Below, piece by piece: positions 1 through 37,218 of a stretch of DNA of 37,218 bases (positions are counted from its first letter, which is position 1; each line of letters starts with the position of its first letter). The notes beneath the pieces were generated by a model. It saw only the letters and a program-made list of their open reading frames with translations, had not been told where the DNA came from and made no database searches. The DNA is from a candidate division TA06 bacterium SM23_40 (GTDB taxonomy: Bacteria; LJUI01; SM1-40). Made by a program: the position numbers and the translations under genes. The stretch lies in NCBI GenBank assembly GCA_001303705.1, contig LJUI01000009.1, positions 1 through 37,218 of the forward strand, given 5' to 3'.

Positions 1-665
1 ATGAGGATATCGTAGCGTCCGCGAATCCTGTGCAGCGCCGCCTCGATCGACGCTACCGGATCAGTGACAACGAGCTCAGGATCATCCGCTTCTACTCTCG
101 GGATCGCTCCGCCGGAGACAAGCCCCAGGATGGCAATGCGCACGCCCCCCACAGGGATACCGAATATGCGGGTAGCGCCGAAACGCTTGATGATCCAGCG
201 CTCGACAAATGGTGTCCGCCTGTCAGCATGGAAGATATTCGTCGACAGGAGAGGAAGTCGGTAGGCATCCCTCATATGGAGGAGGAAGTTACCGCCGAAT
301 GTCAGATCGAAGTGCCCGACGTTGATGGCCGCACACCCGAGAGCGCCGAGCGAGCGAGAGATGTATTCGGCGGCGAGACGCTTCCCCGGATCGTTCGACA
401 GGAATCCTCCCGAATCGACAACGAGGGTGTGGGAGTCTCGCGACGTCCTTTCCAGGACGAAGGTGGCCCTCCGGGCCATCCCGCCGTAGCGGCCGGACCG
501 TCACCCGCAGGGTATGAGGGCGCTCGCCATGTTCCCCGAGTAGAATATTTTCAGGTTCTCTTTTCGTTCCCCCGGCGAGACAGGCCGGCACCCGGCCATG
601 CTGCACGCCACAAACATGGCTCCGGCGATGACCGTGCTCAGGACCCGATTGATGCCTGATATCAT
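1..665 (-). CDS. UshA/5'-nucleotidase-fold (seleno)lipoprotein, paralog 1; 3' end runs off the window; probable Sec at TGA 501-503 (residue 55)
   Basis: ATG at 665 after a purine-rich RBS. Signal peptide with lipobox MAGC, then IFYSGNMASALIPCG-TGA. Manual translation continues in frame without a stop to the window edge (RSGRYGGMARRATFV..LVVDSGGF..AAINVGHFD..LPLLSTNI..IIKRFG..IAILGL) and is collinear with 3087..4511. Confidence 0.88.
464..478 (-). promoter_or_regulatory. Putative bacterial SECIS apical hairpin (UGGCCC-GGA-GGGCCA)
   Basis: 6-bp stem with a G-starting loop, beginning 22 nt after the in-frame UGA. Same position as in the paralog. Confidence 0.72.
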
Positions 666-753
666 CCTGCCCTCTTGACCCGGATACCTACGCCTATCCC
701 GAGATCGCTCCGTCGATGGCTGATCTTGAAAATAATCCCTTGGTCTGTTCGAC

Positions 754-813
754 TGTCTGTCACACCGCTCGACCAATTGTCGGACCGCCCGAATGTCCGT
801 CACACCGCTCGAC
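754..813. repeat. Three degenerate 20-bp tandem units (TGTCYGTCACACCGCTCGAC)
   Basis: 754-773 and 794-813 are 19/20 identical. The middle unit 774-793 keeps TGTC..ACCGC.CGA. Confidence 0.6.
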
Positions 814-880
814 TACCCGTTCTCCGTCTCGCTTTCACCGTACGCCTGCACAGCCAGGTCCGGGATCCCTGCTGCGGCGC

Positions 881-2773
881 TCAGGGTCTGAGGAAGACAG
901 CCTTGCGCACCTGTCGATCCCCATGCACATCGAGCACGTACAGATAGAGGCCACAGGCTACCCTCACGCCCTCCTCGTCCCGGCCATCCCACTCAAACCG
1001 GCACCTACCGGGTATGGCTTCGCTGGCCTCGATCGTCCGGATGAGCTGGCCGGAGATATTGTATACCCGTATCGCAGGCAGCGGCGAATCCTCCGGAAGA
1101 GAGCAATTGATGGTCGTCAGTTGAGAGAACGGATTGGGGCAGTTCTGCCCCAGTCGAAGCAACCCGTCCGGGTTCGCCGCCGGCTGCTGCTCTCCTTCGA
1201 CCCCCACGCCCCCCAGCACCTCGAAGTCATACGTCTCCACGGGGGCCCCGGGAGGGGTCCGCGCCACGTTCCCCGGCCTATCTCTGGCCTCCACGTAGTA
1301 TCGGATCACAGTGCCCGGAGCCTGGCCGGGGATCTCGCCGCGGAAGAGACTCCCGCCGACCGGCCGCATCGCCAGGCTGTCGAACGTCGGCTCCTCCCCT
1401 GCCCGGTACAGGAGGTCGGCATCGAGGAGGAGCGTGTTGTCGAAACCGGTGACCGTGACCGCATAGGGCCCGAGGGTGTCGTATGTATCGGGCGGGTGCG
1501 AGCACGCGGCGAGAACAGGCGGGGTAGTGTCGGGAGCTCCGTACTGATTGATCAGCAATCTGTTCCGCTGCGGGCTGTTCGCCACCAGAAGATCGAGATC
1601 ATGATCCCCGTCGACATCTGAGAAGGCCGCGCCCTGACTGAAAGAGATATCCTCGGGCAGCCACGTCTCCGTGCTATCAACATAGACTCCGGCTCCTACG
1701 TTTATGTACATGCTGTTCTGTTCGTACCGCGCCACAAACAGATCGAAATCCCCGTCTCCGTCAACATCTCCGATCGCACCATCTGTCGCCTCGTCGAAGA
1801 ATGGTACAGACGGAATCCGCCAGCTCGTCTCATCCCGATACGCTCCTGCACCCGTGTTGATGAGCAGCCGGACATCATCTGAGTAACGGGCGAAGTTCGC
1901 AACGAATAGATCGAGCAGCGAGTCGCCACTCACATCACCGATTCTGATGTGGTAGGTCGTGTCGGCGAGGGCGGGCATGCGTCTGCGGCTGTCGTCCACA
2001 AATAGGCCGCTTCCGTCATTGATGAGCAACCGATTCTGGCGGGCGTCGTTACCGATGACGAGATCGAGGTCACCGTCGCCTTCGACATCACCGACGGCGA
2101 CGGCGCGGCTCGGGTTGCTGGCCGCGGGAAGGAGGGAGTCCGTCAGATCGCTGAAGTAGCCCAGACCATCGTTGACGAGCAGTCGGTTCTGTTCGTCCCG
2201 ATTCACGACCGCGATGTCGATATCGCCGTCACCGTCTACATCTCCCAGGGCAGCGCCGAAACTCAGCCCGTCGGCCGGAGGCAGTCGGAGGGCGCTCTCC
2301 TCGGCGAAATATCCGGAGCCATCGTTGACGAACAGTCTGTTCTGGTAGCCAACATTTGCGACAAGGAGATCGATATCGCCATCGCCGTCGATGTCGCCCA
2401 GCGACCCGTCGCGACTCGGCTCATTGGGAGCACCGGGCATGCGCGTATCCGTCTCGTCGGAGAAGAATCCGTCGCCGTCGTTTATGAGGAGAAAATTCTT
2501 GGCCCCTGCAGGCACGTAGTTCGAAATGTACAGATCGAGATCGCCATCACCGTCAATGTCGCCGGGCTCGATATCGAAACTGCTGTCGTTATAGTCCGGA
2601 AGCCTGAGGCTCGTCTCATCGAGGAAATGCTCCTGTGCCGCGGCCGCCGACGCCAGCGCTACCGCCGATAAGAGCACCATCGCGGCACGTCTGCGGCGGG
2701 CCCGCGGAAGCGGAGCGCACGGCGGGCAGACTGCGAACCGCGCTCCCGTTTTCGGATTCATCATCTGGTCCAT
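881..2773 (-). CDS. Secreted FG-GAP/VCBS repeat (beta-propeller) protein with C-terminal FlgD-Ig/T9SS-like sorting domain
   Basis: About 7 repeats of GD(I/V)DGDGD(L/I)D(L/I)..N....N.L..NDG.G.F.D, a signal-like RRRRAAMVLLSAVALASAAAA, and a C-terminal NCPNPF..VYNISGQLIR..WDGRD..GLYLY..RK. Start uncertain: the ORF is open to 2944, and ATG 2773 follows GGAGG. Confidence 0.85.
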   Translation of the reverse strand: MDQMMNPKTGARFAVCPPCAPLPRARRRRAAMVLLSAVALASAAAAQEHFLDETSLRLPDYNDSSFDIEPGDIDGDGDLDLYISNYVPAGAKNFLLINDGDGFFSDETDTRMPGAPNEPSRDGSLGDIDGDGDIDLLVANVGYQNRLFVNDGSGYFAEESALRLPPADGLSFGAALGDVDGDGDIDIAVVNRDEQNRLLVNDGLGYFSDLTDSLLPAASNPSRAVAVGDVEGDGDLDLVIGNDARQNRLLINDGSGLFVDDSRRRMPALADTTYHIRIGDVSGDSLLDLFVANFARYSDDVRLLINTGAGAYRDETSWRIPSVPFFDEATDGAIGDVDGDGDFDLFVARYEQNSMYINVGAGVYVDSTETWLPEDISFSQGAAFSDVDGDHDLDLLVANSPQRNRLLINQYGAPDTTPPVLAACSHPPDTYDTLGPYAVTVTGFDNTLLLDADLLYRAGEEPTFDSLAMRPVGGSLFRGEIPGQAPGTVIRYYVEARDRPGNVARTPPGAPVETYDFEVLGGVGVEGEQQPAANPDGLLRLGQNCPNPFSQLTTINCSLPEDSPLPAIRVYNISGQLIRTIEASEAIPGRCRFEWDGRDEEGVRVACGLYLYVLDVHGDRQVRKAVFLRP

Positions 2774-3086
2774 GTGGACGAGGGCCTCCATCCGATATCG
2801 CCGGCGGCGTCTGTGGCACCCCGCCAGCAATCCTCCTGTGGGCCTCGTCCAGGAGTCGCCACGGATCCGAGCGCTGATCTGGTGCATGAACTCCCGGACC
2901 GAGCTGATCAGCAATGAGCGTGCCCGGTCTCGAAACTGAGACACATGACACGCTCACCAGGTTTCTCAGACAGTCCCGTCATCTCAGCGAGCTCACTGAG
3001 ATAGGCAAGTCCATATCTTCCTGAGCCCCGCGGCCTCAAAGGTGTGTTCGCCATAGAAGACTCACAGCCTGAGCGATCTCAGGAAC

Positions 3087-4511
3087 TCAGTGAGCTACTT
3101 TCCGTCTATCCTCCGGGAAGTCGAATTCGGGATCCCGCTCCTGATTGTGACACCTCACACAGGTGTACATCGTGATTATAGGCAGCTCTGGCATCAACCT
3201 CCCGTCCGGGAGCTTATGTCGCTCGACGCCCTGCTCCCGGTTCAGGAGGTGCCGCATGCCGAAGCCGTGACACGTCTCGCACTGGACGTTGGCCATCTCG
3301 GGCGTGGTGTCTACGCTCCAGTATCCGTTATACTGGCGGAATCCGGTTGTGTGGCATGGCAGACATTCGAACTTCTTCCCTTCGTCCTCTCTCGTGCTGG
3401 ATTCCAGAGATGCATATGCATCGGCGTGTGCCGTCGTCTTCCACTGTTCGTATTGAGCCTGATGACACGAGCCGCAGCGCTCAGCCCCGGCATATACTTC
3501 CTGTACGTTCTCCGGCCTGGGCTGATTGATCTGAGCTTCGTGCAGTCCTTCCTTGTACTCAGCAATGAGTGCAACCATCGTCGAGTCCTCGCCGATCGAC
3601 TCATCGAGCCTCTGGAGCTTGCCCTCCCAGGACGTCACGCGATTCCTCTCATCGAGGTTGAGCAGAAGGTTGCCCTCGTTCTTTCCCTGCCACCCCGGCT
3701 CGACCATGGGGACACCGCTCCGGAGTTCGGGCTCCAAAGTTTGACGAGATGTGCGTCCGCCCACGAGGAGGTCGATGCCCGCCACCAGCTCCACCAGGGA
3801 GTCACACTGGGCCGTCGACATCTGGACGAGCGCGATGATGACATCACACCCATTCGCCTTCAGCGTCTTCATCGCATCACGCGCCGCCTCGTAGGGGTCT
3901 CCAACCATAAGCTTTCGATCATCCTCGGGCTGGGGCGGCATCTGCTGTGGCGGGGTCAACCCGTTCAATCCCAGAATGCCGACGGTCACATCTGGAGCAC
4001 GCCAGAAGAAGAAGCGAGGCCTCCCGAATTTCTTGATGATGAACGGTTCGGCAAAGAGTTCTCCTGTATCTTCATAGTAGACGTTCGCGGACACATAAGG
4101 CAGTCTGTACCTGCTACGGAGATCAGAGAGAAGGCTCGCTCCCAGTACCGTGTCCTTGAACCCGACGTTAATGGCGTCGTACCCGATCATCTTCATCGCC
4201 CGCAGAAGGTACCTGACTTTGATCTGGCTCATCCAGTCGCCCACATGGATGAAGTTCCCGGCGTCGACGATGAGCTGGTACGCATCCCCGCGACTGCTCT
4301 CCCGAATGTAGGTGGCTCTCCGAGCCATCCCGCCGTCACGGCGCCCGTGTCACCCGCACGGCTCCAGGTAATTCATCATGTTCCCGGAGTAGAAGACCTG
4401 GATTCCCTTCTTGGCCTCTCCCCCTTCAGAAGGAGAGCAGGAGAGAAGACCCAATGCCAGCAGCGCTCCGACGACGACTGCCGCACATAAACGTGTGTAG
4501 ATCCGATGCAT
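3087..4511 (-). CDS. UshA-fold (seleno)lipoprotein fused to tetraheme cytochrome c554-like domain, 474 aa; probable Sec at TGA 4350-4352 (residue 54)
   Basis: ORFs 4350..4550 and 3087..4328 are in the same frame and join as YLEPCG-U-HGRRDGGMARRATYI. Start ATG 4511 (MHRIY.., lipobox LLSC). Nucleotidase-like blocks IVDAGN, YDAINVG, LPYVSAN, VGILGL. Four heme motifs: CGSCH, CLPCH, CETCH, CVRCH. Confidence 0.92.
4313..4327 (-). promoter_or_regulatory. Putative bacterial SECIS apical hairpin (UGGCUC-GGA-GAGCCA)
   Basis: Begins 22 nt after the UGA. A U-A pair replaces the C-G pair of the 464..478 hairpin. Confidence 0.72.
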
Positions 4512-4546
4512 AACACCTACCCTCAACCTGAGCCTCCCTGGACTGG

Positions 4547-5704
4547 TCATTCGACTGCGTGAGTGCGTACTCGCTGCCCTCCTTCGCGACGAGCATCGAT
4601 GTCTGCTCCCTGATGACTACTGTCGATCCCGTACTGCGCGAACAATCTCCCCCACGGCGTCCGCTCAAATTGACGGATGCGCCTGCGCCCAATGGTTGGA
4701 TACCACAGGAGGTCGTGATAGATAGTCGATGCAACCGGCGCCCAAACCCAGAGCGGCGAATGGAGCGCAAGTCGCTTGAGCGGTCGGAGGGACCCCCGCC
4801 TCAGCATCTGGTCGCCACGGATCACCAGGCTCCGCTCACTCCGGAACCCAAGATTGACGTCCTCGATGCTGTCGCCGACGATCTCGACCTGCCGTGGATC
4901 AGCAACGCCCAGCCCGCGTTCCTGGGCCATCGCCAGATAGGGAATGGAGAGTGGGTCGAACCCCATTATCTCCGCTGCGACGGCGTCGATAGCAACCGAA
5001 TCGTTGCTCGCCAGAATAACATTCGCCACAACCGGCCTCATCGTTCGGGGCCCCGCGCCATCGCCCGCGACCGTTCCATCCATGACTGCAAAGATGCCGG
5101 TGTGAAGCTCCCGCTGCATGTACAGCAGATCGACCAGCACCTCGTGAATGAACTCGTGGCCGTAGTGACGAACCTCCTTCAGGAGTCCGCCGAATGCGTT
5201 CTTGATCGCCCCCGTGGTGACCGAGTGTCCGTGTGTCTTCACTGTCGGCAGATGGAGCACGTTCGTCCCGACAAACATCTTCGGGATCTCGATCCCGTCG
5301 GGGAATATCCGGGGTAGCTTCAACAGCGGCGCCTTGAACTCATACCGGATCCATTCCACCTCAGTCAGGGGTATGAAATCGAGGCCGTATCGCTCAAGCA
5401 CCCCCGCCCACTTGTTCTGTCTGGCTCCCTCAATGGGATTGGTGACGACTGTCTTGTTCTCGACGGGCAACAGATGGTCAGGGCTGTACCCATCTTCGAG
5501 CATGGTTCTGACTACACCCTCGAGTTGCCACGGCTGGCTCGAGCAGGCCGGAAAGTAGAGCGTCCACGAGAGGTTGAGTTTGAGGATCGTGTCGTGTTGA
5601 CGGAGAAGAGCCTCGTCGTAGCGAACGAGCCGCATCAACCGGGCATAGTCATCTAGTACAGTCTCTGGCGAAGTGAAGAGCACCCCGACGATTGCGTTTG
5701 CCAT
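4547..5704 (-). CDS. DUF362 family protein (putative Fe-S/LarA-related, uncharacterised)
   Basis: Motifs LKLNLSW, LPTVKTHGHSVTTGAIKNAFG, VMDGTVAGDGAGP and ASNDSVAIDAVAAEIMGFDP. ATG at 5704 preferred over GTG at 5716. Confidence 0.85.
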   Translation of the reverse strand: MANAIVGVLFTSPETVLDDYARLMRLVRYDEALLRQHDTILKLNLSWTLYFPACSSQPWQLEGVVRTMLEDGYSPDHLLPVENKTVVTNPIEGARQNKWAGVLERYGLDFIPLTEVEWIRYEFKAPLLKLPRIFPDGIEIPKMFVGTNVLHLPTVKTHGHSVTTGAIKNAFGGLLKEVRHYGHEFIHEVLVDLLYMQRELHTGIFAVMDGTVAGDGAGPRTMRPVVANVILASNDSVAIDAVAAEIMGFDPLSIPYLAMAQERGLGVADPRQVEIVGDSIEDVNLGFRSERSLVIRGDQMLRRGSLRPLKRLALHSPLWVWAPVASTIYHDLLWYPTIGRRRIRQFERTPWGRLFAQYGIDSSHQGADIDARREGGQRVRTHAVE

Positions 5705-5812
5705 CGAGCATTCCACGGAAAGAGATTACCAGGCCGCGAGCCGCAATCCTCCAGCCGTACCTGCTGAAGACGGCTCTGGCGGCCTAACGTGAAAAAGTCA
5801 CCACGATAGGTG

Positions 5813-5841
5813 AATATAGCATGGCTTTATCGGCCAGTCAA
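5813..5841 (-). promoter_or_regulatory. Sigma70-type promoter for the DUF362-selenocytochrome genes
   Basis: TTGACT-17 bp-TATATT with an extended -10 TG. Confidence 0.7.
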
Positions 5842-5876
5842 GCACAAACCCGAGGCCGGAAGCACCTACCAGAGCC

Positions 5877-7322
5877 CTACTTGGTCCTCTCTCTGGTCCT
5901 GTACTTCCTTCCGGACTCGGAGCCGTCTCCCCACGGGAACCCGAGCCGATGCTCGTGTTTCAGGTCCATCACCTGGAAGAGGAGGCGGCCGACCTCGGAG
6001 ACATGGTGAATACCGCGAAACCGTTCTGCTCGCGGCCCCGTGCCGAAGATAAGAACGGGCGTGGCGGTATGATCCGAACTCGCCCAGGTGACCTGCATGC
6101 TCGGGCCAACGGCCCACCCCAGGAGGTTGGATCTGGATGCCCCGAAGAAGGGCCTCTCCTCCAGCTCTGCGGCCCATGTCGCCTGCGCGATCCCGATATC
6201 GAGACCGTTCACGTCCAGGATGATCTGTCTGATCGCCTCGGCGGTCAGCGAGTCCCGCTCCCACGCCGCGCGCGCAAACGACGACGTCTGACTCCCGAGC
6301 AGCGCGAGACGATCAGAACCACCATAGCCTGTCTGATAGTCACTGCCGTCCCCGCCATTCGGCGGTGCCGGTGACACCCCCATGCCCCCCGTCTCGTGGT
6401 CTGCGGTGACGAGGAGGAGCGTGCCCCGGTGCCGATCCGCGTATGCCAGGGCCACTCCGACAGCCTCGTCGAACGCAAGGAGCCCGCGGAGAGTTGTTCC
6501 CGCGTCGTTGTCGTGGCAGGCATGGTCAATACGACCGCCCTCGACTACGAGGAAGAATCCCTCCCGGTCGCAGTCAAGCCGCGCCAGTGCCGCCTCGGTC
6601 ATCTCGGCGAGACTCGGTTCATCCGTCCCGGCTCGGTCGATCTCGTACGCCATATGGCCCTCGGCGAAGAGCCCCAGCACCTTATCGCACCGGCTGAGAT
6701 CGAGTTCGCGCAGTTCTTCGGCTGTCCGCACCACCGTATACCCGAGCATTGCTGCCGTATCGACGAGACCCTCGAAATGGCGGCTCCCCCCTCCCAGCAG
6801 GACGTCGATCCTATTGCGTACCAGTTCATGGCGTGCGATTACATCTTCGGTGTTCCGCGACAGAGAGTGCGCGGCGAACGCGGCTGGCGTGGCGTGGGTC
6901 AATCTGGTCGTCGTGACAAGTCCAACTGCCTTGCGCGCCGCATGGGCCCGCTCCAACACCGTCACCACGTCCCCCCCATCCTCGCTCCACGAGATAACCC
7001 CATTCTCGTAGATCCTTCCCGTAGCCAGAGCGGATGCAGACGCTGCCGAATCAGTCACTAGTGCGCCCAGCGGATTGGTCGTCATATACCCCGTGTTTCC
7101 TCGCTGCGCCAACTTCTCCATGTTCGCGGGCTCGCCCTTCACCAGGCGAAGATAATCGAGAACGAGCCCGACCTGCGCCGGCCCCATTCCGTCGCCTATC
7201 ATCAGTATCACCCGCCGTGCCTGCCCGCCAGCCCAACTCCACGAAACGAGGAGTGCGGCGACGAGGAGGACAACGAGGCAAGATTGCACTATCCTCATCG
7301 GTCCTGCATTACCTCTGGCCAT
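5877..7322 (-). CDS. phoA: Alkaline phosphatase (PhoA-type), exported
   Basis: MIGDGMG, VTDSAASAS (Ser nucleophile), HATPAAF, EGGRIDHACH, TADHETGG and a signal peptide. ATG 7322 follows GGAGGGAGG. Confidence 0.93.
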   Translation of the reverse strand: MARGNAGPMRIVQSCLVVLLVAALLVSWSWAGGQARRVILMIGDGMGPAQVGLVLDYLRLVKGEPANMEKLAQRGNTGYMTTNPLGALVTDSAASASALATGRIYENGVISWSEDGGDVVTVLERAHAARKAVGLVTTTRLTHATPAAFAAHSLSRNTEDVIARHELVRNRIDVLLGGGSRHFEGLVDTAAMLGYTVVRTAEELRELDLSRCDKVLGLFAEGHMAYEIDRAGTDEPSLAEMTEAALARLDCDREGFFLVVEGGRIDHACHDNDAGTTLRGLLAFDEAVGVALAYADRHRGTLLLVTADHETGGMGVSPAPPNGGDGSDYQTGYGGSDRLALLGSQTSSFARAAWERDSLTAEAIRQIILDVNGLDIGIAQATWAAELEERPFFGASRSNLLGWAVGPSMQVTWASSDHTATPVLIFGTGPRAERFRGIHHVSEVGRLLFQVMDLKHEHRLGFPWGDGSESGRKYRTRERTK

Positions 7323-7443
7323 TGGACTTCGTCCTCCCTCCATATACTCCTCGGCCATGCGCCCGCCGAGGAGGAGCGTCACATTCCCGCCTCACCGGCC
7401 GGCCCCGCACCAACCGGACGTACTCAGCAACCTTATCGGGGTA

Positions 7444-9165
7444 TCATGAACCACGTCGCCACAGATCTCGGGGCTTCGCAAGCTTGTGGGTCCCGCTGAT
7501 ATGCCGCCACGTCACCCAGAGGAAGAAGAGAGCTGCGATGCCGACCACGTAGCTGAGGGGGATCCGTCTGCCGGTCATCGTGGGGAGCACGGAAACCGTA
7601 GGAGCACCGGCGATCTCCTCCGCCATCCACGTTTCGGTGCTATCCCCACTCGCACCACCCACTGGAAAGATCCTCGCGTACTCCCCGCTCACAAGAGATG
7701 CATCCTGGCTACCACGCACTGAGAAGTATGCGCGGTATGACCACGATCCCTCGAGCAGCCGTGACGGCACCCAGAGCGCAAGGTGGTGGGCGCTCACGCG
7801 GGCGAAGTACTCCTCACTGAAACGCTGGCCGAACGTCGGGTCTACCGGTATCCAACGTCCATCGGGAAGCAGGAACTCAGCCCAGGTATGAGCCTGTTCG
7901 CTCGTCGGATTCTCCTGATCGTAGATAAACCCGAAAACGATGCGGGCAGGAATCCTGATCGCTCGGGCGAGAGCCACGAAAAGTGCAGCAAACTCGGTGC
8001 AGTCTGTACGCTCCGGGGCCTTGAGAGCGGCGAGCGCACCATACGTTTCGGTCTGAACTTCGTAGTCGAGTGTGTCGATTACGAAGTCATAGAGCCTCCG
8101 GGCGGATTCGAGGCGGTCAGGGCCTCCGTCCGCATGTTCCAGGGCGACCTTCCTGACGAGCTGGGCATCCGACTCGATGAATCTCTCAGCCGACGTGTAG
8201 TAGGCATACTCGATCGACTCAGGAGCATAACCAAGGGGAGTCGACGGTGATGCCTTATACGATACAGGCCCTACGTTTATCTCGTACCCGAGCTGAGCGG
8301 ACCTGACCTCTCCAGGACCGATCTCCTCGAACTTGAATCCAGCCACAACATGCCCTATGCTGTCCCGCACCACTCGCTCCCACTCAGGATGACACTCGAC
8401 GAGCTCCACTCGTGTATGGGGCGGGAAATCGCGGCCGACCATCACCCAGAGTTCAACATCACGGGCAACACCTGGACCCCGATTGGAAAGCTCGACCGTA
8501 TACAGAAGCCGATATGCCGATCCGCTCACCTTTCTCAGATGTTCTGCGACCCACTCTTGATGATCATGGCGGGGGAAGTTCCGCTGGAGAAGTCGATAGT
8601 ACCGCCTGGCATTCTCGAAGTCCCCCCTCTTCTCGTACGCGTAGCCCAAGTTCATATAGTTAGTGAGATTCCAGGGAGCCAGTCGCTGAGCGCGCTCAGC
8701 GCACTCGATTGCGCGGTCCAGCTGGCGCACAGGATCCTGCTGGTACAGGTAACCCAGGTTGATGAGAGCAGTCGTATCATCGGGCACATGCTGCAACACC
8801 TGCTCAAACGAGGCGACAGCATCCTCGAGACGACCCGCACCGGCCTGGACTCTCCCCAGCTCCCTCCAATAGTCCATTGTCAACGGAGACAGCTCTATCG
8901 CCCGTGTGAGAGACGAAATCGCACCGTCATAGTCGGCCGGATCCATTTCAGCGTGGAGCGAGCCGAGAAAAGCCATAGCCCGGTGGTGGGTAGAATCGAG
9001 ATCGACTATCTCGGAAAGGAGAGCGATCGCCTCCGCATGTCGCTCCTCCTCCGCTCTCGCCACCGCCTGGCGGTATTGCGCCTCTATATCAGACGCCTCA
9101 GATGCCGCCGAGGGCACTCCGGATAACAGAGTAGCGAGGAGCAGTGAACCGCGAACCAACGACAC
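7444..9165 (-). CDS. TPR-repeat plus transglutaminase-like domain protein, with signal peptide and C-terminal TM helix
   Basis: N-terminal TPR-like helices. Triad motifs DCTEFAALFVALARAIRIPAR, HTWAEF and WIPVDPT. TM segment YVVGIAALFFLWVTW. GTG 9165 follows AGGAG. Confidence 0.85.
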   Translation of the reverse strand: MSLVRGSLLLATLLSGVPSAASEASDIEAQYRQAVARAEEERHAEAIALLSEIVDLDSTHHRAMAFLGSLHAEMDPADYDGAISSLTRAIELSPLTMDYWRELGRVQAGAGRLEDAVASFEQVLQHVPDDTTALINLGYLYQQDPVRQLDRAIECAERAQRLAPWNLTNYMNLGYAYEKRGDFENARRYYRLLQRNFPRHDHQEWVAEHLRKVSGSAYRLLYTVELSNRGPGVARDVELWVMVGRDFPPHTRVELVECHPEWERVVRDSIGHVVAGFKFEEIGPGEVRSAQLGYEINVGPVSYKASPSTPLGYAPESIEYAYYTSAERFIESDAQLVRKVALEHADGGPDRLESARRLYDFVIDTLDYEVQTETYGALAALKAPERTDCTEFAALFVALARAIRIPARIVFGFIYDQENPTSEQAHTWAEFLLPDGRWIPVDPTFGQRFSEEYFARVSAHHLALWVPSRLLEGSWSYRAYFSVRGSQDASLVSGEYARIFPVGGASGDSTETWMAEEIAGAPTVSVLPTMTGRRIPLSYVVGIAALFFLWVTWRHISGTHKLAKPRDLWRRGS

Positions 9166-9281
9166 AGATCGCTCCTTCCTGGCCGGGAATCGGGCCGGAT
9201 GCTCCCCCCTCTCATCACAAACATAGCCCAATCGGGCCGAAAAGACAAGAGGAGAGGATGCTCCGGAGACCTGTGCTCTCC

Positions 9282-9310
9282 TTGACTTCTGCGAGGGCGG
9301 GTGCTAGGAT
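9282..9310 (+). promoter_or_regulatory. Sigma70-type promoter of rlmN
   Basis: TTGACT-17 bp-TAGGAT with an extended -10 TG. Confidence 0.65.
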
Positions 9311-9408
9311 CGTAACGACGTATTCTATGAGATAGGCGAACCTTCACGCGGCGGGCGGCTAGACTCCCGTCACTCGCCGGGATCCCCGGCCTTCGGAAGG
9401 ACCCTCAC

Positions 9409-10539
9409 GTGGAGCGCCGTAACATCAAACAGATGACACTTGAAGAACTGGAGGCGTTCCTCCTCTCTCTCGGTGTTAAGAGCTACCGGGCGAAACAGAT
9501 CTGGTCGTGGATCTACCAGAGGCACGTAACCGATTTTGCCTCGATGAGCGACCTTTCCAAAGATCTCCGTTCCCGGCTCGAAGATCTCGCCTCGATCGGT
9601 ACTCTCGCCCCCCACAGCGCGATGAGCTCCACGACCGACAGATCGGTCAAGTTCCTGTTCCATCTCGATGATGGGCTCCAGATCGAGAGTGTGCTCATCC
9701 CGGAGAGGCACAGGATGACCGTCTGTATTTCCACCCAGGTCGGCTGCGCGCTCAAGTGTCGATTCTGCGCCACCGGCCAGATGGGCTTCCGTCGCGACCT
9801 TGCCAGCTGGGAGATCGTCGAACAGGTGCTCGCCGCAGAAGAGTATATGGCGAACGCGGAACAAGAGGGAATGCGACGCATCTCAAACGTTGTCCTCATG
9901 GGTATGGGAGAACCGCTCCTCAACTACGATCAGACGTTGCGGGCCGTGCGTGTCATCAATCATGATCACGCACTTCGCATCGGGGCGCGCAAGATCACCG
10001 TCTCAACAGCAGGAATCGTTCCCGCCATCGATAGGCTGGCAGGTGAGGGTCTGCAGGTCAAGCTCGCCATCTCCCTGAATGCCGCAACTGATGATCTCCG
10101 TACCTGGCTCATGCCCATCAACAAGCGCCATCGGCTCTCGACACTCATCGACTCTGCAAAGCGTTTCGTCGAGACGACCGGCAAACGTATCACATTCGAG
10201 TACGTACTCATTGACGGCGTGAACGACTCGCGTGCCGACGCGCGAAATCTGGCGAGACTCGTCGGAGACATCCCGTGCAAGGTGAATCTTATTCCGTACA
10301 ACCCGCACCGCAGCACACCATTCCAGCCTTCATCGCCAGACCGCGTACAGGCCTTCAGGCAGTATCTCCTCCCCCGCTGCCCCGCCGTCACACTCAGAGC
10401 GAGCCGCGGACAGGACATAGGCGCGGCATGTGGCCAACTCTGCACTGACTCGGTCAAGCGGCCCCGGCGTGCCGGGACATCACGCAGACCGGCTGCCCAC
10501 CGCAGGGCCGCGATCTCCCGACCCAGGCAAAAGAAATGA
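9409..10539 (+). CDS. rlmN: 23S rRNA (A2503-C2)/tRNA methyltransferase RlmN (radical SAM)
   Basis: CISTQVGCALKCRFCATG, MGMGEPLLN, ITFEYVLIDGVND, VNLIPYN, RGQDIGAACGQL. Confidence 0.97.
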   Translation: MERRNIKQMTLEELEAFLLSLGVKSYRAKQIWSWIYQRHVTDFASMSDLSKDLRSRLEDLASIGTLAPHSAMSSTTDRSVKFLFHLDDGLQIESVLIPERHRMTVCISTQVGCALKCRFCATGQMGFRRDLASWEIVEQVLAAEEYMANAEQEGMRRISNVVLMGMGEPLLNYDQTLRAVRVINHDHALRIGARKITVSTAGIVPAIDRLAGEGLQVKLAISLNAATDDLRTWLMPINKRHRLSTLIDSAKRFVETTGKRITFEYVLIDGVNDSRADARNLARLVGDIPCKVNLIPYNPHRSTPFQPSSPDRVQAFRQYLLPRCPAVTLRASRGQDIGAACGQLCTDSVKRPRRAGTSRRPAAHRRAAISRPRQKK

Positions 10540-10592
10540 CGCGGTGTCATCCGCGTCTCTCTATCAACCAGCTGATCTCGATCTACCCCACC

Positions 10593-10784
10593 TCACTCCC
10601 GCTCCATGAGATTACCCAACAGGCGCTCCTGCTCTCTCGCGAGCTGCCTGGCGAGCGCGTACTTGCCATCTGTTATGGCTCTCTCCATCTTCATGTCCAG
10701 CTCTCTGATCCTCTTCAGCAGGGGACTGGATGGAGATCTGCCGAACAGATCCAGCTGCTCCCTATCGTCTCTCACCGAACTCAT
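10593..10784 (-). CDS. Small protein (63 aa) with QLDLF motif and UVR-like helical hairpin
   Basis: EQLDLFG followed by IRELDMKMERAITDGKYALARQLA. It fills an intergenic gap and has its own upstream promoter. Confidence 0.6.
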   Translation of the reverse strand: MSSVRDDREQLDLFGRSPSSPLLKRIRELDMKMERAITDGKYALARQLAREQERLLGNLMERE

Positions 10785-10939
10785 TCCTCAACCCAACCGC
10801 CGACGAATGCCCACGACATGAATTCCTACACGATCCCTGTACTGCCCTGATTCTCACCAGACCTCCGGGGCACACCCCGCCAGCCATGCGGGCCGCCGGC
10901 CCACCGACCTACCCGGGCCAATTCCAGAACCGGTCAACA

Positions 10940-10968
10940 ATGATACCCGTTCCGGGAATCTGTGTCAA
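10940..10968 (-). promoter_or_regulatory. Sigma70-type promoter upstream of the 63-aa gene
   Basis: TTGACA-17 bp-TATCAT. The -35 element overlaps the tsaD stop codon. Confidence 0.7.
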
Positions 10969-11978
10969 CCCCGTTCACCGGAAAGGAGCGGCATCGAGGC
11001 CTGCGCCGCCAGGCCGAGAGCGGCCGCTTCCCCACGCCGCAATCGTTCGAACCCGGCAGCAGCCACCATCGCCGCATTGTCCGTGCAGAGTGACGGCGGC
11101 GGCACGGAGAATTGAAAGCCGCGGCCCGACGCCGCAGCACCGAGCTTCTCACGGAGGCGCAGATTGCTCGCCACGCCGCCCGCGACGACCAGCCGATCGA
11201 CTCTCACATGGTCAGCTGCCTCGAGGAGCCGACCAATGAGAGTGTCGACCACGGCCTCTTGAAAACTGGCCGCCACATCAGCCCGACGTCGCTCTACTTC
11301 CTCGGGAGAGAGATCGCGAAGGTAGTAGTAGACAGAGGTCTTCATGCCGCTGAAGCTGAAATCGAATCCGGGAACCGAAGGCCTGGGAAAGGAGACGGCA
11401 TCCGGGTCGCCCTCCGTGGCAAGCCGTTCCAGTTCAGGCCCTCCTGGGTAGGGAAGTCCGAGGAGCTTCGCCGCCTTGTCGAGCGCCTCGCCTGCCGCGT
11501 CGTCCAGAGTCTCGCCGAGCTTCGCATAATCGCACCGTTCGCTGACGTGTATGAGGTCGGTGTGTCCCCCCGATGCCACAAGACAGAGGAACGGAGGCGG
11601 GAGACCTTCTGAGTGGAGGAAGTTCGCGAAGATGTGGGCTTCAATGTGGTTGACTCCCACGAATGGGAGTCCGAGCGCGTAGGCGAGCGATTTGGCAACC
11701 GAGACCCCTACGAGCAGGCAGCCGATGAGCCCCGGCCCCTGGGTGACCGCGATCCCGTCGAGGCCGTCCAGAGTCGTTGATGCCTCTGCCACCGCCTGAG
11801 TGATGATCGGAACGACGAGCTCGACGTGCGCCCTCGACGCCAGCTCAGGTACTACGCCCCCGTATTCAGCATGGACACTCTGGGAGGCGACGATATTCGA
11901 GATGATCTCGGTCCCATTAGCGACGACAGCGGCGGCCGTCTCATCACACGAGGTCTCAATCCCCAACACACAGCTCAT
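10965..11978 (-). CDS. tsaD: tRNA N6-threonylcarbamoyltransferase TsaD
   Basis: VLGIETSCDET, GGVVPELASRAH, VNHIEAH, SGGHT, DDAAGEA.DK, FSFSG.KT, CTDNAAM. Confidence 0.97.
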   Translation of the reverse strand: MSCVLGIETSCDETAAAVVANGTEIISNIVASQSVHAEYGGVVPELASRAHVELVVPIITQAVAEASTTLDGLDGIAVTQGPGLIGCLLVGVSVAKSLAYALGLPFVGVNHIEAHIFANFLHSEGLPPPFLCLVASGGHTDLIHVSERCDYAKLGETLDDAAGEALDKAAKLLGLPYPGGPELERLATEGDPDAVSFPRPSVPGFDFSFSGMKTSVYYYLRDLSPEEVERRRADVAASFQEAVVDTLIGRLLEAADHVRVDRLVVAGGVASNLRLREKLGAAASGRGFQFSVPPPSLCTDNAAMVAAAGFERLRRGEAAALGLAAQASMPLLSGERG

Positions 11979-12003
11979 GGCACCATATCCACCCACGTAC
12001 ACT

Positions 12004-12939
12004 TCATCTCGCTCTTCCCTGCCTGCGGAGAGCAACAGAGAATACCTTCGGATCGGCCCTCACAAGTGCGATACCAGGAGGCAGGTCGATCCGCGCCGGC
12101 AGCACATATTCACCCGGCTCGAGGTCGGAGACGTCGATGAAGACCGATATCATGTCGGCCACGAGAGTCGCCATCTGACTCTCCGGGCCTGAGACCAGGA
12201 GGTTGATGGTGGAAGGGGAGACGAGACCTTCGAGGTTACGGCCGTGGACGAGACCAACCGGAATCGAATCGAATTGCTGCTGGCGTTCCGCCTCGATGAC
12301 GATGTGGACGAGTACCGACTCAGGCTCGATCTGGAACCCTCTCCCCCTGGGCGGGAGCACACTCGCCGTCATCGTTTCGGGCCCGGACAATCCCTCGATA
12401 CTCACCGGCTCGGTCTCAAGGCGGGGCACGACTCTGACGATACCCTCAGGTCCCCGCAGCGTGACCTCAGCGGGCTCTGCTGTCGCTCTGCCCACGACGA
12501 GACGCCCTCGGGCCGGCTCTCCGGCGGTCGAGGCAACGACCGGCAGCACCTTACTGGCGACACGATCGAATGTCAGTCTCATCCGTGTGGGCTCGATCAC
12601 TCCCGCCACCTCCACCTCGGGATCGGCCACGAGATCGAGCTGTTCGGGAGTTATCGGCAGGACGTTTTCGCCTCGTTCGACATCACGTGCCCAATAGTGC
12701 ACGAAGGGATGGCCGAATCTGAGCCGGAGCAGTTTCTTGCCGGTCCCCCGAAGCCTGACCTTGACGGCCTGGGGAGGATTGCTGGCCAGGACCAGATCAT
12801 TACCGGCCTCCGAGAGCTGCAGTGGAAGATCGAACTCCCACTCGTAGCGGCGCTCCGTCGTGACATGAGCCCAGAGAAGCAACGCCAGCAGCAGGGCAAT
12901 GATTTTCAGACCGAGATTCGTCCGGAGCCAATCCCACAT
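12004..12939 (-). CDS. YbbR/CdaR family protein
   Basis: N-terminal NLGLKIIALLLALLLW anchor and three YbbR-like beta repeats (P..V.V.L.G). Confidence 0.85.
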   Translation of the reverse strand: MWDWLRTNLGLKIIALLLALLLWAHVTTERRYEWEFDLPLQLSEAGNDLVLASNPPQAVKVRLRGTGKKLLRLRFGHPFVHYWARDVERGENVLPITPEQLDLVADPEVEVAGVIEPTRMRLTFDRVASKVLPVVASTAGEPARGRLVVGRATAEPAEVTLRGPEGIVRVVPRLETEPVSIEGLSGPETMTASVLPPRGRGFQIEPESVLVHIVIEAERQQQFDSIPVGLVHGRNLEGLVSPSTINLLVSGPESQMATLVADMISVFIDVSDLEPGEYVLPARIDLPPGIALVRADPKVFSVALRRQGRAR

Positions 12940-12969
12940 AGTCGATAGACCCTGGGTACGATGACGGGC

Positions 12970-13686
12970 TCACTCCTTGCGGGGGGGCTGACTGGGTCTC
13001 TGAGAGGTCCGCTCGTCTTCCGCTATCGTCCCGTCGAGGAGGTGGACGATTCTCGCTGCATGTTCCGCTACGTATCGTTCATGCGTCACGAGGATCATCG
13101 TCCTTCCCTCTGCATGAAGCGCCCGGAAGATGCGCAGTATCTCTTCTCCTGTCTTGCTATCGAGGTTTCCCGTCGGCTCGTCCGCAAGGATGATCTGGGG
13201 CTCGTTGACGAGCGCACGTGCGATCGCCACCCGCTGCCGCTCACCCCCTGACAGCTCATTCGGATGGTGCCGCATCCGATGAGACAGCCCCACTTTGTCG
13301 AGCATTTCGCGCGCGCGCTCCTGCCTCACCTTCCGAGCAACGCCGCCATAGATGAGAGGAAGTTCAACGTTATGGAAGCAATCCGTGCGGGAGAGAAGAT
13401 TAAACGTCTGAAATACAAACCCTATCTTCCTGTTTCTTATCGCGGCGAGCTCGTTGTCATCAAGAGTACTCACATCGACACCACCGAGCACATACTGACC
13501 TGACGTTGGCCTGTCGAGACAGCCGATCACGTTCATAAGTGTCGACTTGCCTGACCCGGAAGGGCCCATGATCGCCAATAGCTCCCCCCGCTCTACCTCG
13601 AGATCGACGCCCCGAAGCGCCTGGACCACCACCTCCCCGGTACGGTACTCTTTGACGATGCTCTGCATCGTGATCATCGCTTCCAT
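12970..13686 (-). CDS. ABC transporter ATP-binding protein (LolD/MacB-type)
   Basis: [50 protein letters not shown]. Confidence 0.95.
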
Positions 13687-13817
13687 ATACACCTCGGTCT
13701 CTTCATCGCCGCCCGCCCTCTCTCAGTTCTGATGCTGCTCGCCGCAGGCCCTACAGAAATGGAGACTCGGGGACCATCCGCTTCGTTCCTGCTCGCGAAC
13801 CTCGCGCTGTTGGTCTC

Positions 13818-13846
13818 AATCTATGGAAGAGAGAGAATGGTGTCAA
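13818..13846 (-). promoter_or_regulatory. Sigma70-type promoter for ABC ATPase-ybbR-tsaD
   Basis: TTGACA-17 bp-TAGATT just after the clpB stop codon. Confidence 0.7.
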
Positions 13847-13871
13847 GCCAAAAAGGGGGAACACCCGTGCG

Positions 13872-16454
13872 TTACCGGAAGACGATGTCGCCGTTCTTCC
13901 CGTCGACATCGACGGTAACTTTCGAGCCCTCGGGGTACTCTCCTTCCAGGATCTTGAGTGCGAGCGGATCCTGGATGGACTTCTGGATGACTCGCTTGAG
14001 CGGCCGAGCACCGTAGGTCGGATCGTACCCTCGCTCTGCAATGAGCTCCTTCGCCTCCGGGGTGAGCTCCAACTCGATCTTCCGTTCCTTAAGCAACTTC
14101 TTCAGGCGGACGAGCTGGATGTCGACGATCTCCTTTATGTCATCGCGACTCAGGTTGCGGTAGATGACAATGTCATCGATACGATTGAGGAACTCGGGGC
14201 GGAACTGCATTCTGAGAGCCTCCGTCACGCGACGCTCCATCTCCTCGTGATCCGACGACCCGATATCCTGAATGAACTGGCTCCCCACGTTGGAGGTCAT
14301 GATGACCACCGTGTTCTTGAAGTCGACGGTTCTCCCCTTCCCATCGGTGAGCCGACCGTCATCGAGTATCTGGAGCAGCACGTTGAAGACATCGGAGTGG
14401 GCTTTCTCGATCTCGTCAAAGAGGATGACCGAGTACGGTCGTCTCTTCACAGCCTCGGTCAGGTAACCGCCCTCTTCATATCCGACATATCCTGGCGGAG
14501 CGCCGATGAGGCGGGCCACGGAGTGCTTCTCCATGAACTCCGACATATCGACCCTCACCATTGCGTGCTCGTCATCGAACAGAAATTCGGCCAGCGCGCG
14601 GGCGGTCTCAGTCTTCCCCACGCCAGTCGGACCCATGAAGATGAACGAACCGATCGGGCGATTGGGATCGCCCAGACCCGAGCGGGCGCGCCGCACGGCG
14701 TTCGCCACCGCGAGCAGCGCCTCATCCTGCCCCACGACGCGTCTCGCCAGACGCTCCTCCATGCGGACGAGCTTCTCGATCTCGCCCTCCATCATCCGGG
14801 CCACAGGGATGCCGGTCCACTTCGACACGACCTCCGCGATGTCCTCGGCATCGACCTCCTCCTTCAACATCTTGGTATCTTTCTGCAGCTCGGCCAGACT
14901 CTTCTCTTCATCCTCGAGCTTCTTCTGGAGCTCGACAAGGGTCCCGTATCGGAGCTCGGCAGCTTTCTCCAGATCTCCAACCTTCTCCGCCGCCTGCGAG
15001 GCGAGCCTGGCGTCCTCGATCTGCTTCTTCAGACTGCGGAGTTTCCCGATCGCCTCCTTCTCATTCGTCCAGTGGCCTTTCAGCTGAGTCGACTTCTCGC
15101 GGAGTTCTGCTACTTCCTTCTCCAGCCTCTCCAGACGGGCCTTGCTCGTCGGATCCGACTCCTTGAGAAGCGCCTGGCGCTCGACTTCGAATTGCACGAT
15201 GCGGCGCTCAGCCTCGTCGATCTCCTCCGGCATGCTGTCGATCTCTATCCGCAGCCGGCTTGCAGCCTCATCCATCAGGTCGATCGCCTTGTCGGGCAGG
15301 AACCGGTCGGCGATATATCGATCGGAGAGCGTCGCGGCGGCGACTATCGCCGAGTCGAGGATCTTGACTCCGTGGTGCACCTCGTACCGCTCCTTCAGTC
15401 CACGGAGGATCGAGATCGTGTCCTCTACGGTCGGCTCCCCGACACGGACCGGCTGGAACCGGCGCTCGAGGGCCGCGTCCTTCTCGACGCGCTTCCGGTA
15501 TTCGTCGAGCGTCGTGGCGCCGACGCAGCGAAGATCCCCGCGGGCGAGGGCCGGCTTAAGCATGTTCGACGCGTCGACCGCGCCCTCGGCAGCACCGGCC
15601 CCGACGAGCGTGTGGAGCTCATCGATGAATAGAATGATCTCTCCCTGGGCCTCGGCGATCTCCTTCAGTACTGCCTTCAGCCGGTCCTCGAACTCGCCCC
15701 GGTACTTCGAACCTGCTACGAGCGCGCCGATGTCAAGGGCGACGATCCGCTTGTTTCGCAGCGTCTCGGGAACGTCCCCGTCTGCGATCCGCTGCGCCAG
15801 CCCCTCGGCGATCGCGGTCTTTCCCACGCCGGGCTCTCCGATGAGGACAGGGTTGTTCTTCGTCCTCCGGCTGAGGACCTGCATCACGCGCCTGATCTCG
15901 TCGTCTCGGCCGATCACCGGATCGAGCTTGCCGCGCCGGGCCAGGTCGGTGAGGTCGCGGGCGAACCGCTCGAGCGCCTGATACTTCTCCTCCGGCGTCG
16001 CATCCGTTACCCGTTGGGTGCCGCGGATCTCCTTGAGTACCTTGAACACACCATCGCGCACCACGCCGGCACCTTTGAGGATCGTGGCTGCCTCTCCTCC
16101 CGGCTCGTCGAGCATGGCGAGCAACAGGTGCTCGGTGCTCACGTACTCATCCTTGAGCGCCTCTGCCTCGGAGAACGCACGGTCGAACAACCGACCCAGG
16201 CGCTGCGAGGCGTAAGACTGGACCACCCCGGAAACCGTCGGCAGCCGTGAGATCGCCTCGCCCACCTGGTCGCGGACGGCAGGTGGGCTCACCCCCAGTT
16301 TCTGAAGGATGGGGACGATCACCCCCTCCGGCTGCCCGAGCAGGGCATAGAGGAGATGCTCCACGTCGACCTCCGGGTTCTTATGCTGACCGGCGAGGGA
16401 CTGCGCCTCCGCGACCGCCTCCTGAGCCTTGAGCGTGAACCTGTCGAGTCTCAT
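13872..16454 (-). CDS. clpB: ATP-dependent chaperone/disaggregase ClpB
   Basis: Clp N-domain, [23 protein letters not shown], a long coiled-coil middle domain, GPTGVGKTE and YGARPLKR. 860 aa. Confidence 0.97.
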
Positions 16455-16531
16455 CTCGTGTCTGTGCCCCCTTCAGTGCGCGTCTATAATCTCTTTATAT
16501 CATGAGTGCGCTTCGATGGCAAGTCTGGTTC

Positions 16532-16652
16532 GATGACAGGTGTGCCTCGGTGACAGGTACGTCTCGGTGACAGGTGCCCTCGATGACAGGTGCCCTCAAT
16601 GATAGGTGCCCTCAATGATAGGTGCCCTCGATGATAGGTGCCCTCGATGACA
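16532..16652. repeat. Tandem repeat, 7 full units plus a partial unit of 16-17 bp (consensus GATGAYAGGTGCCCTC)
   Basis: Units start at 16532, 16549, 16566, 16582, 16598, 16614, 16630 and 16646. There are no spacers. Confidence 0.92.
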
Positions 16653-16949
16653 TGGATGCATCGAAAGCAGGCCTGCCCCCACCCTGCTTCCGCTCCCCCT
16701 GACGAGTCTCTTTCTGTCACATGGGATCGCAGTCTCGAAAGATCGACCCGAACGTACCCCACGAACAGGTCTCCCGGTCGGCCATCGGTATGCGCAAGGG
16801 ACCGGCTGCCAGTAGTATAGATTAGCAGGTTCGTCCCCGCATGGCAAGAGTCTGGTGTGCTCCCTCGAGGATCACTGCCGCCTCCCCCTCCCTCTCCTCG
16901 CCGGCCGACAACTCTGAGAGAACGCGGGGAGCCCTCCATCTTCGCCGGA

Positions 16950-16984
16950 GAAAAGAGCGAGGGGGCGCTCCTCTGAACGCCCCC
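16950..16984 (-). terminator. Possible intrinsic terminator after protease copy 1
   Basis: GGGGGCG/CGCCCCC stem followed on the minus strand by TCGCTCTTTTC. Confidence 0.45.
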
Positions 16985-17067
16985 ACCGACGGAATGAGAC
17001 GAAAGCCTGCGCCCCGGTCGATAGACGATCTCCTTCCACCTCCCCTGAGTCGCCCTCGATGCCGCCG

Positions 17068-19995
17068 CTACTTCAGCATAACCATCTTCCGTACGAGCGA
17101 CCGCGAGCCAGCCTCAAGTCGGTACAAGTATATCCCCGAGGAAACACGAGCACCACGGTCGTTCCGTCCGTCCCAGTGGACCGTATACACCCCCGCATCC
17201 TGGGGCTCATTCATCAGCTCGCGAACGAGCTGACCGGCGATGTTGTACACACGCAGACAGACCCGCTCGCCTCCCCTCGGAAGCGCATATGAGATCGTGG
17301 TCGACGGGCTGAACGGATTCGGATAATTCTGATTTAGCATGAAGGCATGCGGCCGCTCAGGATCGAACGGCGGCTCCTCGCTCACCTCAGTCACCAGCGC
17401 CAGCCACGTGAGCACCGAATCCATGAGCTCTGCCTTATGCATCGTCACCGGTGACGAGTCGTCAATCCATCCGAAGTCGAACCCGAAATAGATAAGCCTG
17501 TGACCCGTCGCCCCCGGACCGACCGAATCGACGTATGTGAGTGCAGCAACACCTCCGTCGATATCCAGATAGACGAGCCCTGTGTCCGCCCCGGCAAGCG
17601 GCTCGATCACGTCCTTCGATAGCTCCTGACAGACGAGTACGGTGTCGCCCAGGGGGCTGCCGGGCACACCCTCCAGCACATAGTTCGATGTCGTGCCCGA
17701 TACCAGATCAGCGTGCAGACGATCTGAGTAGAACGGCCAGGCACTGATCTCCTCACCGACGTTCGCTCCCGTGATGAACAGGCCGCCGCCGCCATCGAGG
17801 AACGCACCCAGCGCGAGAGTATCATCAGCAGTGACTGTACTCGTCGTCGCATCTCCCGTCAGCCAGACGACGATCGTGAACTTCGACAGCAAGACGTCAT
17901 CGGGAGACCCCTCTGTCTCCACCTCGTGCTCATCCCAGAGGAAGTTCTCGCGGTCGCCAAAGACCTGCTGGAAGGGCTCTTCATTGTCATCGCCGCCATC
18001 GTCATCGACCAGGAGAACATCAGGCCTCCCGATCCGCTGGACGAAGCTGTCTGTCTCGGCATAACCACCCGCTGCCGTCATGGCGAGATGGAACGTGATA
18101 TCCTCGCACTCTGCACCAGGAGCGACCTCGAACGCAAACGGATCGTCGAACGTCACCGTCGCATTGTGCAGCACCGGCAGAGCACGTGAGGCCATCGAAT
18201 CGGTGATCGTCACTGACGACGGGTTGCTCGAGTGGAGCGTCGCAGCGAACGAGTCTGCTTGCGCCCCCTGGTTCCTGACTGTCACCCAGAGATCGACAGC
18301 CTCACCAGGATCGGGGCGTTCATCTCCATTCCCGGACGAGTCATCGATCGTGTGATCGACATAGGAGATCAGCGGCTCCGCTGTGCCGAACCCTGTGAAT
18401 CCCCAGGCCTCACCCCAACACCACGTCCGCACGAAGTCGTTCCCGAGCTCACCCCGGCCATCCCCGCTCCAGTACCCCCAGCTGTTCTGGAAATAGAACA
18501 CACTATCCGGAGTACTGAACCCGACGAAGTCCCAGGCGTGGCCGCCGCGCGAGGTACAGAGTTCACACGGGTTACACAGACACCCATAACTCGACCAGCC
18601 ATCGCACCCGGGCTGGCCCTCACAGACACCTGATGCCGTGAGGAGGATGCCGTGATGGTACAGCGCGTCGCGCAGCCCGACCAGATCGAAAGTGTTCTGT
18701 ATGAAGAACGACGCAAGGAGGAAGTCATCTCCGCACGGCCCCTCGACGTCGGGGCAATCTCCTATGCATAACCCACTGCCACCGTTCGACATCGGACACC
18801 CCGGGTTGCAGCCGTACGGGGAGCACTCCTCCGTGCAGATACCGTCGATCGTGAGTAACTGGGGGGCATAGGAAGGCGAAGACCCCTCGCAGAACCCGAG
18901 CGGACAGGTGCCGCACTGAGCCCCGCTCGTCACGAGAGAGGAGAGGCAGGCTCCACCCTGCCCCGGGCAGCCGAATCCGCACCATCCCATGCGGCAGTCG
19001 GACCACCCGAGAACGCGCAGATGGTCATAGGCATTCTGCCGGCTGAGGACGGGCTCGATACAGACGCAGGAACCGTCCCCGTCCTTCTCGCAGAGACAGT
19101 CGTACAGCTCCGAGTCGCCGGTCCCCAGGTAGCAGAGACTGCCGCACAGCCACCAGTCGGCAACCGAGGAAACCGCATGGCCGGTGCACGATCCGTAGCT
19201 CCCCTGGTTCTTGATCGGCGGCATCACCGAGAGGGAAAACGCGGGAGGAGGCTGCATCGGGCTCTGCCACAACGAGGATGGCGTGGGCGCCCACTTCGCC
19301 TGCTCGTCCGCAAGCTGCTCATGGTCAGGACTGAGCAACGACCGAAGCGGCTGTTCCACAGGCGCCCGGGTCAGAAGCCGCGGATCGAGGCCATCCGGAG
19401 CGAGAATCGAGCTGACATCTGCACGGACCACATCGCCGTCCCGCGGTGAGGCCAGATAGAGGAGGTACCCATCCTCCTGGGAGAGTACGACCAGACGGGC
19501 CTCATCGCCGAACTCCTCGCCGGTCCACATCGATGCCACGGACTCCATCTCCTCCCAATCGCTGGCATCTATCTCATAGATCGGACGTCCGCCAGGACCC
19601 CAGTTCGGCGTGCCCACTGCCCTGCCGCTATACGGATCGAACTTGATGAACCCGCCGATAATGTCGCCCCTCTGGAGCGGGACCGCCCAGTACTTCGGCC
19701 CGACAGGACTGCAGAAAAGACGCGGCTTCCCCGCTCGGGCTCCGCTATAGAGAGCGAATAGCTCCTGCTGGATGATATCGCGCGGGTTCTGCGCCAGCAG
19801 GTGCTCGGCCCTCATGGCCCGCTCGGCGACATAGTCCTCCGCGATCGCCGCCATCTCGTCCGCTGAGAGCACCCCCTCTCCCAACTCGCCGAGCCACATC
19901 ACCTCGCTGCGAAACGGCTCGCGTGCTCCCTCTGCGCCAAGAGCACAACAGAATAGAATCAACAGACTCATCCCGACGGTCATTCTCGCTCTCAT
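17068..19995 (-). CDS. Secreted papain-like (C1) cysteine protease, Cys-rich, with FlgD-Ig/T9SS-like tail; copy 1 (975 aa)
   Basis: Signal peptide, PIKNQGSYGSCTGHA (oxyanion Gln and catalytic Cys), GGHAWDFVG (His), FYFQNSWG (Asn), and C-terminal NYPNPF..WDGRND..RKMVMLK. ATG 19995 follows AAGGAG. Confidence 0.88.
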   Translation of the reverse strand: MRARMTVGMSLLILFCCALGAEGAREPFRSEVMWLGELGEGVLSADEMAAIAEDYVAERAMRAEHLLAQNPRDIIQQELFALYSGARAGKPRLFCSPVGPKYWAVPLQRGDIIGGFIKFDPYSGRAVGTPNWGPGGRPIYEIDASDWEEMESVASMWTGEEFGDEARLVVLSQEDGYLLYLASPRDGDVVRADVSSILAPDGLDPRLLTRAPVEQPLRSLLSPDHEQLADEQAKWAPTPSSLWQSPMQPPPAFSLSVMPPIKNQGSYGSCTGHAVSSVADWWLCGSLCYLGTGDSELYDCLCEKDGDGSCVCIEPVLSRQNAYDHLRVLGWSDCRMGWCGFGCPGQGGACLSSLVTSGAQCGTCPLGFCEGSSPSYAPQLLTIDGICTEECSPYGCNPGCPMSNGGSGLCIGDCPDVEGPCGDDFLLASFFIQNTFDLVGLRDALYHHGILLTASGVCEGQPGCDGWSSYGCLCNPCELCTSRGGHAWDFVGFSTPDSVFYFQNSWGYWSGDGRGELGNDFVRTWCWGEAWGFTGFGTAEPLISYVDHTIDDSSGNGDERPDPGEAVDLWVTVRNQGAQADSFAATLHSSNPSSVTITDSMASRALPVLHNATVTFDDPFAFEVAPGAECEDITFHLAMTAAGGYAETDSFVQRIGRPDVLLVDDDGGDDNEEPFQQVFGDRENFLWDEHEVETEGSPDDVLLSKFTIVVWLTGDATTSTVTADDTLALGAFLDGGGGLFITGANVGEEISAWPFYSDRLHADLVSGTTSNYVLEGVPGSPLGDTVLVCQELSKDVIEPLAGADTGLVYLDIDGGVAALTYVDSVGPGATGHRLIYFGFDFGWIDDSSPVTMHKAELMDSVLTWLALVTEVSEEPPFDPERPHAFMLNQNYPNPFSPSTTISYALPRGGERVCLRVYNIAGQLVRELMNEPQDAGVYTVHWDGRNDRGARVSSGIYLYRLEAGSRSLVRKMVMLK

Positions 19996-20622
19996 CGCAG
20001 GTTTCTCCTTTCCCGTCTCCGTAGACCTATCGAGTTCTCGGAAGTAGCCATGCACGCCGCCGCCCCAAATCCTGGAATCCCTCCGGCCTCTCCGTGAGGC
20101 CGAAGCCAGGGGCAGAAAAAATGGGCAGGGAGCACCTCAGCCCCTACCCCATAGGTGTCAGATTGAAGAAAGACTGGCCGCGCCCGAATCGGCCAATACC
20201 CCACCCCCACCCTACCCTCCCCAACCCCCTTATCATACTAACCCCCGGCACGCTACTGTCAAGTCCCGGGTCGGCCGCACCCGGAGAGCCGCTTTCCCCG
20301 TAGGCTCGTCCAAACAGAGGATCCCCTGGGGGACTGGCCCTCAGGATGACACAGATCCCCGCAGCCCGTACACTGAGCCCGAAAACCGAGGATCGAGGGA
20401 GACCGTGACCCCGCCTATTATGGGACCCGCGACAGAATGAGTACCGGCACCCCACCCCTGCCCGTTGAGGATCGAAGAAGTGAAGGGACAGACGTCACCC
20501 AATCCCTCCCCACGGAGCAGAGCCGAAGAGAGAATACATCGGGTCAACATACCCCTACCCACGAGGCAGAGCCGGACATGTGGATCCGTACCGGTCACCA
20601 TACCCTTATGCAAACAGCAGCG

Positions 20623-20658
20623 CAAAAAGAACGGGTAGGGAGATCGAACTCCCTACCC
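20623..20658 (-). terminator. Intrinsic terminator after protease copy 2
   Basis: Perfect 10-bp stem GGGTAGGGAG/CTCCCTACCC with a 6-nt loop, followed on the minus strand by GTTCTTTTTG. Confidence 0.8.
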
Positions 20659-20726
20659 ATTGAGTGAACCAGTGGCCGTAGCCCGTATGTTGACGCGCTT
20701 GCGGTGGCGTCGCCCACGCCCTCGTT

Positions 20727-23648
20727 CTACTTCAGCATCACCATCTTCCGTACCAGCGACCGCGAGCCAGCTTCAAGGCGATAGAAATACACTCCTGAGG
20801 AGACCCGAGACCCACGGTCATTTCGTCCGTCCCAGTGGACCATATAGGCTCCTGCCTCCTGCGGCTCGTCGACGAGCTCACGGACGAGCTGGCCTGCGAT
20901 GTTGTAGACACGCAGGCACACCCGCTCACCGTTGCTGGGAAGCGCATACGAAATCGCCGTCGATGGACTGAACGGATTCGGATGGTTCTGCTTCAGCATG
21001 AAGACATGGGGACGCTCAGGATCGAACGGCGGCTCCTCGGTCACCTCAGTCACCAGCATCAGCCAGGTGAGAATCGAATCCATCAGCTCGGGTTTGTGCA
21101 TCGCTATCGGCGACTGATCATCGATCCAGCCGAAATCGAACCCGAAGTACACGAGCCGGTGACCCGTTGCCCCGGGACCCACCGAATCGACATAAGTTAT
21201 GGCCGCCACCCCGCCGTCCATGTCCAGATAGATGAGAGCCGTATCAGCCTCCGCAAGCGGCTCGATCACATCTTTCGATGACTGCTCACAGATCAAGAAC
21301 GTGTCACACAGAGCGCTCGTCGGCACACCGTCCAGCACATAGTTCGCCGTCGTGCCTGATACAAACCCGGCGTGGAGACGATCCGAGTAGAATGGCCAGC
21401 TGTTGATCTCCTCACCGATGTTGGCACCCGTGAGGAAGAGGCCGCCGCCTCCATCGAGAAACGAACCAAGAACAACCGTATCAGCGGCAGTGACCGTGTT
21501 GGCCGTCGCATCTCCTGTCAGCCAGACGATGATCGGAAACTTCGACAGCAGAACTTCATCGGGAGATCCCTCTGTCTCCACCTCATGTTCATCCCAGAGG
21601 AAGTCCACGCGCCCCTCGAATACCTCCTGAAACGCCTCCTCGTTATCCGCTCCGCCGTCGTCGTCGACGAGGAGCACATCAGGCCTGCCGATCCGCTGTA
21701 CAAAGCTATCGGTCTCGGCATAGCCGCCCGCCGCGGTCATGGCGAGGTAGAAGGTAATATCCTCACACTCCGCACCAGGAGCAACCTCGAAGGCGAACGG
21801 ATCGTCGAAGGCCGCCGACCAGTTGTGGAGCACCGGCAGCGCACGCGATGCCGTGGCATCGGTGATATTGACCGCCGACGGATTGCTGCAGGAGAGCGTT
21901 GCCTGTAGCGAGTCGGCCTGGGCACCTATATTCCTCACCGTGGCCCAGAGCTCGACTGTCTCCCCGGGATCCGGCCTCCCGTCGTTGTTCCCCGAGGAAT
22001 CGTCGATCGTGTGCTCATCATAATAGAGCTTGGGCTCAGTCGGAGTGAACCCCCAGAAGAGATACGCCGCAGTTCCGCACCACCGCCGCACATAGCTATT
22101 GCCAAGCTCACCACGGCCGTCGCCGCCCCAGTACCCCCAGCTGTTCTGGAAGTAGAACAGGCTATCCGGCGCATTATACCCGACCAAGTCCCAAGCGTGC
22201 CCCCCGCTTGGCCCACACGAAACGCACGGATCACACAGACAGCCATAACTCCCCCAGCCATCACATCCAGCCTGTGCGCCGTTACATACAGTGCTGCTGG
22301 CGAGGAGGATCCCGTGATGATAAATGGCATCCCGCAATCCCGGGATATCGTCTGTCGACTGTGTCGCATATCCCTGGAGGAGAAAGTCGTCGCCGCATGG
22401 CCCTTCGACGTCAGGGCAGTCCCCGGTGCACTGACCGCTCCCGCCGTTCGACATGGCACATCCCGGATCACATCCGTAATGAACGCACTCCTCCGTACAC
22501 AGCCCGTCGAGCACGAAGATCGGACCTGCGTACTGCGGCGAGGAACCCTCGCACCGGTCGCAGGTGCCGCACTCGACGCCGCTGGTCACAAGCGAGCTGA
22601 GACACGACCCTCCTACGCCCGGACAGCCCGGCTCACACAGCCCCTGACGGCAGTCAGCATTGCCAAGGTACCGAAGGCGGTCATAGGCATTCTGTCGGCT
22701 CAGTACCGGATCGACGCAGACACACGCACCGTCCGAATCCTTCTCACAGAGACAGTCATATAGCTCGGAGTCGCCTGTCCCCATGTAACAGAGACTGCCG
22801 CACAGCCACCAGTCGCCGCACGATGAGGTTGCGTGCCCTGTGCATGATCCGTACCCACCCTGATCCTTGATCGGCGGCATCACGGTCAGAGAAAAGACGT
22901 CCGGCTGCATCGAACCCCGCCGTGACGGTGGAGTCTCCGGGACCTGACGAACCTGCTCTTGCCCCATCGGTCCCTGGTCCAGGCCGAGTGACGATCGAAG
23001 AGATCGCTCCACTGGCGCCGTTGCCAACAGCCGCGGATCGAGACCCGTGGGAGCGAGGATCGAACTGACGTCAGCTCGCACGACCCCATCGCCGCTCGGC
23101 GACGCAAGGTAGACCAGGTACCCATCCTCTTGCTCCAGGATAACCACCCGTGTCTCGCCGCCGAACCGCTCTCCAGTCCACGCCGATGCGAACGACTCCA
23201 TCTCATCCCATTGACGACCGTCAATCGAATAGAGAGGCTCACCGCCCGCTCCCCAATTGGGAGTCCCCACTGCTTTTCCACTATACGGATCAAACTTGAT
23301 AAATCCCCCTATCGTATCTCCTCGCTGAAGTGGCACCGCCCAGTACTTCGGGCTGAGTGCGGTGAAGAAGAGCCGCGGCTTTCCTGCCCTGGCTCCGTTG
23401 TACAGATTGAATAGCTCGCTCTGGATGATGTCGCGTGGATTGGCCGCCAAAAGACGCCTGGCCTTCACAGCCCGTTCCTCGATATACTGCTGCGCCACTG
23501 CGGCGATTTCCTCGGTCGATAGCGCACCGTCATGGAGCTCGCCGAGCGACATCACCTCGGTGCGAAACGGTTCCCGTGCCCCCTGGGCACCTAAGGCACA
23601 ACAGAGGAGGATGAGCACGCTCACCCCGATGGCCATCCTGGTCCTCAT
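20727..23648 (-). CDS. Secreted papain-like (C1) cysteine protease, copy 2 (973 aa)
   Basis: IKDQGGYGSCTGHA, GGHAWDLVG, QNSWG. Collinear with copy 1. RBS AAGGAG. Confidence 0.88.
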   Translation of the reverse strand: MRTRMAIGVSVLILLCCALGAQGAREPFRTEVMSLGELHDGALSTEEIAAVAQQYIEERAVKARRLLAANPRDIIQSELFNLYNGARAGKPRLFFTALSPKYWAVPLQRGDTIGGFIKFDPYSGKAVGTPNWGAGGEPLYSIDGRQWDEMESFASAWTGERFGGETRVVILEQEDGYLVYLASPSGDGVVRADVSSILAPTGLDPRLLATAPVERSLRSSLGLDQGPMGQEQVRQVPETPPSRRGSMQPDVFSLTVMPPIKDQGGYGSCTGHATSSCGDWWLCGSLCYMGTGDSELYDCLCEKDSDGACVCVDPVLSRQNAYDRLRYLGNADCRQGLCEPGCPGVGGSCLSSLVTSGVECGTCDRCEGSSPQYAGPIFVLDGLCTEECVHYGCDPGCAMSNGGSGQCTGDCPDVEGPCGDDFLLQGYATQSTDDIPGLRDAIYHHGILLASSTVCNGAQAGCDGWGSYGCLCDPCVSCGPSGGHAWDLVGYNAPDSLFYFQNSWGYWGGDGRGELGNSYVRRWCGTAAYLFWGFTPTEPKLYYDEHTIDDSSGNNDGRPDPGETVELWATVRNIGAQADSLQATLSCSNPSAVNITDATASRALPVLHNWSAAFDDPFAFEVAPGAECEDITFYLAMTAAGGYAETDSFVQRIGRPDVLLVDDDGGADNEEAFQEVFEGRVDFLWDEHEVETEGSPDEVLLSKFPIIVWLTGDATANTVTAADTVVLGSFLDGGGGLFLTGANIGEEINSWPFYSDRLHAGFVSGTTANYVLDGVPTSALCDTFLICEQSSKDVIEPLAEADTALIYLDMDGGVAAITYVDSVGPGATGHRLVYFGFDFGWIDDQSPIAMHKPELMDSILTWLMLVTEVTEEPPFDPERPHVFMLKQNHPNPFSPSTAISYALPSNGERVCLRVYNIAGQLVRELVDEPQEAGAYMVHWDGRNDRGSRVSSGVYFYRLEAGSRSLVRKMVMLK

Positions 23649-23801
23649 CGCATGTCTCTCCTTTCTCCTGCCCGCAAACCTGTAAGAACTCCCGTCGCGA
23701 AGATGTAAGTGACTTCGTCATCGACGCTAACAAGAAACAAGCAGACCCATCCACCACCCCTTCGCCACTGGTCCTTGCCCGGGATCTGCCCTCTCCTGCC
23801 T

Positions 23802-23830
23802 AGCTTACCGGATCCGCCTGCGATTGTCAA
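23802..23830 (-). promoter_or_regulatory. Sigma70-type promoter of protease copy 2
   Basis: TTGACA-17 bp-TAAGCT. Confidence 0.65.
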
Positions 23831-24054
23831 CCATAATGAGCCACAAAAACTGAGAAAAAGTCCACACCTATCTGTTTCGGCAGCGACGGCTGCATCCATT
23901 TACAACACCGTAACTTCCGCCCCAGTTCCCCAGTACCGCCGGGACCGGACCGGGATCATCCCTGGCGAGATCCGGCCAGGGCAGATAGCCCCAGAACATG
24001 AATGGGCAACGCCCCGGATGCGGCGAGGGGAAAACCGGGCCTTGTCGGCCCCCC

Positions 24055-26982
24055 TCACTTCAGCATTACCATCTTGCGCGCCAGCGAACGCGAGCCAGCC
24101 TCAAGGCGGTAGAAATAGACCCCTGAGGAGACTTGAGACCCACGGCCATTTCGCCCATCCCAGCGGACCGTATACATTCCCGCATCGTGTGGCTGGTCGA
24201 CGAGCTCACGGACGAGCTGGCCCGCGATGTTGTAGACACGCAGGCAGACCTGCTCACCGCTGCTGGGAACCGCATACGAAATCACCGTCGACCCGCCAAA
24301 CGGATTGGGGGAGTTCTGCTTCAACAAGAAGACATGCGGACGCTCGGGATCGAACGGCGGCTCCTCGCTCACACCCGTCACCAGCATCAGCCATGTGAGC
24401 ACCGAATCCATCAACTCCGGCTTGTGCATCGCCACCGGCGACTGGTCATCGATCCACCCGAAGTCGAAGCCGAAGTACACCATCCGGTGACCGGTCGCAC
24501 CCCGCCCTACCGAATCGACATAGGTGATGGCCGCCACCCCGCCGTCCATGTCCAGATAGATGAGCGCCGTATCCGCCTCGGCAAGCGGCTCGATCACATC
24601 CTTCGACGGCTCTTCGCAGATGAGGAGCGTGTCACACAGAGCGCTCGTCGGCACACCGTCGAGCACATAGTTGGCCGTCGTCCCCGAGACAAACCCGGCG
24701 TGCAGCCGATCCGAGTAGAACGGCCAGCCGCTGATCTCCTCACCGATGTTTGCTCCCGTGAGGAAGAGGCCGCCGCCGCCATCCAGAAACGCACCAAGCG
24801 CGAGCGTATCGTCGGCAGTCACCGTGTTCGCCGTCGCGTCACCCGTCAGCCAGACCACAAGAGGATACCTCGACAGCAGCGCCCCATCGGGAGATCCCTC
24901 AGTCTCCACCTCGTGCTCATCCCAGAGGAAGTCCTCGCGATCCCCGAATACCTGCTGGAACGGCTCCTCGTTGATCGCCCCGCCGTCATCGTCCACGAGC
25001 AGCACATCCGGTCTGCCGATCCGCTGGACGAAGCTGTCGGTCTCTGCGTAGCCGCCCGCCGCCGTTATGGCGAGGTAGAACGTGATGTCCTCGCACTCCG
25101 CACCGGGATCGACCTCGAAGACGAAGGGATCATGGAAGGACGCCGTCTGGTTGTGGAGGAGGGGCAACTGACGTGATGCAGTAGAGTCGGTGATGATCAC
25201 AGCAGAAGGATTGCTCGATGAGAGTGTGGCCTCGACCGAATCGGCCTGCACGCCGGCGTTCTTGACCGTGACCCACAATTCGATCGTCTCTCCCGGATCA
25301 GGCCTGCCGTCGGCATTGCCAGATGAATCATCAACCGCATGCGCCATGTAGAATATCCTGGGTATCGTCGCATTGTATCCCTCGAATCCCCATGTCTCAC
25401 CGTAGCACCACCGCCGTATGAAGCTATTCCCCAGCTCGCCCCTGCCGTCGCCGCTCCAATATCCCCAGCTATTCTGGAAGTAGAAGAGGCTGTCGGGAGC
25501 GTTGTACCCGACGAGGTCCCAGGCGTGGCCCCCACGCGACGTGCACGCCTCGCACGGATCGCACAGGCATCCATAGCTTGACCAACCATCGCACCCCGGC
25601 TGTCCCAGGCAGACCCCGGAAGCTGCCAGGATGATACCATGATGATAGATGGCCTCCCGCAGCCCGGGTAGATCGTTTGTCGACTGGATGAAGTATGACC
25701 GGAGCACGAAGTCATCACCACAGTCTCCCGCCACATCCGGGCAGACGTCCGTACACTGCCCGCTCCCGCCGTTCGAGAGCGCACAGCCGGGATCGCACCC
25801 ATATGAGGCGCACTCTTCGGTGCAGAGACCATCGTTCAGGAATATATGTGGAGCATACACGGGATCTGACCCCTCGCAGTACCCGTACGGACAGGTCCCA
25901 CACTCGACTCCGCTCGTCACGAGGGAGCTGAGACAGGCACCACCCTGCCCGGGGCATCCCCCTGCGCACAGCCCCTGGCGGCAGTCGGCACCGCCCAGGT
26001 AGCGCAATCGATCATAAGCATTCTGCCGGCTCAGGATCGGATCGATGCACTCACACGAACCGTCCGGATCCTTCTCACAGAGACAGTCATACAGCTCTGA
26101 ATCGCCCGTGCCCAGATAACAGATGCTCCCGCAGAGCCACCAGTCCCCGACAGAAGAGACGGCATGGCCGGTGCACGATCCGTACCCTCCCTGATTCTTG
26201 ATCGGGGGCATTACCGAGAGCGAGAAGACATCGGGAGGTTGCATCGCGCCCTGCCACAGAGACAGGAGAGCAGGCGCGGTCTCCGCCTGCTCGTCAGCTC
26301 GCCGTTGGTGGTCAGGGCTGAGCAGCGAGCGAAGCGGCCGCTCGGCCGGCGCCTTCGTCAACAGCCGCGGATCGAGGCCGGTCGGTGCGAGAATCGAACT
26401 GACATCCGCCCTGACCACATCGTCGCCCCGCGGCGACGCCAGGTACAATAGATGCCCGTCCTCCTGCATCAGAACCAGGAGACGGGTCTCATCTCCGAAC
26501 CGCTCGCCCGTCCACAGGGTGGCGATCGACTCCATCTCCTCCCACTGACGAGCATCTATCGAATAGAGCGGTCGGCCACCTGCACCCCAGTTCGGAGTGC
26601 CCACCGCCTTCCCACTGTACGGATCGAACTTTATGAACCCGCCTATCGTGCCTCCTCTCTGTAGCGGCACAGCCCAGTACTTCGGACCCAGCTGGCTGAA
26701 GAAGAGCCGCGGTTTTCCTGCCCTGGCCCCGTCATACAGATTGAATATCTCGTTCTGAATAATGTCGCGCGGATCACCCGCCAACAGGCGCTCGGCCTTC
26801 AGCGCCCGCTCCTCGATATAGCGCTGCGCAACCCAAGCCATCTCGTCAGCCGACATCACCCCCTCCTGGAGCTCGCCGAGCCAGGTCACCTCGGCACGAA
26901 ACGGCTGCCGCGCTGCCTGAGCCCCCAGAGCATAACAGAACAGGATGAGCACCATCACCCATGCGGTCCACCTGGCATTCAT
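24055..26982 (-). CDS. Secreted papain-like (C1) cysteine protease, copy 3 (975 aa)
   Basis: IKNQGGYGSCTGHA, GGHAWDLVG, QNSWG. Start ATG 26982 chosen by alignment with the paralog signal peptides. Confidence 0.88.
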   Translation of the reverse strand: MNARWTAWVMVLILFCYALGAQAARQPFRAEVTWLGELQEGVMSADEMAWVAQRYIEERALKAERLLAGDPRDIIQNEIFNLYDGARAGKPRLFFSQLGPKYWAVPLQRGGTIGGFIKFDPYSGKAVGTPNWGAGGRPLYSIDARQWEEMESIATLWTGERFGDETRLLVLMQEDGHLLYLASPRGDDVVRADVSSILAPTGLDPRLLTKAPAERPLRSLLSPDHQRRADEQAETAPALLSLWQGAMQPPDVFSLSVMPPIKNQGGYGSCTGHAVSSVGDWWLCGSICYLGTGDSELYDCLCEKDPDGSCECIDPILSRQNAYDRLRYLGGADCRQGLCAGGCPGQGGACLSSLVTSGVECGTCPYGYCEGSDPVYAPHIFLNDGLCTEECASYGCDPGCALSNGGSGQCTDVCPDVAGDCGDDFVLRSYFIQSTNDLPGLREAIYHHGIILAASGVCLGQPGCDGWSSYGCLCDPCEACTSRGGHAWDLVGYNAPDSLFYFQNSWGYWSGDGRGELGNSFIRRWCYGETWGFEGYNATIPRIFYMAHAVDDSSGNADGRPDPGETIELWVTVKNAGVQADSVEATLSSSNPSAVIITDSTASRQLPLLHNQTASFHDPFVFEVDPGAECEDITFYLAITAAGGYAETDSFVQRIGRPDVLLVDDDGGAINEEPFQQVFGDREDFLWDEHEVETEGSPDGALLSRYPLVVWLTGDATANTVTADDTLALGAFLDGGGGLFLTGANIGEEISGWPFYSDRLHAGFVSGTTANYVLDGVPTSALCDTLLICEEPSKDVIEPLAEADTALIYLDMDGGVAAITYVDSVGRGATGHRMVYFGFDFGWIDDQSPVAMHKPELMDSVLTWLMLVTGVSEEPPFDPERPHVFLLKQNSPNPFGGSTVISYAVPSSGEQVCLRVYNIAGQLVRELVDQPHDAGMYTVRWDGRNGRGSQVSSGVYFYRLEAGSRSLARKMVMLK

Positions 26983-27124
26983 GGTTGCGATCCCCCCTAT
27001 ACTCCCGAAGACCCTGTTTGAGGATGCAGTATGCAACATCGATCCCTCCACAAGACCAGCAAGGGCAGATCCGTCAGCTGCCGCTCACGCGGGTACCTCT
27101 GCCCGGGACCTGCCCCTTGCCTCG

Positions 27125-27153
27125 ATATTATCGAATAGACGCTGAGGTGTCAA
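27125..27153 (-). promoter_or_regulatory. Sigma70-type promoter of protease copy 3
   Basis: TTGACA-17 bp-TAATAT. The downstream sequence resembles that of the copy 2 promoter. Confidence 0.7.
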
Positions 27154-27184
27154 GCCTTGTGAGCCAACAAGCGGCGCGAGGCGC

Positions 27185-30115
27185 CTACTTCAGCACCACC
27201 ATCTTCCGCACAAGTGAACGCGAGCCGGCCTCTAGGCGATAGAAGTACACACCTGACGATACCCGAGACCCACGGTCATTTCGGCCATCCCAGTGGACTG
27301 TATACATTCCTGCATCCTGTGGCTCGTCGACGAGCGCACGGACAAGCTGGCCCGCGATATTATACACACGCAGACAGACCCTTTCACCACTGCTGGGAAG
27401 TACATACGAAATCGTCGTCCACGCGCCAAACGGATTGGGGGAGTTCTGCTTCAACGAGAAGACATGGGGCCGCTCGGGATCGAAGGGCGGCTCCTCGCTC
27501 ACACCGGTCACCAGCATCAGCCACGTCAACACCGAATCCATCAGCTCCGGCTTATGCATCGTCATCGGCGACTGGTCATCGATCCACCCGAAGTCGAAGC
27601 CGAAGTAGACGAGCCGGTGACCCGTTGCCCCGGGACCAACCGAGTCGACATAGGTGATGGCCGCCACCCCGCCGTCGATGTCCAGATAGATGAGCGCCGT
27701 ATCGGCCTCCGCAAGCGGCTCGATCACGTCCTTCGACGGCTCCTCGCAGATGAGGAGCGTGTCACATAAGGCGCTCGTCGGTACCCCGTCGAGCACATAG
27801 CTCGCCGTCGTCCCTGAGACAAACCCGGCATGGAGACGATCCGAGTAGAATGGCCAGCTGTTGATCTCCTCACCGATGTTCGCTCCCGTGAGGAAGAGAC
27901 CTCCGCCCCCATCGAGAAATGCACCCAGCGCGAGCGTATCATCGCCAGTGACCGTGTTCGTCGTGTCATCTCCTGTCAACCAGACTACGATTGGGAACTT
28001 CGACAGCAGCACCTCATCGGGAGATCCCTCAGTCTCCACCTCATGCTCATCCCAGAGGAAGTCCTCTCGCCCCTGGAACACGACCTGGAACGGCTCCTCG
28101 TTGCTCGCCCCACCGTCATCGTCCACGAGGAGCACGTCAGGCCGCCCGATCCGCTGCACGAAGCTGTCTGTTTCAGCGTAGCCGCCGGCCGCTGTCATGG
28201 CGAGATAGAACGTGATGTCCTCACACTCCGCACCGGGCACCACGTCGAAGACGAAGGGGTCATCGAACGTCACGATCGCGTTGTGGAGCACCGGCAGCAC
28301 GCGCGATGCCGTGGCATCGGTGATGTTGACTGCCGATGGATTGCTCGACGAAAGCGTCGCTTCGACCGAGTCGGCCTGAGCGCCGACGTTGCGCACAGAC
28401 ACCCACAGGTCGACTGTCTCCCCGGGATCCGGTCTCCCGTCGTTGTTGCCAGAGGAATCGTCTATCGAATGATCGGCATAGTACAGCCTCGGCGCGGTAG
28501 GGGTGAACCCCTGGAACCCCCATGCCGCACCATAGTGAGTCCAACGCCGTACAAAGCTGTTCCCCACCTCACCCCGGCCATCCTGGCTCCAGTACCCCCA
28601 GCTGTTCTGGAAGTAGAACAGACTGTCCGGCGCGTTGTACCCGACAAAGTCCCATGAGTGGGTCCCGCGCGAGGTACAGAGCTCACACGGGTCGCAGAGA
28701 CACCCATAGCTCGACCAGCCGTCGCACCCGGGCTGGCCCTCACAGACATGTGACCCTGTGATCATGATACCGTGATGATAGATCGCATCGCGCAGCCCGG
28801 GGATATCATCGGTCGGCTGAGCGAAGAAGGACTGAAGCATGAAGTCGTCGCCGCACGGCCCTTCGACATCAGGACAATCTCCCGTACACTGACCGCTCCC
28901 GCCGTTAGAGAGTGGACAGCCCGGGTCGCACCCGTAGTGCGTGCACTCCTCCGTGCAGAGACCGTCGAGGGTGAGGACCGCCCCGGCATAGGTGGCGGGA
29001 ACGCCCTCACAGTAGCCCTCGGGGCAGGTGCCGCACTGATACCCGCTCGTGGTGAGCGAGGTGAGACAGGTACCTCCTGCACCCGGACATCCGAATCCAC
29101 ACAGCGATTGGCGGCAGTCGCGGCCGGCCGAGTAACGCAGCCGGTCATAAGCATTCTGCCGGCTCAGCATCGGATCGATGCAGACGCACGCGCCGTCCTG
29201 ATCCTTCTCACACAGGCAATCGTACAGGTCGGAGTCGCCCGTCCCCATGTAGCAGAGACTCCCGCACAGCCACCAGTCACCAACTGATGAGGTGGCGTGG
29301 CCTGTGCATGATCCGTATCCTCCCTGGTCCTTGATGGGGGGCATCACGGAGAGGGAGAAGACGTCGGGGGGCTGCAGCGAGCCGCGCGCCCGCGGCCGGG
29401 CCTCCCGCGCCATTCTCATCTGTTCCATCTTCATCTGTTCATGACTCGGGTCGACGAGTGAGCCACGTGGCCGCTCGGCCGGCGCCCTCGTCAACAGCCG
29501 CGGATCGAGGCCGGTCGGAGCAAGGATCGTACTGACATCCGCCCGCACAACCTCGTCGCCCCTCGACGACGCCAGGTACAGCAGATATCCATCCTCTTGA
29601 GAGAGAACGATGATGCGCGTCTCATCGCCGAACCGCTCGCCAGTCCACAGGGTGGCGACGGACTCCATCTCCTCCCATTGACGGGCCTCGATCGAATAGA
29701 GCGGCCGACCGCCCGGACCCCAGTTCGGAGTGCCCACCGCCCTTCCGCTGTACGGATCGAACTTAATGAACCCGCCGATCGTACCTCCTCTCTGAAGCGG
29801 TACCGCCCAGTACTTCGGACCCAGCTGGCTGAAGAAGAGCCGGGGTTTTCCCGCCCTGGCTCCACTGTACAGATTGAATATCTCGTTCTGAATAATGTCG
29901 CGCGGATCACCCACTAACAGACGCTCGGCCTTCTGCGCCCGCTCCTCGATATAGCGCTGCGCAACCCGGGCGATCTCGTCAGCCGACACCACCCCGGCCT
30001 CTAGCTCGCCGAGCGAGGTCACCTCGGCACGAAACGGCACCCGCGCTGCCTGAACCCCGAGGACGAAACATGCCAGACTGAGTATGCATACTGCCGCGAT
30101 CAACCTGGCTTTCAT
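27185..30115 (-). CDS. Secreted papain-like (C1) cysteine protease, copy 4 (976 aa)
   Basis: IKDQGGYGSCTGHA, GTHSWDFVG, QNSWG. Start ATG 30115 (MKARLIAAV). Confidence 0.88.
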   Translation of the reverse strand: MKARLIAAVCILSLACFVLGVQAARVPFRAEVTSLGELEAGVVSADEIARVAQRYIEERAQKAERLLVGDPRDIIQNEIFNLYSGARAGKPRLFFSQLGPKYWAVPLQRGGTIGGFIKFDPYSGRAVGTPNWGPGGRPLYSIEARQWEEMESVATLWTGERFGDETRIIVLSQEDGYLLYLASSRGDEVVRADVSTILAPTGLDPRLLTRAPAERPRGSLVDPSHEQMKMEQMRMAREARPRARGSLQPPDVFSLSVMPPIKDQGGYGSCTGHATSSVGDWWLCGSLCYMGTGDSDLYDCLCEKDQDGACVCIDPMLSRQNAYDRLRYSAGRDCRQSLCGFGCPGAGGTCLTSLTTSGYQCGTCPEGYCEGVPATYAGAVLTLDGLCTEECTHYGCDPGCPLSNGGSGQCTGDCPDVEGPCGDDFMLQSFFAQPTDDIPGLRDAIYHHGIMITGSHVCEGQPGCDGWSSYGCLCDPCELCTSRGTHSWDFVGYNAPDSLFYFQNSWGYWSQDGRGEVGNSFVRRWTHYGAAWGFQGFTPTAPRLYYADHSIDDSSGNNDGRPDPGETVDLWVSVRNVGAQADSVEATLSSSNPSAVNITDATASRVLPVLHNAIVTFDDPFVFDVVPGAECEDITFYLAMTAAGGYAETDSFVQRIGRPDVLLVDDDGGASNEEPFQVVFQGREDFLWDEHEVETEGSPDEVLLSKFPIVVWLTGDDTTNTVTGDDTLALGAFLDGGGGLFLTGANIGEEINSWPFYSDRLHAGFVSGTTASYVLDGVPTSALCDTLLICEEPSKDVIEPLAEADTALIYLDIDGGVAAITYVDSVGPGATGHRLVYFGFDFGWIDDQSPMTMHKPELMDSVLTWLMLVTGVSEEPPFDPERPHVFSLKQNSPNPFGAWTTISYVLPSSGERVCLRVYNIAGQLVRALVDEPQDAGMYTVHWDGRNDRGSRVSSGVYFYRLEAGSRSLVRKMVVLK

Positions 30116-30391
30116 CACTGCCACCCCCTCGTATAGTGTGTGTGAAATGCCAATGGGGGATCAATCCCCCCCCAGCAATCAGTCGGGATTGCTGGATCTC
30201 TCGCCGATTTTTGCCTCAAATCTATGGGAGGTCCCGTGTATCATGTCCGATGCATCAACGTGAATCGGACTGAGGAGGAAACAGCTGCACCCCCTTGCGG
30301 CTCCCGTATCGAAAAATCCACACGGCCTCCTTCCCAGAAGGCATTACCGGGTTCTTCAGGCAGCCAATCTAGGAGGCGAGGCCACCATCAC

Positions 30392-31273
30392 CTACTTCCG
30401 CCCTGAGCCTCTTCCTTCCTGAGCCTCGACCACAGCTTTCGCCCGCGCAGTCGCCTCGCTCAGATATTCCCGATCGATCTCAAACACGACAGCGGGGATG
30501 CCGAGCCCGAGGGCACTCACCGCCGTATTGCCGATTCCGAGGAACGGGTCGAGGACGAGTTTTGTCCGGTCCAGCCCGTGGAGGCGGATGCACATCTCGG
30601 CAAGAGCGGGAGGGAAGCTCGCCGGATGGGGACGCTCCTTTGTCCGGTTCTTTATGGTTTCGTATGGTATGAACCACGTGTTGCCCCGACAGTGGAGCCC
30701 ATCGCCGGCCCGCTTCCAGCGGGAGATATTCGACTTGTCCTGATAGGGGACGCCGATCGCCAGTCTGTCGAGCTTCACGTTCCCGTGTTTCGTGATGTGG
30801 AAGACGTACTCGTGGCAATCGTTGAGATAGCGGGGACTGTTGATCGGCTTGTAGTGCCCGACGGTGAGATCGTCGGACAGTATGCCATACCGCCCGACAT
30901 CTGCCTGGGGAATGTGGATTGACTTGATCCAGTGGATGACGTTCTGTAGCTTCAGGAGATCACGGATGGCACTCACCACTTCGAGAGGGACCCACGGATC
31001 TGATGGTTTCGCGCCGATGTTGAGGAAGAGAGAGCCATCGTCTGCCAGGACACCCTTTGCTGCCTCTATCCACTGGCGCGTCCAATCGAGATAGTCCTGG
31101 CGGGAGATGGTATCGTCGTAGGTCGAGTACCTGGTGCCGAGGTTGTAGGGCGGGGAGGTTACGATGACGTCGATACTGCCGGGCTCAAGACGCCGCCTCA
31201 TGCCGGCGATGCAATCCTCACAATAGAAGGTCGCCCGGACATGATCCCCACCGATGACTGTCTTCTTCCGCAT
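30392..31273 (-). CDS. Site-specific DNA methyltransferase (N4-C/N6-A, beta-class order), no cognate endonuclease in the window
   Basis: VIVTSPPYN catalytic motif precedes HPASFP..LVLDPFLGIG (SAM binding). Confidence 0.92.
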   Translation of the reverse strand: MRKKTVIGGDHVRATFYCEDCIAGMRRRLEPGSIDVIVTSPPYNLGTRYSTYDDTISRQDYLDWTRQWIEAAKGVLADDGSLFLNIGAKPSDPWVPLEVVSAIRDLLKLQNVIHWIKSIHIPQADVGRYGILSDDLTVGHYKPINSPRYLNDCHEYVFHITKHGNVKLDRLAIGVPYQDKSNISRWKRAGDGLHCRGNTWFIPYETIKNRTKERPHPASFPPALAEMCIRLHGLDRTKLVLDPFLGIGNTAVSALGLGIPAVVFEIDREYLSEATARAKAVVEAQEGRGSGRK

Positions 31274-31401
31274 GGGAACACTCCGAACAAAACCTCGATG
31301 ACTTCACCGCCCGTGGGCTCCGGTCTCAGGTTGAGCCGATATCAGAAGGCGAACGTGCCATCAGCCAGGATAGGGCACAACACCTATCCCGATCCCGTGT
31401 T

Positions 31402-31968
31402 CTATTTTCCCTTTTCTTTCTTCTCTTCCTGCGCCTCTTCTCCCGTCTCCTTCTCGATCATATGGATCCCTTCGGGACTGGCCACGTATTCTTCATAGTC
31501 GAAGCCCGTGAATTCAGGACTTCGCTCGTTATGGCACTTCACGCACACCTCCGGCCCCGGAGGGATGATTAGCCCCTTTGAGATGGCCAGTTCTCGATCC
31601 TTCATCACCGACGCGTTCCAGTAGTTGCTCCCCGCTCCGTGACACGCCTCACATTGCACGTTCACCATCTGCGGGGTACTCTCCAGATCGACGAACCCGC
31701 CCTCCTCTCCGTACCCGGTGGTGTGACAAGAGAGACACATCTTATTAGCCTTCGCCTCGTCGTCCAGGCTGTCGATGGCGTGGGCATGGACCGTCTTCTC
31801 CCACGCAGCGAAGATATCGGAGTGGCACATCTTGCATTTCTTCTGACCGACGTAAGTCGCTGGTGCTTCCTCTTCCTCGGCTTGCTCAGCAACAAGACCG
31901 CCCCAAGCAACAAGGCAGAGGCCAACAGCCAGCACGACAGCCAGATACCTCAACAGAGCAGCGTGCAC
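31402..31968 (-). CDS. Periplasmic tetraheme cytochrome c554-like protein
   Basis: Signal peptide, YVG..KCKMCH, CLSCHTTG, VQCEACHG and CVKCH. Confidence 0.9.
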   Translation of the reverse strand: MHAALLRYLAVVLAVGLCLVAWGGLVAEQAEEEEAPATYVGQKKCKMCHSDIFAAWEKTVHAHAIDSLDDEAKANKMCLSCHTTGYGEEGGFVDLESTPQMVNVQCEACHGAGSNYWNASVMKDRELAISKGLIIPPGPEVCVKCHNERSPEFTGFDYEEYVASPEGIHMIEKETGEEAQEEKKEKGK

Positions 31969-32004
31969 CGGATTCTCACCCCCTTCCGATCAATAGCGGA
32001 CTGC

Positions 32005-32033
32005 AGTCTATCAGGTTCCTCAGCCGATGTCAA
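32005..32033 (-). promoter_or_regulatory. Sigma70-type promoter of the tetraheme cytochrome gene
   Basis: TTGACA-17 bp-TAGACT. Confidence 0.7.
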
Positions 32034-32354
32034 GGCTCCGATCCGCTCGGTGTCAACCGCCAATAGAGATGTTGCGGTTCCCGACGGAGCGGAAATGCCT
32101 GTTCAGACCGACCAGGGCAGGTCACCGCCGAAAAAGTAGAGGACGGCCAGCACCGAATCCGGTCGTCCCCTCAAAGCTATTGCCCAATGTAAGGCCGCTT
32201 ATCCCGATCCGTCGCCCCAATGCAGTGAGCGTTTTGCTTTGGAGATGCGACTGAAACGGTTCGGCTATCGACAACGCACGATCACGCACTCACGTCTCTG
32301 GAGCTCCGCGAACACCGACACATGTACCGTCCGTTCGATCAGCTCGCAGGCTGC

Positions 32355-34535
32355 CTATTCGATAAGCTGTCGCGCAACTCCCAGCAGACTGTCGGCCAGC
32401 ATGAAGTTGTGGACGCCCCTCGATCCATCATTCTCCACCCATTCGAGGATCGCGCGCGCACTCTGACTCGCCTCAACACCAGACTCCGCCTGCCCCAGAG
32501 CCTCCTCGAGTTCAGCAAGACCCTGACCGATCCCTTGCTGCCATCCGTCCATGACTGCGTCGTACCCGGAGCCGTGGCACTCGACGCAGCGGTCAGCACC
32601 GGGTCGGACAACCGCGCGGCCCTCACTGTCCCAGTGGCAGGCCGAGCAATCGATCCCTGCGACAGCCATGGGATTCTGGACTCCCTGATGGGATCGGTAC
32701 TGACCCCGGTACATCTCCGCCTGGACTGTATGACATACCTCACACTCGGCAGCCTCACGGTGGTGACAGCGTCCGCAATTGACATCCTCGATCGGGAACG
32801 CGGCCCCACGCCTGTGATGGCACGCGGTGCAGTACAGACCGCCCACCTCGATATGTGGCATATGAGGGAACTCTATCCTTTCATACAGTATGGGCTCGGC
32901 GATCTCGTCACTATGACATAGCCGACAATCGGCCCGGCTCCGCACGTGGTGACACCCCTGACACGCTGACCGATCGATGAGCGATGAGCCGTGTCCTACC
33001 TCGTCCGGTTCCAGGCCCTCGCGATGGCAGCGACCGCATTCCATTCCCCCATCGACGACATGGCGAGCATGCGGCATTGCTTTGTCGAAGAAGCGGACTG
33101 TCCGTGCCTCCACACCTGCGTGACAGATGAGACAGTCTGATCCCAGCGCGGCGACGGCGGATGCCATTCTGTGCGGGCGATAGCTCGATTCGACAAGACC
33201 CAGAGCCTCTTCGAGCTGAATTCCTGCCTGCGACAGGAGCGCCCGCGCGTATTCCAGATTGTGGATCGGATTCCCGTGAGCTCCCAGCATGACATTGTGC
33301 CTCGCGTCGCGCAGGAGCGCCTCGGCCTCAGCGACGTCTCGGCCCCGCCTCTCGGCCGCCCGAACCTCCCGCTCCGCCTGCTCGACCGAGGAGAGTGCCG
33401 CCTCGAGCATCGACCGCCCGGCCGTTCCCCAGTCCTCGAACAGAGATCTGTACCCCTCGCCATGGCAGTAGACACAGGCAGCGCCGTCTGCTTGGTAGAT
33501 CCGACCGGAGAGGTGGTCTCCGATCTGGACGGTATGACATGCTCGACAGGTCACGCTCCCGACGAACATCAGACTCGGCATTTCCTCGACACCGCTCCCA
33601 CCGGACCCGGTGTACATCGCGCGCTCGGCCCAATGGTGGTCGGGATGGCAGCTCTGGCAGTTCAGGGGCCCCCCCTCCGCGAATTCCGGAAGACCGTGCT
33701 CGATGTCAAGATGGCACTCAAAGCACTCTATCTTGTGGTCGCTGACGTGGTACTGATGGAGGAGGACGCTTCGGTCGTAGAAGGCGAGACGTTCCATCTC
33801 GCCATGGCAGGAGAGGCACTGCTGACGCGGCACAGCACCGTCTCCTCTCGTCACCGAATAGTGACACTGCTTGCAGGGAAGCCCACGGGACACGACCTCC
33901 CCGTGATCGTATCCGATCCTCCGGCCGGCCCCGATCTCCTCCGGCGCCCCATGACACGAGGGACAACCCGGCATCGCCTCCCCGGCCTCCATCCCTTTGA
34001 AATGGCAGAGAAAACAGGTCGTCTCAGTAACAGTGATGTGCTCGCCCTGTACGATCTGAGAATGGCAGGACGTGCAGCGCAGAACCTTTCCTCTCCGGAG
34101 TTGGGTCAGGTGTGGGCGATGGGCGAACAGTACCGGCTTGAACTGAATAGCCCCAGCGAGGAGCCGTTTGTCGTGGCACCCCTTTCGGAGACAACTTGCG
34201 TCCTCGATCTCTGCTACCGGCTTCGTCTTGTATGTGTTCAGCATATAGGTGACGAGCTGTGACGCGGCCTGGCGCTTTCCCTCGAACCACCCGTCGAGAG
34301 TCGGGGGATAGTGGCAGGTGACGCACCGTACCTGATTGTGGGTTGATGTCCGCCAGTTGTCGTAGTACGGAACCATGTAGTGGCAGGTGAGACAGAATCT
34401 GGGGAACATGCTCACCTCTGACATCACCATTATGAGGATTATGATCGCGAGCGCGACGGCGATGGCGAACCTCGCCTTCCTGTCGAGCCGCCACGACCAC
34501 CATGCTGCTACGTTATGGAAAAACCTCCTCACCAC
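32355..34535 (-). CDS. Membrane-anchored multiheme cytochrome c (NapC/NirT-like N-terminus; 20 CxxCH plus one CX4CH)
   Basis: N-terminal TM helix, then FCLTCHYM..YYDNW..STH..VRCVTCH. 20 CxxCH motifs counted plus CLRKGCH. GTG start follows AGGAGG. Confidence 0.92.
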   Translation of the reverse strand: MVRRFFHNVAAWWSWRLDRKARFAIAVALAIIILIMVMSEVSMFPRFCLTCHYMVPYYDNWRTSTHNQVRCVTCHYPPTLDGWFEGKRQAASQLVTYMLNTYKTKPVAEIEDASCLRKGCHDKRLLAGAIQFKPVLFAHRPHLTQLRRGKVLRCTSCHSQIVQGEHITVTETTCFLCHFKGMEAGEAMPGCPSCHGAPEEIGAGRRIGYDHGEVVSRGLPCKQCHYSVTRGDGAVPRQQCLSCHGEMERLAFYDRSVLLHQYHVSDHKIECFECHLDIEHGLPEFAEGGPLNCQSCHPDHHWAERAMYTGSGGSGVEEMPSLMFVGSVTCRACHTVQIGDHLSGRIYQADGAACVYCHGEGYRSLFEDWGTAGRSMLEAALSSVEQAEREVRAAERRGRDVAEAEALLRDARHNVMLGAHGNPIHNLEYARALLSQAGIQLEEALGLVESSYRPHRMASAVAALGSDCLICHAGVEARTVRFFDKAMPHARHVVDGGMECGRCHREGLEPDEVGHGSSLIDRSACQGCHHVRSRADCRLCHSDEIAEPILYERIEFPHMPHIEVGGLYCTACHHRRGAAFPIEDVNCGRCHHREAAECEVCHTVQAEMYRGQYRSHQGVQNPMAVAGIDCSACHWDSEGRAVVRPGADRCVECHGSGYDAVMDGWQQGIGQGLAELEEALGQAESGVEASQSARAILEWVENDGSRGVHNFMLADSLLGVARQLIE

Positions 34536-34887
34536 GTGCCTCCTGGGCGCCTGACCAATCCTGCCCGCGATGCCGCCCCATCCCTGTCGATCGACTTCAT
34601 GGCTCCCACTGCCTCGAGTTCTCTAGCCGTCGCCGGCTCGCCTTCCAGATCATGTATCCCCTGCCAGACCGTGCGTCGACACGCCTCGATGATTTCCCAT
34701 GGGATGGCTAGACCCACGTCTTCGGACTCTCCACCAGGATCGAAAGCTCCGTTGAACCCGACCGGCGCGCCTCCTCGGCACCGGCGGCTCGCCGGTTCAT
34801 GGAACGAAGCCCCTCTCCTTTCAGGCCGAGGGGCTACACCAGCAACTGAGAATCATAGATGCTCCGTTCGAGACCGGCAACAAGTAC

Positions 34888-35325
34888 CTATTCAGCTTTC
34901 TCCTTCTCAGCCTTCTCGATCTCGCCCTTGAGCCAGGGCTCGATGGTGCCGCCGTGGAAGAGGATGCCCAACTCGTCGTCGAGAGCAGAGGGTTCTAGCT
35001 TCATCACCCACCCTTTGCCGTACGGATCCTGATTGAGCAGGAGCGGATTGTCCTCGAGGGCTTCGTTGATCTCGGCGATCTCGCCGCTCAACGGCGCGAC
35101 GAGCTTACCCACCCACTTCGACGACTGGACCTTGCCGCAGGTCTCCCCCTGCTCGACATCATCTCCCTCATCGGGAAGATCGACGTATGTCGTATCGCCG
35201 GCCAGCTTGAAGTAGAACTCGTTGATCCCCACAGTCACCGTGCCATCATCGTTCTTGCGTGCCCAGGCATGGTCGGCATGGTAGTACAGCTCGTCCGGCA
35301 TGTTGTATCCAAGAATGTCAGCCAT
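34888..35325 (-). CDS. Lipoyl-carrier protein, GcvH/LbpA-like
   Basis: YYHADHAWAR, VTVGI, VQSSKWVG (lipoyl-Lys), APLSGEI..IN and NQDPYGKGW. ATG 35325 follows GAGGAGG. Confidence 0.9.
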   Translation of the reverse strand: MADILGYNMPDELYYHADHAWARKNDDGTVTVGINEFYFKLAGDTTYVDLPDEGDDVEQGETCGKVQSSKWVGKLVAPLSGEIAEINEALEDNPLLLNQDPYGKGWVMKLEPSALDDELGILFHGGTIEPWLKGEIEKAEKEKAE

Positions 35326-35377
35326 CCTGACCCTCCTCTCCATCCCTTTGGGACGACGTCGTCACACACCTTCTCCG

Positions 35378-36250
35378 CTACAGAATCCCTTTCTCCCGTA
35401 ATACGGGGCGCGGATCGACGAAGTGACGTTCAAACCCGAGCGTGCCGGGGTCCAATCCGACGGCCAACCCGATAAGCTGTGAGTAATAGACAATCGGCAG
35501 GTCGAGCTCAACGCCGAATTCTTGCTCGATCTCGCGCTTCCTCGTATCGAGGTTTGCCTGACACATCTGACAGCAGGTACAGATGATCTCGGCCCCCTCG
35601 TCCCGCGCATTGACCATGATGTCGCACGACAGTTTACGGACAATGTCGGTCCTCGTCAAGGCAAAATTGGCGCCGCAGCATTCGGTCTTGTATGACCAAT
35701 CGATGGGCTCGCCGCCCAGGGTACGGACAAGACGATCCATGACCATCGGATATTCGTAGTCATCGTATCCCATGGTCTCCGGAGGCCGCACAAGCACACA
35801 GCCGTAGTACGAGGCGACCCGCAGCCCGTTCAGGCTTCGCACCAGTTTCGGTCTCATCTCATCGGAGCCGACGAGATCGACAAGCACATCGAGGGGATGC
35901 CGAGCCTCCACCCGCCCCTCGTACGCCCGCCCCAGGGTTCGCTCGAGCTTCTCCTTCAGAGCCGAATCCTCTTCCAGGTCGTGCTGCACACTCTTGAACC
36001 GATTGAGGCAGGCGGGACAGGGGACGAGAACGTCGCCTCCCCCCGCCTGTTCCACGAGCATCAGGTTCTCCAGGGGGAGCGCCGCCCCGACCGTCGGCGA
36101 CATGCTGATGCGCGAGGACGTCCCGCAGCAGATCCATCCCTCCACCTCCGCGAGTTCGACTCCCAGCGCCTTGCAGACCGATCTCAGCGAGTCATCGTAC
36201 TCCTTCGCCGTCCCGTGGAGGGAGCACCCCGGGTAGTAGTGATATCGCAT
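35378..36250 (-). CDS. hdrB: Heterodisulfide reductase subunit B-like (two CCG domains)
   Basis: YYPGCSL..WICCG..PCPAC and YYGC..KTECCG..CCQMCQANLD. Confidence 0.93.
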   Translation of the reverse strand: MRYHYYPGCSLHGTAKEYDDSLRSVCKALGVELAEVEGWICCGTSSRISMSPTVGAALPLENLMLVEQAGGGDVLVPCPACLNRFKSVQHDLEEDSALKEKLERTLGRAYEGRVEARHPLDVLVDLVGSDEMRPKLVRSLNGLRVASYYGCVLVRPPETMGYDDYEYPMVMDRLVRTLGGEPIDWSYKTECCGANFALTRTDIVRKLSCDIMVNARDEGAEIICTCCQMCQANLDTRKREIEQEFGVELDLPIVYYSQLIGLAVGLDPGTLGFERHFVDPRPVLREKGIL

Positions 36251-36816
36251 CAGATCGCTCCCTCCTCGTTCTTGATTCTATTCAGGATCGTACGGACGCG
36301 GAATCCCCGCCGCCACCCACTGGGGAGAAGGGAGAGCTTTCCTTTCCGGAACATCGTCAGCCCCAACCCTATGTCCTTGAAGAAGTCGCGAGTCGCAAGC
36401 TTGAGCCGCCCGATAAGCCCGATCTCGTACAGGCGGCCGAAGTTCTTGACCGTGAACAGCGCGGATCGATAGAATGCTGCTGCTTCCGGTACCTTCGGCT
36501 TGATACCCTCGCGCAGAGCGACGCGGCGTGCGGCGTCCATGATCTTGACGATCTCCACGTCCTGGGGACAGCGCGTCGAACACGTCTTGCACGCCGCGCA
36601 GATCCAGATCGTCTTACTCCCCAGCACGAGATCCTTCTGCCCCAGACGTACCGCATGCATGATCTCGGCAGGCGTGTAGTCCATCTCGTACGCGACCGGA
36701 CAGCCGGCAGCGCACTTTCGGCACTGGTAGCAGTTATTGACGAGGCTCTTCGCCTCGCCGAGAACCTCATTGACAAAGGGCGATTCTATTACGTCGCGCG
36801 AAAGCTGAATCTCCAT
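36250..36816 (-). CDS. hdrC: Heterodisulfide reductase subunit C-like (2x[4Fe-4S])
   Basis: CYQCRKCAAGCP and IWICAACKTCSTRCP. Its stop overlaps the hdrB start (TGATG). Confidence 0.93.
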   Translation of the reverse strand: MEIQLSRDVIESPFVNEVLGEAKSLVNNCYQCRKCAAGCPVAYEMDYTPAEIMHAVRLGQKDLVLGSKTIWICAACKTCSTRCPQDVEIVKIMDAARRVALREGIKPKVPEAAAFYRSALFTVKNFGRLYEIGLIGRLKLATRDFFKDIGLGLTMFRKGKLSLLPSGWRRGFRVRTILNRIKNEEGAI

Positions 36817-36947
36817 CTATGTACTCCCGTGCAACCCCGGGACAGAGAATTGCGCTCCACAGTTGTCGGTTCGCAAAAGCCCCACCTCCGCGGAGCCGGC
36901 TCTCGCCTCCCGGAACCCAACTCCCGGCTCCGGGAAGGCGTTGATCA

Positions 36948-37218
36948 TCATCGGACGAGTGCCTCGATGACCTTGCCTGCGGCCTCGCCCGTCGAGCCGA
37001 CCCAGACACTGATGCCAGCCACCCCCTTCAGTCCCTTCACCTTCTTCGCCAGCGGGTCTACCAGCGCGAAGACGCCATCGGGCCCCTTTCTCGCCGCCTC
37101 CGCCCACTCCTCTCCGAACGCCACACCTGGAAGTGTCCGCTCGAGGCGCTCGAAGTCTTCTCCCGTATCCGGAGCGGCCAGGCTGACGAGCACTGCAGGC
37201 TCGTTCAGCAGCCCCTCT
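36948..37218 (-). CDS. C-terminal fragment of a protein, possibly MetF (methylenetetrahydrofolate reductase)-like; 5' end outside the window
   Basis: Frame is open to the window edge. RTLPGVAFGEEW..KKVKGLKGVAGISVW loosely resembles the MetF C-terminal pattern PG..VP.E....GVAG(I/V)H(I/L)M. Confidence 0.4.
   Translation of the reverse strand, partial: EGLLNEPAVLVSLAAPDTGEDFERLERTLPGVAFGEEWAEAARKGPDGVFALVDPLAKKVKGLKGVAGISVWVGSTGEAAGKVIEALVR

Follow-up and report, generated by a model that had tools for sequence, protein, structure and literature searches.

It was found that a reading frame leaving the left end of the window (the window being the whole stretch of DNA analysed here, 37,218 nucleotides of contig LJUI01000009.1 from the candidate division TA06 bacterium SM23_40) in all likelihood belongs to an intact gene for a 465-aa selenoprotein, here called paralog A. 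UGA55 of A would be decoded as selenocysteine (Sec) by SelB at a hairpin just downstream. In the predicted product, Cys53-Gly-Sec55 is part of a 5′-nucleotidase/SoxB-type fold, to which a four-heme domain resembling cytochrome c554 is joined, and the gene appears to be an old, fast-evolving duplicate of a neighbour, paralog B. I put the probability of this reading, which is drawn from sequence comparison, at roughly 95%. The features are as follows.

3..665, minus strand: CDS of paralog A, codons 1-221 of a 465-aa UshA-like selenoprotein, leaving at the contig edge (from the translation, an NF041198 score of 95.6 bits for the piece, and the continuation in L041:3-1061 and in P0123 and P0126-P0129)
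588..665, minus strand: probable lipoprotein signal peptide, Met1-Cys26, with a lipobox-like M-A-G-C, as read from the sequence
670..676, minus strand: purine-rich AAGAGGG, a possible ribosome binding site upstream of ATG 665
501..512, minus strand: Pro-Cys-Gly-Sec motif with TGA 503-501 as codon 55, in the column of the TGA of B
461..481, minus strand: SECIS-type hairpin of A, stem 478-473 with 469-464, C-GGA-G apex 27 nt past the UGA, fitting the bSECIS model in PMC13188914
3..479, minus strand: piece annotated by gene callers, starting at Met63, without signal peptide and CxU (ORF list and public records)
881..2944, minus strand: secreted FG-GAP repeat protein with a FlgD-Ig tail, between A and B (Pfam; no link to A or B shown)
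3087..4511, minus strand: paralog B, 474 aa, PCGU with TGA at 4352-4350, four CxxCH (NF041198 251.7 bits against a cut-off of 275; fold model)
4310..4330, minus strand: SECIS-type hairpin of B, in the register of A, with U-A in place of the C-G of A (sequence and folding comparison)

The initial annotation had read the frame as MISG...MAGC...IFYSGNMASALIPCG-TGA-RSGRYGGMARRATF, and translation of the minus strand from 665 to 3 reproduces it. The sole in-frame TGA lies at 503-501 and is followed by 166 open codons up to the window edge, in line with the more than 160 that had been claimed. A was also rightly described as missed by the ORF list, which shows just a piece from ATG 479 and a separate frame ending at 501. 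Met63 is an in-frame ATG eight codons past the TGA, and each of the six public records of A inspected starts at this residue or matches from it onwards. With their start downstream of the UGA, these calls are missing both the signal peptide and the active-site motif, so that A resembles an orphan cytochrome in them. The codon score of A in frame is positive on either side of the UGA (+0.10 and +0.16); the scores of its other frames are negative, save the antisense shadow downstream (+0.07). Promoter and terminator scans gave results at chance level.

The truncation of A is an assembly edge, since the first base of the window is the first base of its contig, C13, in a 2.88-Mb genome of 60% GC that is 89.8% complete. 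The locus L041 is identical to window positions 1-328 at 323 of 328 bases (98.5%), carries the frame of A on to its stop codon, beyond which its sequence agrees at 99.6% with the beginning of contig C111. It bridges C13 to C111; about 1030 bases between the two are absent from the assembly, their sole trace being a weak 40-base match. Leftward extension, which the initial annotation had suggested as a search for CxxCH motifs, revealed four CxxCH at the end of the protein, both in L041 and in public proteins, and the continuation in L041 scores 52.7 bits with PF13435 (gathering threshold 20.8). A protein search with the post-UGA frame of A gave one cluster of seven records. Five of these are 403 aa long with four CxxCH, and none of their six variable sites falls on a Cys or His ligand. 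The length of 465 aa follows from the 403-aa records and the 62 upstream residues. Stops or frameshifts downstream of the UGA, which would have spoken against the gene, were not found in L041 or in the five public proteins. Contigs from four of the 18 listed runs (marine sediment, seawater, estuary) extend beyond the window start, with no indel within A and no other letter at the TGA among the variants listed; the best-matching runs may be the source sample itself. No RNA data set is among the listed runs, which carries no information on expression. A DNA search of the genome contigs with A gave 403 stretches, none of which was confirmed, and a broad alignment contained no stretch of sufficient conservation for a further search.

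Is the UGA read as selenocysteine? The comparison of sequences suggests that this is almost certainly the case. It is the homology and the motif that carry the argument, not the openness of the frame. In the six frames of the genome, 1026 of 87460 TGAs (1.2%) have at least 53 open codons before and at least 166 after them, so that an open frame around a TGA proves little alone. The genes selA, selB, and selD scored above their cut-offs and a tRNASec is present; the genome thus holds the selA, selB, selC, and selD genes required for SelB-decoded selenoproteins. The tRNASec gene lies directly before selD (G000:C58:183-1365; L011), and selD has its own in-frame TGA at 469 (C-A-G-U) with a GUA-GGUC-UAC hairpin. 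Natural PCGC forms exist among the homologues, with Cys at the column of the UGA. The Sec machinery, the UGA kept in 75 of the 80 motif-matching loci listed from other genomes, the Cys forms, and a covarying hairpin support the earlier inference that UGA recoding has been selected. A nonsense mutation was rejected as the origin of the TGA in A.

The hairpin of A has a 6-bp stem and a C-GGA-G apex (−15.3 kcal/mol for a 30-nt stretch) and fits the bSECIS consensus model as laid out in the relevant passage of PMC13188914. Random synonymous recoding of A gave 6/6 pairs in 13% of trials, and the hairpin of A alone is weak evidence. The hairpin of B is the stem of A with U-A replacing C-G, both at synonymous positions, which makes a compensatory pair. 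Of 37 other Sec genes that share the ARRA peptide, 32 have the wobble pair 29-35 in Watson-Crick form (25 C-G and 7 U-A), a count reached by 0 of 20000 permutations, although kin are not independent. The C-GGA-G stem occurs in 42 of 86 Sec genes versus 0 of 16 Cys genes, a contrast confounded by the search pattern, which already prescribed part of the peptide, and again drawn from related genes that are not independent. In L042-L121, two SECIS registers are seemingly used on the G-G-x-x-R-R codons 18-42 nt past the UGA, a GGUCU-loop hairpin (40/86) and the C-GGA-G hairpin (42/86). The folding z-score of A (−1.69) is not significant, nor are the whole-region scores. An Rfam search of window positions 1-5000 gave no SECIS match and three unrelated sub-threshold matches.

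The alignment of A with B, which had been claimed from the outset, was recovered at 36-38% identity (E about 1e-35), and the TGA of A stands opposite the TGA of B in the same column. When further PCG-TGA paralogs were counted in the genome, as had been proposed, a six-frame motif scan and a family search found two, A and B, and none beyond them. In a quick tree (LG+G4, 104 rows, rows shorter than 200 aa left out), A groups with B and P0004, a 69% orthologue of B, with a weak SH-aLRT support of 84; the support of the enclosing clade is 98. From the shared node, the branch of A measures 0.9 versus 0.61 for B. A is probably an old duplicate of B that has been evolving faster. Since A and B group together in the tree, if weakly, they probably share a single inherited UGA that both have retained, and would not be independent origins. 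The description of A as an independent paralog therefore stands for the retention of the UGA but not for its origin. No root or order of events is claimed, because deep support is weak and true UshA is placed inside the tree. A DUF362 gene (4547-5716, minus strand) ends 35 bases ahead of the start codon of B on the same strand, and is not a recurrent neighbour in other loci.

Selection on A was assessed from A against B, with the part beyond the contig edge taken from L041. The dN/dS is 0.22 before the UGA (33 codons only), 0.53 after it in the window (166 codons), and 0.39 beyond the edge (229 codons). Since dS is saturated (pS of 0.62-0.73, near saturation), these values say just that the ratio is below 1. 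The check across the UGA advised in the initial annotation thus came out as hoped on both sides, poorly measured and with a higher value after the UGA than before. Twelve strain variants are listed in A, six synonymous and six non-synonymous, the replacements being mostly conservative, and pN/pS is about 0.35 (6/491 vs 6/172 sites).

To which family does A belong? The best NCBIfam match of both A and B is NF041198 (UshA_like_PCGU), an UshA-like (seleno)protein, and they share with it the PCGU motif, the UshA-type N-domain, and a C-terminal multiheme region (model positions 344-518). The post-UGA part of A scores 213.5 bits and the equivalent part of B 215.6; the whole of B scores 251.7, under the cut-off of 275. 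As the post-UGA parts are alike, full-length A would probably score near 250 bits and fall under the cut-off as well. By sequence, A is placed with the NF041198 family as a homologue and not as an equivalog member by score. The cut-off is reached in only 12 of 50 genomes that have PCG-TGA genes. In PMC2398784 (2008), PMC9312934, and PMC13188914, the family appears as 'COG0737, UshA-like, CxU', and the first of these has it among the major selenoprotein families of an ocean survey (76 sequences, 20 samples). What defines it in these catalogues is present in A, namely an UshA/5′-nucleotidase-like domain (NF041198 and nucleotidase matches, with the fold seen on the model of B) and a CxU motif for which homologues with Cys exist (PCG-TGA in both paralogs, PCGC forms). 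As far as its sequence tells, A is a divergent further copy of an already catalogued selenoprotein family. Searches of the open-access literature for UshA-like selenoproteins showed catalogue entries only, and the catalogue passages in the three papers give no function and leave hemes unmentioned.

The DNA pattern P-C-G-TGA-x5-G-G-x-[AS]-R matched at least 120 stretches, of which 80 loci were listed. Seventy-five of these belong to the family and stay open over a long stretch past the TGA, the motif being conserved in them through the choice of the search pattern; five were dropped from the counts (L050, L059, L113, and L116, not family; L088, a weak match). L088:5001-5041 has PCG-TGA with a stop 12 codons on and a weak family score, and is perhaps a decayed or frameshifted copy. 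In L086 and L102, the PCG-TGA is preceded by 675 and 588 open codons, possibly N-terminal fusions. By record title, the family loci belong to Myxococcota, Marinimicrobia, Krumholzibacteria, Eisenbacteria, Acidobacteriota, Desulfobacterota, and others. Sixty-nine of the 75 genes end inside their locus, at least 199 codons past the TGA, 39 with four CxxCH and 30 with none. At least nine of 50 genomes, a chosen subset, have two or more UGA copies (G043, G049, G058, G066, G069, G071, G078, G080, and G083), which makes the paralogy of A and B ordinary. Tandem pairs are found in G078 (Sec/Sec) and G080 (Sec/Cys).

Clustering of 525 neighbour ORFs showed no family-wide operon. Rhodanese and MauE/DoxX genes flank the family gene in 8-9 of the 75 loci; these neighbours come from one Marinimicrobia clade and L071, and neither type has a match in the present genome (G000). 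A rhodanese-like and/or MauE/DoxX gene lies directly beside the Sec gene in L044, L052, L064, L069, L071, L080, L095, L098, L104, and L119, which are mostly heme-less Marinimicrobia forms. Two runs of genes elsewhere in the window were also noted, both on the minus strand. The run at 31402-36816 looks like a heterodisulfide/lipoate-linked electron-transfer module, with hdrC-like, hdrB-like, and gcvH-like genes, a cytochrome of 20 CxxCH motifs that begins like NrfH, and a c554-like tetraheme gene that stands alone and is 36% identical to the heme domain of B. The other, at 17068-30124, encodes four proteins in tandem, each about 1000 aa long, in which a FlgD-Ig/sorting domain at the C-terminus is the one clear family match.

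The fold model of B (pLDDT 90.3, pTM 0.81) superimposes on the 5′-nucleotidase 2z1a (Z 32.9, rmsd 2.5, 277 aligned) and on SoxB 2wdc (Z 31.6, rmsd 3.2, 283 aligned), and its C-terminus on cytochrome c554 1bvb (Z 11.0, rmsd 3.4, 134 aligned). The model resembles UshA/CD73 and SoxB (2z1a, 1ush, and 2wdc, of the calcineurin-like metallophosphoesterase fold) in the N-terminal fold and the long linker helix (Z 31.6-32.9). Unlike these proteins, A and B are without the dimetal ligands and the catalytic His, have a CxU loop, and carry a cytochrome in place of the C-terminal substrate domain. The metal and catalytic residues of 5′-nucleotidases and metallophosphoesterases lie in the motifs DxH, GD, GNH, H, and GHxH. 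Eight such columns were taken from the genome's own UshA on contig C100, and both A and B keep 0/8 of them; A has N, A, G, H, F, Q, V, and W, with His118 at the Asn-ligand position. The CxU loop comes directly after the first metal motif and lies where the active site used to be. All eight residues are lost in only 6 of 69 other Sec genes, which keep 0-5 of the eight (3-5 in 29 of the 69), and the Asn-His pair is kept in 0 of 75 Sec genes. With its dimetal site gone, A would not be a phosphoesterase, and an active 5′-nucleotidase/metallophosphoesterase was rejected for A.

In the heme domain, exactly three further His are conserved for four hemes (in 39, 38, and 35 of 39 genes), and A has all three. 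A cytochrome c554-like tetraheme domain (PF13435) is thus recognised in A by a score above gathering, four CxxCH, and three distal His. Cytochrome c554 of Nitrosomonas (1bvb) and hemes 1-4 of OcwA likewise have four CxxCH and three further His, and sequence matches to c554 have E values of 1e-7 for A and 1e-11 for B. The domain of A and B differs from c554 in being shorter and fused to a selenoprotein domain, and scores 32-50 bits against an equivalog cut-off of 400. Since there are three extra His for four hemes, one heme would have no protein sixth ligand. The open site in c554 and OcwA is heme 2, according to the part of 10.1101/641308 that deals with it. By analogy, three hemes of A would be bis-His and heme 2 would have an open site. 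The genome has three PF01578 matches for cytochrome c assembly genes, and A is predicted from its signal peptide to be exported as a lipoprotein. Many homologues carry redoxin domains fused to the c554-like domain. In P0059, P0068, P0085, P0118, and P0072, it is doubled behind redoxin domains, or occurs in UshA-like proteins with an added DsbA-like domain.

What may such a protein do? I give about even odds to A being an exported Cys-Gly-Sec/tetraheme oxidoreductase of the cell envelope for sulfur or disulfide bonds. Sec would attack an S-S or Se-S bond (of polysulfide, persulfide, thiosulfate, or a protein disulfide), Cys53 would resolve the Sec adduct to give a selenenylsulfide, and the heme chain, standing in place of the substrate-binding lid of 5′-nucleotidases, would re-reduce the selenenylsulfide one electron at a time. 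A precedent for S-S cleavage by Sec and heme is MccSep (PMC13510729), the only tested one found for this chemistry. In MccSep/ExtKL, a multiheme selenoprotein polysulfide reductase of Geobacter (NF040886), as in the predicted product of A, a single Sec and its partner Cys belong to a c-type protein that has several hemes and is exported. MccSep/ExtKL differs in having five hemes, the Sec inside the cytochrome domain, a His/Cys-ligated heme, and no nucleotidase fold. Membership of A in ExtKL/MccSep was rejected (NF040886 29.6 bits against a cut-off of 250; four hemes; Sec in another domain), and the relation is a possible analogy. The oxidoreductase proposal is favoured by the lost metal site, the conserved heme ligands, the redoxin fusions, and the rhodanese and MauE/DoxX neighbours. 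Against it, there is no conserved operon, and 29 of 69 relatives keep 3-5 of the eight metal residues, which a pure redox scaffold would not need. The lack of a heme motif in 30 of 69 complete Sec genes also counts against it, and indicates that the CxU domain needs no fused cytochrome.

Those heme-less genes sit more easily with a remodelled hydrolase or sulfur-transfer site, SoxB-like, in which Cys and Sec of a true selenoprotein would serve as metal ligands or nucleophile, or as soft-metal binders, and the hemes as an accessory sensor or relay. The position of the CxU loop directly after the first metal motif, His118 at the Asn-ligand position, the Asp and His ligands kept in many relatives, and the ranking of SoxB with the nucleotidases (Z 31.6; TIGR04486 E 4e-12) all agree with such a site. 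I nevertheless consider it unlikely for A, as none of the eight canonical residues is left in A and B and the heme ligands hardly vary among proteins that have the domain. A could instead be an electron carrier or a thiol-redox maintenance protein for envelope proteins, in a DsbA/CcmG-like role, rather than an enzyme for small sulfur substrates. Large secreted proteins and multiheme cytochromes, of which many are encoded in this genome, would suit this role, and the fusions of c554-like domains to redoxin and DsbA-like domains and the MauE/DoxX neighbours point the same way. But A is without a thioredoxin fold and its probable open heme site suggests catalysis, so that a maintenance role seems decidedly improbable.

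The other two alternatives concern the gene rather than its chemistry. The long branch of A (0.9 vs 0.61), the loss of every metal residue, and six non-synonymous changes among the 12 listed strain variants could be those of a redundant duplicate under relaxed selection, heading to a pseudogene, with the UGA simply inherited. A search for an orthologue of A outside its own species-level cluster found none (1 match among 1234 candidates, which is weak evidence) and is compatible with such decay. However, across about 65% amino-acid divergence A has kept the full frame, the signal peptide, the CxU, the hairpin, four CxxCH, and three distal His, and its pN/pS is about 0.35; I regard decay as very unlikely. 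The public gene calls starting at Met63 and the in-frame ATG eight codons past the TGA could also be taken to mean that the TGA is a real stop, the gene being split with a second start at Met63, or that another code makes it Trp or Gly. A stop would part the signal peptide and the first β-strand from a c-type cytochrome that needs export, and the homologues have Cys at this column. Of 794 long frames in the genome, 397 end in TGA, its commonest stop, and the genome also has RF2 and tRNA-Trp(CCA). Thus no other genetic code applies, an alternative code was rejected, and hardly any weight is left for a TGA that is not read as Sec.

The corrected gene model of A, the selenoprotein reading, restores the signal peptide and the active-site motif missing from the inspected public calls. 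Since multi-copy and tandem arrangements occur elsewhere, a second paralog itself adds little. What A and B offer together is a testable pair with no metal site left, in a family spread over many phyla. It may be speculated, with considerable doubt, that a sulfur oxidoreductase combining Sec with heme was built a second time, independently, in the UshA-like family. A dead nucleotidase fold would present its Cys-Gly-Sec to heme 2, the open one, in a c554-like lid, converging on the chemistry of MccSep. A and B would then be the purest form of the family, and A a duplicate specialised for another substrate or direction. The interest lies in the function of the UshA-like family, not in copy A itself.

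Follow-up and report, generated by a model that had tools for sequence, protein, structure and literature searches.

The stretch of DNA analysed here (the window) comprises 37,218 nucleotides of a contig from candidate division TA06 bacterium SM23_40. It carries a predicted selenoprotein gene, denoted W1, whose reading frame on the minus strand is interrupted solely by one in-frame TGA, together with a second, truncated copy, denoted W2. The features of the locus are as follows.

3087..4550, minus strand: W1, complete predicted selenoprotein gene, 487 codons followed by the TGA stop (3087-3089), matched by NF041198 in both halves
4350..4550, minus strand: ORF, upstream part of W1, 66 aa, C-terminus ..YLEPCG
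3087..4328, minus strand: ORF, downstream part of W1, 413 aa, N-terminus MARRAT..
4437..4550, minus strand: predicted signal peptide and lipobox, residues 1-38, ..GALLALGLLSC, read from the sequence
4350..4358, minus strand: Cys65-Gly66-Sec67 motif (TGC GGG TGA), with the predicted Sec codon at 4350-4352
4310..4330, minus strand: SECIS-like hairpin, a nine-column helix closing a GGA triloop
3546..4409, minus strand: degenerate 5'-nucleotidase (UshA) N-terminal-type domain, residues ~48-335, from profile and structure matches
3090..3518, minus strand: cytochrome c554-like tetraheme domain, residues ~345-487, with four CxxCH motifs
3462-3476, 3351-3365, 3267-3281 and 3147-3161, minus strand: the four CxxCH motifs, from C359, C396, C424 and C464
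3..803, minus strand: paralog W2, cut by the contig end, with PCG-TGA at 501-503
4547..5716, minus strand: DUF362 gene, upstream of W1

Read through the TGA, the motif in W1 is LEPCG-U-HGRRDGGMARRAT. The start is placed at ATG 4550, which overlaps the TGA stop of the DUF362 gene as ATGA, and the interrupting codon is then residue 67; from the alternative start at ATG 4511, used in an earlier sequence-only reading of this DNA, it is residue 54. That reading had taken the two ORFs to be one frame split by a single TGA, with the export signal confined to the upstream piece, and had expected gene callers to mis-annotate the gene. All of this was borne out: the two ORFs lie in the same frame, a signal-like segment and lipobox can be recognized by eye in the upstream piece only, and the product on record is the short 413-aa form (P0003). 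The segment ends in a putative lipobox (..LGLLSC; criterion L-x-[GAS]-C), from which W1 is predicted to be a lipoprotein. A helix is modelled by AF2 at residues 10-36, and the leaders of many Cys-form relatives likewise finish in ..GC or ..SC in the alignment. Because the record contains only the leaderless 413-aa piece, what is predicted to be a heme lipoprotein appears there as a hypothetical, seemingly cytoplasmic protein. Gene callers split both copies in the window and most relatives too; the corrected annotation is right, and the family itself is already catalogued.

W2 lies 2.3 kb from W1 and is 37% identical to it over the shared part. Its hairpin (461-481) is that of W1 with a compensatory U-A to C-G change. 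The gene surroundings are particular to the window: no conserved link between the DUF362 gene and W1 was found in related loci, and the DUF362, alkaline phosphatase and FG-GAP protein genes of the window are neighbours in none of them. The most widely shared neighbours among 81 loci are lptD (28 loci), HU (24), a Mur-ligase-type gene (22) and accD (19), in loci labelled Eisenbacteria, Krumholzibacteria or Fibrobacteraceae. As these are housekeeping genes and none of them occurs in the window, their recurrence was read as lineage synteny and rejected as a functional clue. The conserved downstream ORFs of relatives (clusters 8 and 15) neither match a Pfam family nor contain a Cys motif.

The assignment of the TGA draws on the alignment of related loci, a downstream hairpin and the gene content of the genome. 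In the best 80 of 537 confirmed related stretches, the aligned column holds TGA in 62 and a Cys codon in 18, which is the Cys/UGA alignment that the sequence-only reading had invoked. Full-length Cys forms align with W1 across this column, and C-G-C/U is kept in all 82 family members examined. Given these counts, and the same PCG-TGA in W2, the in-frame TGA is not attributable to chance. The first loop base of the W1 hairpin lies 31 nt past the first base of the UGA, and the hairpin sequence consists of the codons for G-M-A-R-R-A-T, the conserved 'ARRA' peptide doubling as SECIS stem. Of 64 Sec forms, 58 have a hairpin 24-31 nt downstream of the UGA in which five or more base pairs close a GGN triloop; none of the 18 Cys forms has one. 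Across these 58 sequences 94% of cells are paired and five of the nine pairs are altered on both sides; the hairpin score was reached by none of 500 shuffles. An Rfam scan of positions 300-4700 (E ≤ 5) returned no SECIS or relevant family, and three chance-level hits near 2040-2190.

The same genome contains selA (557.9 bits), selB (391.9 bits), selD (374.4 bits, with a TGA of its own) and a tRNA-Sec (77.7 bits, anticodon tca), and contigs from four further sequencing runs carry the TGA unaltered; no RNA runs are listed among the runs that hold the stretch. The checks proposed beforehand, for a bacterial SECIS, for the Sec machinery and for an assembly error, thus all came out in favour of selenocysteine. 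On this comparative evidence the TGA at 4350-4352 is assigned as a genuine selenocysteine codon and W1 as a selenoprotein. That the TGA is instead a true stop or an error (two genes, a pseudogene or a mis-assembly) is extremely improbable: gene callers do yield a product, starting at M75, but this downstream ORF alone would have no export signal although periplasmic heme attachment is needed, and the conserved column, the same TGA in the second paralog, the covarying hairpin and the persistence of the codon across runs all speak against it.

W1 aligns with NF041198, the 'UshA-like (seleno)protein' family (UshA_like_PCGU), in two segments: profile positions 8-272 correspond to residues 34-304 and positions 344-518 to the last 177 residues. 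The C-terminal 337 residues searched alone score 173.9 bits. The family hallmark is present, namely PCG-[U/C] near the N-terminus followed by a GG-x-ARRAT block. Reading U as C, the whole-protein score is 251.5 bits and falls below the curated cut-off of 275. W1 is therefore not classed by profile as a strict NF041198 equivalog but as its divergent relative or paralog; two relatives, P0009 and P0020, reach 392 and 355 bits. In common with the family, which has both Sec and Cys forms, W1 has the PCG-U motif, the UshA-like N-terminal domain and the C-terminal tetraheme part. It differs in having lost the site-2 residues (His/His/Asp) still present in most members and in occurring as two diverged paralogs. 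'UshA-like (seleno)protein family 2' (NF049981) gives a weak N-terminal match (36.8 bits, residues 51-129). Membership in it was rejected, since this score is far under the 140-bit cut-off and the W1 motif is CxU, not the CxxU given for NF049981 in a passage of PMC13188914.

UshA-like CxU selenoproteins had indeed been predicted before, as the sequence-only reading had stated. The GOS selenoproteome paper gives the family as 'COG0737, UshA-like, CxU' (PMC2398784), and two reviews carry the same family (PMC9312934, PMC13188914); its listing as a selenoprotein thus dates back to 2008, and the passages concerned assign it no function. NF041198 itself is named in a review. The literature search found no paper joining a nucleotidase, a multiheme cytochrome and selenocysteine, and none joining a metallophosphoesterase and cytochrome c554. 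The family comprises 420 cluster representatives at E ≤ 1e-30; of the genomes sampled, 40 of 41 from Nitrospinota and all 41 from the Eisenbacteria phylum have it. Anaerobic lineages also carry it, for example in loci labelled Desulfatiglans and Thermodesulfobacteriota.

The AF2 model of W1 (pLDDT 87.8, pTM 0.81) has 5'-nucleotidases as its best PDB matches (Foldseek; E ~1e-22, TM ~0.5). The fold, the GG-x-ARRAT block and the strand order are those of the N-terminal domain of 5'-nucleotidase/UshA/CD73 (1ush, 4h1y, 5h7w), whereas other residues stand in the metal and catalytic positions, the C-terminal nucleotide-binding domain is missing and a Cys-Gly-Sec loop follows motif I. At the nine motif columns W1 reads N-M-D-N-F-K-D-Q-R, none of the canonical metal or catalytic residues being left (DAGD to DAGN, GNHE to GFKD, GH to VQ and GGH to GGR). 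The majority pattern in relatives is D-x-D-D-E-x-D/E-H-H, in which the site-2 ligands are Asp, Glu/Asp, His and His; the motif IV His is kept in 58 of 82 relatives, the motif V His in 57 and the bridging Asp in 57. The family is therefore split between members with half a metal site and members with none, W1 being among the latter. The substrate-binding C-domain PF02872 gave no hit in W1, where residues 345-487 are cytochrome. Profile alignment places the Sec column opposite a Cys of eukaryotic 5'-nucleotidases, and the Cys-Gly-Sec loop is placed where the old active-site loop was. It is most unlikely that W1 is a working 5'-nucleotidase or phosphoesterase merely bearing a cytochrome tail: its fold and its HMM similarity lean toward 5'-nucleotidases, UshA and SoxB, but every residue aligned to the DxH, GD, GNH, GH and GGH motifs is replaced, and a heme domain takes the place of the nucleotide-binding domain.

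The C-terminal domain matches PF13435 at 69.7 bits (gathering threshold 20.8) and cytochrome c554 from Nitrosomonas (1bvb) at E 1.1e-11. The four CxxCH motifs have c554-like spacing, although here they belong to one domain of a larger predicted lipoprotein and the alignment to 1bvb covers only ~82 residues. For NF043010 the score is 49.8 bits, far from the cut-off of 400. The sequence-only reading had singled out the fusion to a tetraheme cytochrome. The four motifs are there, but the arrangement is not special: they occur in 81 of 82 members examined, the exception being the truncated W2, and the NF041198 model already spans the domain, so that the novelty had been overrated. Since NF041198 is matched in both halves of W1, the tetraheme domain is taken to belong to the catalogued family rather than to represent a new fusion. 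Among the histidines outside CxxCH motifs, only H375 and H434 are invariant in the heme domain; visual inspection of the alignment blocks suggested that the C-terminal H487 is conserved as well.

A connection to thiol/disulfide chemistry emerges from the relatives. In P0100 and P0103, thioredoxin-fold domains with CPHC or CIHC sites lie between two UshA-like modules, and P0189 and P0070 have a DsbA-like domain at the C-terminus. P0189 has lost the CxC motif (YGY) and kept its hemes. A secreted DsbA-like gene lies directly downstream in eight of 18 Cys-form loci (CGHC in seven and CEHC in one) and beside none of the 62 Sec-form loci. No DsbA-like gene (PF01323, PF13462) was found in the genome of W1, which is 89.8% complete. 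A complex prediction for the Nitrospinaceae UshA-like protein and its adjacent DsbA-like protein gave a score of 0.01 (mark 0.32) and counts neither way. Long Cys-type paralogs from the Eisenbacteria phylum have stop-to-stop frames of 945-1515 aa; two ad hoc HMMs found no DsbA-like domain in eight of them, and Pfam searches of the N-terminal extension in five gave nothing above cut-off (L110 reached 22.8 bits with Peptidase_M61_N, cut-off 23).

The explanation that we consider probable, although well short of secure, is that W1 is a genuine divergent NF041198 selenoprotein in which a periplasmic Cys-Gly-Sec selenosulfide exchanges electrons with four c-type hemes and acts on thiols or disulfides. 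W1 would be exported Sec-dependently and the hemes then attached. Cys65 and Sec67 would cycle between the selenol/thiol and selenenylsulfide states, exchanging electrons with the hemes, which stand where true 5'-nucleotidases have their substrate-binding C-domain, and the protein would link thiol/disulfide chemistry in the periplasm to the cytochrome pool. We infer the wiring of the redox centre to the hemes, also put forward in the sequence-only reading, with backing from the DsbA-like fusions and neighbours; it is these, in relatives and not in the organism's own genome, that suggest the thiol/disulfide link. The fusions and neighbours, the overlap of the ARRA peptide with the SECIS and the split in the metal site together yield heme-linked thiol/disulfide chemistry as a testable hypothesis.

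The direction of electron flow could be reductive, which we regard as possible but doubtful. Cytochromes would then feed the four hemes and these the selenosulfide, and the selenol would reduce a peroxide, disulfide, sulfoxide, polysulfide or selenite. Reductive selenoenzymes usually pair Sec with a nearby resolving Cys, a layout that the CGU motif of W1 would fit. The presence of the family in anaerobic lineages and the CxU motif given for it in the GOS paper (PMC2398784) are also consistent with such a role. Related loci, however, contain no conserved reductase-type partner or substrate gene nearby, and the only recurrent thiol partner is DsbA-like, with PDI/DsbA-type sites, which oxidases and isomerases more typically have.

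Somewhat more tentative is the opposite direction, in which the CGC/CGU loop would re-oxidize a DsbA-like partner or substrates and pass electrons through the c-type hemes to the respiratory chain. This is a sub-case of the explanation preferred above and would constitute a route independent of DsbB and VKOR, the quinone-linked re-oxidases of DsbA. The likeness to these enzymes lies in what may be the same job, suggested by the DsbA-like fusions and adjacent genes; there is no kinship in sequence or fold, and W1 would be a soluble lipoprotein with c-type hemes and not a membrane quinone enzyme. The literature matches listed for a heme-linked DsbA oxidase (DsbA/DsbB/VKOR) did not include the term 'multiheme'.

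The distribution results on whether the family replaces DsbB/VKOR are mixed, and the samples from the three phyla are small and uncorrected for kinship. In Nitrospinota the distribution is complementary, the sole genome that does not carry the family (G062) being the only one with DsbB and VKOR, and neither enzyme was found in the genome of W1 or in five carrier genomes. Against this, five of the Eisenbacteria-phylum genomes, all of which carry the family, also have VKOR, and among 101 Acidobacteriota DsbB/VKOR occurs in five of 19 two-domain carriers and 33 of 79 non-carriers, a difference that is not significant (Fisher p 0.30, uncorrected for kinship). Of the Acidobacteriota non-carriers, 46 have none of the three (family, DsbB or VKOR), and the absence of a DsbA-like gene from the genome of W1 likewise does not fit. 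The broader proposal, that UshA-like CGU/CGC tetraheme proteins form a third, heme-c-based disulfide route that replaces DsbB/VKOR in Nitrospinota and Eisenbacteria-type lineages, is equally speculative. If it were true, DsbA-like partners or substrates would give electrons at CxC/CxU, the c-type cytochrome pool would accept them and selenocysteine would speed the exchange.

There is a slim chance that the Cys/Sec loop is a ligand, either for a metal in what is left of the dimetal site or, axially, for one heme. Most relatives do keep the site-2 set, and the heme domain has few conserved histidines beyond its CxxCH motifs (H375, H434 and, by eye, H487). W1, however, has no site-2 ligands and yet retains CGU and the SECIS, and P0189, whose CxC is lost, still has hemes. 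His/Cys hemes are found in TsdA and SoxA, and these would offer the comparison for an axial role. As a counterpoint to the thiol/disulfide explanation preferred for W1, the loop could serve a metal in those relatives that keep part of the metal site.

On the minus strand of the window, a lone TGA at 4350-4352 parts two open reading frames of 66 and 413 aa that lie in the same frame. This gene, W1 (3087-4550), has a second, truncated paralog, W2, on the same contig.

4350..4550, minus strand: upstream ORF of W1, 66 aa, ending ..NYLEPCG in the ORF listing
3087..4328, minus strand: downstream ORF of W1, 413 aa, beginning MARRATYIRE.. in the ORF listing
3-803, minus strand: W2, ..LIPCG-TGA-RSGRYGGMARRAT.., cut at the contig start

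The read-through product of W1 has 487 residues, with the leader MTSPGRLRLRVGVMHRIYTRLCAAVVVGALLALGLLSC, in which a putative lipobox was seen by eye, the selenocysteine (Sec) block LEPCG-U-HGRRDGGMARRAT and four CxxCH motifs (first residues C359, C396, C424 and C464). The ORF listing and the translation therefore confirm the single frame with one TGA that the sequence-only reading had described at 3087-4511. The same reading placed Sec at residue 54, which holds if translation starts at the ATG at 4511; counted from the ATG at 4550, which shares ATGA with the stop codon of the DUF362 gene lying upstream, Sec is residue 67. W2 is 37% identical to W1 across the shared part and is placed 2.3 kb downstream, with an FG-GAP/FlgD-Ig gene (881-2944) intervening.

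Homologs were scanned using one genome per species, which gave at least 600 pattern matches, of which at least 537 were confirmed as relatives. In the best 80 of these confirmed relatives the Sec column reads TGA 62 times and encodes Cys 18 times, a ratio skewed towards Sec because the loci were ordered by their similarity to a query of the Sec form. Full-length Cys forms in the protein database likewise align PCGC with PCGU. The Sec machinery is present in the genome itself: selA and selB adjoin on contig 5, and a tRNA-Sec (anticodon tca) lies directly upstream of selD at contig 58:183-1365 (loci L006 and L010), this selD carrying an in-frame TGA of its own. An assembly error at 4350-4352 is ruled out, as the codon is identical in contigs from four other public runs. 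As far as sequence can show, decoding of this TGA as Sec is established.

A hairpin follows the codon in both paralogs, GGAUGGCUC-GGA-GAGCCACCU in W1 (4310-4330) and GGAUGGCCC-GGA-GGGCCACCU in W2 (461-481), with the same fold and one compensatory change from U-A to C-G. When the hairpin is defined by a stem no shorter than 5 bp that closes a GGN triloop lying 24-31 nt past the codon, 58 of 64 Sec forms (W1, W2 and the 62 loci) have it, as against none of the 18 Cys forms. This spacing agrees with the bacterial SECIS rules reportedly set out by Zhang and Gladyshev in 2005. Across the 58 aligned hairpins, 94% of the cells of a 9-pair helix are paired and both-side changes occur at five pairs; the covariation score was reached by none of 500 shuffles, and slid controls pair at 29-50%. 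The hairpins were chosen by their five inner pairs, leaving the outer pairs free of selection, and among these 7-21 is paired in 46/46 distinct rows and 6-22 in 39/46. The outermost pairs are weaker (5-23 in 29/46; 4-24 in 45/46, but without a both-side change). In W1, W2 and the aligned related loci, the SECIS stem is built from self-complementary codons for the conserved peptide ARRA, which is present in 45/64 Sec forms versus 1/18 Cys forms, a count that ignores kinship. The 'conserved N-terminal block' named in the sequence-only reading therefore reflects in part a constraint on the RNA.

W1 is a mis-called selenoprotein, as had been anticipated, and belongs to a catalogued family, NCBIfam NF041198, 'UshA-like (seleno)protein' (UshA_like_PCGU, 519 positions). 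Its score of 251.5 bits falls short of the cut-off, 275, which the relatives P0009 and P0020 exceed with 392 and 355 bits. The last 337 residues of W1 by themselves match positions 344-518, so the curated model already includes the heme domain; moreover, 81 of 82 aligned members have four CxxCH motifs, the exception being the truncated W2, so the joining of UshA-like and tetraheme parts is the normal family architecture. Of the proposed lipoprotein-cytochrome fusion, the tetraheme part is thus present but is not new. The family is large: a set of 1.84 billion contains 420 representatives of it at E <= 1e-30. It also occurs, mostly with an internal TGA, in 41/41 genomes from the phylum to which a MAG labelled Eisenbacteria belongs (40/40 without the unpublished genome G100). 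The sequence-only reading was right that UshA-like selenoproteins had been predicted before: the GOS selenoproteome paper lists 76 sequences as 'COG0737, UshA-like' with a CxU motif (PMC2398784), and reviews from 2022 (PMC9312934) and 2026 (PMC13188914, naming NF041198) list the family with the same motif. The portions of these three papers that were available make no mention of hemes or function, and a search of the accessible literature found nothing on the UshA-like/tetraheme architecture beyond them.

The AlphaFold2 model of W1 (58-row alignment) has a pLDDT of 87.8 and a pTM of 0.81. The N-domain of W1 matches 5'-nucleotidases (CD73, UshA and the Thermus enzyme; E about 1e-22, TM about 0.5). 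For the heme part the match is to cytochrome c554 (1bvb; E 1.1e-11), and this part stands where the 5'-nucleotidases have their nucleotide-binding C-domain, which W1 lacks. In alignments to solved 5'-nucleotidases the catalytic motifs of W1 are all replaced (DAGD by DAGN, GNHE by GFKD, GH by VQ and GGH by GGR), and the motif I His is Met. The ligand names and numbering follow those of UshA; the compared letters themselves come from the alignments. The family majority keeps a half site with the pattern D-x-D-D-E-x-D/E-H-H (motif IV His 58/82, motif V His 57/82, bridging Asp 57/82). Loss is near-universal for the motif I His and for the catalytic His, each of which is still present in 3/82. W1 and some clades retain none of the metal site. 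Nearly universal are the Cys-Gly-Cys/Sec loop, one Asp (79/82), an acidic residue after motif III (82/82) and the heme sites. W1 is a divergent paralog lacking the metal site; in a FastTree tree of 82 sequences it is sister to W2, on long branches, the nearest two loci being labelled Eisenbacteria.

Domain fusions in relatives say more about function than the genes around W1, and some of these relatives carry thioredoxin-fold domains. P0100 and P0103 (~1190 aa) consist of a UshA-like module with C-E/D-C, a thioredoxin-fold domain that bears CPHC or CIHC together with a cis-Pro 'TPT' loop, a second thioredoxin-fold-type segment, and a UshA-like module with C-x-C followed by four hemes. P0081 is built likewise, but its CxxC has decayed; all three (about 1190-1207 aa) come from the representative library. 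P0189 and P0070 have a DsbA-like domain at the C-terminus. The DsbA-like call is partly motif-based because Pfam DSBA/Thioredoxin_4 scores (23-28 bits) equal the gathering threshold or fall slightly short of it. In P0111, P0177 and P0157, DUF1573/Ig-like domains stand in place of the DsbA-like segments. At 8 of 18 Cys-form loci (L043, L059, L077, L080, L088, L095, L100 and L039; seven Nitrospinota and one labelled Nitrospira) the next gene downstream, on the same strand, encodes a secreted DsbA-like protein of ~207 aa; seven of the eight have a PDI-type CGHC motif and the other has CEHC. In the Nitrospinota and in the Nitrospira-labelled locus this gene comes after the Cys-form gene every time, but beside Sec-form genes it was found at 0 of 62 loci. 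These fusions and adjacencies in relatives tie the CxC/CxU loop to thiol/disulfide exchange, and on the best reading of the sequences W1 would act as a selenosulfide/heme relay in the periplasm. A DsbA-like gene was not detected in the 89.8%-complete assembly of its own genome, which counts against a relay here.

The family might replace DsbB/VKOR, an explanation that survives with support confined to Nitrospinota.

Occurrence of the family, DsbB and VKOR in the sampled genomes
Own genome: family present; DsbB not found; VKOR not found
Five carrier genomes (G041-G045): family 5/5; DsbB 0/5; VKOR 0/5
Five further carrier genomes (G126-G130): family 5/5; DsbB 0/5
41 Nitrospinota: family 40/41; DsbB 1/41; VKOR 1/41
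41 Eisenbacteria-phylum genomes: family 41/41; DsbB 0/41; VKOR 5/41
101 Acidobacteriota: 19 two-domain carriers and 3 with the N-domain only; DsbB 7/101; VKOR 33/101

Among the 41 Nitrospinota, the sole genome without the family, G062, is also the sole one with DsbB and VKOR, although this complement, clean as it is, may reflect a single evolutionary event. Replacement sits less well with the Eisenbacteria phylum, where VKOR stands alongside the family in 5/41 carriers, and with the Acidobacteriota, where DsbB or VKOR occurs in 5/19 two-domain carriers versus 33/79 non-carriers (Fisher p 0.30, ignoring kinship) and 46 non-carriers are without the family, DsbB and VKOR alike.

The neighbours of W1 encode a DUF362 protein, an alkaline phosphatase, a TPR-transglutaminase protein and an FG-GAP/FlgD-Ig protein, none of which recurs at related loci. 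The synteny shared at other family loci is of housekeeping genes: at 28 of 81 related loci (e.g. L038, L050 and L064) the Sec-form gene lies within a conserved accD/Mur-ligase-type/lptD/HU block, in MAGs labelled Eisenbacteria, Krumholzibacteria, Fibrobacteraceae and Gemmatimonas. Many Eisenbacteria-phylum genomes have several family copies each (L107-L114); N-domain-only copies, some with TGA, directly adjoin a full-length copy, and Cys-type copies lie in stop-to-stop frames of 945-1515 aa, whose N-terminal extension matches no Pfam family above cut-off.

Elsewhere in the window, four tandem paralogs of about 975-1000 aa (17068-30124, minus strand) carry a C-terminal FlgD-Ig/type IX secretion sorting domain and have no Pfam match beyond it. 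A stand-alone c554-like tetraheme cytochrome of 188 aa (31402-31968, minus strand) shares 40% identity with the heme domain of W1 and adjoins a multiheme protein of 726 aa that has NapC/NirT, c3 and c7 domains (32355-34535, minus strand). The row of GcvH-like, CCG-domain (HdrB-like) and 4Fe-4S dicluster (HdrC-like) proteins at 34888-36816 (minus strand) may be a heterodisulfide-reductase-like module.

Follow-up and report, generated by a model that had tools for sequence, protein, structure and literature searches.

The 37,218-nucleotide stretch analysed here (the window; contig LJUI01000009.1 of the candidate division TA06 bacterium SM23_40) carries two related genes with an in-frame UGA, and in each of them a small hairpin lies just downstream of that codon. 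Two questions are raised by this locus: whether the hairpin is a bacterial SECIS element, the UGA being read as selenocysteine (Sec), or a by-product of the codons in which it is written, and whether it is a motif of the whole lineage or of one gene family. From comparative analysis of the sequences, the hairpin is very probably the bacterial SECIS of two paralogous UshA-like 'PCGU' selenoprotein genes. The basis of this reading is the structure of the hairpin, its covariation, its restriction to Sec forms of the family, its agreement with the published consensus and the Sec machinery encoded in the genome. Binding of SelB and actual insertion of Sec at the UGA would be expected from these observations.

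The coordinates of the features are listed in Table 1. When translated with table 11, the complete gene is split into two ORFs (4350-4550 and 3087-4328), and the public gene call comprises only a 413-aa piece beginning after the UGA. Read through the UGA, the product begins like a lipoprotein, continues with a degenerate metallophosphoesterase domain and ends in a cytochrome c554-like domain with four hemes (4 CxxCH), and PCGU occupies residues 64-67. Pfam detected the cytochrome c554 part alone (PF13435, 4.3e-19). The best family for both genes was NCBIfam NF041198 (UshA_like_PCGU, 'UshA-like (seleno)protein'), whose profile alignment runs across the TGA and was matched by the complete copy at positions 8-272 and 344-518, in the N-terminal half as well as in the heme half. 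The curated cut-off of 275 bits was reached neither by the complete copy (251.5 bits) nor by the truncated copy (94.7 bits, 4.7e-27), which is the sister of the complete gene in the tree. Since NF041198 was the best match by far, the complete gene was treated as a divergent relative or member of the family despite its sub-cut-off score.

UshA-like proteins have been counted among the selenoprotein families since Zhang and Gladyshev 2008, where the entry reads 'COG0737, UshA-like, CxU' (PMC2398784), and the family appears in the relevant sections of two reviews (PMC9312934, PMC13188914). The gene described here has in common with NF041198 and these UshA-like proteins the CxU motif, the N-terminal degenerate metallophosphoesterase domain and the C-terminal multiheme domain; it differs in its score below the cut-off and in the presence of two copies 3.8 kb apart. 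A phylum-level search of the genome collection for relatives returned only the window's own genome, which seems to be the sole representative of its phylum there. The neighbouring genes, encoding an FG-GAP protein, a DUF362 protein, an alkaline phosphatase and a transglutaminase/TPR protein, offered no functional link. A third match to the heme half of NF041198 (profile positions 396-516, 97 bits) was found at 31510-31881 of the window (minus strand), in a 195-aa open frame with no internal stop. Another match to the family profile, on contig C100, was rejected as an ordinary UshA-type 5'-nucleotidase with an NDIHG site, without Cys or Sec and without the ARRA peptide.

Table 1. Coordinates of the two UshA-like genes, their hairpins and the other predicted Sec genes of the genome (spacing is the UGA-to-loop distance; C numbers are contigs)
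Feature	Location	Strand	Motif, sequence or loop	Spacing (nt)	Remarks
UshA-like (seleno)protein gene	3087..4550	(-)	EPCGUHG		487 codons; predicted Sec at codon 67; start codon predicted
In-frame UGA, predicted Sec codon	4350..4352	(-)			Cys codon in 30 aligned homologs, TGA in 44 others
Putative SECIS hairpin, first copy	4310..4331	(-)	GGG-A-UGGCUC-GGA-GAGCCA-CCU		-11.2 kcal/mol; covariation in homologs
Core stem-loop, first copy	4313-4327	(-)	loop GGA (4319-4321)	28	bulged A at 4328
Paralogous UshA-like selenoprotein gene (predicted)	3..665	(-)	IPCGURSG		3' part lost at contig start; start predicted at 665
In-frame UGA, predicted Sec codon, paralog	501..503	(-)
Putative SECIS hairpin, paralog copy	461..482	(-)	GGG-A-UGGCCC-GGA-GGGCCA-CCU		-13.3 kcal/mol
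Core stem-loop, paralog copy	464-478	(-)	loop GGA (470-472)	28
PrxU	C137		loop GGUC	17	371 bits, over cut-off
HdrA-like, three copies	C67, C86, C176		loop GGUC	27
MvhD/VhuD-like	C35		loop GGA	23
Omp28-related UxxC protein	C58		loop GGG	22
Omp28-related UxxC protein	C124		loop GUA	22
ResA/TlpA-like UxxC protein	C80		loop GGC	17
SelD	C58		loop GUU	33
Uncatalogued 'GWWCU' paralogs, three	C75 (two), C99		loops GGC, GGU, GGA	23-26

Both hairpins were found on the minus strand as the initial annotation had described them, with 22 nt between the UGA and the core stem in either copy. The codons of the stem are ATG GCT CGG AGA GCC ACC in the first copy (4313-4327) and ATG GCC CGG AGG GCC ACC in the paralog (464-478), and from this comparison the GCT/GCC and AGA/AGG exchanges are indeed silent and together replace a U-A pair with a C-G pair. 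Three of the six stem pairs are dictated by the amino-acid sequence M-A-R-R-A-T. The flanking GGG...CCU can lengthen each stem beyond a one-base bulge (a single A), and ViennaRNA gave the energies in Table 1 for the resulting 22-nt hairpins and -7.4 (first copy) and -9.5 kcal/mol (paralog) for the 6-bp cores by themselves. The hairpin was present in the minimum-energy fold of both 66-nt windows, which as wholes were not more stable than their shuffles (z = -0.08 and -1.65). Hairpins with a GGN triloop and a stem of 6 bp or more number 1397 across both strands of the genome, so a random TGA would have one at a spacing of 16-37 nt about 0.5% of the time. Searches against Rfam yielded no family matching the hairpin region, and three weak matches lay elsewhere (2039-2191).

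As quoted in PMC13188914, the bacterial SECIS consensus of Zhang and Gladyshev describes a stem-loop within the ORF, 3' of the UGA, with a loop of 3-9 nt that has a G in its first two positions (mostly N1-G[G|U]N-N2), a stem of 4-16 bp, a distance of 16-37 nt between UGA and loop, and an energy of -7.5 kcal/mol or lower. Both copies have a 3-nt loop, a stem of 6 contiguous bp (9 bp with the one-base bulge) and a spacing within the quoted range. The loop is GGA in both, as it is GGA or GGC in 42 of the 46 Sec homologs described below, and the energies of the extended hairpins lie below the limit, the 6-bp core of the first copy being marginally short of it. In comparison with the consensus nothing essential differs, except that the sequence of the PCGU-family hairpin shows unusual conservation across phyla, owing to its position over a conserved peptide. 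The UGA of Escherichia coli fdhF is likewise followed closely by a SECIS hairpin, whose loop opens with an unpaired G and whose stem has a bulged base in its 5' strand; in contrast to the triloop seen here the fdhF loop is longer, its sequence is unrelated and its spacing is smaller.

The initial annotation expected the pairing to be lost in homologs that encode Cys. With a 10-sequence alignment as query, 80 homologous loci from many phyla were taken from 567 relatives detected. Six of them (L029, L045, L048, L064, L071 and L082) did not match the C-x-[C/U]...GG pattern and were excluded, and together with the two window genes a comparison set of 46 Sec forms (TGA) and 30 Cys forms was obtained. 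At least six contiguous pairs, with a GGA or GGC loop, were present in 42 of the 46 Sec forms (seven pairs in 28), whereas none of the 30 Cys forms had five or more contiguous pairs at the homologous site (Fisher p = 3.6e-17), as had been expected. When forms encoding the same xARRAx peptide were compared, at least six pairs were found in 36/37 Sec and 0/4 Cys forms. Because just four Cys forms share this peptide, a second control was added, consisting of 80 ordinary phosphoesterases whose catalytic site is NDTHS, with neither Cys nor Sec at that place, 57 of which encode xARRAx. Only four of these 57 had at least six contiguous pairs, two of the four with a GGN loop, and the peptide-matched comparison became 36/37 Sec versus 4/61 non-Sec forms (p = 3.9e-21). 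A free search for any consensus-conforming hairpin of -7.0 kcal/mol or lower gave 40/46 Sec and 2/30 Cys forms.

Within the family the distance from UGA to loop is 28 nt in 34 sequences, 25 nt in 8 and 18-23 nt in the rest. The four Sec forms without the stem at the homologous site (L013, L046, L052 and L077) have another G-first hairpin 18-23 nt after the UGA, with the loops GGC, GGU, GGUCUA and GUCU, so that a candidate SECIS exists in all 46 Sec forms; this suggests that the element was relocated within the family in these four. A Sec form with a 7-bp stem (L038) and a Cys form with a broken stem (L035) were sisters in the tree and came from two contigs of one Eisenbacteria assembly. The homolog sequences are related, so the Sec and Cys counts are not independent. 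On a quick maximum-likelihood tree the Sec/Cys label switches 9 times, at least three of these switches being forced by well-supported branches. There were only three well-supported independent Sec/Cys contrasts, too few for a sign test to reach significance (p = 0.25); in 200 random pairings the hairpin sided with Sec in two or three of the contrasts and never against it.

Covariation was analysed in an alignment of the 46 Sec sequences with a 7-bp helix. In this helix 89.8% of the cells were paired, compared with 26-48% when the 3' partner was slid by 1-3 columns. The pair flagged by the initial annotation (columns 33-39) occurs as CG in 36 sequences, UA in 3 and AU, GC and UG in one each. 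Pair 30-42 was GC in 25, CG in 5, GU in 4, AU in 3, UG in 3 and UA in 1, and pair 28-44 was CG in 19, GC in 8 and UA in 1; double changes are seen at all three. The covariation score was 0.316 against a shuffle mean of 0.160, and none of 500 shuffles reached the observed value. RNAalifold recovered the same helix when no structure was given, with a weak consensus energy (-1.64 kcal/mol).

Selection on silent sites was apparent in the loop as well as in the stem. Of 45 Sec forms, 42 use CGG for the first Arg, compared with 6 of 30 Cys forms. At the third position of this codon the entropy is 0.26 bits, against 1.46 and 1.88 bits for the two Gly codons shortly before it; since these adjacent silent sites vary freely, the conservation of CGG reflects more than shared ancestry. 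In the 14 sequences that lack the seventh pair, both window copies included, G is the last letter of the preceding Gly codon in 12, which gives the bulged extension, whereas in the 28 sequences with the seventh pair the same position is mixed (C10, A7, G6, T5). This pattern is weaker evidence because a single Krumholzibacteriota clade contributes many of the bulged rows. The residues flanking ARRA also covary as the RNA pairing demands, Val going with Thr and CTN-encoded Leu with Ser or Gly, while TTG-encoded Leu or Met before ARRA goes with Thr, a GGG glycine codon and the bulge. The claim that a bacterial SECIS is kept here by compensatory silent changes is strongly supported by the covariation of silent sites and by the distribution of the stem among Sec and Cys forms.

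One other explanation is that the palindrome merely results from the GG-x-ARRA-T peptide and GC-rich codon usage and has no function at the RNA level. In its favour, the amino acids by themselves account for half of the pairs, Cys forms and ordinary 5'-nucleotidase-type enzymes also conserve the peptide, and a covariance model of the family hairpin matches those non-Sec genes at up to 33 bits. With the same peptide, however, the stem is rare in the ordinary enzymes and absent from the Cys forms, the silent sites covary, and the CGG loop codon is nearly fixed in Sec forms only. The peptide-matched controls have largely refuted this explanation already, and we regard it as highly improbable.

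It may also be considered that selection keeps the hairpin in Sec forms for a role independent of SelB, for example to pause the ribosome or to block the release factor at the UGA; the structure is placed where the entry channel of the ribosome would meet it, and contact with SelB is a prediction. Yet a mere roadblock would have no need of the two unpaired loop G's that are kept at a silent site, the loop starts with G[G/U] at 12/12 of the other Sec sites, as the SelB-based consensus requires, and a full-length selB is present, all of which makes such a role very unlikely. A third possibility is a genuine stop at the TGA or a disrupted gene, in which case the ORFs on either side would be independent or non-functional and the hairpin would be irrelevant. 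Standard gene calling, with its 413-aa product starting after the TGA, agrees with this. It hardly deserves credence, however, when the family profile spans the TGA, 46 genes that come from many phyla have TGA in the column of the Cys, two paralogs of the same genome keep it, and the upstream piece has a signal peptide and a conserved PCG motif.

The machinery that a SECIS would serve is encoded in the same genome (G000; 2.88 Mb, 60% G+C, 89.8% complete), which has a tRNA-Sec (C58:183-278), a full-length bacterial selB (391.9 bits; cut-off 242) and a selD (374 bits) that itself contains an in-frame TGA. Contig C58 brings three Sec-related genes together within positions 183-3232, the tRNA-Sec gene being adjoined by the Sec-containing selD (439-1365, TGA at 469) and an Omp28-related UxxC gene (TGA at 1934). 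A census of Sec genes was made by a hairpin-conditioned scan, a hairpin-independent scan of coding potential and profile searches. The coding-potential screen proposed 69 candidates for in-frame TGAs but missed both window genes, the ResA/TlpA-like gene on C80 and selD; since four true sites were missed, the census is incomplete.

The initial annotation had regarded the hairpin as the SECIS motif of the lineage and expected to see it in the other Sec genes. This was borne out in general form only. Each of the 12 other Sec sites listed in Table 1, including selD, three hdrA-like genes, an mvhD-like gene and prxU, has a generic consensus hairpin whose loop starts with G[G/U] 17-33 nt after the UGA, and the sequence of the PCGU-family hairpin occurs in none of them; fdhA (TIGR01591), also named in that expectation, was not found in the 89.8%-complete assembly. 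The motif likewise proved of little use for finding other selenoproteins. A covariance model (R1) built from the family element retrieved only the two window sites, which belong to its training set, at E<0.01, and no further selenoprotein gene; the next match, on C142 (E = 0.04), lacks a surrounding open frame and was rejected as a Sec gene. Nor can R1 serve as a Sec-specific detector, as Cys and non-Sec homologs match at 9-33 bits, compared with 44-46 bits for the window sites, because of coding homology. From the genome search and these cross-matches it follows that the element is specific to its gene family and that its general form is the ordinary bacterial one. The hairpin sequence is a family-specific element lying over the GG-x-ARRA-T/S peptide and common to homologs in many phyla, and what the lineage shares is the general published consensus, not the PCGU-family sequence. 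This is also a warning that a family-specific SECIS model is unfit as a genome-wide finder of selenoproteins.

Two further groups of ORFs came to light in the census. Three secreted paralogs with an in-frame TGA in the motif GW(W/Y)CU(A/G)G, at C75:2714 (+), C75:4207 (+) and C99:4152 (+) (L090-L092), show, 23-26 nt after the TGA, a stem of 7-10 bp whose triloop is GGC, GGU or GGA. They have no Pfam or NCBIfam match, the five closest database homologs are all 248 aa long, having been called from just past the TGA, and a Cys form was seen in none of ten database matches; judged by these features, they may represent an unlisted selenoprotein family. A NosD-like repeat ORF at C60:10271 (-) (L101) has an in-frame TGA in STGGUTGCGGGG and a 7-bp stem 17-20 nt downstream, whose loop is ambiguous (GAU or CGGGAU), and its status as a selenoprotein is uncertain.

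If the hairpin is the SECIS of the two PCGU genes, decoding would proceed as follows. SelB carrying GTP and Sec-tRNA(Sec) would bind the apical GGA triloop and the upper stem via its C-terminal domains and, once the ribosome had come to the UGA, 28 nt before the loop, SelB tethered in this way would deliver Sec-tRNA in place of release factor 2. The element is accommodated inside the coding sequence, on the codons of the conserved peptide G-G-(M/L/V)-A-R-R-A-(T/S/G), where the protein sequence fixes half of the pairs and selection at synonymous sites supplies the other half, the latter also retaining the CGG codon from which the two G's of the loop are derived.

Both the selenoprotein family and this kind of RNA element are already known, and knowledge of Sec decoding is not changed by the present finding. 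Its new content is modest, consisting of the peptide-matched controls, the occurrence of the flagged pair in all Watson-Crick alternatives (C-G, U-A, A-U and G-C) and a hint that RNA pairing shapes the residues flanking ARRA. For the organism, the gene model may be corrected from the 413-aa public fragment to a 487-residue selenoprotein that is predicted to be exported. The family offers a clean and controlled case of an RNA signal written in the silent sites of a conserved peptide. We tentatively propose, with slightly more doubt than confidence, that the SECIS is an old cross-phylum element exapted from the near-palindromic ARRA codons of ordinary 5'-nucleotidases and now feeding back on the protein. 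Should this be true, the ready-made half-stem could explain how several Sec/Cys switches (9 on the best tree, at least three forced) came about, and the element would join a small number of bacterial SECIS elements whose covariation suffices for defining an RNA family.
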